From: a virus | Lineage: Duplodnaviria > Heunggongvirae > Uroviricota > Caudoviricetes | IMG/VR virus record: IMGVR_UViG_2703718846_000002 | Direction: 5' to 3' (one strand) | DNA length: 20,895 nucleotides | Shown: one piece after another, positions 1-20,895 of the stretch | Position numbering within the stretch: position 1 is the first letter of the stretch | Layout: every line of letters begins with the position of its first letter | Program-made: the position numbers and the translations under genes | Notes under the pieces: model-generated | What the model was told of the DNA's origin: nothing | The model's database searches: none | The model's input: only the letters and a program-made list of their open reading frames with translations

Positions 1-19
1 CTATTTGATAAATATTAAA

Positions 20-1315
20 TTAATTTTTCATTGCTTCGTTATGGGGCATGGTTGGGGCAAACTCGCTTAACTGTGTATTTAACAAAGCTACCTGTGCATT
101 ATTGTTTTCAGACATCCATTTTCCGTATACCTGAAATACCATTTGCGCATCTGCATGGCCCATCTGGTTTGCTATAAATGCCGGGTTAGCACCAGCTGTC
201 AGCGACCAGCAGGCATAAGTATGTCTCGACTGATATGATTTTCGATGGCGGAGTCCGGCACGTTTTATCGCTGCGTCCCACATCTGCCTTATTGAGTCAA
301 CGGTAAAATGGTCACCATAATTTTTTACTCTCGCTGACACTTCAGGTTGAAAAACAAAGGTGCATTTTTGTTTTTCTGTTCTGCCATACTCTCTGAGGTG
401 AACATCAATGATATGCTCTTTGCTCAGTCTCGTTAATGTCATCTGACTCCGGAGAGCGTCGATTGCTGGCTTAATAAGATGAATGACCCGATTGGTTCCC
501 GCCTGTGTTTTTGGTACCGTGAAACGGTCTTTTGCTAAATTTCTCCTGATCACCATTGTTCCATTTTTCAGATCTATGTCCTCCCATCCAAGTGCACACA
601 GCTCACCAGGGCGAACTCCAGTATAAACAGAAACACACCATAAATTTTTTGCTTGCTGATTTCTGCACGCATCGATAAGACGGATAAATTCTTCCCGCGA
701 AAGAGGATCCGGAATGGTTCTTGATTCCTTTAATGGCGAGATCCCCTTAAACGGATTATCTGCCAGGTAACCGTTATCAACACCAAACTGGAACACGGCG
801 TTAAGATTTGTCATGTAATTATTTACAGTTACAGCCGATCTCCCTGGTTGTGTAACAATATAGTTACTTTTGGGGATCTGGTATCCAGTCAGTAACTCTT
901 TACGAACCTCCAGTAATTTTTCTTTATTAATCGATGAGGCAAGATTTTTTTCACCGATTATGCTCAGGATATTTTTGATGACGGCACGGTATGTGTTGAG
1001 TGATGTTTTGGCGACTTCAGTTTCTTTCAGTGCCAGAAATTTTTCAGCCAGTTCTTTTATGGTTAAATCTTGTCGGGCCTCACCAAATTTTTCCAGATTG
1101 CGTGAGGAGGGAAACTGTTTTGCATAGTCGAAAACACCAGTTTTTATTGCGTAACAAACAGAGGAGCGTAGTTCACCTGCAACGCGCCTGTTTTTTGCTG
1201 TGTCAGGAACCCCCAGATTTTCCCTGACTCTTACGTCTTTATAAACAAACCAGATACGTAATTTCCCTCCATGGTTTTCCACGCCTGTCGGATATTTCAT
1301 TTCAACTTCTCTCAT
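20..1315 (-). CDS. Phage tyrosine integrase
   Basis: 431-aa ORF with a C-terminal tyrosine-recombinase pattern (SRHTYA ... MGHADAQMVFQVYGKW) and an SD-like AGAGAAG before the internal Met at 1300, which may be the true start. Lies next to an excisionase-like gene. Confidence 0.85.
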   Translation of the reverse strand: MREVEMKYPTGVENHGGKLRIWFVYKDVRVRENLGVPDTAKNRRVAGELRSSVCYAIKTGVFDYAKQFPSSRNLEKFGEARQDLTIKELAEKFLALKETEVAKTSLNTYRAVIKNILSIIGEKNLASSINKEKLLEVRKELLTGYQIPKSNYIVTQPGRSAVTVNNYMTNLNAVFQFGVDNGYLADNPFKGISPLKESRTIPDPLSREEFIRLIDACRNQQAKNLWCVSVYTGVRPGELCALGWEDIDLKNGTMVIRRNLAKDRFTVPKTQAGTNRVIHLIKPAIDALRSQMTLTRLSKEHIIDVHLREYGRTEKQKCTFVFQPEVSARVKNYGDHFTVDSIRQMWDAAIKRAGLRHRKSYQSRHTYACWSLTAGANPAFIANQMGHADAQMVFQVYGKWMSENNNAQVALLNTQLSEFAPTMPHNEAMKN

Positions 1316-1334
1316 TAGTTAGTGTGGCTTTTAG

Positions 1335-1586
1335 TCAAGTAAGATGACGTCTTGGTCTCGCTGATGCCTGGCGCTCAATCCAGCGATCAATTTCTTCCAG
1401 GTTGTAAAAGCATGGACTGTTATCCCATGGCATACCGTCATGAGCGACATGCTTATATTCCCTTCCTTCCATAAACGATTTTTCCCGGGCCTTTTTTAAC
1501 GTACCTTTTTTTATTCCTTTCAGCGCAATTAACTGCTCTTCGGATACCCATTTGCCGGGAGAGACAATCATGATTACTTCGCTCAT
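1335..1586 (-). CDS. Excisionase-like small DNA-binding protein
   Basis: 83-aa ORF immediately upstream of int on the same strand. Contains an EGREYKH segment resembling the lambda Xis DGREYLFH region. Confidence 0.55.
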   Translation of the reverse strand: MSEVIMIVSPGKWVSEEQLIALKGIKKGTLKKAREKSFMEGREYKHVAHDGMPWDNSPCFYNLEEIDRWIERQASARPRRHLT

Positions 1587-1658
1587 CGATTTCTTTATCT
1601 CTTACATCAGACGAGCGCCGGTTGCAGAATACCAGTCACAACCGGCGACAGTTGAACA

Positions 1659-2387
1659 TTAAGAATCAGCCTGACTCGGGATCAGTTTTTGCCAGATAAC
1701 TGAAACGTATTTTGCCTGGTAACGGGCGTCATCAAGTGCATTATGGCGCTCACCTTCGAATGGAATAGCCGTTCTGGCATCGAAGTCTATGGCTTTCCCC
1801 AGCTCAACGATTGTGCGTACATCGCGATCGTTGTAGTAACGCCACGGGCAGGGGATCCCCTGCCGTTCGTATGAACGGCGCAAAATCGTGTTGTCGAAGT
1901 TGGCTCCATTTCCCCAAACCTGAACAAAAAATTCACCGGAGTTTTCGTCGATAAATTCTCGCAATTGTAACAGTGCATCATCTAACGGGATTTCATCGGT
2001 CATAATGGCAGATTGCGCTTCGCGTGATTGCTTAAGCCACCATTTAATGGTGTCCCGATCAATGACTCCGCCAGCAGTTTCCAGATCGATAGTCTTACTA
2101 AATTCCGGTCCCATATCTCCGGTTTGCGGATCGAAAAATATTGCACCTATTGAGATGATCGGGGCATCAGGATTTTTTCCCATGGTTTCAAGGTCGATCA
2201 TTAGATGGTCACACGTCCTGCTGGTGGATGTGATTTCGTGATGACCGTTCACCTTAATTGGGTGATCTGCCGTCTCGCCAGTTTCATTATCGCTATTGTG
2301 ATGCTGATTGCCGCCAGTGTTCTCCTTGTGTGGATGTTCAGCGCCTTCCATTTCCTCCGGATCATCTTCCTGAACTTCAACCTTCAC
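1659..2387 (-). CDS. DEDDh (DnaQ-like) 3'-5' exonuclease; conserved core probably starts at the internal Met near 2201
   Basis: Exo motifs can be read directly: MIDLETMG (D-x-E), VWGNGANFD, HNALDDA. The first 62 codons of the ORF are His- and acidic-rich and overlap the opposite-strand transposase frame, so they may be an artefactual extension. Confidence 0.8.
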   Translation of the reverse strand: MKVEVQEDDPEEMEGAEHPHKENTGGNQHHNSDNETGETADHPIKVNGHHEITSTSRTCDHLMIDLETMGKNPDAPIISIGAIFFDPQTGDMGPEFSKTIDLETAGGVIDRDTIKWWLKQSREAQSAIMTDEIPLDDALLQLREFIDENSGEFFVQVWGNGANFDNTILRRSYERQGIPCPWRYYNDRDVRTIVELGKAIDFDARTAIPFEGERHNALDDARYQAKYVSVIWQKLIPSQADS

Positions 2388-3484
2388 TCCTCAAAGGCCG
2401 TTACGCTGATTTTGGACCTACGTTTGCGTGCGAAAAATTGCGCGAGATACACGGTTTATCTTTATCCGTTGAAACTCTCAGAAAGTGGATGATAGAAGAG
2501 GGGTTATGGCGTGAACGCCGTCGTAAAATTGCCCGTATATATCAACGCCGCATGCGACGACCATCTTACGGTGAACTGATCCAGATTGATGGCTCACCTC
2601 ATGACTGGTTTGAAAATCGAGGCCCCAGATGTACACTGATCGTTTTCATTGATGATGCCACCAGTGCGTTGATGGCGTTGCGTTTTGTGCCTGCTGAAAC
2701 AACCCGGGCTTACATGGAAACCCTCCGGGGTTACCTTAATGATCATGGCGTACCGCTCGCTCTCTACTCTGATAGACACAGTATATTCAGGGTAAATAAC
2801 CCAGAGCGGGAAGGTGAGCTGACCCAGTTCACTCGTGCGATAAAGACACTGGGCATCGAGCCAATCCATGCCAACAGCCCGCAGGCAAAAGGGCGGGTAG
2901 AGCGCGCCAATCAGACACTACAGGACAGGCTGGTCAAAGAAATGCGGCTTCAGAATATCAGTGATATTGAAACAGCAAATGCATGGTTGCCGACCTTTAT
3001 TGAAGCCTATAACAACCGGTTCGCTACGTCGCCTCGTACTACTGATAATGCTCATCTTGATGTGCACCATTCTGAAGAGGAACTGGGTTATATCTTCAGC
3101 CTACAGGCGAAGCGCGTTCTGTCTAAAAATCTCACTTTCCAGTACAAAAGCAGTGCGTTTCAGGTACGCAGTGAGGGCCGGGGATATCGACTTAGGCATT
3201 CGGTTGTTACTGTATGCGAGAACTTTGACGGTGAAATTAACGTTCTGTATGACGGGAAAGCGCTGGGCTGGGAAAAGTATGTTGATGGCCCGGAGCCTAT
3301 ACCACTGGATGATGAAAAGAGTGTCCATGAACGAGTGGATAATGCCCGTATTGATTTACGCTCAAAATACTATGTTAAACCTAAAGCTGACCATCCCTGG
3401 CTTACGCGCCGAACGCAAAGTCATCAGCAAGTTAAGCCCCCGAAGTTACCTAAAAAGAAGCCTGATCCCGATAAAAAAGATTGA
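2258..3484 (+). CDS. DDE-superfamily transposase/integrase-core protein, probably a 5'-truncated IS remnant (IS481/ISNCY-like)
   Basis: DDE triad context IQIDGS ... YSDRHS ... SPQAKGRVERANQTLQDRL (E-x-x-N-x-T-L signature). The N-terminal part of the ORF is an out-of-frame read across the exonuclease upstream region, so the real N-terminus with its HTH seems to be missing. No terminal inverted repeats were identified. Confidence 0.55.
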   Translation: MGDLPSRQFHYRYCDADCRQCSPCVDVQRLPFPPDHLPELQPSLLKGRYADFGPTFACEKLREIHGLSLSVETLRKWMIEEGLWRERRRKIARIYQRRMRRPSYGELIQIDGSPHDWFENRGPRCTLIVFIDDATSALMALRFVPAETTRAYMETLRGYLNDHGVPLALYSDRHSIFRVNNPEREGELTQFTRAIKTLGIEPIHANSPQAKGRVERANQTLQDRLVKEMRLQNISDIETANAWLPTFIEAYNNRFATSPRTTDNAHLDVHHSEEELGYIFSLQAKRVLSKNLTFQYKSSAFQVRSEGRGYRLRHSVVTVCENFDGEINVLYDGKALGWEKYVDGPEPIPLDDEKSVHERVDNARIDLRSKYYVKPKADHPWLTRRTQSHQQVKPPKLPKKKPDPDKKD

Positions 3485-3920
3485 AACCAAGATCGATTCG
3501 GTTGAGTGCATATCCATTCATAGGGTAGATTCTTAAGTCGCGTTTCTGGTGTTCATTTTCGGGTGGTTTGTTACTTGTTTTACCGGGGATATGCCAGAAA
3601 CGCGCTGAGTCAGTCTGGGCGGTGCGCGTAATGAGGCGTTATGGTAAATAGCCTATGCTAATGTCCGCTAAGAGCAAGAAGCGGAAGTTGGCAGTTTTGT
3701 GGACTGTCCCCACAAAAGTGACTACAGAAATAGTTGCAATTCATAATTGATCATGGGTTGTCAGTTAAACTCGTGGCGATTTAAATAGACTAATTGGGAG
3801 TGCGTCCATTACTTATATCTTGTAATGTTAACTATCAGAAATGATACAAAGATAATATGTCTTTAAAGAAAAGGCTGATGGCGAAAAGTGGCCCGATGAG
3901 GGCCACAATACGGCTGTCAC

Positions 3921-4253
3921 TTAGACGTAAATATCAATGGTGCCAGCGGTATTTGTATCGTCTTTTTTCTCTTCTTTTTTATCAGGCTGAACTGTCGCGT
4001 CTTCATTCTTTTTCTCTGCCTGCTGCCTTAACAACTGCTCCAGTTGAGCCCAGAGGCTTTCAATTTGCTTCTGTACCAATGCAGCCATTTCTTTTTTCTG
4101 CTGTGTCGTCATCCCCTCTTCCGATGAGATTTTCCCAAGCTTTTCAGTCAGCACCTGAATTTGTCTTGTGATTTTGGCTATTTCTGATGTTCCTTCCGGG
4201 GCGGAGTTGTTTGAAATAACGGTTGAGGTATTTCCCTGAATTGTGACAGACAT
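3921..4253 (-). CDS. flxA: FlxA (flagellar-regulon protein of the Qin prophage)
   Basis: 110-aa ORF (MSVTIQGNTSTVISNNSAPEGTSEIAKITRQIQVLTEKL...) recognised as FlxA; preceded by a sigma-28-type promoter. Confidence 0.8.
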   Translation of the reverse strand: MSVTIQGNTSTVISNNSAPEGTSEIAKITRQIQVLTEKLGKISSEEGMTTQQKKEMAALVQKQIESLWAQLEQLLRQQAEKKNEDATVQPDKKEEKKDDTNTAGTIDIYV

Positions 4254-4276
4254 AGATTTCTCCTTTTAAAAAAGCA

Positions 4277-4303
4277 CTATCGGCATGCACAAAAAAATCT
4301 TTA
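4277..4303 (-). promoter_or_regulatory. Sigma-28 (FliA) promoter for flxA
   Basis: Minus strand reads TAAAGATT - 11 nt - GCCGATAG against the consensus TAAAGTTT-N11-GCCGATAA, about 24 nt upstream of the flxA ATG, with AAAGGAGAAAT as SD. Confidence 0.6.
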
Positions 4304-4455
4304 ATCGTATTTCTTGTGTCATTAATTGTTTGATGTTCAGATTGTTTTCCTCGCGGGCTGGCGCGCCTCAGAAAGTAAAGCTTGTTGACAGGGGTAAACG
4401 TTCGGCAATAATTTTCTGCCGCATGCGGGTGTTGCATAAAACGTGTTACGTTCCT

Positions 4456-4761
4456 TTATCGACAGGTCAGGTCACCGCTCACCCGCCGACGAGAAAGCAA
4501 CACTGACATGCTAAAGCAAAAAATAGATGAATAAGTTGAGTTGTGCATATGTAGCCTGACCGTCACAAAGTATATGGTGTCTGTACCAGTAAGATGATGG
4601 CCGGACTCTTTAAAAACGAGCTGACCTGCACAATACAGGATGGACTTAGCAATGGCTGCTCCTGGCACAAAGCGGACAGTGATCACCGTTCTTACGACTA
4701 CTTTCTGACTTCCTTCGTGACTTGCCCTAAGCATGTTGTAGTGCGATACTTGTAATGACAT
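4456..4761 (-). CDS. ydfV: Hypothetical protein (ydfV-like by position and length)
   Basis: 101-aa ORF between flxA and relB. Composition is unconvincing and its start codon lies inside the relBE operator region. Confidence 0.3.
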   Translation of the reverse strand: MSLQVSHYNMLRASHEGSQKVVVRTVITVRFVPGAAIAKSILYCAGQLVFKESGHHLTGTDTIYFVTVRLHMHNSTYSSIFCFSMSVLLSRRRVSGDLTCR

Positions 4762-4785
4762 TTGTAATTACAAGAGGTGTAAGAC
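4745..4785 (+). promoter_or_regulatory. relBE promoter/operator (relO-like inverted TTGTAAT/ATTACAA repeats)
   Basis: Sequence CTTGTAATGACATTTGTAATTACAAGAGG lies immediately upstream of relB. Confidence 0.55.
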
Positions 4786-5025
4786 ATGGGTAGCATTAAC
4801 CTGCGTATTGACGATGAACTTAAAGCGCGTTCTTACGCCGCGCTTGAAAAAATGGGTGTAACTCCTTCTGAAGCGCTTCGTCTCATGCTCGAGTATATCG
4901 CTGACAATGAACGCTTGCCGTTCAAACAGACACTCCTGAGTGATGAAGATGCTGAACTTGTGGAGATAGTGAAAGAACGGCTTCGTAATCCTAAGCCAGT
5001 ACGTGTGACGCTGGATGAACTCTGA
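4786..5025 (+). CDS. relB: RelB antitoxin
   Basis: 79-aa ORF MGSINLRIDDELKARSYA...PKPVRVTLDEL, near-identical to recalled K-12 RelB; its stop overlaps the relE start (ATGA). Confidence 0.95.
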   Translation: MGSINLRIDDELKARSYAALEKMGVTPSEALRLMLEYIADNERLPFKQTLLSDEDAELVEIVKERLRNPKPVRVTLDEL

Positions 5026-5312
5026 TGGCGTATTTTCTGGATTTTGACGAGCGGGCACTAAAGGAATGGCGAAAGCTGGGCTCGACGGTACGTGAACAGT
5101 TGAAAAAGAAGCTGGTTGAAGTACTTGAGTCACCCCGGATTGAAGCAAACAAGCTCCGTGGTATGCCTGATTGTTACAAGATTAAGCTCCGGTCTTCAGG
5201 CTATCGCCTTGTATACCAGGTTATAGACGAGAAAGTTGTCGTTTTCGTGATTTCTGTTGGGAAAAGAGAACGCTCGGAAGTATATAGCGAGGCGGTCAAA
5301 CGCATTCTCTGA
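5025..5312 (+). CDS. relE: RelE mRNA-interferase toxin
   Basis: 95-aa ORF MAYFLDFDERALKEWRKLGSTVREQLKKKL... matching recalled RelE; translationally coupled to relB. Confidence 0.95.
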   Translation: MAYFLDFDERALKEWRKLGSTVREQLKKKLVEVLESPRIEANKLRGMPDCYKIKLRSSGYRLVYQVIDEKVVVFVISVGKRERSEVYSEAVKRIL

Positions 5313-5383
5313 ACCAAAGCATGACATCTCTGTTTCGCACCGAAGGTGACACTTCTGCTTTGCGTTGACAGGAGAAGCAGGCT

Positions 5384-5539
5384 ATGAAGCAGCAAAAGGC
5401 GATGTTAATCGCCCTGATCGTCATCTGTTTAACCGTCATAGTGACGGCACTGGTAACGAGGAAAGACCTCTGCGAGGTACGAATCCGAACCGGCCAGACG
5501 GAGGTCGCTGTCTTCACAGCTTACGAACCTGAGGAGTAA
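5384..5539 (+). CDS. hokD: Hok-family type I toxin (HokD/RelF)
   Basis: 51-codon ORF below the ORF-track size cutoff, translated by hand: MKQQKAMLIALIVICLTVIVTALVTRKDLCEVRIRTGQTEVAVFTAYEPEE. Single transmembrane helix. Confidence 0.8.
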   Translation: MKQQKAMLIALIVICLTVIVTALVTRKDLCEVRIRTGQTEVAVFTAYEPEE

Positions 5540-5607
5540 GAGACCCGGCGGGGGAGAAATCCCTCGCCACCTCTGATGTGGCAGGCATCCTCAACGCACC
5601 CGCACTT

Positions 5608-5634
5608 AACCCGCTTCGGCGGGTTTTTGTTTTT
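5608..5634 (+). terminator. Rho-independent terminator after hokD
   Basis: AACCCGC-TTCG-GCGGGTT hairpin followed by TTTTTGTTTTT. Confidence 0.6.
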
Positions 5635-5755
5635 ATTTTCAACGCGTTTGAAGTTCTGGACGGTGCCGGAATAGAATCAAAAATACTTAAGTAGCGCGCA
5701 GGGATAAGAGGGATGGTCCCTTAAAGGGGAGAGCTAATTATCCGGAAGGATTCTG

Positions 5756-6007
5756 ATGATGAACATCGAAGAACTGCGTAAAATTTTTTGTGAAGATGGC
5801 CTCTATGCTGTGTGCGTTGAAAATGGAAATCTTGTTAGTCATTACCGCATTATGTGTTTGCGAAAGAATGGGGCTGCGTTAATTAATTTTGTGGATGCTC
5901 GGGTCACGGACGGATTTATCTTGCGCGAAGGTGAGTTTGTCACTTCATTACAGGCATTGAAAGAGATCGGAATAAAAGCTGGCTTTTCTGCTTTTTCAGG
6001 AGAATAA
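5756..6007 (+). CDS. rem: Rem (Qin prophage small protein)
   Basis: 83-aa ORF MMNIEELRKIFCEDGLYAVCVENG... at the position of rem between hokD and ydfU. Confidence 0.65.
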   Translation: MMNIEELRKIFCEDGLYAVCVENGNLVSHYRIMCLRKNGAALINFVDARVTDGFILREGEFVTSLQALKEIGIKAGFSAFSGE

Positions 6008-6073
6008 ACTCATCTACAATCTTGCGCGGGGCTGAACTCCCGCTGAGTAACACCGTGCCACCGGAGAAAACCG

Positions 6074-6352
6074 ATGGCACGCAACGCAAAATATTACAAT
6101 TCTGATAATTCGCCCGTTCTTGCCTGCACGCACGGGCGGTATTCTCACGCATTCAAGTCTGAATGGTTCCAGCACCCTCCATGCACTGCAGAACAGGCCG
6201 AATGGCTGATTCATTCTTACCGCAGGCGCGGGTTCGAGGTTAAGAAAGCTCTCAGTCTCGACTATCGGCACTGGATAATCTCTGTCAGGCTGCCTTATTC
6301 CGAACGCCCACCACGTGCGTCCCGCACTTTCCAGCAACGGATCTGGAGGTAA
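6074..6352 (+). CDS. Hypothetical protein, translationally coupled to ydfU
   Basis: 92-aa ORF with a GGAGA SD 6 nt upstream. Its TAA stop is followed one base later by the GTG start of ydfU, with GGAGG inside its last codons. Confidence 0.4.
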   Translation: MARNAKYYNSDNSPVLACTHGRYSHAFKSEWFQHPPCTAEQAEWLIHSYRRRGFEVKKALSLDYRHWIISVRLPYSERPPRASRTFQQRIWR

Positions 6353-6353
6353 C

Positions 6354-7403
6354 GTGCGGGTATTACTTAGACCTGTTCTGGTGCCTGAGCTTGGGCTGGT
6401 GGTCCTTAAGCCGGGCCGTGAATCCATACAGATATTTCATAATCCTCGAGTGCTGGTGGAACCGGAACCAAAAAGCATGCGTAATCTGCCATCCGGAGTC
6501 GTTCCTGCCGTTCGCCAGCCGCTGGCGGAAGACAAAACATTGCTGCCGTTTTTTAGTAACGAACGGGTGATTCGTGCTGCTGGCGGCGTTGGCGCATTGT
6601 CCGACTGGCTATTACGTCATGTTACATCCTGCCAGTGGCCTAATGGCGATTACCATCACACTGAAACAGTCATTCACCGTTATGGTACCGGCGCAATGGT
6701 GTTGTGCTGGCACTGCGACAACCAACTGCGTGACCAGACATCGGAATCACTGGAGCTGCTTGCTCAACAAAATCTGACAGCATGGGTGATTGACGTCATC
6801 CGTCACGCAATAAGCGGTACGCAGGAGCGGGAATTATCTTTGGCTGAATTATCCTGGTGGGCGGTCTGCAATCAGGTGGTGGATGCACTACCTGAGGCTG
6901 TATCGCGTCGTTCGCTGGGATTACCAGCGGAAAAAATCTGCTCGGTGTACCGCGAAAGCGACATCGTACCGGGAGAGCAGACCGCCACCAGCATATTGAA
7001 ACAACGCACAAAAAATCTTGCACCGTTGCCTTACGCCCACCAGCAACAAAAATCACCACAGGAAAAGACGGTGGTAAGCATCACCGTTGATCCAGAGTCT
7101 CCGGAATCTTTCATGAAGCTGCCTAAACGTCGCCGCTGGGTTAAGGAGAAATACACACGTTGGGTTAAGACACAGCCGTGTGCTTGCTGCGGTATGCCAG
7201 CCGACGATCCGCATCATCTGATTGGTCACGGGCAGGGCGGAATGGGAACAAAAGCACATGATCTCTTTGTGTTGCCTTTGTGCAGAAAGCATCACAACGA
7301 GCTGCACACGGATACAGTGGCATTTGAAGATAAGTATGGCTCTCAACTGGAGCTGATATTTCGTTTTATCGATCGCGCGCTGGCAATTGGCGTACTGGCG
7401 TAA
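6354..7403 (+). CDS. ydfU: YdfU-like protein with a C-terminal HNH nuclease motif
   Basis: 349 codons from the GTG at 6354 (the ORF track extends to 6315). C-terminus reads CACCGMPADDPHHLIGHGQGGMGTKAHDLFVLPLCRKHHNELH (CxxC ... DxHH ... GG ... CxxH-H-N ... H). Confidence 0.7.
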   Translation: MRVLLRPVLVPELGLVVLKPGRESIQIFHNPRVLVEPEPKSMRNLPSGVVPAVRQPLAEDKTLLPFFSNERVIRAAGGVGALSDWLLRHVTSCQWPNGDYHHTETVIHRYGTGAMVLCWHCDNQLRDQTSESLELLAQQNLTAWVIDVIRHAISGTQERELSLAELSWWAVCNQVVDALPEAVSRRSLGLPAEKICSVYRESDIVPGEQTATSILKQRTKNLAPLPYAHQQQKSPQEKTVVSITVDPESPESFMKLPKRRRWVKEKYTRWVKTQPCACCGMPADDPHHLIGHGQGGMGTKAHDLFVLPLCRKHHNELHTDTVAFEDKYGSQLELIFRFIDRALAIGVLA

Positions 7404-7416
7404 GTGGAGAACGAGC

Positions 7417-8169
7417 ATGAACCTTGAAGCCTTACCAAAATATTACTCCCCAAAATCTCCAAAATTGAGCGATGACGCTCCAGCGACAGGCACCGGTTGT
7501 TTAACAATTACGGATGTAATGGCAGCGCAGGGGATGGTGCAGTCGAAAGCACCACTTGGGTTGGCCTTATTTCTGGCAAAAGTTGGTGTTCAGGACCCTC
7601 AGTTTGCGATTGAAGGCCTGCTAAATTACGCGATGGCACTGGATAACCCGACATTGAACAAATTGAGTGAAGAAATCCGGTTACAGATTATTCCTTACCT
7701 CGTGAGTTTTGCCTTTGCTGATTACTCCAGGTCTGCGGCAAGTAAGGCTCGCTGTGAGCATTGTTCAGGTACGGGATTTTATAATGTATTGCGCGAAGTG
7801 GTGAAACACTACAGACGCGGGGAATCTGTAATCAAGGAAGAATGGGTGAAGGAACTATGTCAGCATTGCCATGGTAAGGGCGAAGCCAGCACAGCGTGCA
7901 GAGGGTGTAAGGGTAAAGGGATTGTTCTGGATGAAAAAAGAACCCGGTTTCATGGCGTACCGGTATATAAGATTTGTGGGCGTTGTAATGGAAACCGGTT
8001 TAGTCGTTTACCGACCACGCTGGCACGACGTCATGTCCAGAAGCTGGTACCAGACCTGACCGATTATCAGTGGTATAAGGGGTATGCGGACGTCATTGGT
8101 AAACTGGTAACAAAGTGCTGGCAGGAAGAAGCATACGCGGAAGCGCAATTGAGGAAGGTGACGAGATAA
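7417..8169 (+). CDS. quuQ: Late-gene antiterminator Q (phage 82/21-type)
   Basis: 250 codons from the ATG at 7417, with a GGAGA SD. Several CxxC motifs (CEHCSGTG, CQHCHGKG, CRGCKGKG, CGRCNGN). Sits immediately before a promoter and hairpin like lambda pR'/tR'. Confidence 0.8.
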   Translation: MNLEALPKYYSPKSPKLSDDAPATGTGCLTITDVMAAQGMVQSKAPLGLALFLAKVGVQDPQFAIEGLLNYAMALDNPTLNKLSEEIRLQIIPYLVSFAFADYSRSAASKARCEHCSGTGFYNVLREVVKHYRRGESVIKEEWVKELCQHCHGKGEASTACRGCKGKGIVLDEKRTRFHGVPVYKICGRCNGNRFSRLPTTLARRHVQKLVPDLTDYQWYKGYADVIGKLVTKCWQEEAYAEAQLRKVTR

Positions 8170-8200
8170 ATGATTTTTGCTGAAGATGGCGACATGATGT

Positions 8201-8229
8201 TTGCATTTTTCAAAAAATATGGATAAAAT
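8201..8229 (+). promoter_or_regulatory. Sigma-70 promoter downstream of Q (pR'-like late promoter)
   Basis: TTGCAT - 17 nt - TAAAAT, about 30 nt after the quuQ stop. Confidence 0.5.
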
Positions 8230-8274
8230 TTTTTCAACGATGGGCTTTGTATACCCGACGTTAAGAAAAAGTAG

Positions 8275-8298
8275 AAAACCCGCTGATGAGCGGGTTTT
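8275..8298 (+). terminator. Intrinsic terminator (tR'-like)
   Basis: AAAACCCGC-TGATGA-GCGGGTTTT hairpin with a T-run, about 45 nt downstream of the pR'-like -10. Confidence 0.6.
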
Positions 8299-8590
8299 GT
8301 GCTTTAAATGGGGCAATGGTAATGTTGAATCTCATCCCGGGACTCATGTCTGTTAACTTATTATTTAGCTGGTGACTTGGTTATTTGCCTGATGTTTAAA
8401 ATGTTTTCTTCCAGTACAATGTCCCTAAACACAATGAGTCTGCTTATTATATTATTAGCAGAGCTATTACGGCCAAAGTACAGCATAAGCTTTTAAAGCC
8501 AATCAACCAGTCATCAAGACAGACGGGGTTATTCATAAAAACTCTCCATGTGTGATCCGATGGGGCCTGAAATTAAAGCTTTAATATAGC

Positions 8591-8803
8591 TCATGAAAGG
8601 TAAACATTGGCAGCTGAAGGGCCACGCAGACCATTTATCCGGCAAAATTCCACGCGTAATCCGGTGGTAATTTCTTCTGCATCGCGGAGATTGAGCGCTG
8701 AAACATGAAGCTGGACATCGATACGACCATCGGATGGGGTGATAAGACCCTTGCCGCTTTTGCCGTCAAAGGTTTTGACAATTCCTGTCATTTTACGGGA
8801 CAA
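8591..8803 (-). CDS. cspF: CspA-family cold-shock-like protein (CspF/CspH type)
   Basis: 70-aa [30 protein letters not shown]...[13 protein letters not shown], divergent from cspB as in Qin. The cspF versus cspH call rests on position only. Confidence 0.8.
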
Positions 8804-9103
8804 AAAAATTCCTTAATACTGATAACTTGGCGCACTATACACACGTTCCTGAAGAAAGCTATAGTTTTTTGATGGGGTTGAAGATGGCTGGATGTCTAAA
8901 ATAAACATTGCTTCATATGTTCAACTATGCGTTAATGATTGCGTCGGTTTGAAGAACAGACGATATACGAAGTAGTTTACTAAAGCAGTTCTCATTTCAG
9001 GTGTTATTCACTTATTCCTTCTTTGAGTCTCTCCAATTAAGTACGAAGTCGTTTCTGTTATGCAAACCATTTATGCCGAAAGGCTCAAGTTAAGGAATGT
9101 AGA

Positions 9104-9319
9104 ATGTCAAATAAAATGACTGGTTTAGTAAAATGGTTTAACGCTGATAAAGGTTTCGGCTTTATTTCTCCTGTTGATGGTAGTAAAGATGTGTTTGTGC
9201 ATTTTTCTGCGATTCAGAATGATAATTATCGAACCTTATTTGAAGGTCAAAAGGTTACCTTCTCTATAGAGAGTGGTGCTAAAGGTCCTGCAGCAGCAAA
9301 TGTCATCATTACTGATTAA
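9104..9319 (+). CDS. cspB: Cold-shock protein CspB
   Basis: 71-aa [70 protein letters not shown].... The 5' UTR carries a GCCGAAAGGC hairpin before the SD, as in cspA. Confidence 0.9.
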
Positions 9320-9600
9320 AATTCATCGCTCGTCTGTATACGATAACGAAGAAGGCTGATGCCTGAGTAGAGATACGGACAGAGTAGTGAATATTGGATC
9401 TCTTTAATAAAAAGTAAGGAGGTCCAATACATGAAACAATGGCTAGCATATTTGGCAAAATCTTAATCAGGAAAAGTATGCTAACCATTGTGGTGAAGTG
9501 CAGGTTTGCTGCATGAATAGTTTTACAGCAGAAGCTAACTGCTGGCATGGCAAAACAAAGTGCGTAAGTGGATGACTCCCACAAAAAGCACCACAATCTC

Positions 9601-9623
9601 AAACCCGCTCAGGCGGGTTTTTT
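9601..9623 (+). terminator. Intrinsic terminator with the same stem as the tR'-like hairpin
   Basis: AAACCCGC-TCAG-GCGGGTTT followed by TTTT. Confidence 0.55.
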
Positions 9624-9682
9624 ATTATCTGCTTTAAATATATTATTAAAATATAAAAAATACTTGTTACTAATAAAATCAA

Positions 9683-9853
9683 TCAGGCTACAGCTTTAAG
9701 ATTTGTCTGGAATACTTTGTTGCAATGAGGGCAGATCAAAAGGGCACCTTTTTGTACTCTTGAAAAACTGTGTTCTGACTCTTGGGTGCAGTTTGGGCAG
9801 GAACATTTAACGAGATAATTACGGCGTGATTTTGAGTTTTTACGTTCTGACAT
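9683..9853 (-). CDS. Small zinc-ribbon protein, Com-like (CxxC ... SF ... CxxC)
   Basis: 56 codons from an internal Met with an AGGAAA SD: MSERKNSKSRRNYLVKCSCPNCTQESEHSFSRVQKGALLICPHCNKVFQTNLKAVA. The ORF track extends it to 9904. Confidence 0.45.
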   Translation of the reverse strand: MSERKNSKSRRNYLVKCSCPNCTQESEHSFSRVQKGALLICPHCNKVFQTNLKAVA

Positions 9854-10072
9854 AGGCTTTTCCTGTATAAATGGCCGTATACAGTACACTAAATATGAAA
9901 ACATTTCTCGTATTATTATTTTATATATGACTTTCTTTCAAAATAATTACCCACATTTTTAATGTGTATGTTTTTTTAGCGCCGTTGAGAACAACGTGTG
10001 CTGTCAAAACTACCCCGTAGACTCCGATCTTTTCAAACATATTGCACCATCCGTGTACATCGGGGTGAGGAT

Positions 10073-10288
10073 ATGAAATCAATGGATAAGTTAACAACAG
10101 GTGTTGCCTATGGCACATCGGCGGGTAATGCTGGTTTCTGGGCATTGCAGTTACTCGATAAAGTAACTCCGTCACAGTGGGCTGCAATCGGTGTGCTGGG
10201 TAGCCTGGTTTTTGGCCTGCTGACGTATCTGACAAATCTTTATTTCAAGATTAAAGAAGACAGGCGTAAGGCTGCGAGAGGAGAGTAA
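10073..10288 (+). CDS. essQ: Class II holin/pinholin (phage 21 S-type) with a dual-start motif
   Basis: 71 codons from MKSMDK... with a GGTGAGG SD. Met1-Lys-Ser-Met4 dual start and a hydrophobic core ([18 protein letters not shown]); the ORF track extends it upstream to 9998. Confidence 0.85.
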
Positions 10289-10292
10289 TCCA

Positions 10293-10600
10293 ATGACTCA
10301 AGACTATGAACTGGTTGTGAAAGGAGTCCGTAATTTTGAGAATAAAGTTACGGTAACTGTAGCCTTACAGGACAAAGAACGCTTTGACGGTGAAATTTTT
10401 GACCTGGATGTCGCCATGGACCGTGTTGAAGGAGCTGCGCTGGAGTTTTATGAGGCAGCAGCCAGAAGGAGCGTCCGGCAAGTCTTCCTGGAAGTAGCAG
10501 AAAAATTGTCAGAAAAAGTTGAGTCTTATCTGCAGCATCAGTACTCCTTTAAGATTGAAAATCCTGCCAATAAGCACGAGCGTCCTCATCATAAATATCT

Positions 10601-10604
<4 letters not shown>
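10293..10604 (+). CDS. ydfR: Hypothetical protein inside the lysis cassette (YdfR-like)
   Basis: 103-aa ORF with a strong GAGAGGAGAG SD inside the end of the holin gene; its stop overlaps the endolysin start (ATGA). Confidence 0.7.
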
Positions 10605-11628
<1,024 letters not shown>

Positions 11629-11990
11629 GGTAATATTAAATCGGAACATTTACATCGCGGAATGTAAAATTTAAATAAAAAGGACTCTTCCATGAGCCAA
11701 AATTCCTGAAATCTTAAGGGTAAGATAAAAGGTCTTAATCAGAATGACACGTTTTATTAATAAATAAAGCTATTCTTTCATTGCTGTGTTTTTCTTTACA
11801 AAAGTAATCCTTGCTATGGGTGGTTAATCATGCGTTAATGGTGTTCTGGTTTGTTACAAATTTATCTGAAGCAGTCATTGTTATAATTTTATTATTTGTA
11901 CCTCTTGAGATTTCCTTGTTGGTTTTTCTCTCTGATATTTTTTTTCGGACCATTCTGCCCAAGGGCTAATTTCTTCAAAAGGTAATAATT

Positions 11991-12203
11991 ATGTCTAACA
12001 AAATGACTGGTTTAGTGAAATGGTTTAACCCTGAAAAAGGTTTTGGTTTCATCACGCCGAAAGATGGCAGCAAAGATGTGTTTGTCCATTTCTCAGCAAT
12101 TCAGAGCAACGATTTCAAAACATTAACTGAGAATCAGGAAGTTGAATTTGGTATTGAGAACGGACCTAAAGGTCCTGCCGCTGTTCATGTAGTGGCGCTT
12201 TGA
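11991..12203 (+). CDS. cspI: Cold-shock protein CspI
   Basis: 70-aa [73 protein letters not shown]. Confidence 0.9.
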
Positions 12204-12407
12204 GGTAGACAATATTACAAACCATATTCACTTTAGATGCCCGTGTTGTCATGGTTCCCAGTATAGAACATCATCTTTTGATGTTTCTGACATGAATCCT
12301 TTCGGGGCAAAATGTATCTTTTGTAAATCAATGATGATTACATTTGATAATATTTCACAATACTTAAATGCCAGCCGTCTGTCGTTGGATTTAAAAAAGT
12401 GAAAATG

Positions 12408-12430
12408 AAGGCTCCTTCGGGAGCTTTTTT
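12408..12430 (+). terminator. Intrinsic terminator about 200 nt downstream of cspI
   Basis: AAGGCTCC-TTCG-GGAGCTT hairpin followed by TTTTTT. Confidence 0.5.
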
Positions 12431-12474
12431 GCTTGGTGTCTATTCGATGGATACTCACATACTACGGTAACATC

Positions 12475-12705
12475 ATGAAAAAAATCATAGTTTTTTTTAA
12501 CTCTGAACCAGCAGTGGTAGTGCCAGCGATGACTGGAGTTAACACCATCATGCGTGAATATCCAAATGGCGAAAAAACACACCTTACTGTAATGGCCGCA
12601 GGGTTTCCATCTCTGACCGGAGATCATAAAGTCATTTATGTAGCCGCGGATCGACATGTTACTTCAGAAGAAATTCTGGAAGCAGCAATAAGGCTCTTGA
12701 GTTGA
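12475..12705 (+). CDS. Hypothetical small protein
   Basis: 76 codons from the internal Met MKKIIVFFNSEPAVVV...; balanced composition but a weak RBS. A competing minus-strand ORF (12391..12657) looks less protein-like. Confidence 0.3.
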   Translation: MKKIIVFFNSEPAVVVPAMTGVNTIMREYPNGEKTHLTVMAAGFPSLTGDHKVIYVAADRHVTSEEILEAAIRLLS

Positions 12706-12876
12706 TTTGATGCTATTGCATTGATAATTCAGGAAAATTCTCTTTGTCTGTTTGTGTAAAATTTAGACTATCGTATGTTGATTATTGCGATGTTTCATCT
12801 TATCTTTTACACGTTTGCACCATATAATCGACTTACTGTGTAACTGGAAAGTCATAACAGACTAAAAGAGGAAATG

Positions 12877-13050
12877 ATGAATATTGAAAACTTAAAAACA
12901 AAAGCAGAAGCAGATATTTCTGAATATATAACAAAAAAAATTATTGAACTTAAGAAAAAGACCGGGAAAGAAGTTACCAGTATTCAGTTTACCGCACGGG
13001 AAAAAATGACGGGTCTTGAAAGCTATGATGTCAAGATTAATTTAATCTGA
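12877..13050 (+). CDS. gnsB: GnsB (suppressor of secG-null cold sensitivity)
   Basis: 57-codon ORF below the ORF-track cutoff, translated by hand: MNIENLKTKAEADISEYITKKIIELKKKTGKEVTSIQFTAREKMTGLESYDVKINLI. Confidence 0.8.
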   Translation: MNIENLKTKAEADISEYITKKIIELKKKTGKEVTSIQFTAREKMTGLESYDVKINLI

Positions 13051-13201
13051 TGTATTCAATAATAAAATTTATCCATAAACCTCGTTTTTACGGGGTTTTG
13101 TTATATTTGAATGGTTCCGAATATCTAAATCACAATTGTTGATGGTTTTTATTAAACCAATGCAGTCCGGCTCAGGAGTGAGAGAAGCCGGACGTTATGG
13201 T

Positions 13202-13612
13202 TTAGCGTGGTAAGATCTGTGTAGTTTTCTGGATGCTTTCAGTAAATAGTAATGAATTATCAAAGGTATAGTAATATCTTTTTTGTTCGTGGATATTTGT
13301 AACCCACCGAAAAACTCCTGCTTTAGCAAGGTTTCTTCTGTATTCCTGAAATGTGATCTCTCTGGATTTCAGCTTATTAGAGGTCGTTTCTATAAGATGC
13401 CTATCCTTTGAAAATTTGACAGACACAATGTTTTTTAGGCCCTTTAATAACACTGTATTATCATTTTTTAATACAATATGAACATTCTCTGTGGCTAAAT
13501 AGTAAATGTAATGTGAGACATTGTGACGTTTTAGCTCAGAATAAAACCATTGATAGTTTAAATCGTTTCGAACTTTATCAAATATTTGTTTAAAAATGAC
13601 TACCTGATCCAT
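13202..13612 (-). CDS. ydfO: YdfO-like protein of unknown function
   Basis: 136 codons from [11 protein letters not shown]... with a GGAAGG SD 8 nt upstream; the ORF track extends it to 13627. Confidence 0.7.
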
Positions 13613-13669
13613 AGATAAACCTTCCATGTGATATGAGGGGGCGTAGTCTGCACGATTATCTAAATTGCT

Positions 13670-13903
13670 TCAATCTGGTCTGACCTGTTTTCTGAGCAAT
13701 TCAGTAATGTCACTCTTTTCTTTGTTTGCTTCAGAAGAAACTCTTTTTTCTGAGCACAGTCTCCGGCGGCAGGCTTCAATGACCCAGGCTGAGAAATTCC
13801 CGGACCCTTTTTGCTCAAGAGCGATGTTAATTTGTTCAATCATTTGGTTAGGAAAGCGGATGTTGCGGGTTGTTGTTCTGCGGGTTCTGTTCTTCGTTGA
13901 CAT
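13670..13903 (-). CDS. ynfO: Ribbon-helix-helix (Arc/MetJ/CopG-type) DNA-binding protein
   Basis: 77-aa ORF with the RHH pattern RNIRFPNQMIEQINIALEQKGSGNFSAWVIEACRRRL (strand, helix, G-x-S loop, helix); 57 nt upstream of ydfO on the same strand. Confidence 0.6.
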   Translation of the reverse strand: MSTKNRTRRTTTRNIRFPNQMIEQINIALEQKGSGNFSAWVIEACRRRLCSEKRVSSEANKEKSDITELLRKQVRPD

Positions 13904-13974
13904 GAGGTTGCCCTGTATTCAGTGTCGCTGATTTGTATTGTCTGAAGTTGTTTTTACGTTAAGTTGATGCAGAT

Positions 13975-14290
13975 CAATTAATACGATACCTGCGTCATAA
14001 TTGATTATTTGACGTGGTTTGATGGCCTCCACGCACGTTGTGATATGTAGATGATAATCATTATCACTTTACGGGTCCTTTCCGGTGATCCGACAGGTTA
14101 CGGGGCGGCGACCTCGCGGGTTTTCGCTATTTATGAAAATTTTCCGGTTTAAGGTGTTTCCGTTCTTCTTCGTCGTAACTTAATGTTTTTATTTAAAATA
14201 CCCCCTGAAAAGAAAGGAAACGACAGGTGCTGAAAGCGGGCTTTTTGGCCTTTGTCGTTTCCTTTCTCTGTTTTTGTCCGTGGAATGAAC
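13975..14290 (+). other. Lambda-type cos site (cosQ-cosN-cosB) with the 12-nt cohesive-end sequence GGGCGGCGACCT at about 14103..14114
   Basis: Reads ...GATCCGACAGGTTACG GGGCGGCGACCT CGCGGGTTTTCGCTATTTATGAAAATTTTCCGG..., near-identical to the lambda cos junction as recalled, immediately upstream of the Nu1 start. Confidence 0.85.
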
Positions 14291-14291
14291 A

Positions 14292-14837
14292 ATGGAAGTC
14301 AACAAAAAGCAGCTGGCTGACATTTTCGGTGCGAGTATCCGTACCTTTCAGAACTGGCAGGAACAGGGAATGCCCGTTCTGCGAGGCGGTGGCAAGGGTA
14401 ATGAGGTGCTTTATGATTCTGCCGCCGTCATAAAATGGTATGCCGAAAGGGATGCTGAAATTGAGAACGAAAAGCTGCGCCGGGAGGTTGAAGAACTGCT
14501 GCAGGCCAGCGAGACAGATCTCCAGCCAGGGACTATTGAGTACGAACGCCATCGACTTACGCGTGCGCAGGCCGACGCACAGGAGCTGAAAAATGCCAGA
14601 GACTCCGCTGAAGTGGTGGAAACCGCATTCTGTACTTTCGTGCTGTCGCGGATCGCAGGTGAAATTGCCAGTATTCTCGACGGGATCCCCCTGTCGGTGC
14701 AGCGGCGTTTTCCGGAACTGGAAAACTGACATGTTGATTTCCTGAAACGGGATATCATCAAAGCCATGAACAAAGCAGCCGCGCTGGATGAACTGATACC
14801 GGGGTTGCTGAGTGAATATATCGAACAGTCAGGTTAA
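14292..14837 (+). pseudogene. nohA: Terminase small subunit Nu1 homolog interrupted by an in-frame TGA at 14727..14729
   Basis: 145-aa ORF MEVNKKQLADIFGASIRTFQNWQEQGMPVLRGGGKGNEVLYD... matches lambda Nu1. After the TGA the same frame continues [35 protein letters not shown] to a TAA, restoring a 181-codon Nu1. Confidence 0.8.
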
Positions 14838-17013
14838 CAGGCTGCGGCATTTTGTCCGCGCCGGGCTTCGCTCACTGTTCAGGCCGGAGCCACAGACCGC
14901 CGTTGAATGGGCGGATGCCAATTACTATCTCCCGAAAGAATCCGCATACCAGGAAGGGCGCTGGGAAACACTGCCCTTTCAGCGGGCCATCATGAATGCG
15001 ATGGGCAGCGACTACATCCGCGAGGTGAATGTGGTGAAGTCTGCCCGTGTTGGTTATTCCAAAATGCTGTTGGGTGTTTATGCCTACTTCATAGAGCATA
15101 AGCAGCGCAACACACTTATCTGGTTGCCGACGGATGGTGATGCCGAGAACTTTATGAAAACCCACGTTGAGCCGACCATCCGTGATATTCCTTCGCTGCT
15201 GGCGCTGGCCCCGTGGTATGGCAAAAAGCACCGGGATAACACGCTCACCATGAAGCGTTTCACCAATGGGCGTGGCTTCTGGTGCCTGGGCGGTAAAGCG
15301 GCAAAAAACTACCGTGAAAAGTCAGTGGATGTGGCGGGTTATGATGAACTTGCTGCCTTTGATGAGGATATTGAACAGGAAGGCTCTCCGACGTTCCTGG
15401 GCGATAAGCGTATTGAAGGCTCTGTCTGGCCAAAATCCATCCGTGGCTCCACGCCCAAAGTGAGAGGCACCTGCCAGATTGAGCGTGCAGCCAGTGAATC
15501 CCCGCATTTTATGCGTTTTCATGTTGCCTGCCCGCACTGCGGGAAGGAGCAGTACCTTAAATTTGGCGACAAAGAGACGCCGTTTGGCCTCAAATGGATG
15601 CCGGATGATCCCTCCAGCGTGTTTTATCTCTGTGAGCATAATGCCTGCGTCATCCGTCAGCAGGACGGAACGTTTAAGCCAGCATACAGCAACAACATGG
15701 CCTGGTGTCTGTGGGATATGCTGACCCACCCGCGCTACGGCATGGGTAAACGTCTTGGTGCGGCAGATGTGGATAAATGGGCGCTGTATGTCATCGGCCA
15801 GTGTTGCGACCAGTCGGTGCCGGACGGTTTTGGCGGCACGGAGCCGCGCATCACCTGTAATGCCTGGCTGACCACACAGCGTAAGGCGTGGGATGTTCTC
15901 AGTGATTTCTGCTCGGCGATGCGCTGTATGCCGGTATGGAACGGGCAGACGCTGACGTTCGTGCAGGACCGACCATCAGATAAGGTGTGGACCTATAACC
16001 GCAGTAATGTGGTGATGCCGGATGATGGCGCGCCGTTCCGCTACAGCTTCAGCGCCCTGAAGGACCGCCATAATGCCGTTGAGGTGAACTGGATTGACCC
16101 GGATAACGGCTGGGAGACGGCGACAGAGCTTGTGGAGGACACGCAGGCCATTGCCCGTTACGGTCGTAACGTCACGAAGATGGATGCCTTTGGCTGTACC
16201 AGGCGGGGGCAGGCGCACCGAGCCGGGCTGTGGCTGATTAAAACGGAACTGCTGGAAACGCAGACCGTGGACTTCAGCGTGGGTGCCGAAGGGCTTCGCC
16301 ATGTACCAGGTGATGTCATTGAAATCTGTGATGATGACTATGCGGGGATCAGCATCGGCGGGCGCGTGCTGGCGGTGAACAGCCAGACGCGGACACTGAC
16401 GCTCGACCGTGAAATCACGCTGCCATCCTCCGGCACCACGCTGATAAGCCTGGTTGACGGGCAGGGTAATCCGGTGAGCGTGGAGGTCCAGTCCGTCACC
16501 GACGGCGTGAAGGTGAAAGTGAGCCGGGTTCCTGACGGCGTTGCCGAGTACAGCGTGTGGGGGCTGAAGCTGCCGACGCTGCGTCAGCGCCTGTTCCGCT
16601 GTGTGAGTATCCGTGAGAACGATGACGGTACGTATGCCATCACTGCCGTGCAGCATGTACCGGAGAAAGAAGCCATCGTGGATACCCATAGTGTTAGCGG
16701 TACGGCTGCTTCAGCCGGTGCACATACCCATTCGATGACATTTGTTTCAGGTGGTTCCAGTGGTGCTCCGGGAAGTGGATCACCTGATTATTCTAAATAC
16801 AGTGTTAACACTTCTTCTGCAGGCGCTCATACGCACTCTGTATCGGGTACTGCTGCAAGCGCAGGTGCACACGCACATACTGTCGGTATTGGTGCTCATA
16901 CGCACTCCGTTGCGATTGGTTCACATGGACATACCATCACCGTTAACGCTGCTGGTAACGCGGAAAACACCGTCAAAAACATCGCATTTAACTATATTGT
17001 GAGGCTTGCGTAA
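14812..17013 (+). pseudogene. stfQ: In-frame chimera: terminase large subunit A N-terminus, internal segment of tail-tip protein J, side-tail-fibre C-terminus
   Basis: Residues 1 to about 284 ([19 protein letters not shown] ... CVIRQQ) match lambda gpA. The next segment ([28 protein letters not shown] ... [10 protein letters not shown]) matches internal lambda J. The last ~110 aa (GAHTHS repeats ... [11 protein letters not shown]) match the side-tail-fibre C-terminus. Junctions lie near 15663 and 16683. Confidence 0.8.
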
Positions 17014-17588
17014 TGGCATTCAGAATGAGTGAACAACCACGGACCATAAAAATTTATAATCTGCTGGCCGGAACTAATGAATTTATTGGTGAAGGTGACG
17101 CATATATTCCGCCTCATACAGGTCTGCCAGCAAACAGTACCGATATTGCACCGCCAGATATTCCGGCAGGCTTCGTGGCTGTTTTCAACAGTGATGAGGC
17201 ATCGTGGCATCTCGTTGAAGATCATCGGGGTAAAACGGTTTATGACGTGGCTTCCGGCGACGCGTTATTTATTTCTGAACTCGGTCCGTTACCGGAAAAT
17301 GTTACCTGGTTATCGCCGGGAGGGGAATATCAGAAGTGGAACGGCACAGCCTGGGTGAAGGATACGGAAGCAGAAAAACTGTTCCGGATCCGGGAGGCGG
17401 AAGAAACAAAAAACAGCCTGATGCAGATAGCCAGTGAGCATATAGCGCCGCTTCAGGATGCTGTGGATCTGGAGATCGCAACGGAGGAAGAAACCTTGTT
17501 GCTGGAAGCCTGGAAAAAGTATCGGGTGTTGCTGAACCGTGTTGATACATCAACTGCACCGGATATTGAATGGCCAGCACTGCCGTAG
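17013..17588 (+). CDS. tfaQ: Tail fibre assembly protein
   Basis: 191-aa [42 protein letters not shown]...; its start overlaps the stop of the fibre remnant (TAATG). Confidence 0.85.
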
Positions 17589-17685
17589 GGTAAAACATAT
17601 AAATTCTATAATTAGATGTATCTCTCCATTTACGGCAAGGAAGGGGGCTTGGAAGACGTAAAGCATCTCACACCGAGATTATTTT

Positions 17686-18276
17686 TTATATGTCAGGTGT
17701 CTGAAGTTTTGCTTTGGCTCTTAAAATGGTTTGCCGCGAGGTTTTGAATTCCCGGGCAATGGCACTTATACTTACACCTGACTTAATTCGTTCGAATACC
17801 ACCTGTTTCTGTTCTTCATTTAACACAGGTGGTCGACCAAAACGTTTCCCTGCGCCGCGGGCTCTTACTATCCCGGAATGAGTGCGTTCAAGTAAAAGGT
17901 CTCGTTCAAATTCAGCGACTGCTGAAATTACGTGCATCATCATTTTTCCTGTTGGACTGGTCAGGTCAATGCCCCCCAATGCTAAGCAATGCACTCTGAT
18001 ACCTGTTTCGGTCAGTTGTTCCACTGTTTTCCTGATATCCATTGCATTACAACCAAGGCGATCCAGTTTTGTCACAATCAATTGATCACCACATTTCAGG
18101 CGAGCAAGCAACCGGTTAAAACCAGGACGCTCACTGGTTGCTGCTGAGCCGCTAATGTGTTCTTCGATTATTTGCTGAGGTTTGATTTTAAAACCTGCAC
18201 TTTCGATTTCCCGGCGTTGATTTTCGGTGGTCTGATCCAGCGTTGATATCCGACAGTAAGCAAAAATTCGAGACAT
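17686..18276 (-). CDS. pinQ: Serine recombinase/DNA invertase Pin (Gin/Hin/Cin family)
   Basis: 196-aa [23 protein letters not shown]... with the catalytic Ser in the N-terminal RIS motif and a C-terminal HTH. Confidence 0.9.
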
Positions 18277-18592
18277 AGTGAGACTCTATACGAAATTGGT
18301 GTTCATATCATAATGCATCTCAGAAAATAATTTTGATTATTTTTGTGCATATTTGTATGTACACGTTCGAAAATAAACGAATGCGTATGCAACCCCGTAA
18401 CTTTGGTGAGACCCAAAATCGATTTTGTGAAAAATGGCTTTAACTCGGTTTGTTTTTCGAGTTCCGGGCGGACTCAAGGAAGAAGAATAGTGTTGCGTGT
18501 TATTTTAACCAGATTTCAAGTTGTTTGGTCGTGGAAAAGTGGAGCAAAATGTTGTTAAAGTGGAAAAATGATAAAAAAGTAAGTTTATTATA

Positions 18593-18826
18593 TTACATTT
18601 TACCATTTAAATTTTGGTTGTCTTTAAGAACTGATATCGCTGTTTGTAATAATTCTTTGTTATCCAGCCATGATTTTTTCTTTATGTTTCCTTCAATGTA
18701 ATCAAGCAATGTTCTGGTATTGATAGGTCTTCCCTGTTTTGCTACTTCCACTACAGCATCCCCTAGGATAATTCTGACTTCAGGAAGCTGCGCAGGGAAC
18801 CACTTTAGGGTGTCTTTTGATTTCAT
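18593..18826 (-). CDS. ydfK: YdfK/YnaE-family small protein (cold-shock-induced family)
   Basis: 77 codons from MKSKDTLKWFPAQLPEVRIILGDAVVEVAKQGRPINTRTLL...; the ORF track extends it to 18859. Confidence 0.75.
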   Translation of the reverse strand: MKSKDTLKWFPAQLPEVRIILGDAVVEVAKQGRPINTRTLLDYIEGNIKKKSWLDNKELLQTAISVLKDNQNLNGKM

Positions 18827-19611
18827 GAATATATTCCTTAAAATATTATTGATTTTCATTGCGATATTGTATGTCTGATTCAGGATATGTTGACTTATAC
18901 ATCGGTTTTGTCTGGGTTATTGGATATGCCAATCCCTAATTTTATTAGAGCATGACTAAAAATGCTGAATATGATAAGGAGCGAAGTGATTATCAGTATG
19001 CTGTTCATATAGCCTCGAATTAGTAATGTGTTATATATGATATAGTTGACAATTTTTATCCTGGGTGTTCTTAAAGTTCGTAGATAAACATTGTCGTTTC
19101 AGGTATACAGGAATGCTAACAGATGGCGGCAAAAATCAGGCGGTTTATGGCGCAAGCTGAAGTGGCAACTGCAAACTATCTTATGCAGAGACTCTACACG
19201 GATTGGGTTTAAAAGTATACATAGATAACAGTTTTTATCTGAAGAAGAAAAATATCAAGGTGATATAGCCTATATGCCTTTGATGTGGAGGAATGAATGT
19301 GATGGGAGTGATGTATCTGAATAGTTGAAAAACCGCAGACACGCCTTATGCAAGAACGTGCTGCGGTTGGCTGGTAAATTTTTCGATAGTGCGAGTATTG
19401 AATGATTTCCAGCCGTTATTGATTTTACGCGTAACTCCATGAAAAAACTACTTATCTGTTGAGGAGTTTTTTTGGGGCATATATGGGACAGAAATGGGCC
19501 CCAGATAGACACTGAGATCGAACTTAGGATGCTTTTTAAAAAATGCAACTATCTGAAAAAACCTAGAAAACGCCAAGGAAACCACAGGATGGGAAAAAAC
19601 ACCTGTGAATT

Positions 19612-20895
19612 ATGGATTTCCAGTTATATTCGCTCGGCGCAGCGTTAGTGTTTCATGAAATATTTTTTCCTGAATCATCAACGGCAATGGCGTTAATTCT
19701 GGCAATGGGAACCTACGGTGCAGGTTATGTGGCGCGTATTGTCGGAGCATTTATTTTCGGCAAAATGGGCGACAGAATAGGGCGTAAAAAAGTGCTCTTT
19801 ATTACCATCACCATGATGGGGATCTGTACCACCTTAATTGGTGTGTTACCGACCTATGCACAGATTGGTGTTTTTGCACCCATCTTGCTGGTGACGTTGC
19901 GTATTATTCAGGGGTTGGGTGCAGGTGCGGAAATTTCCGGTGCCGGTACGATGCTGGCGGAATATGCGCCAAAAGGTAAGCGCGGAATTATCTCCTCATT
20001 TGTGGCTATGGGAACTAACTGCGGAACCTTGAGCGCAACGGCAATCTGGGCCTTTATGTTCTTCATTCTCAGTAAAGAGGAACTGCTGGCGTGGGGATGG
20101 CGTATACCGTTCCTGGCGAGTGTTGTCGTGATGGTCTTTGCTATCTGGTTGCGTATGAATCTGAAAGAAAGCCCGGTCTTTGAGAAGGTTAACGACAGTA
20201 ACCAACCGACAGCAAAACCTGCACCTGCTGGTAGCATGTTCCAGAGCAAATCCTTCTGGCTGGCAACAGGGCTGCGTTTTGGTCAGGCGGGTAACTCCGG
20301 GTTAATTCAGACTTTCCTTGCAGGCTATTTAGTGCAGACGTTATTGTTTAACAAAGCAATTCCAACAGATGCATTGATGATCAGTTCGATTCTCGGCTTT
20401 ATGACCATTCCGTTCCTTGGTTGGTTATCCGATAAAATTGGTCGCCGGATCCCGTATATTATTATGAATACCTCCGCGATTGTGCTGGCATGGCCAATGC
20501 TTTCTATCATTGTAGATAAAAGCTATGCCCCGAGCACCATTATGGTTGCACTGATTGTGATTCATAACTGTGCGGTGCTGGGATTATTTGCTCTGGAAAA
20601 CATTACCATGGCAGAAATGTTCGGCTGTAAAAACCGCTTTACCCGGATGGCTATTTCTAAAGAAATTGGTGGTCTTATCGCTTCCGGTTTTGGTCCTATC
20701 CTGGCGGGTATTTTCTGCACCATGACGGAATCCTGGTATCCGATCGCCATTATGATCATGGCATATTCAGTGATTGGTTTAATCTCTGCGCTGAAAATGC
20801 CAGAGGTGAAAGACCGTGATTTAAGTGCGCTGGAAGACGCTGCGGAAGATCAACCGCGTGTTGTAAGAGCTGCGCAACCTTCCAGAAGTCTGTAA
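19612..20895 (+). pseudogene. ydfJ: MFS metabolite:H+ symporter (ydfJ-like), N-terminally truncated at the prophage junction
   Basis: 427-aa ORF beginning MDFQLYSLGAALVFHEIFFP, which corresponds to the conserved (W)FDFY region about 30-35 residues into intact family members such as KgtP. An in-frame TGA lies two codons upstream of the first Met. The window ends at the stop codon. Confidence 0.65.

Follow-up and report, generated by a model that had tools for sequence, protein, structure and literature searches.

YdfU of the Qin prophage as a predicted HNH nuclease of the nin region, and the small gene that precedes it

What does the ydfU gene of the Qin prophage encode, and is the short open reading frame (ORF) directly ahead of it a partner in its work or a gene in its own right? 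Both genes lie in a 20,895-nucleotide stretch of DNA (the whole of which is called the window here), which the flanking relBE, hokD, rem, cspF/B, and essD genes identify as the cryptic prophage Qin in a chromosome of the E. coli K-12 type. An earlier note, made from the sequence alone, had recognized an HNH core near the end of YdfU and suggested that the two genes might encode a two-component nuclease or a nuclease with its inhibitor. The locus as a whole is probably explained in a plainer way, by a nuclease of the nin-region slot, a separate and real small gene, and the ordinary packing of the two in one operon.

A good part of this answer has precedents. The His-Me finger survey of Jablonska 2017 placed DUF968 together with DUF1364/YbcO in group 7; it also named YdfU of Qin, pointed to RusA and Q as its neighbors, and proposed a NinG-like role in recombination (PMC5714182). 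The zinc-finger HNH motif of DUF968, as well as fusions of Orf with HNH, had been described by Curtis 2014 (PMC4118853). The HNH assignment of YdfU and DUF968 is already known, both from this literature and from PHROGs. The small upstream ORF is already annotated in RefSeq as well, and in nin regions, genes are as a rule tightly joined. No biochemical report on YdfU, YbcO, or any DUF968 protein was found in the literature searched.

The locus and the junction of its two genes

All of the genes discussed here are on the plus strand, in the order relB, relE, hokD, rem, the 92-codon ORF, ydfU, and ydfT/quuQ, followed by cspF, cspB, and the lysis genes. The upstream neighbor, rem (5756 to 6007; 83 aa), lies outside the module and was identified from the RefSeq annotation of the identical region and its match to phrog_340. 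The small ORF runs from 6074 to 6352 and starts with ATG; its product is a hypothetical protein in RefSeq (WP_012304870.1), and direct reading of the sequence finds a Shine-Dalgarno-like GGAG (6063 to 6066) 7 nt 5′ of the ATG. The ydfU gene (6354 to 7403) starts with GTG and encodes a DUF968/PHROG 96 protein of 349 aa. The next gene, ydfT/quuQ (7417 to 8169), encodes a Q-type late antiterminator (Pfam Antiterm E 3.6e-54; phrog_127), which puts YdfU immediately ahead of Q in the nin region, as the earlier note had said.

Similarity to many E. coli prophages starts only at about position 6057, 3′ of rem. From there, the small ORF and the N-terminal part of ydfU form one mosaic block in E. coli, with breakpoints near 6057 and 7104. 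Near-identical copies of the gene pair are carried by inducible or free phages, for example, PhiR42_1 and HannyBb. In the cryptic prophage of K-12, ydfU and the small ORF are probably poorly expressed, since the terminator upstream of ydfU is among the strongest Rho-dependent ones in a published survey (PMC9160355). An anti-phage defense system was also considered for this locus and was rejected, as PADLOC returned no match for YdfU, the small ORF, or Rem.

The junction between the two genes can be read directly. The small ORF ends in TGG AGG TAA, with the stop codon at 6350 to 6352, a single base (C) at 6353, and the GTG of ydfU at 6354 to 6356, so the one-base spacing that had been reported is correct. 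The Shine-Dalgarno sequence of ydfU, GGAGG (6345 to 6349), falls within the final two codons of the small ORF. The whole element, GGAGG-TAA-C-GTG (6345 to 6356, plus strand), is kept in the form GGAGG-TAA-N-GTG in 90/90 pairs of the 92-codon ORF with ydfU, the deviations being single-base variants (e.g., T for C at N). This is the arrangement of a coupled pair, in which the stop is within a few bases of the start and the downstream Shine-Dalgarno sequence is inside the upstream ORF. Because the stop lies one base before the GTG and the Shine-Dalgarno sequence is within the two codons ahead of that stop, ribosomes that finish the small ORF probably re-initiate on ydfU, and the junction in the window very probably causes translational coupling.

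The co-translation that had been read from this junction is a reasonable conclusion from so tight an arrangement, but the arrangement is generic to these operons. In other genera, the start of ydfU overlaps (ATGA) the stop of genes for a Rha/ANT antirepressor, a KilA-N protein, or RusA. Since ydfU overlaps with its start whatever gene precedes it, the coupling is the ordinary packing of nin-region operons and gives no sign of a dedicated two-subunit enzyme.

The small gene and its neighbors

The small ORF is a real gene under purifying selection, as its pattern of variation and its family both show. Codons 27 to 92 have a pN/pS of 0.10 to 0.16 across 27 distinct alleles, with the variation mostly at third positions; in codons 2 to 26, the value is 0.85. 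The final 26 codons have a pS of 0.25 versus 0.28 in codons 27 to 66, at a pN/pS of 0.10. Synonymous sites here are free to vary and the constraint is on the protein, so an RNA or DNA element behind the conserved 3′ end of the ORF was rejected.

The conserved part is a 66-aa core (6152 to 6349, plus strand), defined by the PHROG match, pN/pS, and the AF2 model. Residues 27 to 92 match positions 1 to 66 of the 66 in phrog_1212 (E 1.7e-35), a family with no function in the PHROG annotation that is also matched by the distant members of the small-protein family. An exhaustive profile search over 1.84 billion representatives found just 102 clusters, typically of 66 aa, and for those members whose genome or phage was traced, the host is always enterobacterial. 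In E. coli, the Met at codon 27 has been lost, and the ORF starts 26 codons farther upstream. In the AF2 model, the pLDDT is about 90 for the core and below 50 for residues 1 to 25, and residues 1 to 26 are probably a variable, lineage-specific, disordered N-terminal extension. The core is modeled as a beta-alpha-beta-beta fold with a conserved basic C-terminal tail, PPRxSRTFQQRIWR. A fold search with the small protein gave no significant match, and family searches tied it to no known immunity or inhibitor family.

Some phage records label the small ORF “toxin to Rem,” the basis being those records’ annotation only; no search in this analysis supports the label. Elsewhere, the small gene is preceded by an 81-aa protein gene, and comparison of that protein with Rem gave no pairwise similarity, just a weak shared PHROG.

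The small gene lies within 3 kb of RusA, YbcO, NinG, or YdfU in 79/80 viral loci sampled with the 66-aa protein as the seed. In 72 IMG/VR loci, the gene directly 3′ of it encodes RusA in 43, a YbcO-like protein in 10, NinG in 10, and something else in 9, and this downstream gene almost always overlaps the stop of the small gene by 4 to 25 nt. In phage mEp237, for example, the order is NinB, the small gene, a YbcO-like HNH protein, RusA, YlcG, and Q, and in SPN3UB, it is NinB, the small gene, NinG/Rap, YlcG, and Q; in both, the small gene overlaps the start of the nuclease gene that follows. This recurrence of a conserved 66-aa protein almost always ahead of a junction nuclease is a modest lead that remains from the locus.

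One could consider the 66-aa protein of phrog_1212 a general accessory factor or regulator of phage junction nucleases of any family, which would either guide them, by way of its conserved C-terminal tail, to branched DNA or a protein of the host or limit their expression. The 63 of 72 loci with RusA, a YbcO-like protein, or NinG directly downstream speak for such a role, along with the tail itself, which is strongly conserved as protein while its synonymous sites vary freely. However, adjacency is weak evidence alone because the gene order of nin regions is kept by synteny, and lambda, DLP12, mEp460, and P1 have nucleases of these kinds without the small gene. In Erwinia phage 59, moreover, the small gene precedes a cytosine methyltransferase gene and, in PY54, an uncharacterized one, and the fold of the small protein offers no functional clue. 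A general accessory role is, on balance, unlikely. Given the closeness to nucleases in 79 of the 80 loci and the single mosaic block in E. coli, some functional link with nucleases is possible, and conserved nin-region gene order can explain that closeness as well. It is similarly improbable that the phrog_1212 protein is co-translated with RusA, NinG/Rap, YbcO, or YdfU and acts with them or restrains them; in that event, the invariant tail, PPRxxRxYQQRIW, might attach to branched DNA or to one of the host's proteins for replication or recombination. If true, a small 66-aa protein that modulates junction nucleases would be a new player in the recombination of lambdoid phages, where several nin genes are still uncharacterized.

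A narrower possibility is that the 92-aa protein is dedicated to YdfU, the two forming either a two-subunit nuclease or a nuclease with an inhibitor of its own, as had been suggested for this locus. The tight stop-start junction, with its Shine-Dalgarno sequence inside the upstream ORF in all 90 pairs, and the homology block that the small gene shares with ydfU in E. coli prophages are what such a pair would look like. The two genes are also direct neighbors in divergent Klebsiella phages, where the identity is about 46% and 40%. Against this, most relatives of YdfU do without the small gene. Homologs of the N-terminal 250 residues of YdfU occur in 175 phage records, those of Vibrio phages and of P1 (PdcB) among them, and the small protein occurs in 58 records; among the matches listed, about 22 of the 175 records have both side by side, namely, the 20 closest relatives and the two Klebsiella phages, leaving about 87% of the YdfU-bearing records without it. 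Likewise, the small gene is within 4 kb of ydfU in 16 of 36 species-level genome loci and absent from the other 20. Functional phages such as mEp460 and SfV are among the carriers without it, and mEp460 has a full-length YdfU (57% identity) behind a KilA-N gene.

The small gene is not specific to ydfU either. Genes for RusA, YbcO-like proteins, and NinG, which are unrelated or distantly related nucleases, directly follow members of the same family, and where the small gene does share a locus with ydfU, the two can be apart; in prophages of Citrobacter, Kosakonia, Phytobacter, and Buttiauxella, the order is the small gene, RusA, YdfU, and Q, and the rusA that separates the two genes in the first three of these genera speaks against a pair. 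The lack of a match between the small protein and any immunity or inhibitor family, or any significant fold match, points the same way. The suggestion of a two-component nuclease or a nuclease–inhibitor pair is therefore not borne out, and a dedicated pair is distinctly unlikely; the evidence says that the 92-aa ORF is a conserved phage gene in its own right and not a YdfU-specific partner.

The colicin DNases and their immunity proteins (such as E9/Im9) are a useful comparison. As at the ydfU locus, an HNH nuclease gene adjoins a small gene in one operon. Colicin immunity genes are downstream of the nuclease gene, are specific to their nuclease, and are always present with it. At the ydfU locus, in contrast, the small gene lies upstream, most ydfU loci lack it, and unrelated nucleases share it.

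YdfU as an HNH protein

The peptide on which the HNH reading was based, CACCGMPADDPHHLIGHGQGGMGTKAHDLFVLPLCRKHHNELH, is residues 276 to 318 of YdfU (7179 to 7307, plus strand) and has the pattern CACCG...DDPHH...LCRKHHNELH, which holds both the HNH (His-Me finger) core and a zinc knuckle. It had been described as the last 45 or so residues of the protein; the motif is indeed present, but another 31 residues follow it, so the core belongs to the C-terminal 75 or so.

Profile searches and conservation both support an HNH (His-Me finger) domain in YdfU, as the earlier reading of the motif had predicted. Residues 160 to 346 (6831 to 7391, plus strand) match Pfam DUF968 (PF06147) over positions 1 to 171 of 171, with 256.8 bits against a cut-off of 27.8 (E 1.4e-76). 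A profile was built from 23 YdfU homologs of 46% to 100% identity, from Escherichia, Citrobacter, Enterobacter, Buttiauxella, Kosakonia, Phytobacter, and Symbiopectobacterium, and 23/23 of these match DUF968. The Pfam model HNHc_6 gives the YdfU of the window 26.3 bits, just under the cut-off of 26.6 (E 6e-6), and is matched at E ≤ 0.01 by 21/23 of the homologs (best 1.3e-7). PHROG 96, “HNH endonuclease,” covers full-length YdfU (E 2.8e-171), and PHROG 131, 22514, and 7370, which carry the same label, match its C-terminus.

When the YdfU profile was compared with the PDB, the top two matches were YbcO (3g27) and the HNH domain of McrA (6ghc), with the motif in register; the PDB-wide E-values of both are weak (0.2), and the per-sequence values are about 1e-6. 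A PDB search with the single sequence gave no relevant match. In hhalign, the C-terminal domain aligned with a YbcO-like alignment at E 1.2e-4 and with NinG at 0.003, compared to 0.41 for the RusA control. The Pfam model of YbcO/DUF1364 (PF07102) did not match YdfU at E ≤ 1, and judged by these profiles, YdfU is related to the YbcO family without being a member of it. The Pfam NinG model (PF05766) did not match YdfU, and the hhalign probability was 10%; YdfU shares the genomic slot of NinG, not its family.

The residues of the motif are invariant in the 23 homologs, down to 46% identity: C276, C279, D284, D285, H287, H288, G295, G296, T299, K300, D303, C310, R311, H314, and H318. The zinc knuckle, CxxC...Cxx(H/C), consists of the invariant C276, C279, and C310, with H or C at position 313. 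H287, H288, H314, and H318 align with the HH...H of McrA and with the motif of YbcO, as is expected of a His-Me finger, in which a conserved catalytic His ends the first strand and a His or Asn on the helix binds the metal, and the core further includes DDPHH (284 to 288) and H302/D303. The AF2 model of YdfU, although of low confidence (mean pLDDT 55.8), has a beta strand at 285 to 288, another at 306 to 309, and a helix at 311 to 319. A fold search with this poor model gave Cap5 HNH as the top Foldseek match, which at E 2.1 is not significant.

An HNH-like motif need not be that of an enzyme, and the motif of YdfU might be a structural zinc finger that binds DNA or serves in regulation. Noncatalytic members do exist among HNH-fold proteins, one member of the YdfU family is labeled “transcriptional regulator” in a database, and the HNHc_6 score of the window YdfU, slightly below its cut-off, would suit a zinc finger. 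This is nevertheless very unlikely, since the invariant residues go beyond the zinc ligands to the putative catalytic H287/H288, H314, H318, and D284/D285, and these align with the catalytic residues of McrA and YbcO. A predicted nuclease is, then, the reading followed here.

Outside the HNH domain, four residues of the N-terminal region, C93, H101, C118, and C121 (6630 to 6716, plus strand), are invariant in the 23 homologs; they lie within a domain of the YdfU/PdcB type and form a putative second metal site. The possibility that this cluster is a duplicated, degenerate HNH was rejected; the alignment is suggestive, but hhalign gave E 0.054 and 1% probability.

In alignments with homologs from other genera, the N-terminus of YdfU, MR(V/A)LL, falls at their start codons. 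That the 92-aa ORF and ydfU are really one gene, split by a frameshift or read through programmed frameshifting, is barely credible and was rejected: the ydfU frame is open from 6279 (a 74-nt overlap with the small ORF), and an in-frame fusion of 438 aa is found in one database record only (P0002), but the two-gene TAA-N-GTG arrangement holds in 90 of 90 pairs, the synonymous sites of the overlap vary freely (pS 0.25 vs. 0.28) and so show no constraint from a second frame or frameshift signal, homologs start at the same MR(A/V)LL behind unrelated upstream genes, and the 66-aa gene is free-standing in many phages.

The place before Q and related systems

The slot occupied by ydfU had been taken as one in which RusA- or NinG-type nucleases reside. 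This is right for NinG, and for YbcO, but not for RusA. Across about 200 loci retrieved with one or the other protein, YdfU was never within 3 to 4 kb of NinG or YbcO; RusA often co-occurs with YdfU, either after or before it. It follows that YdfU fills the NinG-type slot and that RusA is not its alternative. YdfU, YbcO, and NinG behave as mutually exclusive alternatives and RusA as an add-on. In annotation, YdfU could be labeled a His-Me finger nuclease of the NinG/YbcO slot instead of a DUF.

YdfU is thus best viewed as a predicted accessory DNA nuclease of a lambdoid prophage, at the nin-region position just before Q. Its N-terminal 250 or so residues, of the YdfU/PdcB type with the invariant Cys/His cluster, may recognize the substrate or a partner. 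A variable linker connects this region to the C-terminal beta-beta-alpha-metal (HNH) domain, which the zinc knuckle CxxC...Cxx(H/C) is expected to hold together. Within the domain, H287/H288 would serve as the general base, and H314/H318 (with H302/D303) as the ligands of the catalytic metal. If Rap and YbcO are a guide, YdfU most likely nicks or cuts branched intermediates of recombination or replication, alongside RusA where that is present.

Four systems help to place this prediction. Lambda NinG/Rap, a branch-specific endonuclease in its published role, is the working model for YdfU. Its gene, too, lies immediately ahead of Q in the nin region; NinG and YdfU exclude each other, and in SPN3UB, the same 66-aa gene comes before that of NinG. 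It differs from YdfU in its architecture, and there is no family match between the two at the sequence level; within the His-Me finger superfamily, NinG is assigned to group 24 (PMC5714182).

YbcO of DLP12 (PF07102/DUF1364, 3g27) is closer. Like YdfU, it combines a His-Me finger with a zinc knuckle, and it is found in the same nin slot, before rusA and Q, where the two exclude each other; a YbcO-like gene can also follow the same 66-aa gene, as in mEp237. Unlike YdfU, YbcO is only about 96 aa long and consists of the nuclease domain only, to which YdfU adds some 260 N-terminal residues.

The Orf-HNH fusions of Listeria and Staphylococcus phages (HNHc_6/DUF968) share the C-terminal zinc-finger HNH motif of YdfU. 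Their N-terminal domain is Orf/NinB-like, unlike that of YdfU, and just the HNH part of the model matches YdfU.

The N-terminal domain has its own relative in phage P1, a plasmid prophage that, unlike Qin, has no nin region and no small partner upstream of the gene in question. This gene encodes PdcB, a protein that is nonessential and has no function assigned, and that is homologous to the N-terminal domain of YdfU, with 28% identity over residues 32 to 225. PdcB is an HNH endonuclease in RefSeq, and its gene lies just before that of the late-gene activator lpa, much as ydfU lies before Q.

Mosaic structure of the small ORF and ydfU

The ydfU gene of the Qin prophage (window 6354-7403, plus strand) encodes a 349-aa DUF968 protein. 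In a megablast comparison with 5,426 E. coli genomes, homology breakpoints recur at window ~6057, just 5' of the 92-aa small ORF (6074-6352, plus strand), and at ~7104, within ydfU and just ahead of the HNH domain. Since these breakpoints flank the small ORF and the N-terminal part of YdfU, both constitute a single mosaic block, and the position of the second implies that the HNH domain is swapped independently of it. There are at least two HNH alleles, e.g., CACCGKPADDPHHLIGHGQGG and CMTCGNQADDPHHIIGHGLGG.

Fused products are rare in the database (proteins P0002, P0003, P0004, and P0006). They are a 438-aa fusion of the small ORF with YdfU, found in one record, and a 607-aa fusion of YdfU with the late antiterminator Q, found in a few contigs. 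Indels or errors in assembly are the simplest explanation for both.

The N-terminal domain of YdfU

The N-terminal domain carries a second Cys/His cluster, CQWP.xDYH...LCWHCD (residues 93-121, window 6630-6716), which is invariant across the 23 homologs and probably binds a metal. When compared with the HNH motif by hhalign, the cluster aligned without significance (E 0.054, probability 1%). The domain is also homologous to PdcB of phage P1 (28% identity; NC_005856.1, 88955-89542), a protein that published screens found to be dispensable. The gene for PdcB lies just 5' of the late activator gene lpa, much as ydfU lies just 5' of Q.

The small ORF and its nuclease neighbors

The 66-aa core of the small ORF (window 6152-6349) belongs to the phrog_1212 family. 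In related loci (L122-L205 and L018-L034), a junction nuclease gene (RusA, YbcO-like, NinG, or YdfU) almost always lies directly 3' of the 66-aa gene, which overlaps the start of the nuclease gene. The gene on the 5' side usually encodes either a DUF1367 protein (annotated as NinB) or an 81-aa protein distantly resembling Rem. Across about 200 related loci, YdfU, YbcO, and NinG exclude each other within 3-4 kb; RusA occurs freely alongside YdfU and YbcO, and alongside NinG in only one locus.

Within the family, conservation is highest in the C-terminal tail, LP(E/Y)S..PPR..R.(Y/F)QQ(R/K)(I/M)W (alignments A3, A4, and A7), whose structure is predicted with low confidence. The tail looks like a candidate short linear interaction motif.

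Some GenBank phage records (phage vB_EcoS-689R5, locus L003, and related records) name the small ORF "toxin to Rem." No support was found for a toxin or a link to Rem: searches gave no toxin-family or defense-family matches, and many loci with the small ORF are without rem.

Transcription and upstream cargo

For the region 5' of ydfU (window 6008-6353), a published qRT-PCR survey (PMC9160355) ranks a Rho-dependent terminator among the strongest in E. coli, which implies transcriptional silencing of the ydfU region in K-12. Further upstream, the relBE (type II) and hokD (type I) toxin-antitoxin loci (window 4786-5539) immediately precede rem and share its orientation. Prophages of O157 and others retain hokD, but other cargo, such as paa, takes the place of relBE.

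Follow-up and report, generated by a model that had tools for sequence, protein, structure and literature searches.

Gene order and the Q gene of the Qin late region

The 20,895-nt stretch of DNA analysed here (the window) corresponds, by sequence match and annotation, to the Qin prophage of E. coli K-12, where the order is ydfU, quuQ/ydfT, a promoter and a first hairpin, ynfS, cspF, cspB, a second hairpin, ynfU and essQ. The genes ynfS, cspF and cspB thus lie between the two hairpins, and the lysis genes essQ-ydfR-rrrQ-rzpQ are annotated downstream, on the same strand as the promoter. Literature searches turned up nothing specific on a Qin late promoter. The features of the region are:

7417-8169, plus strand: quuQ/ydfT, gene of a Q-lambda-family antiterminator, annotated as ydfT/antitermination protein Q.
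8201-8229, plus strand: pR'-type late promoter, with the -35 element TTGCAT at 8201-8206, a 17-nt spacer at 8207-8223 and the -10 element TAAAAT at 8224-8229.
8236-8241, plus strand: inferred start (8236) and putative sigma70-dependent pause element AACGAT (+1 to +6), placed by register with lambda.
8236-8302, plus strand: predicted 67-nt short pR'-tR' RNA, counterpart of the lambda 6S RNA (3' end from Term-seq, predicted 5' end).
8275-8298: hairpin 1, tR', AAAACCCGC-TGATGA-GCGGGTTTT (fold, conservation, Term-seq).
8300-8309, plus strand: left copy of the flank repeat TGCTTTAAAT, 3' of hairpin 1.
8447-8536, minus strand: ynfS, a small protein gene (annotated CDS; Pfam YnfS, E = 4.7e-23), belonging to the inserted block.
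8591-8803, minus strand: cspF (annotation, Pfam), antisense to late transcription.
8943-9335, plus strand: cspB (CDS 9104-9319) with its cspA-type 5' UTR (Rfam RF01766, 158.8 bits; annotation; Pfam CSD), sense to late transcription.
9392-9434, plus strand: stem-loop (9392-9429, an inverted repeat) with the dominant cspB RNA 3' end at 9432/9434 (Term-seq).
9601-9623: hairpin 2, AAACCCGC-TCAG-GCGGGTTT(TTT), also written AAACCCGC-TCAG-GCGGGTTTTTT, at the far end of the insert.
9630-9639, plus strand: right copy of the flank repeat TGCTTTAAAT, 3' of hairpin 2.
9683-9853, minus strand: ynfU (Pfam YnfU), antisense to late transcription.
10073-10288, plus strand: essQ (Pfam PF04971), a phage-21-type holin gene with which the lysis genes of the late operon begin.

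The protein encoded by quuQ matches Pfam PF03589 (E = 3.6e-54), with an additional DnaJ_CXXCXGXG match, and aligns with lambda Q over its full length at 33% identity (BLASTP, E = 2e-40). The Q-lambda structure PDB 7ubm is matched with E = 4.6e-36, and the only solved structures recovered are three Q-lambda entries (7ubm, 4mo1 and 7ubj), with no Q21 entry among the matches at E <= 0.01. Q-lambda, Q21 and Q82 each represent a family of their own, and these families are unrelated in sequence (PMC9388147). An earlier note on this DNA had proposed phages 21 and 82 as comparators, but QuuQ is a Q-lambda homologue and the relevant relative is lambda itself. A cassette of the Q21/Q82 type was rejected for Qin because QuuQ matches Q-lambda structures only.

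Late promoter, pause element and first hairpin

A Q-lambda-type cassette is defined by a Q gene, pR', a Q-binding element, a pause element, a terminator and late genes (PMC9388147). In Qin, the antiterminator gene is immediately followed by the promoter TTGCAT-17-TAAAAT, which can be read directly in the sequence where the earlier note had placed it, after Q. Its spacing matches that of lambda (TTGACT-17-TAAATT), and the spacer at 8207-8223, which corresponds in position to the Q-binding element of lambda under the cassette definition of PMC9388147, shares 10 of its 17 bases with lambda by hand count. Since in QuuQ the zinc-ribbon arm of Q-lambda gives way to an insert of about 48 aa that contains additional CxxC pairs, and only those 10 spacer bases are common, the DNA site of QuuQ may differ from that of Q-lambda. 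Past the -10 element the agreement with lambda becomes exact: the 11-nt TCAACGATGGG is identical in the two phages from -3 to +8, at equal distance from the -10 element (TAAAAT-TTTTTC-AACGATGGG in Qin versus TAAATT-TGACTC-AACGATGGG in lambda), and includes AACGAT within the initially transcribed region, where it would act as in Q-lambda-type cassettes (PMC9388147). On this register with lambda, transcription would start at 8236.

The promoter hexamers taken alone are at chance level, a scan of the window yielding 12 promoter-like sites as compared with 11.7 in shuffled sequence, and hairpin 1 begins only 106 nt past the Q stop codon. Both observations would fit a reading in which no promoter is active at 8201-8229, hairpin 1 simply ends the early-right operon, of which quuQ is the last gene, and the RNA 3' end at 8302 (described below) comes from read-in. 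We consider that reading very unlikely. Besides the position of TCAACGATGGG, which is that of lambda pR', conservation speaks against it: among 26 distinct relatives, the block from -35 to -10 is the best conserved (98% mean column identity) and exceeds even the Q coding sequence (94%), while the pause element stands at 97%, the hairpin at 91% with variable loops, positions +18 to +39 at 74% and the post-hairpin sequence at 56%. Promoter, spacer and pause element are invariant in six aligned phages and prophages.

Published Term-seq data provide the RNA evidence at this site. A strong 3' end at K-12 1642356 (minus strand) corresponds to position 8302 of the window, 4 nt past hairpin 1. It was recorded under each of the three Term-seq conditions, scoring about 55,000-123,000 (PMC7815308, supplementary file 1). 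That data set classed the end as "orphan" (PMC7815308). Its abundance in uninduced K-12 under three conditions argues against read-in, as does the report that in lysogens the late promoters of lambdoid phages fire constitutively and their transcripts are terminated (PMC7547250). It is from this downstream 3' end that we infer promoter activity at 8201-8229; the Cappable-seq and SMRT-Cappable-seq supplements list no entries near K-12 1,642,42x.

Hairpin 1 starts 45 nt after the -10 element, the distance given in the earlier note. The segment 8236-8312 folds at -30.4 kcal/mol (z = -6.0 relative to shuffled sequence), and the pattern AACCCGC-N3-8-GCGGGTT, found three times in the window, is absent from 100 shuffles. 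The SfV and Ayreon records label this hairpin a terminator. Read on the minus strand, it also scores as terminator-like and is followed by TTTTCTACTTTTTC, downstream of cspF-ynfS. In K-12, only four T's precede a G (TTTT-G), the shortest T-run among the relatives, and an extra 3' end at 8470 in one Term-seq condition suggests some read-through of hairpin 1.

The region from Q through hairpin 1 is common to 35 phage records at about 90% DNA identity, including SfV, mEp460, Ayreon and Stx2c-converting phages. Because a Q-lambda homologue adjoins the promoter, the pause element lies in register, the unit is kept in these 35 records and an RNA ends at 8302, we conclude that the promoter and hairpin 1 constitute a genuine lambda-type pR'-tR' late cassette, in agreement with the layout that the earlier note had recognised.

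Compared with the Q-pR'-6S RNA-tR' unit of lambda, Qin shares a homologous Q, a sigma70 promoter whose spacer is 17 nt long, the 11-nt TCAACGATGGG, a short terminated RNA and lysis genes downstream on the same strand. It differs in its promoter hexamers (TTGCAT/TAAAAT instead of TTGACT/TAAATT), in the position of the terminator, which lies at +40 to +63 for an RNA of about 67 nt whereas that of lambda lies near +194, and in a 1.8-kb stretch with three antisense genes ahead of the holin gene. The short RNA also recalls StxS, the Hfq-binding small RNA produced by pR'-tR' termination in Stx phages (PMC7547250), in that both are abundant short RNAs from a constitutive late promoter whose transcripts, in the lysogen, stop a short way downstream. 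However, the Qin RNA is shorter and has a poor U-tail (UUUUGUGC), the likeness is one of layout, and the poor conservation of +18 to +39 argues against a conserved pairing region.

The csp insert and the second hairpin

For most of the 35 phage records, and for many prophages of E. coli, similarity to Qin stops at 8298, the last base of hairpin 1; on the right, similarity to other phages resumes at about 10061. Unrelated cargo follows the hairpin in the four relatives inspected: SfV and Ayreon have a methylase gene there, strain NIID080884 has tRNAs and an esterase gene, and strain T43 has a hypothetical gene and a holin gene. The loop and T-tract of the tR' hairpin vary among relatives as well. 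The whole Qin layout, both hairpins included, recurs in the isolated phages 2H10, Tritos and PhiR42_1.

Morons are independently expressed inserts in phage operons (PMC2629481). The cspF-cspB block (about 8303-9600) is an insert specific to the Qin/2H10 lineage, located between tR' and the lysis genes, which supports the moron that the earlier note had postulated at tR'. An architecture census and sequence comparison found it absent from related phages that share both flanks, as is usual for lambdoid morons, and it occupies the site between tR' and the holin gene that holds other cargo in those relatives. Its own expression signals are the cspA-type regulatory 5' UTR of cspB and abundant cspB 3' ends at 9024 and 9432-9434, the latter dominant, with scores of 0.6-2.5 million at K-12 1641224/1641226 (minus strand; Term-seq, PMC7815308); no promoter activity was seen for cspF. 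In the loci examined, ynfU is linked to the csp block. Unlike other lambdoid morons, the Qin insert comprises a divergent pair of transcription units and, in addition, two small antisense genes, and the terminator at its far end resembles a copy of the phage's own tR'.

That far terminator, hairpin 2, has the 8-bp stem of hairpin 1 in all eight positions, as the earlier note had reported, with a fold z-score of -5.2 relative to shuffled sequence. It is conserved at more than 50 loci as well as in 2H10 and Tritos. Term-seq places a weak minus-strand (ynfU-strand) 3' end near it, at 9598, and lists no plus-strand (cspB-strand) end there. Hairpin 2 is not the main end of the cspB RNA, the dominant one being that at 9432-9434.

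The earlier note had taken the two hairpins for a terminator duplicated on insertion of the moron, and had named the lack of flanking homology between them among the grounds for abandoning that reading. Such homology is present. The 10-mer TGCTTTAAAT follows both hairpins in direct orientation with 10 of 10 bases identical and occurs nowhere else in the window; only 1 of 2000 flank shuffles equalled this match, and the probability of a shared 10-mer between two random 30-nt segments of the window is 6-9 x 10^-4. Direct repeats therefore extend beyond the palindromic stem at both ends of the insert. Judging from sequence, we propose that hairpin 2 and its flank most likely derive from tR' and the flank of tR' as a second copy that has since diverged, and that this copy probably arose when the csp block joined by short-homology recombination at the terminator.

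A precedent for such a joint is found in the SfV/Ayreon pair, which offers a clean empty site and filled site. Ayreon has a 680-bp insert just past tR' with a second terminator copy at its end, and the sequence after this second hairpin is the one that follows tR' in SfV, meaning that the insert lies between two copies of one hairpin; other loci also show the empty site. The proteins encoded by the Ayreon moron had no function assignable from Pfam. As in Qin, the insert sits directly 3' of the tR' hairpin and ends in a second hairpin copy, which in Ayreon includes the T-tract, after which the ancestral downstream sequence resumes. In Ayreon the loops of the two copies are identical and empty sites exist, whereas in Qin the copies are diverged and the searches described below yielded no empty site.

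This last difference bears on the main competing explanation, that of an independent origin: hairpin 2 would be an intrinsic terminator in its own right, used by cspB and, on the opposite strand, by ynfU, its stem would simply be of a common type, and nothing would have been duplicated. The weak ynfU-strand end at 9598 would suit it. The same stem also occurs a third time, after hokD at 5608-5625 in an unrelated context, so that the stem alone must be regarded as generic; the loops of the two hairpins differ (TGATGA in hairpin 1, TCAG in hairpin 2), and so do their T-tracts. No csp-less empty site (Q, pR' and tR' followed by ynfU) was found in 5,426 E. coli genomes, searched with a synthetic junction query, or in IMG/VR and the GTDB representative genomes, searched with exact gapped patterns, a pattern search whose positive control gave at least 120 matches. 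An apparent boundary at 9591 was rejected as an empty site, representing an IS1 insertion or deletion. Neither hairpin belongs to an Rfam family, and the sub-threshold isrK and Trp_leader matches that both share, which could be cited for two unrelated terminators, reflect generic terminator shape. Against independence, however, stand the exact TGCTTTAAAT, which is found 3' of these two hairpins only and not beside the hokD hairpin, and the SfV/Ayreon cassette, which does gain inserts bounded by a second hairpin copy. Taken together, we regard an independent origin as unlikely, though it retains appreciable weight. The duplication claim of the earlier note thus stands in part, with the direct-repeat flank and the SfV/Ayreon precedent on its side and the missing empty site, the third stem, the differing loops and the main cspB RNA end at 9432-9434 against it.

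The symmetry of the insert raises another possibility, an inverted duplication in which both csp genes arrived with 3' UTRs and terminators homologous to each other, hairpin 1 being primarily the terminator of cspF and standing after Q only by coincidence. Stop codon and hairpin are 293 nt apart for cspF and hairpin 1, and 282 nt apart for cspB and hairpin 2. The loops share TCA in inverted orientation, GTGCTTT matches, hairpin 1 scores as a minus-strand terminator, and an Hfq-CLASH chimera contains a cspF-strand fragment (8318-8354). Yet hairpin 1 occupies the same position in csp-less relatives, which largely refutes the idea, and the chromosomal cspH-cspG pair resembles only 8595-9218. The two 3' UTRs are dissimilar when one is inverted (score 16, null mean 18.1), and the flank match in inverted orientation falls short of significance (p = 0.08), in contrast to the direct one. 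Lacking inverted similarity between the 3' UTRs, the model was rejected, and we hold it to be extremely improbable.

A probable lambdoid late switch with a moron behind its terminator

The whole of 7417-10288 is likely, as the best explanation of these data, to be the late-gene regulatory cassette of Qin, with a moron directly behind its terminator. Qin is a defective prophage, which we count against this explanation. Sigma70 RNA polymerase would start from the promoter at about 8236 and meet the AACGAT element, where it would pause. Without Q, it would terminate at hairpin 1 to give the 67-nt RNA, whose 3' end is the one recorded by Term-seq. By homology with Q-lambda, QuuQ, once made, would load at the paused complex and render the polymerase resistant to terminators. 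The resistant polymerase would then cross hairpin 1, ynfS-cspF in antisense and cspB in sense, and continue through the 9392-9429 stem, hairpin 2 and ynfU, again in antisense, into essQ-ydfR-rrrQ-rzpQ. The route through cspF and cspB had been predicted in the earlier note, and the architecture, which is the same in 2H10, Tritos and PhiR42_1, supports it. In the lysogen, hairpin 2 would also keep transcription from the cold-inducible promoter of cspB out of the lysis genes.

A wider reading, which we think decidedly doubtful, would make the tR' hairpin a portable recombination joint, so that short-homology recombination between hairpins of the tR' type would bring morons in and remove them. In K-12 both strands of the hairpin would be in use, one ending the constitutive 67-nt pR' RNA and the opposite one ending a cspF 3'-UTR RNA associated with Hfq. 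If it were true, each acquired moron would arrive insulated by a terminator, and the 67-nt RNA or the cspF 3'-UTR RNA might regulate in the manner of StxS.

The late-gene switch of Qin is real but has an ordinary lambdoid-phage layout; it is an uncharacterised example of a well-known kind and leaves the understanding of Q antitermination unaltered. It fixes where late transcription is expected to start and stop in Qin and in the live phages 2H10, Tritos and PhiR42_1, and it accounts for the abundant "orphan" 3' end at K-12 1642356. The promoter, pause element and terminator also matter for Stx2c-converting phages, whose genomes contain the same cassette. The cspB and cspF genes, often seen as ordinary host cold-shock genes, sit inside a phage late operon, so that induction of the prophage would yield sense transcripts of cspB and antisense transcripts of cspF. 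Finally, the repeated terminators of Qin and Ayreon offer a small example of how the mosaic joints of lambdoid phages can form at short conserved sequences.

The lambda-type late cassette of Qin

Over 7400-10300 the window matches the Qin prophage region of E. coli K-12, and that of many further strains, at 100% identity. A K-12 derivative annotated in RefSeq has the Qin gene order relBE, hokD, rem, ydfU, ydfT, ynfS, cspF, cspB, ynfU, essD/essQ, ydfR, rrrQ, rzpQ, cspI.

Genes around the late promoter, from RefSeq annotation and Pfam matches
7417-8169, ydfT (quuQ), antitermination protein Q (Pfam Q)
8447-8536, minus strand, ynfS, a 29-aa gene (Pfam YnfS)
8591-8803, minus strand, cspF (Pfam CSD)
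9104-9319, plus strand, cspB (Pfam CSD)
9683-9853, minus strand, ynfU (Pfam YnfU)
10073-10288, essD/essQ, phage-21-type holin (Pfam)

The promoter described in the earlier note (TTGCAT, 8201-8206; 17-nt spacer; TAAAAT, 8224-8229) can be read directly from the sequence, as can its two hairpins, hairpin 1 (AAAACCCGC-TGATGA-GCGGGTTTT, 8275-8298) and hairpin 2 (AAACCCGC-TCAG-GCGGGTTTTTT, 9601-9623). The hexamer match alone carries no weight, because our scan found 12 promoter-like sites where shuffles predict 11.7. The hairpin pattern has 3 matches in the window and 0 in 100 shuffles, and folding relative to shuffled sequence gave z = -6.0 for hairpin 1 and z = -5.2 for hairpin 2.

QuuQ aligns end to end with lambda Q (33% identity, E = 2e-40), and a search of solved structures gave a match to 7ubm, a Q-lambda entry (E = 4.6e-36). 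It is a Q-lambda family member rather than a Q21 or Q82 protein, and the cassette is not of the 21/82 type proposed earlier for comparison. It differs from lambda Q by an insertion of ~48 aa (residues about 123-170) with additional CxxC pairs and a Pfam DnaJ_CXXCXGXG match, which replaces the single zinc-ribbon arm that in Q-lambda contacts the Q-binding element. Lambda pR' reads TTGACT-17-TAAATT-TGACTC-AACGATGGG and its Qin counterpart TTGCAT-17-TAAAAT-TTTTTC-AACGATGGG; the 11-mer TCAACGATGGG is equally far from the -10 element in the two promoters, and includes AACGAT, which in lambda pR' is the -10-like, sigma-dependent pause element. Lambda transcription starts at the first A of AACGAT, and by register with lambda the Qin start would be 8236.

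Window positions equal 1,650,658 minus the K-12 coordinate, a conversion built on K-12 gene coordinates and confirmed by the sequences printed at 3 separate entries of the Term-seq table. MG1655 Term-seq (Adams et al. 2021, PMC7815308, supplementary file 1) records a strong minus-strand 3' end at 1642356 under each of its three growth conditions; its flank ...GCGGGTTTTGTGC|TTTAAATGGG places it at 8302, 4 bases past hairpin 1. By this evidence uninduced K-12 makes an abundant RNA ending at hairpin 1, and the RNA from pR' to tR' is predicted to be 67 nt long (8236-8302). It fits the behaviour of lambdoid late promoters, which are constitutive and terminated in lysogens (PMC7547250). Another plus-strand 3' end at 8470 (K-12 1642188, minus strand), listed in one of three conditions (PMC7815308), follows a stem at 8440-8461 and suggests that hairpin 1, with a T-run of only TTTT-G in K-12 (five T's in phage 2H10, seven in SfV), is read through to some extent.

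On the opposite strand, published Hfq-CLASH data contain 20 hybrids between hspQ mRNA and a 'cspF' fragment, ACAGACATGAGTCCCGGGATGAGATTCAACATTACCA, which is 8318-8354 on the minus strand, immediately before hairpin 1 when read in the cspF direction; published RIL-seq tables include an RNA named cspF.ydfT.IGR. Hairpin 1 may be the terminator of an Hfq-associated cspF-strand RNA as well; Term-seq has no 3' end there on that strand.

Averaged over 26 distinct sequences out of 82 related loci, column identity stands at 94% for the Q 3' coding region, 98% from -35 to -10, 97% from +1 to +17, 74% from +18 to +39, 91% in hairpin 1 (stem kept, loop variable) and 56% beyond it. The segment from Q through hairpin 1 is common to 35 phage records and many E. 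coli prophages at about 90% identity, and in most of them similarity ends at 8298, the last T of the hairpin. SfV, mEp460, Ayreon and 15 Stx2c-converting phages are among these relatives; in those inspected the cargo 3' of hairpin 1 is unrelated, and the SfV and Ayreon records already annotate its counterpart as a terminator.

Together the promoter and hairpin 1 form a pR'-tR' cassette of the lambda type. It has the testable features that define the Q-lambda type (PMC9388147): its Q is homologous, its promoter is conserved, the pause element is in register, the terminator has a 3' end in vivo, and lysis genes lie downstream. The Qin sequence, its genes and even the 3' end at hairpin 1 were already public, and we found no description in the literature that assigns the Qin pR', pause element or tR', or that mentions the repeated terminator copy. 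The Qin cassette is an uncharacterised representative of a well-known type.

A lineage-specific csp insert

Set against phages with this Q cassette to the left and a phage-21-type holin to the right, the whole stretch of approximately 8303-10060 is peculiar to the Qin lineage; its layout, both hairpins included, recurs in phages 2H10, PhiR42_1 and Tritos. Inserts between tR' and the holin gene were also seen in related phages examined. The csp block (the cspF-cspB insert between the hairpins) is 99-100% identical between Qin and 2H10 (8210-10060 compared; 8570-9050 without differences), whereas the adjoining Q region is only about 91% identical, a disparity which indicates that lineages recently exchanged the pR'-csp segment. 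About one third of the related loci carry a variant with a 259-bp deletion (8343-8600) that removes ynfS and the cspF C-terminus; the isolated phage Tritos and E. coli MSI001 and TUM14759 are among them. ynfS and intact cspF are thus dispensable.

The chromosomal cspH-cspG-ymcF-ymcE-gnsA locus (L011, 1491-2768) mirrors Qin cspF-cspB ... cspI-ymcF-ynfR-ynfN-gnsB (window 8595-9218, 11991-12203), with a cspH-cspG DNA similarity of about 77% that ends mid-cspB. It looks like what is left of a Qin-like prophage whose lysis cassette was lost when cspB-like and cspI-like genes recombined. A similar break occurs in viral locus L048, at 9271. Distant from the pR'-csp region, the window has a full-length Rfam match to IS009 (RF02111, 221.5 bits; 17356-17554, plus strand).

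Origin of the second hairpin

The earlier note read the csp block as inserted in the tR' region with duplication of the terminator, arguing from stem identity. That argument is weak alone, because the same stem recurs 3' of hokD (5608-5625, AACCCGC-TTCG-GCGGGTT then TTTGTTTTTATTTT) without the TGCTTTAAAT flank found at the other two; the shared stem shows a recurrent terminator type in the prophage. The duplication itself gains from that flank, a 10-mer that follows both hairpins in direct orientation (8300-8309 and 9630-9639) and is otherwise absent from the window. Of 2000 shuffles, just 1 aligned as well as the direct 30-nt flanks, and two random 30-nt window segments share a 10-mer with a probability of 6-9 x 10^-4.

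There is also a precedent. Ayreon has a 680-bp insert 3' of its tR' hairpin that ends in a second hairpin copy with the same loop, CACTGA (L007, 3860-3879 and 4537-4556), followed by the sequence found directly after tR' in SfV, and the exact empty site, with a single copy (L006, 3860-3879), exists in SfV and several IMG/VR loci. The 37-aa and 141-aa ORFs of the insert have no Pfam match. Ayreon is an unambiguous case, in the same cassette, of an insert bounded by terminator copies. Against duplication in Qin, the two hairpins differ in loops and T-tracts, and searches of 5,426 complete E. coli genomes, IMG/VR and the GTDB representative genomes turned up no empty csp site; a positive control gave at least 120 matches. 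On balance, we lean slightly towards hairpin 2 being a duplicate of tR'. Short-homology recombination at the terminator would be the likely mechanism; homologies of a few tens of bases suffice for Red/RecT-type phage recombinases.

An inverted duplication of csp gene plus terminator was rejected, because relatives that lack the csp genes still have hairpin 1 and the two 3' UTRs are not similar when aligned inverted. The inverted-orientation flanks of the two hairpins do not match significantly (p = 0.08).

Transcription across the csp block

To reach the lysis genes, late transcripts of a cassette that worked like lambda's would run antisense through cspF, sense through cspB and antisense through ynfU. 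cspB has its own cspA-type 5' UTR (Rfam RF01766); a second cspA-type thermoregulator match lies over cspI (11845-12230). In Term-seq (PMC7815308), cspB RNA ends prematurely at 9024 and dominantly at 9432/9434, just past a stem at 9392-9429. The 3' arm of this stem holds a strong AGGAGG, 6 nt ahead of the ATG of an unannotated 11-codon ORF (MKQWLAYLAKS, 9431-9466), and more stem-loops come next, at 9436-9491 and 9498-9514.

Few transcripts reach hairpin 2 in Term-seq at 37 degrees; the table lists no cspB-strand 3' end there, and has a weak one at 9598 on the opposite (ynfU) strand (PMC7815308). Hairpin 2 is kept in >50 loci and in 2H10. Most economically, it would be the far terminator of a moron (an independently expressed insert in a phage operon), keeping cold-inducible cspB transcription from the holin-endolysin genes in the lysogen, while Q-modified polymerase would ignore it.

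Follow-up and report, generated by a model that had tools for sequence, protein, structure and literature searches.

A conserved, structured RNA domain in the probable cspB 3'UTR of the Escherichia coli Qin prophage

Results

The cspB-ynfU interval of the Qin prophage

The window analyzed here is a stretch of 20,895 nucleotides filed as a virus record (IMG/VR IMGVR_UViG_2703718846_000002); it is the Qin prophage of E. coli K-12, with 100% identity. The K-12 annotation (NC_000913.3) has no feature between cspB and the convergent gene ynfU (Table 1), and the match to the Rfam cspA thermoregulator (RF01766, 8943-9335) covers the cspB 5'UTR and CDS and goes no further. In Qin, the RNA element described below has the late promoter on one side and the lysis genes (holin essQ) on the other, and the plus strand from cspB to the element shows no promoter-like site. 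The Qin late promoter, TAAAAT-N6-AACGATGGG, matches that of lambda (TAAATT-N6-AACGATGGG). A pR'/tR' (6S-like) unit at 9409-9623 was considered and rejected, since the promoter, pause element, and terminator of this unit sit at ~8200-8301 instead, and Term-seq shows a matching 3' end at 8302.

The structure of 9320-9630 is far above chance: the region folds at -105 kcal/mol (z = -6.9), and none of 100 shuffled sequences folded as well. We conclude that 9320-9626 is most likely a long, highly structured 3'UTR of cspB rather than a separate mini-gene. With high confidence, this 3'UTR contains a genuine conserved RNA domain, and the mini-ORF within it is not a functional gene.

Table 1. Coordinates of the genes, RNA helices, RNA ends, and other features of the cspB 3' region in the window
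Feature	Position	Strand	Remarks
cspB CDS	9104..9319	+	Upstream gene; its transcript carries the RNA element
D1, first 3'UTR hairpin	9321..9392	+	Apical motif ACGAAGA-(small hairpin)-UGAGUAG
D2, 15-bp hairpin	9392..9429	+	5' arm 9392-9406, loop 9407-9414, 3' arm 9415-9429
Mini-ORF MKQWLAYLAKS, 11 codons	9431..9466	+	Overlaps P0ext and P0 5' arm; judged fortuitous
Major in vivo RNA 3' ends	9432..9434	+	Term-seq (Adams et al., 2021; PMC7815308, Supplementary file 1)
P0 and P0ext	9436..9491	+	P0 is 9441-9453 with 9474-9486
P0ext	9436-9440 (ACAAU) with 9487-9491 (AUUGU)	+	Extension of P0
Core domain closed by P1	9487..9597	+	9487-9495 (AUUGUGGUG) with 9589-9597 (CACCACAAU)
P2 hairpin	9498..9514	+	GUGCAG-GUUUG-CUGCAU
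P3 hairpin	9526..9544	+	CAGCAG-AAGCUAA-CUGCUG; outer two stem pairs covary
Single-stranded AAAGUGCGUAAG	9557..9568	+	Invariant; preceded by an A-rich linker
P4 hairpin	9568..9582	+	GUGGA-UGAC-UCCCAC
Bidirectional intrinsic terminator	9601..9626	.	Stem 9601-9608 with 9613-9620; T run on the + strand
ynfU	9683..9853	-	Convergent; zinc-ribbon small protein; frequent, non-obligatory neighbor of the RNA element

RNA 3' ends and the terminator

Published Term-seq data place 3' ends at positions 1641226 and 1641224 on the minus strand of K-12, which are positions 9432 and 9434 of the window (PMC7815308). These ends lie 3-5 nt past the D2 stem, on the start codon of the mini-ORF. Their read counts in three conditions (604,404; 1,233,565; and 2,464,295) are comparable, in the portion of the table examined, to those of minus-strand entries of well-expressed RNAs, such as rpsT and sroA (PMC7815308). 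D2 caps the major stable cspB-derived RNA. Candidate origins of the 9432/9434 end are an endonuclease cut, exonuclease trimming, and termination.

The terminator at 9601-9623 consists of AAACCCGC-TCAG-GCGGGTTT and a T run; it has an 8-bp stem with five GC pairs, followed by T6, and folds at -12.8 kcal/mol (z = -5.0). On the minus strand, the Term-seq 3' end of the ynfU transcript maps to K-12 position 1641060, i.e., 9598 in the window (PMC7815308). For the plus strand, the table, whose floor for the K-12 minus strand is as high as ~23,000 reads, lists no 3' end at 9601-9623 (PMC7815308). Among homologous copies, those of the Qin, Cyrano/SSU5, L103, and L130 lineages have a canonical, U-tailed terminator after P1; PHB10 and the Enterobacter/Kluyvera lineages have no canonical terminator after P1, and in PHB10-type copies a U run directly follows P1.

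Anatomy and covariation of the conserved domain

The conserved domain covers ~160 nt (9436-9597) and comprises P0 followed by a P1-closed junction that holds P2, P3, and P4. The 7-nt loop of P3, AAGCUAA, is invariant in all recovered copies, a loop that every collection pattern required, and the 12-nt AAAGUGCGUAAG is unchanged even where the scan pattern left it free. A possible pseudoknot joins the P4 loop (9573-9577) to J2/3 (9519-9523). Core identity between types is 62-92%, with invariant loops, and the alignment contains 1- and 2-nt indels. The apical motif of D1 also occurs in the Cyrano, L103, L126, L129, and L130 lineages. In K-12, P0-P4 is a putative part of the cspB transcript.

We then measured covariation in the aligned copies, which represent about seven sequence types from one bacterial family and few independent events: 92.9% of cells are paired, against 26-55% with the partners slid, 14 of the 40 pairs show changes on both sides, and the observed value was reached in none of 500 shuffles. 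G-U pairs are frequent, which places the RNA on the plus strand. For the upper half of P1, covariation does not separate this helix from the alternative pairings preferred by RNAalifold. For 9487-9491, covariation supports two partners that exclude each other, 9436-9440 (P0ext) and 9593-9597 (lower P1), with A-U to U-A transversions among the changes. Because 9487-9491 pairs with either partner, two folds are possible, and their energy difference ranges from -6.9 to +2.4 kcal/mol across lineages (-0.5 in Qin). On the aligned sequences, this suggests that the P0-P4 domain is a two-state RNA with two near-isoenergetic folds.

The mini-ORF and its apparent ribosome-binding site

The Shine-Dalgarno (SD) sequence TAAGGAGGT occupies 9415-9423 and is followed, after a 7-nt spacer, by the ATG at 9431 (codons ATG AAA CAA TGG CTA GCA TAT TTG GCA AAA TCT TAA). 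The window holds a single exact copy of this 9-mer; when one mismatch is allowed, there are three matches against 3.2 expected, so the motif alone is statistically unremarkable. All of TAAGGAGGT lies in the 3' arm of D2, whose fold (9390-9434) is predicted at -18.3 kcal/mol (z = -6.8), and the SD is accordingly modeled as sequestered in the D2 stem. At the position of D2, other lineages have an unrelated strong hairpin, or none. A perfect SD with accurate spacing to an AUG is unusual, and the mini-ORF may be translated during cold shock or prophage induction.

The mini-ORF and its SD hairpin are missing from the Cyrano/SSU5, L103, L130, PHB10, and Enterobacter/Kluyvera-type homologues, and L140, a natural Escherichia deletion variant, lacks the mini-ORF, D2, and P0 but keeps P1-P4. 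In 167 Qin-type copies, both the SD core and the frame are intact, which carries little weight because these copies are >95% identical. Four peptide variants occur among them (91, 37, 36, and 3 copies); all four variable sites are nonsynonymous, including a Leu to Pro change, and none is synonymous, a pattern that gives no sign of purifying selection on the peptide. In L015, TGG has become TGA at codon 4, and the mini-ORF reads MKQ-stop. The mini-ORF holds no regulatory codon runs. Ribosome profiling had been proposed as a check by the first-pass annotation; in one K-12 study, the Ribo-seq supplement of Stringer et al. (2021) has no entry for the coordinates or peptide of the mini-ORF. Judged by these copies, constraint at the peptide level is absent, and the mini-ORF appears to have arisen by chance, in one lineage, from the sequence of P0ext and P0.

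These data bear directly on the model that the 11 codons are translated as a leader peptide or small protein, whereby translation would melt P0ext and P0 and free 9487-9491 to complete P1, i.e., a Qin-lineage attenuator. The perfect 9-nt SD, the spacer, and the AUG speak for it, as does the frame kept in the Qin-type copies; moreover, the ORF overlaps one arm of the exclusive helices (P0ext, 9436-9440, and the P0 5' arm, 9441-9453), so that a ribosome would bias the two-state equilibrium. However, the nascent RNA would not offer an accessible ribosome-binding site, since the SD is locked in the D2 stem and the main RNA ends on the AUG; the ORF is neither conserved, being absent from five lineages and L140, nor equipped with regulatory codons; its substitutions are all nonsynonymous, with one premature stop; and what follows it is a terminator and the convergent ynfU rather than a regulated operon. 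We consider this model very improbable.

The four features named in the first-pass annotation (SD, mini-ORF, CAGCAG hairpin at 9526-9544, and terminator) all lie exactly where it had placed them, its view that the region is not random intergenic sequence is borne out, and the terminator is genuine. Of its overall reading, the structured RNA and the terminator hold, whereas the leader peptide or small protein is not supported. The compact unit of ~200 nt was mis-delimited, as it joins the end of one module (a hairpin and its 3' end) to P0-P4 and the terminator; outside the Qin-type copies, the P0-P4 domain is conserved and the mini-ORF is not. Two features had escaped it: the SD is fully base-paired in the predicted fold, and the CAGCAG hairpin belongs, as helix P3, to a more extensive conserved domain.

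Distribution and genomic context of the element

A same-strand csp gene precedes the element by 128-221 nt in 34 of 36 and in 26 of 29 variants, and each csp gene that carries it also has a cspA-type 5'UTR (RF01766). It was found in at least 10 genera of Enterobacteriaceae (Escherichia, Shigella, Kosakonia, Enterobacter, Phytobacter, Kluyvera, Superficieibacter, Pseudescherichia, Raoultella, Leclercia, and Atlantibacter), in eight deposited phages (lambdoid phages are among the carriers), and on ~98 phage-plasmid-like plasmids, most of them ~110 kb in a range of roughly 100-240 kb. Searches with nhmmer found exactly one element per locus and no second copies, e.g., after cspI, and widening the family via YnfU homologues returned only near-identical Qin-type loci.

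The constant partner of the element is the upstream csp gene, and no downstream gene is constant. This matters for a second reading, a riboswitch-like ligand or protein switch in which the P1-closed junction would be the aptamer and the P0ext/P1 exchange the expression platform, gating read-through of 9601-9623 to essQ and the lysis genes or to a downstream ynfN-like gene. Much of the anatomy fits: a conserved, aptamer-like multi-helix junction with invariant junction and loop nucleotides, a possible J2/3-L4 pseudoknot, and two mutually exclusive covarying pairings. The context fits in part, as L092, L137, and L142 have a ynfN-like ORF directly after the element on the same strand (start 55-70 nt past P1), PHB10-type copies have the U run right after P1, and the Qin element has the late promoter before it and the lysis genes after it. 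However, the element is not in the 5' leader of a regulated gene, and in Cyrano/SSU5, L103, and Qin (with ynfU) there is nothing downstream to regulate because a strong terminator and a convergent gene follow; the phage-plasmids likewise have a terminator and a convergent gene after the element. Such a switch is improbable.

Less probable still is a passive stability element or hitch-hiker, whose hairpins would only block 3' exonucleases and whose conservation would reflect the recent spread of a csp cassette. The cassette is indeed mobile, with many near-identical copies, and a stable 3' end at the foot of a hairpin is typical of exonuclease trimming. Nevertheless, the Csp proteins look, by eye, substantially more diverged than the RNA core, the core and its loops are conserved between types to the degree given above, compensatory changes keep five helices, and an exonuclease block needs no junction, invariant single strands, or covarying alternative pairings.

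Comparison with known RNA families and Hfq-associated RNAs

Rfam 15 (4227 models) gave no match at or above the gathering threshold for the element in the Qin window, the best scores over 9395-9666 being 16-23 bits against 41-60; only sub-threshold matches appeared (isrK, Trp_leader, and P9; E up to 10), and these align with the terminator. The element in L003, L004, L103, L126, and L130 had no Rfam match either. The covariance search suggested by the first-pass annotation thus returned no Rfam family. A tRNA-like cloverleaf (9-bp closing stem, 7-nt loop) was rejected, as ARAGORN found no tRNA genes in the window and the junction lengths are incompatible. Two ORFs across the element were also rejected: a 97-aa minus-strand ORF (9309-9602; hypothetical in phage PhiR42_1), in view of the 1- and 2-nt indels, the G-U-rich covariation, and the broken frames in Cyrano, and a 43-aa plus-strand ORF (9568-9699), in view of the same indels and covariation. 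Literature searches on cspB with ydfS, ynfU, ProQ, or RNA motifs returned no report of this RNA.

The main rival to control in cis is a processed, trans-acting sRNA. An RNase E cut in 9429-9440 would free an RNA of ~190 nt (9435-9623) ending at the terminator, and AAAGUGCGUAAG or the AAGCUAA loop would pair with host or phage mRNAs or sponge another sRNA. The abundant upstream 3' end exactly at the linker is consistent with this reading, as are the seed-like 12-nt single strand, invariant even where unselected and preceded by an ARN-type A-rich stretch, and the canonical terminator with a U tail in four lineages; phage late-region sRNAs of similar logic exist, StxS being a reported example (PMC7547250). 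On the other hand, no plus-strand Term-seq 3' end matches the terminator, neither the RIL-seq-derived RNA table nor the Hfq-CLASH supplements hold a record of the cspB 3' region, the PHB10 and Enterobacter/Kluyvera lineages have no canonical terminator after P1, and a junction with many invariant nucleotides is atypical of base-pairing sRNAs. We regard the processed sRNA as unlikely.

Discussion

Our leading guess, held tentatively, is that the csp transcript is regulated in cis by the domain, which would control the fate of the 3' end of the csp mRNA. The fold of P0-P4 would be set by temperature or by Csp RNA-chaperone activity; depending on this fold, the AU-rich linker (9429-9440) would be accessible or not, with the distal domain and terminator removed or kept, and the outcome would be either a set stability of the csp message or release of the domain as a separate RNA. 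A more specific version, which we think unlikely, is that P0-P4 represents a new class of two-state 3'UTR switch that senses temperature or the activity of the Csp chaperone encoded upstream, with the fold governing message cleavage, stability, or termination. Cold-shock domains prefer GUCUUUA-type sequences; the J2/3 consensus AGUCU, the proposed pseudoknot strand, resembles this type, a speculative link. Taken as a whole, the combination of 3'UTR anatomy, conserved domain, fortuitous mini-ORF, and cis mechanism seems to us reasonably probable.

K-12 is the most thoroughly annotated bacterium, yet a covariation-supported 160-nt domain beside cspB is unannotated and has no Rfam match, and the domain is spread over phages, prophages, and ~100 phage-plasmids in clinically relevant Enterobacteriaceae. 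Were it functional, it would give cold-shock genes a further level of control, at the 3' end, and provide a tractable model, on the K-12 chromosome, for 3'UTR control of mRNA fate or the generation of regulatory RNAs; should the two-state switch hold, mobile csp genes would gain an autoregulatory sensor opposite the known 5' thermosensor. The locus also cautions that an SD and an ATG alone are insufficient for calling small ORFs, as here one arm of a 3'-terminal RNA hairpin passes for a 'perfect' SD.

Several known systems resemble the element in part. Enterobacterial RNAs derived from 3'UTRs include CpxQ, SroC, and DapZ, and ProQ and Hfq bind structured 3' ends of mRNAs, as in the protection of the cspE 3' end by ProQ. 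Like RNAs of the CpxQ/SroC/DapZ type, the element is presumably co-transcribed with an upstream ORF, lies in a conserved 3'UTR with a hairpin-capped 3' end, may be processed at an AU-rich linker, and has a U-tail terminator in several lineages; unlike them, it is much larger and more elaborate, with five helices, a junction, and two covarying folds, is carried by mobile elements, has no Hfq interactome record in the tables searched, and in some lineages lacks a canonical terminator. With riboswitches and bistable cis-acting RNAs it shares a long-range P1 junction, invariant nucleotides, a possible pseudoknot, and exclusive pairings, but it lies after its constant partner gene and matches none of the 4227 Rfam models.

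A short ORF that covers one side of alternative helices and has a terminator after it recalls the trpL and leuL attenuators, from which the locus differs in its sequestered SD, its lack of regulatory codons, its unconserved ORF, and the absence of a regulated downstream gene. Lambda 6S RNA is the short late transcript that runs from pR' to tR'. The element shares with 6S and StxS (PMC7547250) a location in the lambdoid late region, between Q and the lysis genes, and an end at an intrinsic terminator, but the pR'/tR' unit of Qin lies elsewhere (~8200-8301) and the element also occurs outside late operons. Finally, it sits at the opposite mRNA end from the cspA thermoregulator (RF01766), with which it has no sequence or model similarity, yet the two occur on the same transcripts, and each is a structured part of a cold-shock mRNA that can fold in alternative ways.

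An unannotated structured RNA lies downstream of cspB

The window matches, at 100% identity, the reverse strand of the cryptic Qin prophage in E. coli K-12 MG1655 (K-12 coordinate = 1650658 − window coordinate), and the same 400 nt are present in 1640 of 5426 complete E. coli genomes (about 30%). The curated K-12 record carries no annotation between cspB and ynfU. In this interval the first-pass annotation had described a near-perfect ribosome-binding site (TAAGGAGGT) before an 11-codon mini-ORF (MKQWLAYLAKS), a hairpin (CAGCAG-AAGCTAA-CTGCTG) and an intrinsic terminator, all of which are present where it placed them. Its view of the interval as structured RNA rather than random sequence also held, and the RNA is larger than was described: the whole of 9320–9630 folds at −105 kcal/mol (z = −6.9).

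Features of the cspB region and neighboring Qin genes (window coordinates)
Feature	Position	Remark
ydfU		first in local gene order, then quuQ
quuQ	7387–8169	Q antiterminator
Qin late promoter	~8200–8250	directly after quuQ
Terminator	8277–8301	downstream of the late promoter
cspF	8591–8803	minus strand
cspB	9104–9319	5′ of the structured region
D1	9321–9392	first cspB 3′UTR hairpin
D2	9392–9406/9415–9429	SD hairpin
SD motif	9415–9423	7-nt spacer to ATG
Mini-ORF	9431–9466	ATG at 9431
P0ext	9436–9440/9487–9491	extension of P0
P0	9441–9453/9474–9486	hairpin
P1	9487–9495/9589–9597	long-range, closes junction
P2	9498–9503/9509–9514	hairpin
J2/3	9519–9523	strand between P2 and P3
P3	9526–9531/9539–9544	hairpin of the first-pass annotation (9526–9544)
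Invariant 12-mer	9557–9568	single strand
P4	9568–9572/9578–9582	hairpin, loop 9573–9577
Terminator	9601–9623	intrinsic
ynfU	9683–9853	minus strand
essQ, ydfR, rrrQ, rzpQ		lysis genes after ynfU; then cspI

By itself, the Shine–Dalgarno (SD) 9-mer is statistically not unusual. The segment 9390–9434 folds into a single dominant 15-bp stem, D2 (−18.3 kcal/mol, z = −6.8), and the SD motif lies wholly within its 3′ arm. The 5′ arm (UUGGAUCUCUUUAA) is similar to the 3′ end of 16S rRNA (UUGGAUCACCUCCUUA); D2 amounts to an SD:anti-SD duplex within a single RNA, which may simply follow from pairing to a perfect SD. The apical motif of D1, ACGAAGA-(small covarying hairpin)-UGAGUAG, is also present in the Cyrano, L103, L126, L129 and L130 lineages, and its GAGUAG opposite CGAAGA resembles a loop-E or bulged-G module.

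A very abundant RNA has its 3′ end just past the SD hairpin

The Term-seq table of Adams et al. (2021; PMC7815308, Supplementary file 1) includes, among its "orphan" 3′ ends, strong signals at minus-strand positions 1641226 and 1641224 of K-12, seen in 3/3 growth conditions with average reads of 604,404, 1,233,565, and 2,464,295; in the part of the table consulted, well-expressed RNAs on the minus strand have counts in the same range. Because the 3′ end is base 51 of the printed 61-mer in this table, the two ends fall on the T of the mini-ORF ATG (9432) and two bases on (9434), 3–5 nt past the D2 stem. The main stable RNA of the locus thus ends at the would-be start of the mini-ORF. No promoter-like site was found on the plus strand between cspB and these ends, so the abundant RNA, capped by D2, is most simply a transcript of cspB or a stable fragment from its 3′ end. 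D1 and the SD hairpin would together form an abundant RNA of ~113 nt ending at 9432–9434.

Another listed end, at K-12 1641060 on the plus strand (window 9598, minus strand), is that of the ynfU transcript halting at the hairpin 9601–9620, which makes the terminator bidirectional (PMC7815308). The table lists no plus-direction end at ~9623; its smallest minus-strand values are ~23,000 reads, so a weaker end there would go unlisted.

The mini-ORF is not conserved

The leader-peptide or small-protein part of the earlier proposal was not supported, since the SD is sequestered and the ORF is not conserved. The 167 Qin-type copies encode four peptides (MKQWLAYLAKS, 91; MKQWPAYLAKS, 37; MKQWPAYLAIT, 36; MKQWPAYLAKP, 3), and all four variable nucleotides are nonsynonymous, Leu to Pro included; in a further copy (L015) TGG has become TGA, leaving MKQ-stop. 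The mini-ORF and SD are absent from every non-Qin lineage of the element: Cyrano-type and L103-type copies have an unrelated strong hairpin where Qin has D2, and PHB10-type copies have no strong hairpin there. In an Escherichia sp. genome (L140), the SD hairpin, ORF and P0 are missing and the downstream core is retained. Indels of 1 and 2 nt in the alignment exclude coding on either strand of the element, and the mini-ORF has no entry, by coordinates or peptide, in one supplementary file of a study that used ribosome profiling to look for new small ORFs in K-12. It is ordinary and most likely fortuitous, and a leader peptide, conceivable in the Qin lineage only, is very improbable.

Five helices are supported by covariation

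Five helices, P0–P4, were placed by eye in an alignment of 41 distinct variants. Standard pairs reached 92.9%, versus 26–55% when the 3′ partners were slid by 1–3 columns; both sides had changed in 14/40 pairs, and 0/500 shuffles attained the observed covariation. P1 was best supported, with G-C/A-U (25/13), A-U/U-A (24/15), A-U/G-C (25/16), and U-A/C-G (39/2) exchanges. G-U pairs are frequent and would be C-A mismatches on the opposite strand, which identifies the cspB strand as functional.

The single strand AAAGUGCGUAAG is identical in every copy, also in scans requiring only P3; the P3 loop AAGCUAA is likewise identical, but it was part of every collection pattern. A released, trans-acting RNA that would use this invariant 12-mer is the foremost rival to the cis-acting role favored below; we regard it as unlikely. 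J2/3 can form 4–5 bp with the P4 loop in every lineage, and nearly all variants retain the three core pairs, two of which occur in 41/41; with almost no double compensation, we rate this pairing as no more than possible. In Raoultella lignicola (L137), J2/3 carries an inserted tandem run of GCCTGAAA units and mismatches occur in the P4 stem; this element may be a decaying copy.

The RNA follows csp genes on mobile elements across Enterobacteriaceae

Distant BLAST matches of 9320–9682 comprised six Qin-like lambdoid phage records and parts of the unrelated phages Cyrano (108 kb) and PHB10, both matches lying 3′ of a csp gene. That of Cyrano (OV696614, 2131–2345), a member of the cspA family whose 5′UTR matches the Rfam cspA thermoregulator, is unannotated and falls within a ~850-nt gap that is empty in the deposited record. 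Pattern scans located the element on >120 IMG/VR contigs and in 29 species-representative genome records (Escherichia, Shigella, Kosakonia, Enterobacter, Phytobacter, Kluyvera, Superficieibacter, Pseudescherichia, Raoultella, Leclercia, and Atlantibacter), one of them a MAG labelled Veillonella parvula with a Qin-type copy. Plasmids of Klebsiella, E. coli, Citrobacter, and Enterobacter carry it too, ~98 in all and most of them non-mobilizable (roughly 100–240 kb, mostly ~110 kb); the one inspected has "cspG" and the element amid phage-type replication genes.

There is exactly one copy per locus, with none after cspI, and it lies 128–221 nt past a csp stop codon on the same strand in 34/36 and 26/29 distinct variants, most exceptions being interrupted or cut by the locus edge. 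Each upstream csp gene has an Rfam cspA thermoregulator 5′UTR. The wider cassette is conserved, with a zinc-ribbon ORF and a cspF-like gene divergent from csp, then the RNA, in many cases followed by a convergent zinc-ribbon gene of the ynfU type and a ynfN-like gene; the csp gene is the only constant partner. A passive stability element or hitch-hiker would also travel in this way, but given the covariation we consider it improbable.

This small-gene cassette surrounds the RNA (~1.5 kb each side) in L126, L128, L129, L130, L131, L137, L142, L127, and L092, and occupies 8591–9853 and 11991–12705 in the window; its products are a zinc-ribbon ORF (56–62 aa), CspF-like (66 aa), Csp (71–72 aa), YnfU-like zinc-ribbon (54–56 aa), and YnfN-like (75 aa) proteins. 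In K-12, the annotated start of ynfN seems to be an internal Met within a longer ORF, 12433–12705. At Rfam gathering level, IS009 (221 bits) matched 17356–17554, and a second cspA thermoregulator, over the cspI 5′UTR and CDS, matched 11845–12230. Two unrelated lineages (L004, 3788–3989; L130, 2941–3070) have Rfam STnc100 sRNA matches above threshold, roughly 0.4–1.2 kb downstream of their csp cassettes. L140 and L079 are natural breakpoint variants; in L079 the element is joined to unrelated sequence immediately 5′ of P1. Both keep P1–P4, which suggests that this core is the unit retained.

The domain probably adopts two alternative folds

The strand 9487–9491 (AUUGU) can pair downstream with 9593–9597 (lower half of P1) or upstream to form P0ext, and both helices covary with these same columns, transversions included (P0ext: A-U/U-A, 16/13; C-G/U-A, 27/12). 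RNAalifold picks P0ext, the core folded in isolation forms full P1, and with P0 added, branch migration separates the minimum-energy structure from the centroid. Under constrained folding, the two states differed by −6.9 to +2.4 kcal/mol across the 41 variants (Qin, −0.5). This pattern is as expected of an RNA selected for two folds, and the domain is probably bistable, although the variants represent only about seven sequence types from one bacterial family and independent events are therefore few. The upper half of P1 is inseparable by covariation from alternative local pairings that RNAalifold prefers.

Positions 9320–9626, then, are the cspB 3′UTR, in which the sequestered SD is followed by a conserved plus-strand multi-helix domain with an intrinsic terminator at its end in several lineages. 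The transcript would normally reach the terminator at 9601–9623, the first after cspB, and a cut or trim-back in the AU-rich linker 9429–9440 would yield the hairpin-capped upstream RNA. As P0ext covers part of this linker, fold choice could decide removal of the distal domain from the csp transcript, and might itself depend on temperature or Csp chaperone activity. We favor this cis-acting role, tentatively. A switch that responds to a ligand or protein and controls read-through into downstream sequence would draw on the same two folds and terminator; we find it distinctly unlikely.

Relation to known systems

A covariance search, proposed in the first-pass annotation, matched no Rfam family to the element in the six lineages searched, and a search of the literature outside subscription journals turned up no description of it. 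It failed the defining tests of a leader-peptide attenuator, of a tRNA-like element (ARAGORN found no tRNA), and of a lambdoid pR′-tR′ transcript. The true Qin late promoter lies elsewhere (TTGCAT-17 nt-TAAAAT-tttttc-AACGATGGG) and matches lambda pR′ (TAAATT-tgactc-AACGATGGG), its last nine bases being identical to the lambda pause-inducing element. A Term-seq end in 3/3 conditions at K-12 1642356 (window 8302) fits a constitutive short pR′-tR′ transcript in cryptic Qin; another, at window 8470 (K-12 1642188, minus strand), present in a single condition of the three, coincides with a hairpin antisense to ynfS and probably reflects read-through from the pR′-like promoter (PMC7815308). The element shares its position and hairpin-capped processed end with 3′UTR-derived regulatory RNAs, and its architecture and alternative pairing with riboswitches.

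Follow-up and report, generated by a model that had tools for sequence, protein, structure and literature searches.

The zinc-ribbon protein YnfU of the Qin prophage is recurrently encoded beside cold-shock csp genes in Enterobacterales

The open reading frame (ORF) studied here is ynfU (b4776) of the Escherichia coli K-12 Qin prophage, which encodes a 56-residue zinc-ribbon protein with four Cys residues, and its meaningful association was found to be with cold-inducible csp genes and with ynfQ and ynfN, not with the late operon of the phage. Taking together the identity of the gene, its membership in a csp cluster of Enterobacterales, the capture of that cluster as a moron and an accessory role of the protein on RNA or ribosomes, we consider this account as a whole to be probably correct. 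As a discovery, ynfU itself matters little, since it already has a name, carries an annotation in about 1,650 complete E. coli genomes, and has been validated experimentally; what is added here to the known gene is the documentation of its csp linkage and a structured, as yet unannotated RNA in the 3'UTR of cspB.

The window, namely the whole stretch of 20,895 nucleotides that was analyzed, corresponds to the Qin cryptic prophage and carries ydfU, quuQ/ydfT, cspF, cspB, ynfU, essD/essQ, ydfR, rrrQ, rzpQ, cspI, ynfQ, ynfR, and ynfN; the 1-kb stretch around ynfU is 100% identical in DNA to that of MG1655 and many other strains. No tRNA was found in the window, and a match to Rfam IS009 (RF02111) was noticed at 17356-17554 on the plus strand with 221 bits. 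The features to which we refer below are as follows.

8591..8803, minus strand: cspF (annotation), the divergent partner of cspB; the order cspF-cspB-ynfU recurs across genera in the tblastn survey
8943..9335, plus strand: cspB mRNA with a cspA-type thermoregulator leader (Rfam RF01766, 158.8 bits); coding sequence at 9104-9319, convergent with ynfU
9489..9595, plus strand: conserved structured RNA element in the cspB 3'UTR, unannotated (blastn conservation, alignment, and pairing statistics)
9601..9628, plus strand: cspB intrinsic terminator (terminator scan), a AAACCCGC-TCAG-GCGGGTTT hairpin with a T-run, 55 nt beyond the ynfU stop
9683..9853, minus strand: ynfU coding sequence (translation; RefSeq; PF23499, 107 bits; NF038384, 79 bits; dN/dS 0.10; published translation evidence)
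9859..9864, minus strand: Shine-Dalgarno (SD) sequence of ynfU, AGGAAA (read directly)
9912..9941, minus strand: predicted sigma-70-like promoter match, TTGAAA-18-AATAAT, 10/12 (consensus scan), the best in the region and about 60 nt upstream of the ynfU start
10073..10288, plus strand: holin gene essQ, annotated as essD, divergent from ynfU
11845..12402, plus strand: cspI mRNA with a thermoregulator (RF01766, 112.8 bits), then ynfQ; cspI coding sequence at 11991-12203 and ynfQ at 12214-12402

A 56-residue ORF with a good SD sequence had been proposed from the sequence, and this was borne out: positions 9683-9853 of the minus strand translate into MSERKNSKSRRNYLVKCSCPNCTQESEHSFSRVQKGALLICPHCNKVFQTNLKAVA (56 residues and a stop codon), the AGGA at 9864-9861 lies 7 nt before the ATG codon, and the 56-residue form is registered in RefSeq as “putative zinc-binding protein YnfU” (WP_211180497.1). 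In the other genera, CAGGA(G/A) is found at the same position as the SD sequence of ynfU. The longest ORF obtained mechanically begins at an upstream ATG at 9904 and has 73 residues, but this start was rejected because the conserved sequence of the homologues, the models of Pfam and NCBIfam, and RefSeq all begin at MSxRK. The proposed location of the gene, on the strand opposite to both the cspB terminator (9601-9620) and the holin gene (10073-10288) and between the two, was also confirmed; quuQ (Q), ydfR, rrrQ, and rzpQ are all encoded on the plus strand, opposite to ynfU.

With its promoter-like site, its conserved proximal block and SD sequence, and the hairpin before the convergent csp gene, ynfU appears to be a separate unit. 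No co-oriented gene follows it, the next gene being the convergent cspB, and its leader is short and not a long 5'UTR of the cspA type. The 45 nt directly 5' of the ATG codon are conserved across genera, but no precise promoter of ynfU could be fixed from this block. The cspB terminator may end the ynfU transcript as well, which would be a bidirectional use; on the minus strand, direct reading finds merely a short U stretch after the hairpin.

The protein belongs to a small and well-delimited family. YnfU matches Pfam PF23499 with 107.3 bits (cut-off, 27) over positions 1-49 of the 49 in the model and NCBIfam NF038384 with 79.4 bits (cut-off, 36) over positions 1-51 of 52. The zinc-ribbon layout with CPNC and CPHC that had been read from the ORF is confirmed: the two knuckles (CPNC at residues 19-22 and CPHC at 41-44, with 18 residues between them) are conserved in the family. 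Among 33 sequences, P20, C22, P42, C44, and S26-F30 are invariant, and C19 and C41 are conserved in at least 90%; the alignment is thus described by a basic N-terminal tail (R4, K5, R11, and N12), the two CPxC knuckles, and an invariant SEHSF core with K35, followed by a variable region after the second CPxC (NKVFQTNL, STLFKSSQ, and others). YnfU is strongly basic, with 10 Lys/Arg against 3 Asp/Glu residues and a net charge of about +7. Its fold is predicted, in a model of moderate confidence (pLDDT 73), to be one zinc ribbon built on four cysteines, preceded by a disordered basic tail at the N terminus. Furthermore, the median dN/dS of 0.10 (1146 pairs from 75 species) indicates purifying selection, and variability at the three codon positions is 0.18/0.08/0.39, the third positions varying most; the ynfU ORF is thus more than a product of chance.

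The family falls into 49 clusters at 90% identity, and 1.84 billion proteins yield 36 representatives when these are taken at 50% identity; all named members of the family are from Enterobacterales, namely Enterobacteriaceae together with Cronobacter, Mangrovibacter, Hafnia, Serratia, and Erwinia. Its members are mostly stand-alone proteins of about 50-75 residues; longer records are few and seem to be ORFs that were mis-called or that result from read-through. A search of the same 1.84 billion proteins for remote homologues and domain fusions returned nothing informative: the confident matches (E ≤ 1e-10) were short stand-alone proteins or mis-called ORFs, and the few long multi-domain matches were weak (E ≥ 1e-6) and consisted of repeats of the CxxC motif. 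PHROGs contains no YnfU family, giving just weak matches of unknown function (E ≥ 0.002), and none of the anti-phage defence HMMs of PADLOC matched YnfU at E ≤ 0.1.

The gene is already known, in that it is named, annotated, and experimentally detected, with its zinc knuckles published. Weaver et al. (2019; bioRxiv 10.1101/511675) found ynfU by Ribo-RET, the ribosome profiling of stalled initiation complexes, and detected YnfU by means of a chromosomal SPA tag in cells grown in LB at 37 °C, with the prophage uninduced, at the highest level among the small proteins newly found in their study; they also drew attention to its two CPXC zinc knuckles and to PA0128, which it matched moderately in threading. 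Independently, ynfU was detected by PIRT-seq (PMC12350097). The original prediction had named a lack of translation in profiling data as a ground for giving it up; translation of YnfU is, however, published from Ribo-RET, the SPA tag, and PIRT-seq. In our literature search on ynfU/b4776, neither a functional study nor cold-shock data were found, other mentions being incidental, and the linkage of ynfU with csp was not encountered in the literature searched. Of 5426 complete E. coli genomes, 1649 (30%) carry ynfU, nearly always as a single copy, and it is hence an accessory gene.

The neighborhood of ynfU was surveyed at one locus per species; 80 loci were fetched, and the 77 with enough flanking sequence were counted, with the Qin proteins mapped by tblastn and all neighboring ORFs clustered. 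A csp gene was found within 1 kb of ynfU in 55 of the 77 loci, and 94 of 101 csp places were within that distance, the other 7 lying in the 5 kb beyond it on each side; the recurring pairing of small four-Cys proteins with csp genes, which had been put forward from the Qin region, therefore holds across species. The arrangement of K-12, with a convergent csp gene within 500 bp downstream of ynfU, was seen in 37/77 loci, usually with a cspF-like gene after it, while ynfQ and/or ynfN were within 1 kb in 24/77, as a rule upstream and divergent at 140-160 bp. The 4.6-Mb genome of E. coli K-12 contains nine csp paralogs, so that a random site would have a csp gene within 1 kb approximately 0.4% of the time. 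In 12 of 12 loci sampled, the csp neighbor carried the cspA thermoregulator RNA above the gathering score of Rfam. The outer neighbors vary with the genus: Klebsiella and Raoultella have the budR-budAB operon at this place, Kosakonia has fliF/fliG, Atlantibacter an aldehyde dehydrogenase, and Enterobacter various others; ABC transporters also occur among the flanking genes. Since the flanking genes differ between genera, the linkage of ynfU with csp has survived many relocations, mostly outside prophages. Among the distant members, a CSD gene is located 830 bp downstream in Hafnia, a CSD gene and a YmcF-like gene are present and divergent in Mangrovibacter, and the distance is 1.9 kb in Cronobacter; no csp, ynfQ, or ynfN was found near ynfU in the loci of Serratia and Erwinia, and the same applies, besides these, to about 18 of the 77 loci.

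Several other observations were made in these neighborhoods. In loci of Kosakonia and relatives (L050, L052, L054, and L070) and of Erwinia (L091/L092), ynfU adjoins the flagellar genes fliE/fliF/fliG with no csp gene nearby, and this site may be an older chromosomal location of the YnfU family. A long and near-perfect hairpin, TTGCCAAATGA...TCATTTGGCAA, without a U-run was noticed immediately 3' of the stop codon of ynfU in loci of Enterobacter, Kluyvera, and relatives (L038 at 6166-6243; also L051, L064, L076, and L078), and may represent a terminator or a processing site shared with the convergent csp gene. In Kluyvera georgiana (L078, 7538-7682), the SraC/RyeA-SdsR pair of sRNAs is encoded about 1.4 kb from ynfU, and in Superficieibacter (L033, 5740-5869) a match to the sRNA STnc100 lies just upstream of ynfU.

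A frame resembling a paralog had been said to follow cspI. Such a frame does exist and is ynfQ (12214..12402), on the same strand as cspI and with the motifs CPCC...CIFC, but its paralogy with ynfU does not hold: YnfQ belongs to the YmcF-like family of Pfam (PF23641, 109.9 bits), which is different from that of YnfU, BLASTP gave no alignment between the two at E ≤ 100, and the profile-profile comparison by hhalign gave a probability of 1.5%. In Enterobacter, Kluyvera, and Scandinavium, ynfQ and ynfU are divergent and about 140-160 bp apart. In RefSeq, ynfQ of the window starts 11 nt after the cspI stop with a codon for Ile (12214-12216, plus strand) and not with ATG, GTG, or TTG; the mechanical ORF list thus contains just the ATG-initiated part of 36 residues. 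The YnfN-like protein, encoded at 12475-12705 on the plus strand of the window and comprising about 75 residues, is the second most frequent neighbor of ynfU (25 loci), usually in a ynfQ-ynfN pair diverging from it, and matched no Pfam family.

In terms of phage genes, lysis genes, Q, or ydfU adjoin ynfU in just 10 of the 77 species loci. The placement opposite the late operon, which the original prediction had described, is therefore correct for Qin but is not a trait of the family, being confined to those 10 loci (Escherichia, some Citrobacter, and a few others). The holin gene essQ in particular adjoins ynfU just in loci of Escherichia/Shigella, with a weak match in Superficieibacter, and this adjacency is limited to Qin-type prophages. 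Eight of 50,697 phage records carry ynfU; the gene lies immediately before the holin gene, in divergent orientation, both in E. coli and in the active phages HannyBb, 2H10, Tritos, PhiR42_1, and Klebsiella phage ST13-OXA48phi12.4. Of three phages examined closely, HannyBb has the layout of Qin with cspB and cspF, PHB10 has ynfU and the csp pair with no holin gene, and the Klebsiella phage has ynfU beside the holin gene with no csp. No tRNA was found in HannyBb. In Escherichia phage HannyBb (L002), we also noticed that the csp pair (cspB and cspF) at 4038-4250 (minus strand) and 4551-4760 (plus strand) is detected by tblastn at 100% identity and yet is absent from the deposited annotation, which instead lists many ORFs of 30 residues between Q and ynfU.

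Between the stop codons of cspB and ynfU, just before the terminator, a non-coding block of roughly 107 nt was found to be conserved at 70-80% identity by blastn in about 17 species, whereas the surrounding spacer was not conserved. A structure with four helices fits this element, with 91.4% of cells paired against at most 60% in slid controls, and its compensatory cells number 18 against 5.4 ± 2.1 in shuffles (0 of 500). As many as 24 G.U pairs are formed on the plus strand versus 3 on the minus strand, which argues that the element is read in the csp sense, i.e., as an element of the cspB 3'UTR that ends at the terminator. It is present in 1715 E. coli genomes, where it is unannotated, and an Rfam search of the ynfU flanks at E ≤ 1 gave only chance-level matches and no family for it. 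The element also occurs 3' of a plasmid-borne cspG without any ynfU (L097, 2501-2613) and hence belongs to csp rather than to ynfU; most ynfU loci lack it. In the same 3' region of cspB, an ORF of 11 codons (MKQWLAYLAKS; 9433-9468, plus strand), which is not in RefSeq for K-12, is preceded by a near-perfect SD sequence (TAAGGAGGT) at 9416-9424, and the region shows about 70% identity in an alignment with Citrobacter.

In the account that we prefer, the YnfU family consists of stand-alone, Enterobacterales-restricted proteins encoded mostly on chromosomes near cold-inducible csp genes, and is not a component of phage late genes. The usual layout is ynfU tail-to-tail with a cspB-like gene, often with a ynfQ-ynfN pair diverging upstream, all within a few hundred bases, and in Escherichia this cold-shock cluster would have entered Qin-type lambdoid phages as a moron, at a site between Q and the lysis genes. 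As to the protein, we tentatively suggest that YnfU could assist the Csp cold-shock module as a small accessory factor that binds RNA or associates with ribosomes, because it combines a net positive charge and a basic tail with a zinc ribbon carrying an invariant patch and with a recurrent linkage to genes for RNA chaperones. The zinc ribbon and the invariant SEHSFSRVQKG surface would then hold a target, and the basic tail might contact nucleic acid. A post-transcriptional role, on which the original prediction had speculated, may apply. Counted against a role in the csp module are the detection of YnfU at 37 °C in LB, its short leader, and the loci (about 18/77) with none of csp, ynfQ, and ynfN. 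It appears unlikely that YnfU is a dedicated component of an Enterobacterales “cold-shock island” (csp, ynfQ, ynfN, and ynfU) acting on RNA or ribosomes at downshift, with RNA targets such as csp transcripts or the adjacent element in the cspB 3'UTR, and that phages carry this module for the cold fitness of the lysogen. Gene linkage between ynfU and csp can, furthermore, reflect co-mobility rather than shared function. Indeed, ynfU, csp, ynfQ, and ynfN might be unrelated accessory genes that share hot spots of integration, leaving YnfU unconnected with cold shock; the composition of the cluster varies, about a quarter of the loci have no csp, YnfU is made at 37 °C, and its gene has no leader of the cspA type. 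The tail-to-tail arrangement of ynfU and csp is nonetheless kept in at least 10 different flanking contexts, as far out as Hafniaceae, and csp density decreases with distance, with 94 places within 1 kb but 7 in the 5 kb beyond on each side, and we judge such hitch-hiking to be improbable; this judgment is independent of those on YnfU as an accessory factor, as an adaptor, as a phage moron, or as a Com-type activator.

A zinc ribbon of this kind might bind a Csp protein, a chaperone (as DNL fingers bind Hsp70), or an enzyme instead of nucleic acid. All matches of YnfU in this direction are, however, below the family thresholds (13.5 against 27 bits for zf-DNL), the DNL motif is not conserved, and a strongly basic protein with a basic tail is more in keeping with nucleic-acid binding; a protein-binding adaptor is thus a somewhat doubtful proposal. 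The position of ynfU next to the holin gene, which it precedes in divergent orientation in E. coli and in active phages, its expression from an uninduced prophage, and its accessory nature (30% of complete E. coli genomes) would all suit a moron that serves the phage itself, where YnfU modulates lysis timing, late transcription, or superinfection exclusion, or where antisense transcription damps read-through into the holin gene. We nevertheless regard this as quite unlikely, given that 10/77 loci are beside lysis or Q genes and the others have ordinary chromosomal neighbors, that neither a PHROG family nor a PADLOC match was obtained, and that 8/50,697 phage records contain the gene. As for a translational activator of the Com type, YnfU would bind a hairpin in a neighboring csp or lysis mRNA and unmask its ribosome-binding site, as Com of phage Mu does for mom. 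A four-Cys zinc ribbon, a similar size and knuckle spacing, and basicity are what YnfU has in favor of this possibility, and the structured element in the adjacent cspB 3'UTR could in principle be the target; yet no Com HMM is matched (hhalign, 2.1%; a BLASTP alignment of one knuckle with E 0.32), com overlaps mom and shares its transcript whereas ynfU is separate and convergent with csp, and the RNA element also follows the plasmid cspG without ynfU and is absent from most ynfU loci. A Com-type function is accordingly very improbable. The association of ynfU with csp, which underlies our preferred account, is a testable lead to the function of this y-gene, pointing toward low temperature, RNA, and ribosomes.

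Comparison with known systems helps to place YnfU. The label “Com-like” given in the original prediction is tempting but unsupported and has now been removed: YnfU gave no match to Zn_ribbon_Com (PF10122) at E ≤ 10, a model on which Mu Com itself scores 36.8 bits, and homology was rejected on the basis of the hhalign probability of 2.1% between the YnfU profile and Mu Com and of a BLASTP alignment (E 0.32) that covers 18 residues around one knuckle. Mu Com (62 residues) and YnfU have in common that they are small, basic, and phage-borne with one four-Cys zinc site. Their knuckle spacing is similar as well (CxxC-18-CxxC in YnfU versus CxxC-16-CxxC in Com). The gene for Com, however, overlaps the target gene mom and lies in one operon with it (com at 769-957 and mom at 878-1603), in contrast to ynfU, which stands alone, convergent with csp, and is mostly chromosomal. 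The remaining resemblance is that of any small basic four-Cys zinc ribbon.

Two other zinc-binding folds were considered for YnfU. The N-terminal zinc ribbon of PhnA/YjdM (PF08274; PA0128, PDB 2AKL) is its best sub-threshold Pfam match, and 2AKL is the template for the homology model mentioned by Weaver et al.; this candidate was rejected (22.4 bits against a cut-off of 30.8; E 0.29 for 2AKL), and PhnA has an additional C-terminal domain that YnfU does not. The core of YnfU also resembles the DNL-type zinc finger of the Hsp70 escort proteins Tim15/Zim17/Hep1 (PF05180), with C-x2-C...S-x-H-x-x-S...K-G-x-x-L-x-C-P-x-C, but this assignment was rejected likewise, with 13.5 bits against a cut-off of 27, an E value of 0.014 in the PDB search, and no conservation of the motif that defines DNL.

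The YmcF/YnfQ family (PF23641) shares with YnfU a length of about 60 residues, two CxxC pairs, the taxonomic range, and the gene neighborhood. Its members are encoded right after cspG or cspI, and ynfQ is listed as cold-shock induced, whereas no cold-induction data were found for YnfU in the literature searched; ynfQ is co-oriented directly behind csp, while ynfU is convergent or divergent instead. Morons of lambdoid phages occupy the interval between Q and the lysis genes, as stx does in Stx phages. The cspF-cspB-ynfU block of Escherichia resembles them in lying between Q and the holin gene (Qin and HannyBb), where a predicted promoter-like site and a predicted terminator may make it autonomous, and in that the K-12 Qin lysogen produces YnfU without induction. 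Unlike lambdoid morons, the same block is chromosomal and outside prophages in most other genera.

Follow-up and report, generated by a model that had tools for sequence, protein, structure and literature searches.

Introduction

In relatives of phage 21, the lysis genes S, R and Rz adjoin one another, and the S21-type holin encodes its own antiholin by means of a dual start. A separate group of phage proteins, including T4 Srd, T7 gp0.7 and phiKZ Dip, acts on the host ribonuclease RNase E, and all of these come from virulent phages. Genes that are found as extra DNA in some members of otherwise collinear phages are called morons, following the definition of Juhala and Hendrix (PMC3594210).

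YdfR, a protein encoded in the Qin prophage of Escherichia coli K-12, has been linked to RNase E in a single study from 2026, by two-hybrid assay and by pull-down of overexpressed protein (PMC13232886). Three library clones from the two-hybrid screen carried ydfR codons 1-72 and bound the catalytic half of RNase E; the study reports binding of full-length YdfR as well. Strep-tagged YdfR co-purified Rne(1-598) together with DNase-resistant nucleic acid, and YdfR also bound RNase G, albeit more weakly; the authors allow that the RNA might have been carried by a contaminant. Overexpression of YdfR in K-12 was non-toxic, gave no growth phenotype and changed few transcripts, and ydfR transcripts were nearly absent from K-12 under standard conditions (PMC13232886).

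An Already Known Gene between Holin and Endolysin

The window analyzed here is the whole 20,895-nucleotide stretch of IMG/VR record IMGVR_UViG_2703718846_000002, which is 99.8% identical to the Qin prophage of MG1655. Its lysis cassette is the Qin late lysis operon, located 3′ of a Q-type antiterminator, and contains the following features:

10073..10288, + strand: essQ, S21-type pinholin of 71 aa with dual start Met1/Met4 (PF04971, E 4.4e-34; PHROG holin families; MG1655 annotation essQ)
10279..10283, + strand: Shine-Dalgarno (SD) sequence AGGAG of ydfR in the last essQ codons, 9 nt upstream of the ATG at 10293 (from the sequence)
10293..10604, + strand: ydfR, encoding a 103-aa DUF1327 protein with an ATG start (ORF list; PF07041; same as K-12 YdfR, P76160)
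10293..10508, + strand: conserved N-terminal domain of YdfR, aa 1-72 (AF2 model, homologue alignment, PHROG overlap)
10509..10601, + strand: lineage-specific tail of YdfR, aa 73-103 (pLDDT, pI, allele comparison)
10583..10600, + strand: putative deletion junction near 10590/10591 at the microhomology TCCTCAT/TCCTGAT, with a remnant of the endolysin leader (alignment to locus L028)
10601..10604, + strand: ATGA stop/start overlap of ydfR and rrrQ (TGA 10602-10604, ATG 10601-10603), a candidate termination-reinitiation site (from the sequence)
10601..11134, + strand: rrrQ, R21-like SAR-type endolysin of 177 aa (PF00959, E 1e-23; phrog_7 endolysin; E35/D44/T50)
11131..11628, + strand: rzpQ, Rz-like i-spanin, DUF2514 (PF10721, E 3e-38; phrog_312 Rz-like spanin)
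11324..11578, + strand: rzoQ, o-spanin lipoprotein within rzpQ in another frame (phrog_11621; mapped MG1655 annotation)

The ORF between holin and endolysin, which an initial annotation made from the sequence had called unknown, is a real but already known gene, the Qin prophage ydfR of E. coli K-12. Its DNA and protein are identical to those of MG1655 and of phage PhiR42_1. The product matches PF07041 (DUF1327) over model positions 1-93 of 93 with 179.9 bits (E 1.1e-53), compared to a gathering cut-off of 25 bits. The match to the YdfR family (PF07041; PHROGs 34145, 2735, 2091, 406 and 1085) extends over the full length, and the gene occupies the same position within the lysis cassette of Qin, such that the window protein is the type member of the family and does not differ from its K-12 name-giver. 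A chance ORF is ruled out by the PF07041 match together with the purifying selection described below. The same annotation correctly placed the gene between a pinholin and a SAR endolysin: the former belongs to the P21-type holin family PF04971, and the latter is a PF00959 lysozyme whose translated N-terminus carries a Gly/Ala-rich SAR-like segment.

The 103-residue product is acidic, as had been proposed, though only mildly so (pI 5.56, net charge −4). Its N-terminal domain has a pI of 4.6 and a charge of −5.5; an acidic domain is atypical for an RNA binder. No membrane segment is present, the highest 19-residue Kyte-Doolittle window being 0.67, and YdfR is predicted to be soluble and cytoplasmic. 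Neither its sequence nor its fold gives a clue to function. NCBIfam returned no family model for YdfR, Rfam no RNA element over the ydfR region, and a profile search of PDB sequences nothing below E 0.29, while Foldseek against viral models retrieved just uncharacterised proteins, none of them better than E 5e-3.

YdfR Consists of a Conserved Domain and an Exchangeable Tail

Homologue comparisons and the AF2 model suggest that the functional unit of YdfR is a 72-residue beta-beta-beta-alpha domain to which interchangeable C-termini are joined. In the model, beta strands at residues 5-14, 18-27 and 34-43 are followed by a helix that begins at residue 50, with pLDDT values of 72-88 over the domain and below 50 from residue 77 on. 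Stand-alone homologues of 72-76 aa align with the N-domain without gaps across Escherichia, Serratia, Sodalis, Pantoea and Cronobacter, with Y53 and E54 invariant. The features of the 72-residue core (a Y-E-L-x-V-K start, a V-T-V strand and an F/Y-Y-E-A helix start) are present, and the five PHROG families have only aa 1-76 in common. Within aa 73-103 the helix continues and then gives way to a basic, His-rich segment that is predicted to be disordered (tail pI 8.1). The C-termini of other ydfR alleles are unrelated, total lengths range from 104 to 333 aa, and the DNA match between ydfR and other E. coli alleles ends at about nt 206.

The N-domain is under purifying selection, with dN/dS values of 0.16-0.35, and is intact. 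It nonetheless diverges faster than its neighbors: its dN is 0.46, whereas that of the holin is 0.15 and that of the endolysin 0.06. The tail region has three nonsynonymous changes and one synonymous change, which are too few to show constraint.

ydfR Is an Optional Gene of Phage and Prophage Lysis Cassettes

We compared the number of phage records carrying DUF1327 (100) with the number carrying an S21-type holin (438); ydfR is found in 100 of the 438 holin-bearing records and is absent from the other 338. The contiguity of S, R and Rz in the phage-21 type, which the initial annotation had stated, holds in phages 434, cdtI and SfI and, for S and R, in 24B; one Klebsiella phage likewise has S and R side by side. 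Since the lysis genes adjoin in these relatives, ydfR is an extra gene. Its presence or absence can be read at a single junction, where 24B has S, a 4-nt spacer and R.

In all 20 Escherichia phage records checked, ydfR lies 4 nt 3′ of the holin stop codon. These records span two clades between which YdfR identity is only 40-47%, and the invariant position could reflect a lysis-linked function instead of one inherited insertion. Of 5426 complete E. coli genomes, 3647 contain DNA that matches ydfR and 1789 the full-length allele, mostly at 99% identity or higher. The lysis cassettes of many lambdoid phages, Stx1a and Stx2c phages among them, carry ydfR. When viral contigs were scanned with the homologue P0310, only E. 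coli Stx-type cassettes were recovered again; neither a scan of viral contigs with the homologue P0314 nor a scan of genome contigs with P0310 gave a match.

The R-Rz junction of BP-4795, 24B and Stx2-86 holds another passenger of Stx-phage lysis cassettes, the “ant” gene, which thus occupies a different junction and encodes an unrelated protein. Such arrangements show that unrelated genes are tolerated between the core genes of lambdoid lysis cassettes.

Translation Signals and the Probable Origin of the ATGA Overlap

The essQ stop codon TAA (10286-10288) is followed by a 4-nt spacer and then by the ydfR start codon. The strong SD noted initially in the holin 3′ end is indeed present, and its AGGAG is calculated to pair with the 3′ end of 16S rRNA at −9.5 kcal/mol, the strongest such duplex of the cassette. 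The same SD site and the same 4-nt spacer serve the endolysin in direct S-R cassettes, for example that of phage 24B. The rrrQ leader has zero SD complementarity (+1.2 kcal/mol). This pattern is general among the cassettes examined: an endolysin gene behind a ydfR-type gene has no SD in any of them (+0.6 to +1.2 kcal/mol), whereas R in direct S-R cassettes has duplex energies of −7.1 to −8.5 kcal/mol. The endolysin of ydfR-bearing cassettes is thus without a ribosome-binding site of its own.

Because ydfR sits inside the late lysis operon and has its own strong SD, late co-expression with the lysis genes is to be expected. The initial claim that the gene must be co-expressed at lysis therefore stands as an expectation drawn from the layout and not as a necessity. 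The ATGA overlap with the endolysin start is found as described, and phages HannyBb and PhiR42_1, both isolated phages, have the identical arrangement. Since rrrQ lacks an SD and starts within this ATGA, its translation would depend on that of ydfR.

The overlap had also been taken as a sign of designed co-expression, but it coincides with a gap when the window is compared with L028, a locus at which ydfR encodes 174 aa. Window positions 10047-10590 align with L028 positions 2254-2798 and window positions 10595-11134 with L028 positions 3379-3918. The 580 bp of L028 that are missing from the window comprise the 3′ part of the longer ydfR and a convergent 93-aa ORF. The SD-less endolysin leader (...GATAAATATCCATGA) is kept in all ydfR-bearing cassettes examined. 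Most simply, the missing 580 bp would reflect a deletion in the Qin-type allele, and the ATGA overlap, since it lies directly 3′ of the gap, would most simply be a by-product of that deletion. That the family as a whole has the overlap by design was considered and rejected: it adjoins the 580-bp gap, and the ydfR stop codon of other ydfR-bearing cassettes lies 8-50 nt or more upstream of the endolysin start.

Distant Homologues Occupy Other Sites and Have Convergent Partners

Distant stand-alone DUF1327 homologues of 72-76 aa occur in Serratia, Sodalis, Pantoea and Cronobacter, and none of the loci examined in these genera has the gene between holin and endolysin. The sites used are the gap that separates the tail assembly chaperone/DUF1799 from the tape measure gene, the gpM-gpL gap, the position before gpM, and positions after gpK/gpI and after Rz. 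All but one of the homologues with recovered surroundings have a small convergent ORF, and a GC-rich hairpin separates the convergent stop codons in five of seven spacers examined. One and the same pair of DUF1327 gene and partner recurs at three distinct sites among tail genes (L011, L025 and L027).

The partner ORFs belong to at least five unrelated PHROG families of unknown function and match no Pfam family; split as they are over five different PHROGs, they do not constitute one detectable family. The two halves of a pair evolve differently, with dN values of 0.41-0.60 for the DUF1327 half and 0.14-0.18 for the partner, which is strongly constrained (dS is saturated). PADLOC returned no match for YdfR and two distant homologues, and only noise for two partner ORFs (E 0.014 and 0.027).

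A crude consensus scan detected no sigma-70-like promoter between holin and ydfR or beside the distant homologues. The window ydfR has no terminator and runs directly into rrrQ, and its GC content (0.41-0.475) is barely distinct from that of holin and endolysin (0.48-0.505). With no promoter detected, no terminator and so little difference in GC content, the window copy falls short of the classical moron definition. The moron suggested in the initial annotation nevertheless fits an optional extra gene better than does the lysis modulator offered beside it, although neither the promoter nor the terminator of a classical moron was detected here.

Possible Roles of YdfR

The explanation that we favor, tentatively, is that ydfR is not a core lysis gene but an optional moron-type passenger in late operons of temperate Enterobacterales phages, with an N-domain that touches RNA decay. 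The acidic 72-residue domain would serve as a soluble, cytoplasmic protein-binding module. Because RNase E and RNase G are the only experimental partners, its most likely role would be to contact the RNA-decay machinery of the host at a late stage of infection, and YdfR might do so as a specific adaptor or modulator, not as a global inhibitor of RNA decay. In Escherichia lambdoid phages the gene would have been inserted exactly at the endolysin start, capturing the SD of the holin 3′ end and leaving the endolysin without one. A 580-bp loss would then have removed the original 3′ part and the convergent partner ORF from the Qin-type allele. The shortened frame now enters the endolysin ATGA, with ribosomes that finish ydfR as the likely source of endolysin translation.

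A lysis modulator, either antiholin-like or an endolysin chaperone, had been the first suggestion of the initial annotation. In such a scheme, cytoplasmic YdfR would adjust lysis timing by binding to the basic C-tail of the pinholin or to the SAR endolysin prior to export. The constant 4-nt post-holin position in two divergent Escherichia clades and the start/stop coupling of ydfR to the endolysin are consistent with this role, as are the opposite charges of N-domain (−5.5) and holin C-tail (+2.8). In the published CPRG screen for envelope leakiness, the Keio ydfR deletion is among the hits (PMC3879167). This phenotype would be explained more simply if the kan cassette drove expression of the SAR endolysin gene that follows it; with the endolysin lacking a ribosome-binding site of its own, removal or replacement of ydfR, of which the Keio mutant is an instance, will alter endolysin expression and can thereby give the semblance of a “lysis” phenotype. 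Furthermore, the phages of the 338 records that have an S21-type holin but no ydfR lyse without it, S21-type holins already have a dual-start antiholin, and the homologues of other genera reside in tail operons or after Rz. A membrane antiholin is ruled out by the lack of a hydrophobic segment, and Pfam and PHROGs reveal no similarity of YdfR to any lysis family. The sole direct biochemistry indicates RNase E and RNA, not lysis proteins, and overexpressed YdfR has no growth phenotype in K-12 (PMC13232886). Overall, ydfR does not have the appearance of a gene devoted to lysis, and we regard a function in lysis timing as rather unlikely.

The distant homologues raise another prospect, that DUF1327 and its convergent partner form a prophage module for defence, superinfection exclusion or anti-defence, from which the Qin ydfR has lost its partner. 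Such a module would account for the use of classical moron insertion sites, including that of HK97 gp15 (PMC3594210), for the pairing of a conserved gene with a variable small partner, for the hairpin between convergent stops at several loci, and for the contrast between a fast-evolving DUF1327 half and a constrained partner; the proteins are also small, acidic and soluble. However, PADLOC recognizes neither YdfR nor its homologues or partners, no promoter was found that could provide prophage expression, almost no ydfR transcript is seen in K-12 under standard conditions (PMC13232886), and the window copy stands without a partner. We consider this unlikely. It is very unlikely, in our estimation, that the Qin protein is irrelevant and that the truncated frame is only a cis bridge, along which ribosomes pass from the SD in the holin gene to an endolysin start that has none, or a neutral remnant. 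The 580 bp lacking relative to a longer relative, the SD-less endolysin starting within ATGA, the cryptic nature of the Qin prophage and the few changes in the tail would all agree with a bridge or remnant. Conversely, the N-domain is intact and selected, the identical allele is retained in HannyBb and PhiR42_1, the full-length allele persists mostly at high identity in its 1789 genomes, and YdfR, when expressed, is a stable protein with a defined binding partner (PMC13232886). Moreover, a bridge is not generally required, since the stop codon of other ydfR-bearing cassettes precedes the endolysin at a distance.

DUF1327 might also be the conserved, fast-evolving half of a mobile pair that, together with the hairpin and a variable opposite-strand ORF, moves from site to site among late operons of temperate Enterobacterales phages. 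Its 72-residue domain would dock on the catalytic half of RNase E or RNase G to direct or block cleavage of certain RNAs, or would do so as a component in conflict between phage and host or between phages; the Qin ydfR would then be a partner-less derivative co-opted as a translational bridge to the SD-less endolysin. We give this reading only a small chance of being correct. Whichever applies, roughly two of every three complete E. coli genomes contain DNA that matches ydfR, many Stx-type lysis cassettes carry the gene, and the comparative picture defines a domain boundary (residues 1-72) and natural partner genes.

Comparison with Known Systems

Antiholins and other holin regulators (S21-71, T4 RI and RIII, P1 LydB, P2 LysA and LysB) are, like ydfR, encoded beside the holin, and YdfR is probably co-translated with the lysis genes as they are. 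Unlike these proteins, YdfR has no membrane or periplasmic domain and no homology to them, is optional, and has homologues outside lysis cassettes. Classical morons such as HK97 gp15 and lambda bor and lom share with ydfR the character of an extra gene between conserved late genes. The site of HK97 gene 15, between tail chaperone and tape measure genes, is also that of one distant DUF1327 homologue (PMC3594210), and several distant homologues are moron-like in having a terminator-like hairpin at their 3′ side. Known morons, however, are envelope proteins expressed from the prophage, whereas YdfR is soluble and its gene follows the direction of the late operon without a detectable promoter of its own.

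With respect to RNA decay, the host adaptor RapZ offers a parallel: like YdfR(1-72), it attaches to the N-terminal, catalytic half of RNase E, and RNA co-purifies with it (PMC13232886). Srd, gp0.7 and Dip resemble YdfR in being phage-encoded, although we detect no similarity in sequence or fold between YdfR and any of these three proteins or RapZ. To our knowledge, no late-gene product of a temperate phage has been described that acts on the RNase E catalytic core. Srd, gp0.7 and Dip are products of early genes in virulent phages, whereas YdfR is encoded by a temperate phage, in its late operon. If its link to RNase E is physiological, YdfR would be a temperate-phage late product directed at the catalytic core of RNase E, the main enzyme of RNA decay.

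Identity of the ORF Between Holin and Endolysin

The window is a Qin-type cryptic prophage that shares 99.8% identity with MG1655 across 11.5 kb in reverse orientation, and the ORF between its holin and endolysin genes is ydfR (b1555), with the same DNA and protein sequence as its counterparts in K-12 and phage PhiR42_1. The features read from the sequence agree with the initial annotation of an acidic 103-aa ORF whose Shine-Dalgarno (SD) sequence is buried in the holin 3′ end and whose stop forms an ATGA overlap with the endolysin start.

Features of the ydfR region
10279-10283, +, AGGAG, SD for ydfR, within the final codons of the holin gene and 9 nt upstream of the ATG
10286-10288, +, stop codon (TAA) of the upstream 71-aa ORF (holin)
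10293-10604, +, ydfR ORF, ATG start, 103 codons
10602-10604, +, ydfR stop codon (TGA), overlapping the endolysin ATG at 10601-10603

The neighbors proposed for this ORF were likewise confirmed. The upstream gene encodes a P21-type holin (PF04971, E 4e-34) with a Met1/Met4 dual start, and the downstream gene encodes a 177-aa SAR endolysin that matches Phage_lysozyme and carries a Gly/Ala-rich N-terminal segment and E35/D44/T50. The cassette also includes an Rz-like i-spanin gene with an embedded o-spanin gene. YdfR is mildly acidic (pI 5.56, net charge −4; pI 4.6 for the N-terminal domain) and contains no hydrophobic segment. It matches Pfam DUF1327 (PF07041) across the entire model (E 1e-53) and bears the RefSeq name “YdfR family protein”; ydfR is a known, annotated gene without an assigned function. 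Matching DNA is present in 3647 of 5426 complete E. coli genomes, 1789 of which carry the full-length 103-aa allele, mostly with at least 99% identity.

Elsewhere in the window, segments 1180-3299 and 14821-16824 do not align to the MG1655 Qin segment, and the remainder is 98.6-100% identical. The two segments correspond to the dicB/ydfE/IS2 side and the tail-fibre/pin side, where this Qin copy differs from that of K-12. Rfam family IS009 matches at 17356-17554 (+) with 221.5 bits.

ydfR Is Optional in S21-Type Lysis Cassettes

In all Escherichia phage records that could be checked (nine loci read directly and eleven records with coordinates for both holin and DUF1327), ydfR starts 4 nt past the holin stop. 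The gene is optional: DUF1327 occurs in only 100 phage records, compared with 438 that encode an S21-type holin. Phage 24B uses this SD, with an identical 4-nt spacer, directly for a 177-aa endolysin, and in 434, cdtI, SfI and one Klebsiella phage the endolysin starts before the holin gene has ended, which confirms the contiguity of phage 21-type cassettes stated in the initial annotation. The gene ydfR is quite probably an accessory gene, neither a core gene nor a dedicated lysis gene.

Stx-type lysis cassettes hold a second passenger, the antirepressor-like gene ant, between endolysin and Rz (3700-4269, 4568-5137 and 2825-3394 in compared loci L003, L004 and L007, respectively). Inserts are evidently tolerated at more than one junction of lambdoid lysis cassettes.

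Endolysin Leaders and a 580-bp Gap

The SD/anti-SD duplex of ydfR (−9.5 kcal/mol) is the best in the cassette, and the window endolysin start has no complementarity (+1.2 kcal/mol). A conserved AU-rich leader without an SD (...GATAAATATCCATGA) precedes every examined endolysin behind a ydfR-type gene; it lies at 10580-10603 in the window and upstream of the endolysin starts in L001-L004, L009 and L028. Duplex energies for these endolysins are +0.6 to +1.2 kcal/mol, in contrast to −7.1 to −8.5 kcal/mol in direct S-R cassettes. Therefore, the ydfR insert has captured the ribosome-binding site of the endolysin.

In other cassettes, the stop of the ydfR-type gene is 8-50 nt or more from the endolysin start. 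The gene order S, 174-aa YdfR, convergent 93-aa ORF (phrog_2572), spacer and R is seen in a metagenomic E. coli phage contig (L028/L029). The 174-aa protein of L028 has the same N-domain (residues 1-72) as that of the window and the same tail to residue ∼97, and its phrog_2572 ORF shares 59 nt with the 3′ end of ydfR. Window positions 10047-10590 align with L028 2254-2798 and 10595-11134 with 3379-3918, such that the intervening 580 bp of L028 are absent from the window, whose junction between CGTCCTCATC and ATAAATATCTATGA falls at the near-repeat TCCTCAT/TCCTGAT. Because all other examined cassettes share the full R leader, the alignments suggest that the Qin lineage lost this stretch by deletion; a conceivable alternative is that a short form gained it by insertion. 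If a deletion occurred, the ATGA overlap is most simply its by-product and not a family trait, since the ATGA pre-exists as CCATGA in every endolysin leader behind a ydfR-type gene. The overlap now probably provides termination-reinitiation coupling, as R has no SD. Isolated phages HannyBb and PhiR42_1 share the identical arrangement, and thus the short ydfR allele is not mere debris of a cryptic prophage.

A Shared N-Terminal Domain at Multiple Insertion Sites

DUF1327 is a small family with a narrow taxonomic range. When 5.8 billion protein clusters were searched twice, 267 and 231 matches were obtained, nearly all from Escherichia/Shigella; a profile search of 1.84 billion representatives yielded 109 matches. 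Family members have only residues ∼1-72 in common: five PHROG families align to YdfR over residues 1-76 only, DNA similarity among E. coli alleles ends at ∼nt 206, and interchangeable C-termini produce total lengths of 103 to 333 aa. Stand-alone homologues of 72-76 aa recovered by the profile search (including those of Serratia sp. JSRIV004, Sodalis ligni, Pantoea piersonii and Cronobacter malonaticus) align gaplessly to the N-domain, with Y53/E54 invariant. AlphaFold2 predicts three antiparallel strands (5-14, 18-27 and 34-43), then a long helix that starts at residue 50 (pLDDT 72-88 in the N-domain), and a disordered tail from residue 77. Purifying selection acts on the N-domain (dN/dS 0.16-0.35), which nonetheless diverges far faster than its neighbors: its between-clade dN is 0.46, compared with 0.15 in the holin and 0.06 in the endolysin. 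Protein identity between Qin-type and Stx-type N-domains is just 40-47%.

Distant homologues are located outside lysis cassettes, in tail operons and in one case after Rz.

Sites of distant DUF1327 homologues in the compared loci
Between tail assembly chaperone/DUF1799 and tape measure genes: L012, L013, L014
Between gpM and gpL: L015, L016, L017, L022, L027
Before gpM: L011
After gpK/gpI: L025
After Rz: L021

The original moron, HK97 gene 15, likewise sits at the junction of chaperone and tape measure genes (PMC3594210). Among homologues with recovered surroundings, a small ORF on the opposite strand is found 12-28 nt past the DUF1327 stop (∼50 nt in L021), the Sodalis gene being the sole exception. 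A convergent ORF also accompanies some Escherichia alleles (Stx2-86 gp06 and L028); the window ydfR has none beside it. These partners encode 70-186 aa (∼700-4000 in each of L010-L015, L021, L022, L025 and L027; 3317-3631 in L004; 2967-3248 in L028) and belong to at least five unrelated PHROGs without known function; neither Pfam nor PADLOC gave a match. Five of the seven examined spacers contain, between both stops, a GC-rich hairpin that carries A and T tracts and resembles a bidirectional terminator. One pair type, DUF1327 with a partner of 99-101 aa, recurs at three separate tail positions, which suggests that its two genes move together. In this pair the partner is strongly constrained (dN 0.14-0.18, dS saturated) and DUF1327 evolves fast (dN 0.41-0.60).

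Possible Roles of YdfR

In a two-hybrid screen of a K-12 library, Göpel et al. (2026) used RNase G as bait and obtained three identical clones of ydfR codons 1-72 (PMC13232886), which is exactly the comparatively defined N-domain. In that study, signals from the fragment were stronger with RNase E constructs bearing the catalytic half, and a full-length YdfR fusion was positive with Rne(1-597) only. Strep-YdfR co-purified Rne(1-598)-FLAG and DNase-resistant nucleic acid, and the authors noted that a contaminant might carry RNA. Overexpression was non-toxic and altered few transcripts. Transcripts of ydfR were almost absent under standard conditions, and cold induced the essQ-ydfR cluster (PMC13232886), possibly through read-through from cspB. 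Two Rfam matches to the cspA thermoregulator, corresponding to the cspB and cspI leaders, flank the lysis cassette at 8943-9335 and 11845-12230; with cspF (8591-8803, −), cspB and cspI make three cold-shock passenger genes in the late region, and a strong terminator-like hairpin follows cspB at 9601-9620.

The Keio ydfR mutant scores in a CPRG envelope-leakiness screen (PMC3879167, supplementary files 2 and 5), as do mutants of the Qin genes ydfU, ydfA, ydfB and ydfD. This phenotype may be polar, due most simply to the kan cassette driving the downstream SAR endolysin. In an overexpression screen, ydfR gave a 3-fold higher streptomycin MIC (PMC12924614). Our literature search found no paper on ydfR in a lysis context.

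We tentatively propose, at somewhat less than even chances, that ydfR is an optional late-operon passenger whose 72-aa acidic domain would act as a cytoplasmic binding module, with the catalytic half of RNase E/G as its only documented target. Because the overexpression phenotype is mild and RNA co-purifies, YdfR, presumably expressed late, would most plausibly serve as a specific adaptor or modulator, through which it might affect RNA decay. In Qin-type cassettes, the ydfR frame would also have become the ribosomes' route to the SD-less endolysin start. That RNase E is the physiological target is possible rather than probable.

The lysis modulator suggested initially could explain why ydfR invariably follows the holin gene and why its product and the holin C-tail are complementary in charge, but control of lysis timing is unlikely for a protein that is missing from most S21-type cassettes, has homologues in tail operons and lacks a membrane segment. 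Moron sites, a variable partner and fast evolution might instead point to a defence or anti-defence module acting with the convergent ORF. We consider this not very likely, given the lack of PADLOC matches and of a promoter, and a window copy that has no partner. It is also conceivable that ydfR in Qin is a cis-acting bridge or remnant encoding a functionless protein, as the 580-bp gap and the SD-less endolysin would suggest; however, this is improbable because the N-domain is intact, constrained and kept in viable phages.

Relation to Known Systems

As far as we have searched, the literature does not contain the 72-aa domain boundary backed by stand-alone homologues, the range of insertion sites with its convergent-partner architecture, the putative deletion origin of the Qin allele, or SD-less endolysins behind ydfR-type genes as a rule. 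This ordinary-looking accessory gene is nonetheless very widespread, resides in Stx-phage lysis cassettes and has a testable link to RNase E.

YdfR is the type member of DUF1327. It fails the antiholin tests of a membrane or periplasmic domain and of constant co-occurrence with the holin type. Its likeness to RapZ, Srd and Dip is confined to RNase E contact, without homology. The moron reading holds in part: like morons, the gene represents “more DNA” at classical moron sites, but the window ydfR shows no promoter or terminator of its own. Its composition is barely distinct.

Follow-up and report, generated by a model that had tools for sequence, protein, structure and literature searches.

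A frame without a canonical start codon behind cspI of the Qin prophage is very probably ynfQ, a catalogued YmcF-family zinc-ribbon gene starting at ATT

The window analyzed here, a stretch of 20,895 nucleotides, corresponds to the late region of the E. coli Qin prophage, in which the genes are ordered cspF, cspB, ynfU, essD (the S-type lysis gene of Qin), ydfR, rrrQ, rzpQ, cspI, ynfQ, ynfR, ynfN, gnsB, ydfO, and ynfO. An earlier note on this DNA had drawn attention to a zinc-ribbon frame without a start codon between cspI and its terminator. As described there, a frame +1 is open from 12193 to a TGA codon at 12400-12402 (69 amino acids), with an in-frame TAG codon directly before it at 12190-12192. 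The ORF list contained no ATG, GTG, or TTG ahead of the first cysteine pair, where the sole AT-type codons are the ATTs at 12214 and 12226, and the first ATG of this frame in the six-frame ORF list is internal, at 12292. The frame lies at +1 relative to cspI, whose end reads GCG CTT TGA GG. A hairpin followed by a T-run begins 6-8 nt past the TGA codon, in agreement with the terminator noted near the end of the frame. Two CxxC pairs, CPCC and CIFC, were present as reported, with 21 residues between them. The features of the locus are as follows.

11845..12230, plus strand: cspA-type thermoregulator (cold-shock 5' UTR and CDS) over cspI; Rfam RF01766, 112.8 bits against a gathering threshold of 78, E=3.5e-29.
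11991..12203, plus strand: cspI CDS, 70 amino acids, ending in CTT TGA; ORF list and RefSeq annotation of identical DNA.
12201..12205, plus strand: cspI stop codon TGA overlapping the Shine-Dalgarno (SD) core of ynfQ (TGAGG); from the sequence, 8 nt 5' of the ATT.
12214..12402, plus strand: ynfQ CDS, 62 amino acids, a YmcF-family C4 zinc ribbon; RefSeq, Swiss-Prot, Pfam, and comparison.
12238..12249, plus strand: first zinc knuckle CPCC (Cys9, Cys12); C9, P10, C11, and C12 invariant in the family alignment.
12313..12324, plus strand: second zinc knuckle CIFC (Cys34, Cys37); I35, F36, and C37 invariant, C34 nearly so.
12405..12470, plus strand: ynfR, a small protein of 21 amino acids whose ORF spans the hairpin; RefSeq.
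12408..12430, plus strand: intrinsic-terminator-like hairpin and T-run directly after the ynfQ stop; folding energy -15.5 kcal/mol.
12475..12705, plus strand: ynfN, the next gene of the module; RefSeq, with the same gene order in phage Tritos.

The RefSeq CDS WP_071524604.1, annotated as "cold shock small protein YmcF", mapped to 12214..12402 with ATT as its first codon. The 62-aa product, with Met written for ATT, is identical to the Swiss-Prot entry YNFQ_ECOLI and occurs on at least 1,000 contigs. The earlier note had allowed that the cysteine spacing might be due to chance; this was contradicted by the match of the 69-aa translation to the Pfam family PF23641 (YmcF-like), which scored 109.4 bits against a cutoff of 27 (E=9.9e-32) and covered profile positions 1-61 of 62. 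All four cysteines and their flanking residues fit invariant columns of a 21-sequence alignment, the length of about 62 aa is that of the family, and a csp gene lies directly upstream, which is the commonest arrangement among the loci examined, with the same junction found at 47 other loci. DNA of the cspI region (at least 80% of the query 11950-12480 covered) was carried by 2,128 of the 5,426 complete E. coli genomes. The annotation there runs cspI, then ynfQ or ymcF (product "cold shock small protein YmcF"), ynfR, and ynfN. Taken together, these data indicate that the seemingly start-codon-less frame is very probably the known Qin prophage gene ynfQ, the prophage counterpart of ymcF, the gene located behind cspG on the chromosome. 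The first alternative of the earlier note, a non-canonically initiated small protein co-transcribed with cspI, was thus right, and the database annotation places the CDS at ATT 12214. Because RefSeq, Swiss-Prot, and Pfam already hold this gene, including its non-canonical start, nothing is novel as to the gene, the ATT start, or the family. The gene serves instead as a clean positive control, showing that a gene with a non-canonical start can be recovered by reading raw sequence with care.

Some care is needed with the name. RefSeq calls the same CDS ynfQ or ymcF, depending on the genome. Further, the "ynfQ" of VanOrsdel 2018 (PMC6001520) is another gene, which lies between ydfJ and ydfK (K-12 coordinate 1632890) and whose 37-aa product is a paralog of YnaM; the name now belongs to the gene that follows cspI. 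The former appears to be ynfT now, since a 2024 gene list has ynfT at the head of a Qin cluster beginning at 1632890. In the open literature searched, we found neither a functional or discovery paper on ynfQ nor a primary experimental paper on the YnfQ protein or on ribosome occupancy at the ATT, and a 2024 survey counted ynfQ among the uncharacterized Qin genes (PMC11551758). YmcF and YnfQ are still listed as uncharacterized, despite their strong conservation and their link to major cold-shock genes.

The start codon of ynfQ is the ATT at 12214-12216, and its stop codon is the TGA at 12400-12402. An SD sequence, GAGG at 12202-12205, is located 8 nt 5' of this ATT and overlaps the cspI stop codon at 12201-12203, leaving a gap of 10 nt between the cspI stop and the ATT. 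The second ATT, at 12226, lies 20 nt from the SD sequence, and no homolog had an ATG at that position. In the column aligned with 12214, ATT was found at 56, ATC at 4, and ATG at 21 of 81 loci, and an AGG 8-9 nt upstream of the start was invariant in a DNA alignment of ten genera. A near-cognate start at 12214 is therefore indicated by both the interchange with AUG in orthologs and an SD sequence at the proper spacing.

The protein search identified 132 homologous protein clusters, mostly annotated as Enterobacteriaceae and including one from Dickeya, and the family alignment exhibited a nearly invariant core, IHFRCPCCHGSQYRTSxFDVxxxNPFGAKCIFCKSxM. For the codon comparison, 73 distinct sequences were obtained from 80 genome loci and the window. 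The mean per-site entropies at codon positions 1, 2, and 3 were 0.36, 0.22, and 1.21, respectively. Pairwise pN values were 0.07-0.12 as compared with pS values of 0.64-0.99, and dN/dS was about 0.05 where dS was computable. As judged from this codon pattern, ynfQ is under strong purifying selection. Two of the sampled loci, almost identical to those of E. coli, are on contigs labelled as a Veillonella parvula MAG (L004) and a Mucilaginibacter MAG (L058), which are most likely mis-binned Enterobacteriaceae.

These comparisons bear directly on the second alternative of the earlier note, namely that the frame is a recently inactivated paralog, a zinc-ribbon gene that has lost its start and is untranslated. 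Such a loss would agree with the lack of any ATG, GTG, or TTG from the in-frame TAG at 12190 to the first cysteine pair, but an ATT or ATC start is common to Escherichia, Citrobacter, Salmonella, Kosakonia, Scandinavium, Siccibacter, and others, and the same column holds the ATG of Klebsiella and Enterobacter. In addition, synonymous sites are saturated while dN is only about 0.1, and the frame is intact across thousands of E. coli genomes. The comparative data on the start column, the SD core, and the codon-position variation, that is, the interchange of ATT, ATC, and ATG across genera together with purifying selection, thus refuted the reading as an inactivated paralog, which we consider extremely unlikely.

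It might also be supposed that only the ATG-initiated ORF at 12292..12402, which encodes 36 amino acids with the second cysteine pair alone, is translated, as this is the sole ORF with a canonical start in the ynfQ frame. However, this ATG (Met27) is confined to the K-12-type allele. Other E. coli alleles, among them one of 95% identity that retains the ATT, have Arg instead, and K, S, Q, N, or A occupies the column in other genera. The strongest conservation lies upstream of Met27 (IHFRCPCCHGSQYRTS), and the 36-aa product would be half a zinc ribbon with two ligands missing. Translation of this short ORF alone is therefore very unlikely, and we retain the ATT at 12214 as the start of ynfQ.

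We further considered a prfB-type programmed +1 frameshift, with CUU UGA G at the cspI terminus as the slippery site, by which a CspI-YnfQ fusion would be made with no independent initiation. The slippery CUU UGA is indeed present and the ynfQ frame is at +1, as in prfB, and one genome, Citrobacter sedlakii NBRC 105722, carries csp and ymcF fused in frame (L009, 1258..1690; the start column is ATG, as compared with ATT in other Citrobacter). On the other hand, CTT TGA is not conserved, the cspG-ymcF junction having CTC TAA and other loci GTA TAA, CGC TAA, or CGT TGA, and there is no SD-like stimulator 3 nt 5' of the CTT, where the sequence is GTAGTGGCG, unlike the arrangement in prfB; the SD sequence instead sits downstream. 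Stand-alone homologs have an ATG at the same column, and the csp part of the Citrobacter sedlakii fusion appears degenerate (VKEFN and VFVPSS, as opposed to VKWFN and VFVHFS of csp proteins). Because of this apparently degenerate csp part, the fusion looks like decay, and it could be either real decay or an assembly error. With the site not conserved, the upstream stimulator missing, and stand-alone homologs starting at ATG, the frameshift was rejected as the main route, and we regard it as highly improbable in comparison with independent initiation at the ATT.

The possibility that the region is chiefly a non-coding 3' UTR or a 3'-derived sRNA of the cspI transcript, with the frame being incidental, was likewise weighed. 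Two Citrobacter loci gave sub-threshold matches to the Rfam family STnc220, a Salmonella sRNA (40.5 and 37.3 bits; gathering threshold, 60), whereas no such match was found in the window at E<=0.1. The conservation by codon position is protein-like, and a 3'-derived sRNA would in any case be compatible with coding, so that a purely non-coding role is scarcely credible. The two matches (L008, 1647..1726; L009, 1647..1720) cover the 3' end of ymcF and the terminator and may reflect an sRNA derived from the 3' end in some genera.

The ynfQ gene lies between cspI, which ends 10 nt ahead of it, and the hairpin at 12408-12430, a position suggesting that cspI and ynfQ are carried on one cold-shock transcript. 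RNA-seq induction values of cspI, ynfQ, and ynfN are nearly identical, and ynfQ is labelled "cold shock induced" in a table of RNA-level co-variation (PMC11228462). Together with the database names and the cspA thermoregulator ahead of cspI, this label is indirect evidence that the protein may be cold-shock induced. The cspG and ymcF genes likewise co-vary in RNA-seq tables. A second cspA-type thermoregulator is present at 8943..9335 of the window on the plus strand, over cspB (Rfam, 158.8 bits). Unlike cspI, cspB is not followed by a YmcF-family gene; the nearest gene for a small zinc-binding protein there is ynfU, which is encoded on the other strand and is a member of an unrelated family.

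The hairpin after ynfQ consists of a stem formed by 12408-12415 and 12420-12427 with a UUCG loop, and the T-run extends to 12430. It was also detected on the minus strand in a consensus scan, and a hairpin follows the stop codon in most homologs. The terminator is probably leaky, since ynfR and ynfN lie beyond the hairpin. The ynfR ORF starts 2 nt past the ynfQ stop codon and continues through the hairpin and the T-run; because it crosses the terminator, ynfR can be translated solely from read-through transcripts. SPA-tagged YnfR has been detected and was induced by cold shock (PMC6001520). In the 95%-identical E. coli allele, ynfR is truncated by a TAT-to-TAG change and carries the RefSeq flag "too short", suggesting that the constraint on ynfR is weak. 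The prophage module cspI-ynfQ-(ynfR)-ynfN-gnsB (window 11991..13050) parallels the chromosomal cspG-ymcF-ymcE-gnsA of K-12, and lambdoid phages such as Tritos carry the same module behind their lysis genes. The cspI-ynfQ module looks like a mobile cold-adaptation cassette.

The distribution of start codons correlated with the presence of the upstream csp gene. An intact csp ending in T(A/G)A-GG was located upstream at 48 of the 60 ATT or ATC loci (47 genome loci and the window), and all 48 loci with this junction start with ATT or ATC, the gap being 10 nt in 41, 9 nt in 6, and scored as 29 nt in one. None of the 21 ATG loci has an intact csp at that place. Among them, Klebsiella, Raoultella, and Shimwellia exhibited just a recognizable remnant of the csp 3' end; in Enterobacter, Silvania, and Leclercia, the SD sequence is a free-standing CAGGAG; and Citrobacter sedlakii has the degenerate csp fused in frame. 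In Atlantibacter, ATT-ATG occurs behind a non-csp ORF, whose last residues (ATAL*) resemble the C-terminus of csp products. No cspA thermoregulator was found by Rfam directly upstream at the stand-alone loci scanned. Pseudescherichia is an exception to this pattern, with an ATT and no csp; a nine-codon mini-ORF (MKKGYYYY) overlaps the start and ends 5 nt past the ATT. The csp gene is absent and the ATT kept at eight loci of Pseudescherichia and relatives (L018, L020, L021, L024, L026, L028, L048, and L052, at about 1470..1510), most of which carry the mini-ORF ATG AAA AAA GGA TAC TAT TAT TAC TAA overlapping the ATT, with its stop 5 nt after it. A mini-ORF of this type may be a substitute coupling partner.

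AUU is by itself a poor initiator, and AUU starts are discriminated against by IF3, as in the autoregulation of infC. As AUU is poor alone, initiation on ynfQ would be expected mostly from ribosomes that have just terminated on cspI. A ribosome ending cspI translation at the TGA within the SD sequence would reinitiate at ATT 12214, and such coupling would tie the output of YnfQ to Csp translation at a low, fixed ratio. By analogy with infC, the output is probably also IF3-sensitive. Judged from sequence comparison, the chance that the weak AUU or AUC start persists through coupling of reinitiation to termination on the heavily translated csp stands at about even; we place it no higher because just about 3-4 independent ATT-to-ATG switches contribute and the correlation runs across related genomes. 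The pattern of ATT with csp and ATG without csp nevertheless provides a testable hypothesis, namely that weak starts are held in place by translational coupling. More tentatively, AUU or AUC could be a device for obligate coupling, so that initiation occurs essentially only at csp termination, the YmcF:Csp ratio is low and responsive to IF3 in cold acclimation, loss of csp forces a change to AUG, and the zinc ribbon is a stoichiometry-sensitive partner of the Csp RNA chaperones; we consider this fuller scheme possible, with the balance somewhat against it. A hairpin sequestering the SD sequence and the AUU was predicted in the window (z=-3.4), but it proved to be locus-specific in per-sequence folds of 60+ homologs and was not used as evidence, since it is not conserved in the homologs.

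With regard to the protein itself, an AlphaFold2 model of YnfQ built from the family alignment had a mean pLDDT of 73.5 and displayed short strands at both knuckles and a C-terminal helix at residues 44-58. According to this model, YnfQ is a four-Cys zinc ribbon followed by a C-terminal helix, and it was modelled as a rubredoxin-like metal site in a 2026 review (PMC13348028). A search by sequence for relatives of solved structure gave nothing below E=0.047, and the matches at that level were Rieske-type Cys-motif noise; PHROGs contained no family for YnfQ. A profile search of 1.84 billion representatives yielded just 42 clusters at E<=0.001, and almost all of these are small proteins. No convincing multi-domain relative was found among these 42 clusters, in which two long repetitive proteins weakly matched one stretch of about 20 residues, so that the search offered no lead to function. 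From the generic zinc-ribbon fold, the weak structural matches, and the gene neighbourhood, one might guess that YnfQ assists the cold-shock response as an accessory factor that binds RNA or ribosomes.

Phage Mu Com is the translational activator of mom, and the frame had been called Com-like in the earlier note. Both proteins have about 62 aa, a C4 zinc ribbon, an SFD motif 8 residues after the first CxxC, and a phage or prophage setting; the knuckles are 21 residues apart in YnfQ as compared with 16 in Com. Family membership was unsupported, however, as just a generic C4 zinc-ribbon layout is shared. In Pfam, no match to PF10122 (Zn_ribbon_Com) was listed for the ynfQ frame at E<=10. A Mu Com sequence, which could be used as a stand-in because it matches PF10122 at 2.7e-9, aligned with YnfQ in hhalign at a probability of 57%, with 15 columns matched in a shifted register. 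BLASTP of YnfQ against the same sequence gave 26% identity over 39 residues across both knuckles, with a Cys-driven E=0.009 in a single comparison. Homology with Com thus received no significant support from Pfam, hhalign, or BLASTP. YnfQ does resemble Com as one C4 zinc ribbon resembles another, and homology is not demonstrable.

A kinship with the 56-aa ORF at 9683..9853 on the minus strand, said to have the same layout, was not borne out either. This ORF is YnfU (Pfam PF23499, E=3.5e-31; NCBIfam NF038384), a new small protein from initiation-site ribosome profiling (bioRxiv 10.1101/511675). It has SFS and not SFD, with a spacing of 18 as opposed to 21 residues, and belongs to a different Pfam family; the alignment check gave a probability of 1.6% in hhalign and no BLASTP alignment, so that homology with YnfU was likewise rejected. 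No match of the ynfQ frame to the profiles of the YnfU family (PF23499 and NF038384) was obtained. YnfU and YnfQ are alike in being small C4 zinc-binding proteins of the same prophage, whereas YnfU differs in its CPxC knuckles, its basic N-terminal tail, its ATG start, and its location on the opposite strand, away from a csp stop codon.

In its start, ynfQ resembles the AUU-initiated infC and pcnB of E. coli, which also combine a near-cognate AUU with a proper SD sequence. Unlike in those genes, the AUU of ynfQ lies 10 nt past the stop codon of a highly translated gene, and the AUU of the ynfQ family is replaced by AUG in the ATG loci, which have lost csp. The closest counterpart is YmcF, encoded after cspG in E. 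coli, which is of the same family, is likewise 62 aa long, and has 65% amino acid identity to YnfQ, with the invariant CPCCHGSQYRTS...GAKCIFCK core in common. Both genes are located 10 nt after a cold-shock csp, start with ATT, and have a terminator right past the stop codon. Unlike ymcF, ynfQ is prophage-borne; Qin carries it, as do lambdoid phages including Tritos, 2H10, and mEp460. The csp stop codon ahead of it is TGA and not TAA, and the 21-codon ynfR overlaps its terminator.

Follow-up and report, generated by a model that had tools for sequence, protein, structure and literature searches.

A sequence-intact lambda-type cos site in a Qin-type prophage relic of Escherichia coli

The window, by which we mean the whole 20.9-kb stretch of DNA analysed here (20,895 nucleotides), is a defective lambdoid prophage of the Qin type from E. 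coli and lies between rspB and a 5′-truncated ydfJ. Its gene map was drawn from block alignment to K-12 and to the annotated Qin prophage of P13-6, the closest complete genome. The relic is bounded by int (20-1315) on the left and by an attR near 19620 on the right, where it adjoins the truncated ydfJ. From the left, int, xis, a truncated exonuclease gene and a fragment of an ISNCY transposase are followed by ydfW, flxA, ydfV, relBE, hokD, rem, ydfU and Q, and then by cspF, cspB, the lysis genes, cspI, gnsB, ydfO and ynfO. The right part consists, in order, of cos, the small terminase gene Nu1 (nohA), remnants of A, J and stf (A′, J′ and stf′), tfaQ, pinQ and ydfK, after which comes host ydfJ′. 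Both the insertion at the 5′ end of ydfJ and the order of genes from relBE through ynfO, cos and nohA to tfaQ, pinQ and ydfK are those of Qin-type lambdoid prophages. The predicted integrase (431 aa) and excisionase are full-length by domain, and they are equal in length to their counterparts in the phage genome PhiR42_1. The gene map shows no head genes in the window, and the tail-related remnants are limited to the J and stf fragments and tfaQ. The csp, toxin and lysis genes, hereafter the cargo, span 4786-13050 and are found entirely to the left of cos.

PhiR42_1 (PV340562) is a deposited genome of 48.7 kb that appears to be an intact Qin-type phage. Its left genes are int, xis, exoVIII, cI, cro (DicC-like), cII and O; it then carries the entire flxA-relBE-hokD-Q-csp-lysis-cspI-gnsB-ydfO-ynfO block, and its right part comprises cos, Nu1, A through J, lom, stf, tfa, pinQ and ydfK. 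The whole window is collinear with this genome and aligns to it in four blocks; int, xis and the csp, relBE, hokD and lysis cargo are common to both. The three deletions between the blocks have removed ~28 kb of immunity, replication, head and tail genes, leaving a relic of ~19.6 kb, or ~41% of the intact genome. In PhiR42_1 coordinates the deletions comprise 3428-11779 (the immunity and replication region), 25061-39781 (running from the 3′ portion of A into the 5′ portion of J) and 40802-46153 (the 3′ portion of J, lom and the 5′ portion of stf). The two sequences are 99.9% identical over 3300-14000, cargo included, so that cargo familiar from cryptic prophages (relBE, hokD, cspB/F/I and gnsB) is also present in an apparently complete phage genome. 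The mismatches are unevenly distributed, with 7 in 2383-13913 and 52 in 13914-15665, and the cos-Nu1-A segment differs by ~3%. At a deletion junction at 2383, the exonuclease VIII-type gene, reduced to its 3′ part, runs directly into the ISNCY-family transposase fragment, and a 408-aa ORF with a TTG start (2258-3484) crosses this junction; its only match is a weak one to rve_3.

The Qin prophage of K-12 and the Qin relics of other strains share the ydfJ site, the order of the cargo and the ynfO-cos-nohA arrangement. Compared with K-12 Qin, the window keeps ~850 bp of A and an intact int and xis, lacks the dicA-dicB region, and has a Nu1 that carries R146*, I19F and R70L. The cosQ and cosN of K-12 Qin are identical to those of the window, whereas its cosB differs at 7 positions.

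The cos site was compared with lambda using the J02459 and DE3 records, a window coordinate being the lambda coordinate plus 14102, or plus 14101 past a 1-bp indel near lambda bp 137. Every cos subsite is contained in the stretch 13975-14290, which ends just short of the Nu1 ATG at 14292 (Table 1). The 12-nt cohesive end, GGGCGGCGACCT, matches the window exactly at one place; chance would give 0.03 matches even if one mismatch were tolerated, and a search with the same 12 nt found no second cos elsewhere in the window. In its conserved CG flanks and its symmetry, cosN is as in lambda. Indeed, window 13915-14154 is identical to lambda and DE3 throughout (lambda 48315-48502 plus bp 1-52). This interval includes cosQ, which we take to correspond to lambda 48473-48479, and the spacing from cosQ to cosN is also that of lambda. 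The 7-bp cosQ has been described as showing no natural variation (PMC4669245), and cosN is defined as the 12 bp together with the 2 bp that flank them at either end (PMC9026076). Within the I2 spacer, replacement of lambda bp 30-35 is lethal (PMC4856287).

Table 1. Positions of the prophage relic, the cos subsites and the terminase remnants in the window.
Feature	Position	Strand	Lambda bp	Remarks
Whole Qin-type relic	1..19620	.		~19.6 kb, single cos; from block alignment to P13-6 Qin and PhiR42_1
cosQ, GGGTCCT, packaging-termination element	14073..14079	+		Identical to lambda; invariant in 6/6 aligned phage/prophage sequences
cosN, nicking site	14101..14116	+		Cohesive end 14103-14114; identical to lambda
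I2 spacer	14120..14152	+	18-50	Identical to lambda; critical bp 30-35 are 14132-14137
R3, critical TerS binding site	14152..14167	+	50-65	Single change, C>T at bp 53 (14155)
I1, IHF-site-like core between R3 and R2	14181..14193	-	79-91	One mismatch to WATCAANNNNTTR
R2, AGAAAGGAAACGACAG	14211..14226	-		Inverted relative to R3 and R1; identical to lambda
R1, TTGTCGTTTCCTTTCT	14252..14267	+		Identical to lambda except for C>T at bp 151, the outermost (first) base
Nu1/nohA (small terminase) pseudogene	14292..14837	+		R146* at 14727-14729, plus I19F and R70L
A′, truncated large terminase gene	14812..15665	+		ATPase domain only; nuclease and portal-binding parts deleted
J′ and stf′ fragments, fused in frame to A′	15663..17013	+		One 733-aa ORF, 14812-17013

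To the right of cosN, the cosB of the window is one base shorter than that of lambda J02459, at about bp 137, and carries four substitutions: C>T at bp 53, A>G at bp 73, T>C at bp 102 and C>T at bp 151. The order R3-I1-R2-R1 is preserved. The extent of R3, its TerS contacts at bp 55-63 and the defective mutations at bp 56, 58 and 59 have been mapped in lambda (PMC9026076, PMC4669245). In the window, bp 55-63 are unchanged and match lambda rather than phage 21 or N15, which points to lambda specificity. An IHF site is expected between R3 and R2 in lambda cosB (PMC9026076); the I1 core found there is the same as in lambda, and the neighbouring differences at bp 73 and 102 fall outside it. R2 and R1 form a perfect 15-nt inverted repeat, and the role of R1 in lambda packaging is accessory only. 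The 239 bp at 14042-14280, equivalent to a lambda cosmid insert, are 97.9% identical to lambda, in which 48442-178 is a working cosmid insert (PMC4856287). Thus the site has the subsites of lambda cos in the same order, orientation and spacing, directly upstream of Nu1, with cosQ, cosN, I2 and R2 identical; it differs from lambda cos in the cosB changes listed above, in being chromosomal and in lying beside a dead terminase operon. J02459 has one extra base (GCGAGGC, bp 134-140) between R2 and R1 relative to DE3, 2H10, PhiR70_1, K-12 Qin and the window (14236-14241), so lambda coordinates to the right of ~bp 137 are shifted by one in these relatives.

Phages 2H10 and PhiR70_1 each carry all five cosB differences from lambda, and their cosB departs from that of the window only at lambda bp 134, between R2 and R1. 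In both phages Nu1 residues 1-74, the whole DNA-binding domain, are identical to lambda Nu1. Because these phages join the cosB alleles to a lambda-identical Nu1 DNA-binding domain, a lambda-type TerS would be expected to work with the cosB of the window. Here 2H10, PhiR70_1 and PhiR42_1 are assumed to be viable from their database records alone, and our literature search found no paper on the PhiR phages. Every mapped subsite is therefore either identical to lambda or carries an allele of deposited phages whose TerS has the lambda-identical DNA-binding domain, and in its sequence the site is a lambda-type complex cos with the features of lambda specificity. The initial annotation had called it an intact lambda-type cos, a description borne out by the identity of cosQ, the cohesive end and I2; alignment of cosN and the R sites, where a cleavage-abolishing change would have counted against that description, showed no substitution known to be damaging. 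No deposited phage has exactly this 239-bp cos (best match 97.9%; 99.5% over cosN and cosB alone), because the site is a mosaic, lambda-type on its left and 2H10/PhiR70-type on its right.

The terminase genes downstream are defective, as the initial annotation had recognized from the nonsense codon in Nu1 and the truncation of the large subunit. R146* arises from a CGA>TGA change, and I19F sits in the Nu1 recognition helix. TerS proteins that lack the C-terminal 30-40 residues bind TerL poorly. A 61-mer carrying the nonsense allele has an exact match in 2 of the ~4000 E. coli records that have this segment of Nu1. The R146* codon is also present in Nu1 of a near full-length lambdoid prophage of E. 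coli RMDEC332 (15596-16141 of its sequence segment), without I19F or R70L; in that prophage the major capsid gene is split by IS621. We considered the nonsense allele as a lineage marker and rejected it, since the only listed exact match (one of the two records) is this different prophage. The CGA>TGA change was either recurrent or moved by recombination. Four of the five differences from P13-6 Qin in 13000-15057 fall in Nu1 (I19F, R70L, R146* and one synonymous change), a clustering that suggests decay after inactivation or a small conversion patch.

In A′, the Pfam GpA_ATPase domain covers residues 47-285 only, the alignment to gene A of PhiR42_1 stops at 15665, and the reading frame continues into J at a junction near 15663. 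The resulting predicted 733-aa ORF crosses two deletion junctions in frame, joining the gpA ATPase domain, a J tail-tip fragment and the stf C-terminus, and ends exactly at the start of tfaQ. This in-frame fusion may have arisen by chance (~1 in 9). The A′-J′ junction was absent from the complete E. coli genomes searched, in which the best coverage of 13900-17700 was 92% at 96.6% identity or 77% at 99.8%, and a 41-mer spanning it had no match in the species-representative genome collection.

The relationships of the sequence change across cosN. The 188 bp to its left show no differences from lambda (0/188) and 9-10/188 from 2H10 and PhiR70_1. To its right the comparison is reversed, and cosB, Nu1 and A′ all resemble PhiR70_1: there are 1/140 differences from PhiR70_1 in cosB and 0/463 in A′, as against 5/140 and 10/463 from lambda. 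A mosaic junction at this position (13915-14155) is in keeping with cos being a known hot spot of recombination. The same 188 bp are also ~5% different from PhiR42_1. Special conservation of cos was considered and rejected, as the adjoining dead A′ is equally or better conserved when compared with its nearest relatives (0/463 versus PhiR70_1). Likewise, cos shows 0 differences from P13-6 Qin in 376 bp, which is not significant given 4 in the 546-bp Nu1.

Sites of this type are widespread. Of 5426 complete E. coli genomes, 3968 (73%) have a lambda-type cos, with a median of two lambda-type cos places per genome having any match, and some strains carry an exact 239-bp copy of the window cos in Qin relics with different deletion endpoints. 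A lambda-type cos beside a nohA/Nu1 remnant is a standard and already known feature of the cryptic prophages Qin and DLP12. A Qin cos site was not discussed in any paper that our literature search found, and the text of PMC6379469 does not mention cos. We consider it likely that the feature is the vestigial, sequence-intact cos of a Qin-type prophage, there by descent and not kept for a purpose. In four Qin relics the independent left deletion endpoints all spare cos and most of Nu1: the endpoint lies at about Nu1 codon 176 in K-12, at the Nu1 end in RM10410, at A+246 bp in P13-6 and at A+850 bp in the window. This sparing could hint at retention, or the deletions may merely be nibbling.

What the site could still do depends on the geometry of packaging. 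In lambda, terminase bound at cosB nicks cosN and then remains with the end that carries cosB, and this end is the first into the prohead. Packaging moves from that end towards Nu1 and requires a second cosQ-cosN downstream to terminate, with ~38-52 kb between the two cos sites. Because movement runs from cosB towards Nu1, packaging from the window cos would proceed rightward, away from the cargo. The path leads through Nu1, A′, tfaQ, pinQ and ydfK, and then into ydfJ and host DNA. With its single cos, the element of ~19.6 kb amounts to ~40% of the lambda chromosome, that is, of a headful, and no concatemers are expected because the immunity and replication modules have been deleted. In P13-6, neither the 49 kb that follow cos nor the 36 kb that precede the left end of the element contain a cosN-like site; these flanks are host DNA (ydfJ, dcp, marRAB and lsr downstream) and nearly cover the 38-52 kb headful window on both sides. 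Whole-element transduction should be rare and would need excision followed by formation of a dimer (two copies, ~39 kb). Such a dimer, formed after int/xis excision, appears to be the only geometry that would fit a headful.

Precedents exist for the use of a cos by an enzyme encoded elsewhere, and the notion that the enzyme of a relative could cut or package a prophage with a defective terminase has already been published. Helper phages use integrated cos sites in situ if a second cos lies one genome length on, and they package chromosomal cos-to-cos ‘passive prophages’ (PMC4669245). In E. coli O157 Sakai, the prophage Sp4 is packaged although its nu1 is disrupted, the enzyme responsible being most likely that of Sp14, which has an identical or nearly identical cos (PMC2669165). 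Sp4 and cos-type PICIs such as EcCICFT073 resemble the relic in being without a working terminase of their own, and are packaged via a lambda-like cos by the enzyme of another phage. It had been proposed in the initial annotation that a co-resident lambda-like phage could cut and package the relic in trans and thereby mobilise its csp, toxin and lysis genes. By analogy with Sp4 and the passive prophages, cutting of this cos in trans by a helper phage of lambda specificity, or packaging by another terminase, is plausible, and a related phage is probably still able to cut it. The mobilisation of the cargo does not follow: the cargo lies on the wrong side of rightward packaging, and the element has one cos, a length of ~19.6 kb, no replication module and, in P13-6, no partner cos.

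In effect, this proposal would make the relic a helper-dependent satellite, packaged via cos by a co-resident lambda-like phage that then transduces the csp, toxin and lysis genes. The intact cos, the precedents of Sp4 and the cos-bearing PICIs, the ~39-kb dimer that would fit a lambda head and the four relics with different deletion endpoints that all keep cos-Nu1 speak for such an arrangement, as do int and xis, which by their sequence would supply the integration and excision genes of a satellite. We nonetheless consider it unlikely. Besides the position of the cargo upstream of cos with respect to packaging, the single cos in 19.6 kb and the empty flanks of P13-6, the relic has no replication module, repressor or derepression logic that a helper could trigger, the region equivalent to PhiR42_1 3428-11779 being deleted. 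Nor does it show a means of redirecting packaging (Rpp, capsid-size redirection or a TerS of its own), no Rpp-like gene having been seen among the selected ORFs scanned; its phage-type cosB is followed by a nonsense Nu1, and its cos is not placed so as to bring the relic itself into the head. In contrast, PICIs replicate after induction, are without a phage-type cosB and encode an Rpp that redirects TerS. Sp4, unlike the relic, has been described as retaining a lambda-type morphogenesis layout and is amplified by the replication of a neighbouring prophage (PMC2669165). Furthermore, Qin-locus prophages range from 11 to 97 kb, and their size is not apparently tuned. The related idea that Qin-type relics are becoming cos-dependent hitchhikers, with the ~19.6-kb relic packaged as a ~39-kb dimer by intact Qin- or lambda-type phages, takes its motivation from the independent deletions that repeatedly spare cos-Nu1 and from the intact int and xis. 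It is weakened by the same range of sizes, and we regard it as very unlikely. If true, the csp/relBE/hok module would spread as a satellite and not only by recombination, and interference of the truncated Nu1 with the helper terminase would be a further twist.

Conversely, the site could be functionally dead or very weak through the changes at R3 bp 53 and R1 bp 151, the R2-R1 spacing that is shorter by 1 bp, or its chromosomal context. Base 53 is the C of the CGTTTCC core common to all three lambda R sites, R3 is critical and its spacing to cosN is sensitive (PMC9026076), and the exact combination of alleles occurs in no deposited phage. However, R3 bp 55-63 and the cosN-R3 spacing are unchanged, and none of the cosB substitutions falls at a position reported to matter. 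T53, T151 and the 1-bp deletion co-occur in 2H10 and PhiR70_1 with a lambda-identical TerS DNA-binding domain, the shorter R2-R1 spacing is also found in DE3, a lambda derivative, and integrated cos sites are used by helper phages (PMC4669245). A dead site therefore seems quite unlikely. We regard as most improbable the possibility that the cos-Nu1 stub is kept as an anti-phage decoy, in which cos soaks up terminase or Nu1(1-145) poisons the terminase of an incoming phage. R146* does remove the C-terminal TerL-binding region and leave the N-terminal domains for DNA binding and oligomerisation, the Rpp of PICIs shows that TerS-binding partners can block phage packaging, and cos-Nu1 is present in several relics. 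Against this, the nonsense allele is rare (2/~4000 records), R146* is accompanied by I19F and R70L in a pattern of decay, and most Qin relics have a full-length nohA.

We return to the likely reading of a vestigial cos, present by descent, and to what such a site would do when terminase is supplied. A terminase of lambda specificity from an infecting or co-resident phage, together with IHF, would bind cosB and nick the chromosomal cosN. One outcome would be a double-strand break; its free left end would promote recombination with a homologous phage, which by crossing over could pick up the Q-csp-lysis side, as has been demonstrated for DLP12. Another would be rightward packaging from one end only, first of the right arm and then of host DNA from ydfJ onward; with no downstream cos, packaging would not terminate and would yield defective particles, as one-cos packaging does. 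The cosQ-cosN of the window could itself serve as a terminator, but only with another cos 38-52 kb upstream. A recombination-stimulating terminase break and one-ended packaging of host DNA are more likely consequences than packaging of the cargo.

The cos-nohD region of DLP12 is the closest guide to the recombination route. There too cos lies inside a homology block common to lambda, and the region has been shown by experiment to be a recombination hot spot. Recombination to the left of cos is stimulated when cos is cut, the cos-nu1 of DLP12 has been rescued into lambda, and cos-proximal genes of DLP12 enter lambda ~100-fold more often than the Qin tfaQ and Rac stfR markers, which lie away from cos. 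The relic differs in being another prophage at another locus, and the nu1 homologue of DLP12 is functional. Homology for exchange is 99.9% to PhiR42_1-type phages on the left of the window cos and 97-100% to lambda/PhiR70-type phages on the right. Because the cargo block is 99.9% identical in PhiR42_1, exchange by homologous recombination is the more credible route for the cargo. Given the polarity of packaging and its size limits, the site is more likely a place of terminase-made breakage and a recombination hot spot than a handle for packaging the relic. Such a break would help related phages to exchange the adjacent Q-csp-lysis module. In P13-6, one headful taken rightward from the Qin cos would include ydfJ, dcp, marRAB, ydeA and the lsr operon, with the multiple-antibiotic-resistance regulator locus ~17-19 kb downstream of cos.

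Follow-up and report, generated by a model that had tools for sequence, protein, structure and literature searches.

A terminase, tail-tip and side tail fibre reading frame in the Escherichia coli prophage Qin, very probably joined by two chance in-frame deletions

The 733-codon open reading frame (ORF) at positions 14812-17013 of the window, by which we mean the whole analyzed stretch of 20,895 nucleotides (IMG/VR record IMGVR_UViG_2703718846_000002), joins pieces of three lambdoid late genes, those of terminase large subunit A, tail-tip protein J, and side tail fibre stf. It is very probably a chimeric pseudogene of a decaying Qin late operon, left behind by two deletions that kept the reading frame by chance, and has no likely function. 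Its placement between the rspB and ydfJ sides identifies the window as Qin, a cryptic lambdoid prophage of E. coli, and at least 80% of the window's length is covered at one place in 583 complete genomes. Upstream of the chimeric ORF lie ynfO, ydfO, gnsB, cspI, and then nohA, and downstream follow tfaQ, pinQ, ydfK, and ydfJ. The features of the region, in window positions, are:

14292..14729, + strand: nohA (Nu1 homologue), 145 aa left by R146* (nonsense at 14727-14729, C to T, CGA to TGA)
14812..17013, + strand: chimeric ORF A::J::stf, 733 codons, 2,202 bases; very probably a deletion-derived pseudogene
14812..15665, + strand: terminase large subunit A, nt 1-854 (aa 1-284), from alignment to lambda and B379 Qin
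15663..15665, strand not applicable: junction 1, microhomology GGA, common to A nt 852-854 and J nt 780-782
15663..16684, + strand: tail-tip protein J, internal block nt 780-1801 (aa 261-600 of 1159; 340 aa), from alignment to lambda and B379 Qin
16682..16684, strand not applicable: junction 2, microhomology ATA, common to J nt 1799-1801 and stf nt 2777-2779
16682..17013, + strand: side tail fibre stf, nt 2777-3108 (C-terminal 109 aa, aa 927-1035), from alignment to B379 Qin
17013..17588, + strand: tfaQ, tail fibre assembly gene, intact, its start overlapping the stop of the chimeric ORF (TAATG)
17686..18276, - strand: pinQ, DNA invertase, a resolvase-family recombinase, as a context gene

The ORF listing gives a GTG start at 14812 and a TAA stop at 17011-17013. 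By DNA alignment the former is the native start of A, lambda nt 711, and the latter is the native stop of stf, overlapping the ATG of tfaQ. The sequence-only reading of the window had described the ORF as fragments of A, J, and stf with native start and stop and had put the switches near 15663 and near 16683. Alignments to lambda and to the Qin prophage of E. coli B379 agree with that composition, and DNA alignment proves both positions exact; with the ORF set against A, J, and stf of lambda and of B379 Qin, the junctions are placed to the base, with 3 bp of microhomology at each. The gene phases match at junction 1 and at junction 2, so both joins are in frame. Protein comparisons gave the same picture. 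In the Pfam scan, GpA_ATPase (PF05876) covers aa 47-285 of the ORF (profile positions 3-237 of 247, E = 2.4e-50) and a Phage-tail_3 domain, typical of J proteins, covers aa 354-521. The J origin of the middle block, on which the sequence-only reading hinged, is borne out by a Protein Data Bank search in which residues 285-626 match residues 261-602 of lambda gpJ (8iyk_J, 1132 aa) with E = 8e-230. In the same search, residues 657-733 match the C-terminal tip of the T4 long tail fibre gp37 (2xgf_A positions 166-242, E = 9e-23), and the stf block carries repeated GAHTHS motifs. The J block also holds an antisense ORF of 237 aa (window 15976-16689, - strand), a frame that stays open for 358 aa in the J fragment of strain P13-6; we take it for the long antisense frame that G+C-rich genes commonly show, not for a gene.

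The progenitor state is preserved in E. coli B379, whose Qin late operon is complete (nohA, A, W, B, C, D, E, FI, FII, Z, U, V, G, T, H, M, L, K, I, J, lom, stf, tfaQ). Against this prophage the window falls into three collinear blocks: the J and stf blocks show no mismatches, and the block running from upstream through A shows six, all of them upstream of the ORF, so that all 2,202 ORF bases are identical to three B379 segments. Relative to B379 Qin, the first deletion spans A nt 855 through J nt 779 and is 14,696 bp long; lost with it are the remainder of A, every gene from W to I, and 779 nt at the 5' end of J. The second, 5,190 bp long, spans J nt 1802 through stf nt 2776, and with it went the 3' portion of J, all of lom, and the greater part of stf. 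Short microhomology without an associated element is the usual mark of illegitimate recombination. Crossover by an invertase at a gix- or pix-like site was considered as the cause of the junctions and rejected: a search with the gix consensus, allowing up to eight mismatches, found no site in the window and a single poor eight-mismatch match in B379. In the favored explanation, an ancestor with a complete B379-like late region (nohA, A, W, B to J, lom, stf, tfaQ) underwent two illegitimate, microhomology-mediated deletions of 14,696 bp and 5,190 bp that together cost it some 20 kb of genes for head and tail. At each deletion chance put the flanking genes in one frame, with the result that the native A start reads through to the native stf stop, and the deletions are so recent that the ORF is unchanged at every base.

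The same does not hold for the gene upstream. The A start had been described as overlapping Nu1, which in the window is not the case: R146* ends the nohA frame at 14729, 83 nt short of the A start at 14812, and because of this stop the start no longer overlaps a translated Nu1 frame. The 3' end of nohA (bases 14730-14837) is no longer translated, and translational coupling between nohA and A, if it ever operated, has probably been lost in the window. Further missense changes in nohA are I19F and R70L. One other recovered locus (L006) has the identical chimera with an intact nohA, and the fusion therefore preceded the decay of nohA, a succession that fits an unconstrained operon; the nonsense and missense changes in nohA point to decay of the operon, not to its upkeep. 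The substitutions private to the window form a cluster of five within 814 bp (13914-14727), namely 13914 C>T, upstream of ynfO, and in nohA I19F, a synonymous change at E65, R70L, and R146*; beyond this segment the window and L006 differ once across the remaining ~11.4 kb compared. Import of the five substitutions from another allele is not supported, the best complete-genome match differing at all five and four of the five private bases being absent from eight reference alleles including lambda. The cluster may have come from new mutations close together or from a patch of an allele not yet sampled, and selection on the region after the fusion could also cause it.

The chimeric allele is confined to a tiny clade. 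The protein forms a singleton cluster at 90% identity and was traced to six draft E. coli contigs; three of the four recovered loci with the chimera are identical to the window over the whole overlap, up to 16 kb, and the fourth, L006, differs from it at six positions. Neither junction 1 nor the window's junction 2 is present in 5,426 complete E. coli genomes, in which the junction 2 region occurs only as a different junction, of the type of strain P13-6, with 269 bp extra. As the allele is known from draft assemblies only, and as E. coli genomes harbor several lambdoid prophages whose A, J, and stf resemble one another, a mis-join between prophage repeats could be imagined. Such an artefact is, however, hardly credible: identical junctions are found in at least four separate assemblies with contigs of up to 313 kb, the 3-bp overlaps are far too short to mislead an assembler, and both flanks are collinear with Qin. 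Equally remote is a normal mosaic tail or terminase gene of functional phages, an idea that could draw on the mosaicism of lambdoid phages and on the ordinary name of the exact 733-aa protein in NCBI ("phage terminase large subunit family protein," elsewhere "hypothetical protein"). The sequence-only reading would have given way had intact phages carried the same continuous gene, but in 50,697 phage records no single place spans 80% or more of the ORF, the best matches being to the J block alone, and in the intact Qin the blocks are separate genes with 14.7 kb and 5.2 kb of canonical genes between them.

A more serious question is whether the in-frame chimera was kept since its translation or its product is useful. 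The openness of the ORF says nothing on selection, because no substitution has occurred since the deletions; the two in-frame joins alone therefore need explaining, and the prior for them is 1/9. For a base rate, we mapped the Qin late-region remnants of ten other strains (P13-6, TB06053, NCTC9040, FDAARGOS_1337, 1303, 789, K-12 MG1655, PE164, P15-25, and 17MR471) against B379, strain 1303, and strain 789. The independent gene-to-gene deletion junctions in these strains are:

K-12: A to stf, in frame
789: W to H, in frame (ORF continuity and blastp)
TB06053: C to G, in frame
NCTC9040: B to J, in frame
PE164: A to stf, in frame
P13-6: A to L, L to J, and J to stf, out of frame
TB06053: nohA to A, B to C, and H to J, out of frame
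FDAARGOS_1337: nohA to J, out of frame
1303: A to E, out of frame
P15-25: A to stf, out of frame
17MR471: nohA to J and J to stf, out of frame

In-frame junctions thus make up 5/16 (31%), which is the chance rate (probability of at least 5 of 16, given 1/3, 0.66). When whole architectures are counted, 3 of 10 keep a frame open between A start and stf stop (K-12 stfQ, PE164, and the window ORF) against 1.5 expected, a small and nonsignificant excess (P = 0.17). The sequence-only reading had left the choice between chance preservation and a product that is tolerated or used. Chance is favored by the junction rate, the lack of substitutions, and the rarity of the allele; toleration is trivially true, and nothing found supports use.

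A useful chimera, which we consider very improbable, could work in two ways. Unbroken translation into the TAATG could couple tfaQ and shield the transcript from Rho polarity, or a protein combining A ATPase, J, and Stf tip could, as a dominant-negative decoy, bind the Nu1, tail-tip partners, or Tfa that superinfecting lambdoid phages bring in. Both would sit well with two in-frame joins that preserve the native start and stop, with the three A-to-stf architectures, with the retention of a near-complete ATPase domain and a gp37-like tip, and with a tfaQ that is intact in every Qin variant examined. Yet the excess of such architectures is nonsignificant and the junction rate that of chance, and the P13-6 type, the commonest near-identical variant, has all its junctions out of frame and nevertheless keeps tfaQ. 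The absence of substitutions since the fusion leaves no signal of purifying selection, the allele is limited to its few draft contigs, and the upstream nohA is being destroyed in the window lineage. Nor is there promoter-like enrichment: around the ORF we counted 7 promoter-like sites against 5.3 +/- 2.2 in shuffled sequence. A dedicated promoter of the ORF was rejected on that count, and the Qin late promoter, lying far upstream, would have to supply any transcript.

The product keeps nearly all of the gpA ATPase domain and lacks A aa 285-641, the C-terminal endonuclease and portal-binding part, which went with the deletion of A nt 855-1926; the deleted part is annotated as "gpA endonuclease subunit" in the copies of other strains, and the Pfam scan found no second gpA domain in the 733-aa ORF. 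The J fragment is without the N-terminal aa 1-260 and the C-terminal aa 601-1159, and the receptor-binding end of lambda J lies in the C-terminal part. Only the final 109 residues remain of the 1035 in stf, without the N-terminal attachment domain and the shaft. Judged from these domains, the product cannot be expected to package DNA, build a tail tip, form a fibre, or do any other parental job. Most likely the chimera is a harmless pseudogene with little or no expression. Sequence comparison shows its origin, junctions, frames, and rarity and the base rate of in-frame junctions; its lack of function and low expression are inferred. Co-option, for instance to keep tfaQ translated or as a decoy against incoming lambdoid phages, we regard as very unlikely. 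Much the same applies to the broader suggestion that the in-frame Qin chimeras reading from A start to stf stop (the window ORF, K-12 stfQ, and PE164) are weakly favored, through tfaQ expression or interference with the assembly of superinfecting lambdoid phages, the clustered nohA hits being a secondary adjustment to the fusion; this, too, is a long shot.

Qin is known to vary in size from 11 to 97 kb among strains, and rearrangement is known to create new ORFs in "grounded" prophages (PMC6379469). In the literature on stfQ and Qin we found no description of the A::J::stf chimera. It is ordinary prophage decay, comparable to K-12 stfQ and an instance of a known process, and what is new here is just an additional allele. 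Its limited value lies in being a clean, fully reconstructed case of deletional decay in a cryptic prophage, with the progenitor, both deletions, and their microhomologies identified. It also illustrates that neither a long intact ORF in a prophage remnant nor a name such as "terminase large subunit family protein" is proof of a functional gene. If it were true that the product acts against incoming lambdoid phages, this would be a modest addition to prophage-encoded interference; nothing found points there.

The surrounding clade offers a wider view of such deletions. Five deletion architectures, those of TB06053, NCTC9040, FDAARGOS_1337, P13-6, and the window (L010, L011, L012, and L001, against window 14292-17100), derive from one ~100%-identical, B379-like intact Qin (L014). 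Many independent deletions have stripped this B379-like clade of its late operon, at a pace well above that of point substitution. Some end points recur: three left ends fall at nohA nt 507-509 (after ...GAACTGATA; L010:1829, L012:3858, and L017:1299), two right ends at J nt 631/632 (L011:3853-3856), and two right ends at stf nt 2597-2599, just before the conserved MRGWTIKG (L015:2357-2360 and L017:4520-4526). These recurring end points may be hot spots or may reflect serial deletions; the window's own end points lie outside the recurrent set.

Among known loci, the nearest parallel is stfQ of K-12 (b1547), which likewise arose by a late-operon deletion at the identical Qin locus, reads from the A start (GTG AAT AT.) in frame into the C-terminal part of stf, and has the same C-terminus and a native stop overlapping tfaQ. 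Its N-terminus consists of the first three A codons (VNI) in frame with stf. Unlike the window ORF, with its two junctions and its 284 A, 340 J, and 109 stf codons, stfQ has one junction (A nt 9 to stf) and ~317 stf codons, without an ATPase or J block. The adjoining K-12 nohA (b1548) has 189 aa vs. 181, its 3' end reading across the A-stf junction. K-12 stfQ is the same kind of in-frame accident. PE164 provides another in-frame Qin chimera from A start to stf stop (WP_269441489.1, 517 aa; L015:1313-2866), composed of A aa 1-349 and the stf C-terminus; it differs from the window ORF in lacking a J block and in having just one junction, between A nt 1048 and stf nt 2599. In RefSeq it is a "phage terminase large subunit family protein," the name shared with the window protein, with no pseudogene label.

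The window's closest relative is the commoner P13-6-type remnant, found in at least 39 complete genomes, which shares with the window a B379-like progenitor and has 100% identical flanks and J and stf alleles. It consists of 246 nt of A, 147 nt of L, 1072 nt of J, and 302 nt of stf, and its three junctions, unlike those of the window, are different and all out of frame; in the PGAP annotation it appears as four pseudogene fragments. Its J piece is 300 nt longer and its stf piece 30 nt shorter than the window's. Derivation of either allele from the other was considered and rejected, as each retains sequence missing in its counterpart: the P13-6 type keeps more of J and less of stf than the window. 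In lambda, finally, the matching parts of A (nt 711-1564), J (nt 16284-17305), and the 3' end of stf (orf-401/orf-314) show 97%, 93%, and 91% DNA identity to the window blocks, but there A, J, and stf remain complete and apart from one another, three genes within a span of about 21 kb.

Follow-up and report, generated by a model that had tools for sequence, protein, structure and literature searches.

Why does a Nu1 homologue stop at an in-frame TGA after 145 codons when the rest of the gene can still be read behind it? The question is raised by a window of 20,895 nucleotides (the whole stretch of DNA analysed here, IMG/VR record IMGVR_UViG_2703718846_000002), in which an ATG at 14292 opens the frame. 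The answer that we consider very probable is a recent, probably neutral pseudogenisation of an orphaned nohA gene, by a CGA>TGA change (R146*), in a Qin-type cryptic prophage. The coordinates of the features are given in Table 1.

Table 1. Features of the cos-nohA-A' region, with the substitutions that distinguish it from its nearest sister
Feature	Position in window	Strand	Description
cos region	14103..14291	+	cosN 12-mer GGGCGGCGACCT at 14103-14114, then cosB; collinear with lambda from base 1 onward
Remaining Nu1 frame, 145 codons	14292..14726	+	PF07471, E=2.3e-88; winged-HTH and central region kept
Premature TGA, Nu1/nohA codon 146	14727..14729	+	C>T at 14727, R146*
Orphaned 35 codons and native TAA	14730..14837	+	100% identical to intact copies; C-terminal gpA-binding part
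733-aa in-frame fusion ORF	14812..17013	+	gpA 1 to ~284, J ~261-601, side-tail-fibre C-terminus
Nu1 nt 55	14346		A>T, I19F
Nu1 nt 195	14486		A>G, synonymous
Nu1 nt 209	14500		G>T, R70L
Nu1 nt 436	14727		C>T, R146*
Substitution cluster, 814 nt	13914..14727	.	5 of 6 differences: 13914, 14346, 14486, 14500, 14727

The letters at window positions 14720-14729 read ggaaaactga, which places the TGA at 14727-14729, and the base directly 3' of it is a C (UGA-C context). Translation of 14292-14837 in a single frame gave 145 amino acids, a stop, 35 further amino acids and a TAA. Sequence and translation therefore agree with an earlier sequence-only reading, according to which a single in-frame TGA at codon 146 splits the Nu1 frame and is followed by 35 codons of the expected C-terminus. 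Lambda Nu1 and the intact E. coli NohA and NohD proteins end in exactly these 35 residues. The overlap of the native stop with the A start, also part of that reading, was found as well: the TAA lies at 14835-14837 and the GTG start of the A homologue at 14812, 26 nt ahead of it, in overlapping frames. The geometry is the same in lambda (Nu1 191-736, A 711-2636).

The truncated product matched the Pfam family Phage_Nu1 (PF07471) at profile positions 1-145 of 164, with the E-value given in Table 1, and the match extended over the complete profile (1-164 of 164, E=2.9e-99) when codon 146 was read as Arg. Over the 549-nt region only four positions differ from the closest intact copies, one of them making the stop, and the Nu1-like frame on either side of the TGA is no chance pattern of open reading frames. 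Lambda gpNu1 (NP_040580, 181 aa) is encoded by DNA that is 98.4% identical to the window gene, with 9 mismatches in 549 nt, and shares its cos-Nu1-A layout. Apart from the TGA in place of CGA, the window gene differs from lambda by I19F, R70L and the common E. coli variants A75T and L132I; its partner A is truncated and the head genes are absent. The gene thus matches the family profile but lacks an uninterrupted frame of about 181 codons with the C-terminal gpA-binding segment. It is a pseudogene of the Phage_Nu1 family and not a functional member, and in annotation the 145-codon ORF would be better called a nohA pseudogene.

Nucleotide alignment of the 549-nt region showed CGA (Arg) at codon 146 in every comparator, namely lambda (two records), K-12 nohA (Qin), K-12 nohD (DLP12), VG48B2 nohA, ACN002, phage PhiR70_1 and GCA_054240585.1. 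A single C>T transition, R146*, thus accounts for the stop. The sequence-only reading had given CGA for lambda and had proposed one C-to-T change; both lambda records do carry CGA, and the alignment to lambda, nohA and nohD upholds the single change. In none of the homologues examined is this stop the normal end of the gene. Two points had no place in that reading, the gutted prophage in which the gene lies and the extra lineage-specific changes that accompany the stop (I19F, R70L and one synonymous).

From an integrase that adjoins rspB to ydfJ, the window comprises an entire cryptic prophage of E. coli, of the Qin type. Its left end comprises the integrase and an excisionase adjoining rspB, pseudogene debris, flxA, ydfV, relBE, hokD, rem, ydfU and a Q antiterminator. 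In the right part the lysis genes are followed by cspI-ymcF-ynfN-gnsB-ydfO-ynfO-nohA-...-tfaQ-pinQ-ydfK-ynfT-ydfJ, as in K-12 Qin and VG48B2. The features by which Qin is recognised, location at ydfJ and the order cspB/cspF, essQ-rrrQ-rzpQ, cspI, gnsB, ydfO, ynfO, nohA, tfaQ, pinQ, ydfK, were all found. The window is collinear with K-12 Qin at 99.7% identity over 6.2 kb and 98.6% over 4.1 kb, and with VG48B2 at 99.8-100%.

The K-12 gene nohA (b1548) occupies the identical locus, with ynfO, ydfO, gnsB and cspI on one side and tfaQ, pinQ, ydfK and ydfJ on the other, and it is likewise a Nu1 remnant without a functional terminase partner. It has CGA at codon 146 and leaves the Nu1 sequence at nt 530, at a deletion junction, to give a 189-aa product abutting stfQ. 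K-12 nohA has thus lost the last few Nu1 codons, whereas the window keeps the native 3' end of Nu1 and 284 codons of A, and has an internal stop.

Little of lambda is left around the gene. Between cos and tfa, a BLAST comparison with lambda found only three surviving segments, lambda 1-1564, 16284-17305 and 21824-22538. The first contains cos, Nu1 and A codons 1 to about 284 and corresponds to window 14103-15665 with 97.4% identity; the second, from the middle of J, lies at 15663-16684, and the third, the end of stf with tfa, at 16864-17578. Lambda 1565-16283 is missing, a deletion of about 14.7 kb that took away the remainder of A, every head gene and most of the tail genes. Missing are the nuclease half of A, W, the portal, protease, decoration and capsid genes, and the tail genes Z through I, as well as the N-terminus and the end of J, lom and the N-terminus of Stf. 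With its head genes and most of its tail genes gone, the prophage is defective.

What remains of A is part of the 733-aa fusion ORF, in which Pfam found GpA_ATPase at residues 47-285 and Phage-tail_3 at residues 354-521; the gpA part is the ATPase domain only. The cos region is there, and so is the overlap with the A start, but a functional A partner is lacking, since only about 284 codons of A are left, fused to J/Stf. The exact 733-aa protein is on record on six contigs. For annotation, this ORF is a fusion remnant and not a terminase. At the same place VG48B2 has an A' of 82 codons, then an L fragment and then J', and this different arrangement indicates that the two Qin remnants have independent deletion histories. 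The left arm of the window (1-7000) contains int, xis, a truncated exonuclease gene, several pseudogenes and an ISNCY transposase remnant, and aligns with relatives in two to three pieces. The matched span is 10.7-12 kb in relatives (e.g. BUCT2930) versus 7 kb in the window, which points to further deletions in the window lineage and to IS insertions in the relatives.

A search of related strains for the variant, which the sequence-only reading had proposed, found the identical Nu1 allele (T55, G195, T209, T436), TGA included, in three NCBI draft assemblies, GCA_001575625.1, GCA_012378555.1 and GCA_012349805.1. The first is 100% identical to window 6812-20895, and the other two are 100% identical over their aligned lengths. 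The contigs that span the site measure 305 kb, 67 kb and 5 kb, and all three assemblies lack a protein call at the Nu1 position, as expected for an annotated pseudogene. One of them may be the source of the window itself, so that the allele is backed by at least two further assemblies. From its presence in several assemblies it looks like a genuine marker of a lineage, a small group of E. coli genomes, and not a one-off read error.

The order of events can be read from GCA_054240585.1, which has the same 733-aa fusion together with an intact 181-aa Nu1 and CGA at codon 146. As it shares the fusion yet keeps Nu1 intact, the deletions preceded the stop, which arose later, in a sub-lineage in which the prophage was already dead. 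That the 35 downstream codons have suffered no further damage argues for a recent event. Large deletions first cut A after its ATPase domain, fused it to J/Stf and removed the portal, the capsid and most tail genes. With packaging lost, selection on nohA would have ceased, and the gene would have drifted and acquired a stop. Because the prophage was already gutted, with A truncated and fused, the stop would have been of little functional consequence.

The T is rare. By megablast, a 41-mer centred on the SNP and bearing the T was found in one of 5426 complete E. coli genomes, 4452 of which contain a match to the Nu1 region; together they have 8575 Nu1 places, with up to eight per genome. An exact scan with the T-bearing 31-mer gave no match in species-representative genomes, IMG/VR viral contigs or JGI metagenome contigs, while the C-bearing 31-mer, used as positive control, had 30 matches in the species-representative collection.

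The sole carrier among the complete genomes, RMDEC332, has the same CGA>TGA at codon 146 in locus ACNUK7_RS07795, annotated by PGAP as a "DNA-packaging protein" pseudogene with "internal stop". It lies in a different lambdoid prophage, in which full-length A, W, B, C and D are still there, and its SNP background differs from that of the window at nt 39, 72, 93, 96 and 102 and lacks T55, G195 and T209. The other prophage and the other background indicate that the event was independent. CGA occurs three times in the intact gene, at codons 31, 88 and 146, and about 17 different transitions would give it a stop; with 8575 Nu1 places a single recurrence needs no special explanation. In RMDEC332 the mutated gene (6585-7130) is accompanied by full-length A, W, portal, protease and D genes and by a truncated major capsid gene; an IS621 element lies just downstream.

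The stop is not the only change in the allele. Compared with its nearest sister, GCA_054240585.1, the window shows six substitutions over 10,231 nt. The gene nohA contains four of them, and the fifth, 13914 C>T, lies 11 nt upstream of the start codon of the minus-strand gene ynfO. Five of the six are thus clustered (Table 1), which uniform drift does not predict, and part of the allele, possibly the stop, was perhaps imported by conversion. The changes in nohA are mostly protein-altering (I19F and R70L, with one synonymous), in agreement with relaxed constraint. I19 lies inside the recognition helix, between the DNA-contact residues T18 and Q20. TerS residues 65-70 form a patch in which PICI Rpp-escape mutations occur, e.g. 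R70P in phage 80 (PMC6739421). R70L of the window (14500, codon 70) falls in this patch and is common to K-12 nohD and about 448 complete genomes.

The pair G195+T209 is the haplotype of DLP12 nohD and was found in 448 of the 5426 complete genomes. K-12 nohD (b0560) encodes a full-length 181-aa Nu1 homologue adjoining a truncated A (the aaaD pseudogene). It lies in another prophage at another locus, and its frame is intact, with CGA at codon 146. What sets it apart from the window are nt 126 and nt 285, together with sites in the upstream region. As judged from the sequences compared, the shared pair suggests a short gene-conversion tract between prophage copies. Part of the allele, possibly with the stop, may accordingly have been recombined in from an unsampled Nu1 copy, with the same outcome for the gene.

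It is rather unlikely that the stop itself was imported in this way, by gene conversion or recombination from an already decayed Nu1 copy elsewhere in its own genome or in that of a donor; the gene would still be a pseudogene and only the origin of the T would differ. Besides the clustering of five of the six differences within 13914-14727 and the exact nohD haplotype at G14486 and T14500, the finding of T13914 in ACN002 speaks for such an import, as do the up to eight Nu1-homologous places per E. coli genome, which could serve as templates. The five variants together were, however, present in none of the sequences compared (lambda, DLP12, Qin, ACN002, RMDEC332, E. albertii, Shigella and others). 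T14346 is absent from all 5426 complete E. coli genomes, and the only other carrier of T14727, RMDEC332, differs in background at all the other sites. Moreover, the flanking positions 14417 and 14576 do not have the K-12 nohD state, which limits a nohD-type tract to less than 160 nt. A point mutation in an orphaned gene remains the preferred origin of the stop.

Translation would end after residue 145, 36 codons ahead of the native end. The predicted product would keep the N-terminal cosB-binding winged-HTH and the central region and would lose the last 36 residues. Self-association of gpNu1 lies at about residues 100-140, and a finer boundary for gpA binding, about 141-181, is said to come from work by Yang et al. 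in 1999. The overlapping A' start lies 85 nt past the stop, and if its translation was coupled to that of Nu1, this coupling would be lost. The gpA-binding C-terminal portion has been given as residues 100-181 (PMC6739421), and the DNA-binding (cosB-contact) residues as K5, K6, S15, R17, T18, Q20, N21 and Q23 (PMC9611059). All eight contact residues are kept in the window translation. The PDB entries for Nu1 are N-terminal fragments only, up to residue 98, and residue 146 is in no solved complex.

Nu1 binds cosB and recruits gpA via its C-terminal region (PMC9611059, PMC6739421). This role, the only one known for Nu1, is without a partner in the window element. An intact nohA is nevertheless kept in most Qin-type remnants, K-12 nohD and VG48B2 nohA included, and some selection on intact Nu1 in cryptic prophages is possible. 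A literature search on nohA and Qin found nothing specific to either. The gene and its cryptic prophage are both well known; the window adds a pseudogene allele, about which nothing lies outside known biology. It offers a clean example of the stepwise decay of such a prophage, by large deletions and then by point inactivation of the orphaned small-terminase gene.

Could the shortened protein instead have been selected? A putatively expressed NohA(1-145), with DNA binding and self-association kept and gpA recruitment lost, might inhibit superinfecting lambdoid phages, either as a dominant-negative protein or by occluding cos, in loose analogy to PICI Rpp or SaPI Ppi. If so, it would be a simple new packaging-interference defence, encoded by a prophage and made by a single nonsense mutation. 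The position of the stop would suit this, as the 36 residues that are lost form the end of the TerL-binding portion and the DNA-binding domain stays whole. The same codon was hit independently in RMDEC332, and interference through the small terminase is a documented anti-phage strategy (PMC6739421). We nevertheless hold adaptive truncation to be very improbable. Very few genomes carry the allele, its I19F, in the recognition helix, is likelier to weaken than to preserve DNA binding, and one recurrence is unremarkable given about 17 routes and 8575 Nu1 places. Furthermore, full-length lambda TerS is reported to be highly insoluble (PMC6739421).

Little weight falls on a sequencing or assembly artefact with C as the true base, which is most improbable. 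Nu1 is a multi-copy repeat and drafts often break at its nt 435-440, which makes the site sensitive to assembly, and the contig of a close relative, GCA_054243745.1, stops one base before the T and so cannot confirm it. Against this, three separate NCBI assemblies, of which no more than one can have supplied the window, are identical across the site, and the haplotype that bears the T has two further variants that are private or rare.

Programmed recoding, by which the UGA would be decoded as selenocysteine or read through (Trp) to yield a functional full-length NohA, is hardly credible: the downstream frame is fully intact and the UGA-C context makes low-percentage read-through plausible, but no SECIS or other Rfam family was found at the stop site, the 86 nt at 14715-14800 fold no better than shuffled sequences (z = -0.25, with 77 of 200 shuffles folding as well), every relative encodes Arg at codon 146 so that the UGA is not conserved in homologues, and leaky read-through would be incidental, not programmed, with a non-functional gpA as partner. 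UGA-C is reportedly the weakest termination context in E. coli, a statement attributed to Poole, Brown and Tate in 1995, and a small amount of read-through product, probably R146W, would be possible as an incidental by-product of the pseudogene.

The breaks at Nu1 nt 435-440 also bear on how database records of this gene are to be read. The exact 145-aa protein is on record once, labelled "partial", at the contig end of GCA_054243745.1 (8001-8435), an assembly that shares the linked variants. This contig end might be taken as evidence for a branch between C and T in the assembly graph. Many unrelated drafts break at the same nucleotides, however, and the contig is accordingly uninformative on the T. 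More generally, draft E. coli contigs often end there and give rise to many "partial" DNA-packaging proteins of 145-146 aa. These mimic the truncated product and are artefacts of assembly breaks at the repeat.

Among the matches to the wild-type 31-mer, the exact lambda Nu1 was found in assemblies of unrelated bacteria, among them Shewanella, Pseudomonas, Kitasatospora, Marinifilum, Paenibacillus and Bradyrhizobium. The contigs concerned are either about 48.4-48.5 kb long or tiny and of low coverage, and the presence of lambda Nu1 in these unrelated bacteria looks like contamination with lambda control DNA.

The Rfam scan of the whole window gave only three matches. IS009 was matched at full length (221.5 bits) at 17356-17554 on the plus strand, inside the coding region of tfaQ. 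The other two are 5' UTRs of the cspA thermoregulator type, at 8943-9335 and 11845-12230 on the plus strand (158.8 and 112.8 bits), and both lie upstream of cold-shock genes of the prophage, a cspB-like gene and cspI.

Follow-up and report, generated by a model that had tools for sequence, protein, structure and literature searches.

The GxHxH motifs called His boxes in the fibre genes of lambdoid phages, P1, P2 and the T-even phages have reportedly been described by Sandmeier et al. (1992/1994) and Tetart et al. (1996/1998). Both the motif and its role as an exchange point are established, reportedly through the work of Sandmeier, Tetart and Bartual, and belong to already known biology. A codon-level comparison between boxes, however, was not found within the accessible texts on fibre His boxes.

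The closest described system is the needle of T4 gp37, which is antiparallel and six-stranded (PMC9659904). In this needle (D11) residues 882-931 and 960-1009 form the stem, residues 932-959 are the tip insert, and seven irons held by pairs of histidines lie along the axis (PMC6957217). The distal architecture of the Ur-lambda Stf is the same as that of the T4 needle (PMC12617516). The gp38 adhesins of the T2/T6 type, in which glycine-rich motifs bound hypervariable segments (PMC3157838), resemble the locus described here insofar as hypervariable segments for receptor binding are flanked by short conserved motifs of small residues, at which recombination takes place. According to PMC3157838, which refers to Tetart 1996 and 1998, such recombination at conserved adhesin motifs is documented for T-even phages. 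The resemblance is an analogy only, as gp38 is an unrelated protein with an unrelated fold and has neither HxH motifs and iron nor an out-and-back needle.

The window, i.e. the whole stretch of 20,895 nucleotides that we analysed, carries a lambdoid prophage remnant of the Qin type, which adjoins ydfJ and contains nohA/Nu1, a chimeric ORF, tfaQ and pinQ. The chimeric ORF (14812-17013, plus strand) has 733 codons, and Pfam searches and alignments revealed its three components: the N-terminal part of the terminase gpA, a fragment of the tail tip gene J, and the last 109 codons of stf. Pfam assigns residues 47-285 to GpA_ATPase and residues 354-521 to Phage-tail_3. At the DNA level, window positions 14103-15665 align with lambda 1-1564 (cos, Nu1 and the start of A), positions 15663-16684 with lambda J 16284-17305, and positions 16682-17700 have 100% identity with E. 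coli 2013C-4991 (locus L001), where they cover tfaQ and the 3′ end of an intact stf of 1036 codons. Since no Pfam model matches the Stf part at E<=0.01, its identification rests on the T4 gp37 tip (PDB 2XGF), which aligns over its full length with the C-terminal 213 residues of the intact allele (E 7.6e-88) and also matches the window's own 109 residues (E 2.2e-25). A reading made previously from the sequence alone (the sequence-only reading) had taken this region for the C-terminal remnant of a tail fibre, and it is borne out both by the perfect match to L001 and by the homology to gp37.

The chimeric ORF is a product of prophage decay that reads open through both deletion junctions (15663-15665 and 16682-16684), and the J|Stf junction shows a 3-nt microhomology, ATA, at 16682-16684. 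A search of 5,426 complete E. coli genomes did not turn up this junction. An artificial origin of the window is ruled out all the same, because six NCBI draft assemblies carry exactly the same 733-residue protein; the ORF is therefore natural. In place of an intact functional fibre gene the window holds an stf remnant in frame with J and terminase fragments. The gene is dead, and its surviving 109 codons are identical in sequence to the intact allele. Since stf is here a dead in-frame fusion, nothing in the window is under current selection. Two other Qin remnants (L248 and L249) keep about 296 more bases of J, have stf joined at 16712, inside copy 1 of the peptide repeat, and each have a left-hand deletion of their own. 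The junctions of the window and of these two remnants suggest that one prophage has decayed by several independent and nested events.

Judged by the homology to 2XGF and the alignment with L001, the Stf-derived segment (16682-17013; this and all features below are on the plus strand) would form the distal part of a needle of the gp37/Stf type and, as far as the stop codon, the collar strand that returns from it. According to the sequence and the 2XGF alignment, its first element, unit 1 (16684-16731), belongs to the presumed outgoing arm of the stem and has lost its 5′ end to the deletion; what is left comprises the T-H of box 2, the nonapeptide SVSGTAASA and box 3 (GAHTH, 16717-16731), and it includes copy 1 of the peptide repeat. 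It is followed by a variable tip (head) insert of 30 residues (16732-16821), presumed to be the receptor-binding part, which aligns with the T4 gp37 tip 932-959 plus linker (PMC6957217) and is wholly different among the 16 tip classes introduced below. Unit 2 (16822-16878), assigned to the returning arm by its sequence and by alignment with T4 gp37 964-982, consists of box 4 (GAHTH, 16822-16836), again SVSGTAASA, and box 5 (GAHAH, 16864-16878), and holds copy 2 of the repeat. Further along the putative returning arm the sequence contains box 6 (GAHTH, 16891-16905) and box 7 (GSHGH, 16918-16932) at a spacing of nine residues. Hence GxHxH/HxH motifs stand on both sides of the variable insert. 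Of the seven HxH motifs in the intact allele (residues 894, 926, 940, 975, 989, 998 and 1007), the window retains half of box 2 and boxes 3-7. A 15-residue C-terminal motif is found in 212 of 243 related loci.

Directly downstream of the stf segment lies a gene of the Tfa/gp38 type, tfaQ (17013-17588), which encodes a tail-fibre assembly chaperone of the kind that accompanies gp37/Stf-type tips (Pfam Caudo_TAP, E 2.4e-43; annotated as tfaQ in matching genomes). Rfam places IS009, a candidate small RNA family, within tfaQ (17356-17554). Farther upstream in the prophage it detects two thermoregulator leaders of the cspA type (8943-9335 and 11845-12230); all three matches exceed their gathering scores.

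The sequence-only reading had drawn attention to a 13-residue peptide that occurs twice about 50 residues apart, with nine of thirteen codons different and three serines switched between the AGY and TCN families. Translation confirmed each of these statements. The copies occupy 16687-16725 and 16834-16872, their starts being 49 residues (147 nt) apart. Copy 1 is encoded by cat agt gtt agc ggt acg gct gct tca gcc ggt gca cat and copy 2 by cac tct gta tcg ggt act gct gca agc gca ggt gca cac; 14 of the 39 bases differ, every one of the nine codon differences is synonymous, and all three serine codons change family between the copies. A preceding Thr common to both (ACC vs ACG) extends the identity to 14 residues in the window (16684-16725 and 16831-16872), and in the intact allele L001 it reaches 17 residues. 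The additional GAHxH units mentioned in the same reading are likewise present, namely GAHTHS at 16717, GAHAHT at 16864, GAHTHS at 16891 and GSHGHT at 16918. When the 109-residue segment was shuffled 2000 times, the longest exact peptide repeat had a mean length of 3.5 and a maximum of 7 residues, compared with 14 in the actual sequence, and the number of exact 13-mers expected by chance is 2e-9. The peptide repeat is therefore real and far beyond chance. It is not a DNA repeat: neither of two DNA repeat tools reported copies 1 and 2, which rules out this possibility. A greater DNA likeness than that of the two long peptide copies is seen between boxes 4 (16822-16841) and 6 (16891-16910), both encoding GAHTHSV, which have 18 of 20 bases in common, 14 of them consecutive, at a distance of 69 nt.

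We mapped the 2XGF alignment to T4 numbering, which proved consistent with over ten residues that PMC6957217 names. Unit 1, made up of box 2, nine residues and box 3, lies over gp37 913-931, where the outgoing arm ends; the part left in the window covers about 916-931. Unit 2, with box 4, nine residues and box 5, lies over gp37 964-982, where the returning arm starts. In T4, contacts are described between G921 and F970 of another subunit and between G964 and H929 (PMC6957217). These positions map to the Gly of unit 1 and the Val of unit 2, and to the Gly of box 4 and the His of box 3, respectively. As the T4 contacts join unit 1 to unit 2, the two copies would be partner arms of one stretch of the needle. 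T4 gp37 and the intact allele agree in having seven HxH motifs, box spacings of 14 and nine residues and a chaperone gene downstream, and in both the collar is followed by the outgoing stem, the tip, the returning stem and again the collar. Unlike in this allele, in which the units are identical over 17 residues, only about half of the positions agree between the T4 units GGHTHSGSGSTSTNGEHSH and GNHSHTFSFGTSSAGDHSH, so that the structural roles given here to single residues are inferred from a relative whose own units are only about half alike. Moreover, the tip insert is unrelated to that of T4, and the window has merely the last 109 codons, as a dead fusion. Iron binding, trimeric packing and the outgoing and returning assignment are likewise predicted for this allele by homology.

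Is the DNA of the two copies more different than it needs to be? As a null model, synonymous codons were drawn at random from the gene's own codon usage. Four of the 13 codons are identical between the copies, compared with 3.9 expected from such draws, and 14 bases differ compared with 11.4 expected (P 0.19); for the three serine family switches P is 0.076. By the method of Nei and Gojobori, pS amounts to 0.71-0.75, which is the saturation limit, while pN is 0.03 when the serine codons are left out. The notion of "deliberately different DNA" put forward in the sequence-only reading is thus not supported, as the codon differences are what two independent synonymous draws would give. Its other suggestion, selection on the peptide, fares better in view of the low pN compared with pS and because the same peptide occurs in both unit positions in seven of the 16 tip classes.

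For a comparative view, 240 related loci were fetched, of which 172 contain both units; they represent 59 distinct alleles in 16 tip classes. Codon fractions were counted at positions with the same residue. Between unit 1 and unit 2 the fraction of identical codons is 0.386 within a gene and 0.332 between genes, the random expectation being 0.34. Avoidance of repeat-mediated deletion, which had been offered as the force behind the pattern, finds no support in these values. Orthologous copies agree in 0.385 (unit 1) and 0.459 (unit 2) of their codons, and orthologues from different tip classes are close to saturation themselves. In 15 of the 16 classes the longest DNA run common to both units is as long as under random recoding, and in none is it significantly shorter. 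Per codon, copies taken from different genes differ by 0.866 nucleotides, compared with 0.78 under random recoding. The slight excess of base differences in both comparisons (14 vs 11.4 in the window) comes from the fixed difference in serine family, which we read as one inherited event.

This difference can be traced across the classes. The codon of Ser-6 is AGY in 12 of 13 copies of unit 1 and TCN in 11 of 12 copies of unit 2, and that of Ser-8 is AGY in 12 of 16 copies of unit 1 and TCN in 15 of 16 copies of unit 2. According to these counts, the serine codon families are inherited per unit. The family split is older than the diversification of the tips, and in the window it is counted only once. 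Position 6, the first switched serine site, is occupied by Thr, Ala, Asn or Gly in some classes, and such variants open single-base routes between the families (AGY-ACY-TCY), an ordinary pathway. Whereas unit 2 is almost invariant, unit 1 is more variable (SLSGSTGSAG, SISGTANSAG and others).

From these data it is reasonable to propose, and in our view highly probable, that the copies are the known His-box units of the gp37/Stf needle and that their codon differences reflect neutral drift under constraint. Of this, the data show the homology and the anatomy, as well as the saturation statistics and the codon families specific to each copy. In the mechanism that we envisage, the paired units, each composed of GxHxH, nine small residues and GxHxH, would be part of a gp37/Stf-type needle whose intact chain leads outward with unit 1, builds the variable tip for receptor binding and comes back with unit 2. 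In the trimer, six arms would pack round the axis, with each HxH motif from three chains coordinating one iron ion. The residues between the boxes would have to be small (G/A/S/T/V) and of exact length, which would put both arms under very strong purifying selection, and arms so constrained can retain one and the same peptide or converge on it. At the DNA level the units would have been separate since before the known tip alleles diversified, long enough for synonymous sites to drift to saturation. The codon differences, including the serine switches, would then be the neutral end state and involve no designed diversification. The same saturation erases the signal that could tell a duplication from an independent origin of the units.

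It might be argued that the DNA difference is kept by selection, since recombination between identical copies would delete the tip. The copies indeed have no run longer than 8 nt in common, which makes a homologous deletion of the tip unlikely, the three serines fall into different codon families at a P of 0.076, and the recombination at adhesin motifs that PMC3157838 reports for T-even phages with reference to Tetart (1996, 1998) lends the idea some plausibility. Every measure, however, coincides with the random-recoding null: synonymous divergence does not exceed the random level, whether counted in codons or in nucleotides, and the two copies of one gene differ no more than copies drawn from separate genes do. 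Furthermore, DNA-similar repeats do persist, as boxes 4 and 6 stay close together with their 14 common bases, and as seen in one homologue, L137 (IMGVR_UViG_3300045988_142235). In the translated locus of L137 the units start at protein positions 190 and 247, and they keep 22 consecutive identical nucleotides and the same codon at 13 of 17 positions (P about 0.0003 vs random recoding). Homologues with identical codons in both units were what the sequence-only reading had named as speaking against its pattern; L137 is nearly identical and comes close to this. Finally, serine families that are inherited per unit in 16 classes point to few old events and not to repeated diversification. Altogether, selected codon diversification seems very improbable to us. 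Other loci with shorter tblastn matches (mEp332, ev099 and 9g) were considered as deletions between the copies, but both units are present in each and only the tips differ, so this explanation was rejected.

L137 itself points to a recent intragenic conversion or duplication that persists in one lineage, and it raises the question of whether occasional gene conversion resets the units to one peptide, after which synonymous sites drift apart. Such concerted evolution would also suit class 8, in which 9 of 16 codons are identical and a 12-nt run is common to both units, and class 1, which has AGY at Ser-6 and Ser-8 in both. In most classes, including that of the window, the unit-specific serine families are nevertheless intact, which indicates that no conversion has taken place there since the classes diverged. 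Apparently conversion does happen, but as the explanation for the allele in the window it has little probability. An origin of the units from different DNA ancestors, or a repeated convergence of unit 1 on the well-packing peptide of unit 2, we regard as unlikely, albeit worth considering. Residual DNA similarity between the units is absent, the variable unit 1 equals the nearly invariant unit 2 in the seven classes mentioned, and one and the same unit-1 peptide is encoded with several serine-family configurations. On the other hand, the 19-residue architecture GxHxH-9-GxHxH is common to both units throughout the family, T4 included, so that duplication is the simplest origin, and the closely similar unit-1 codons of classes 0, 2 and 9 show that the identity is at least partly inherited. 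The finding is thus real but ordinary: the copies are old repeats under purifying selection, as known biology would have it. Beyond correct annotation it has little import, in that the repeat would mark the iron-binding stem of a well-studied receptor-binding module. A caution follows for similar cases: after synonymous sites have reached saturation, scrambled codons behind identical peptides call for no special mechanism, and the null to be used is random synonymous recoding, combined with a comparison of copies within and between genes.

The lambda Stf belongs to the same gene family and locus type (lom-stf-tfa) as that of the window, whereas its unit 1 and tip represent a different allele (class 10). 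Window positions 16864-17578 are 94% identical to lambda 21824-22538 (stf/tfa). The similarity to lambda stf/tfa sets in at 94% exactly from box 5 (16864), amounts to 77% over unit 2 and is absent upstream. In many E. coli alleles, too, DNA similarity to the window begins at boxes 4 and 5, which fits conserved motifs serving as exchange points. The His boxes thus appear, from these alignments, to be a mosaic boundary for stf/tfa similarity. As indicators of the sites at which tip cassettes are exchanged, the flanking His boxes are useful in host-range engineering.

The needle is built of length-matched modules. If the outgoing xDxGxK repeats and the His boxes before the tip are added up and one is subtracted, the result is the number of His boxes that follow the tip; this holds for 80 of 89 distinct sequences. 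Of the 19-residue units, 169 loci have both and 42 have neither, while one locus (L037) has a single unit. One could imagine "rung" modules (units 1 and 2, or xDxGTK repeats against the His boxes spaced by nine residues) that are gained or lost on both arms together, and whose stable inheritance may need partner arms without DNA homology, although we give this idea only a slim chance. If it were true, codon divergence would be a precondition for the persistence of an allele, even though it is statistically indistinguishable from drift.

Among the related loci, thirteen genome contigs (L170-L180, L182 and L218) are 99.9-100% identical to laboratory lambda 20936-22270, while being labelled as Chromatium, Leeuwenhoekiella, Pseudomonas, Neobacillus, Paenibacillus, Shewanella, Kitasatospora, Bradyrhizobium and others. 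Several of them have a length of about 48.4-48.5 kb and low coverage. These contigs are contaminations with lambda DNA.
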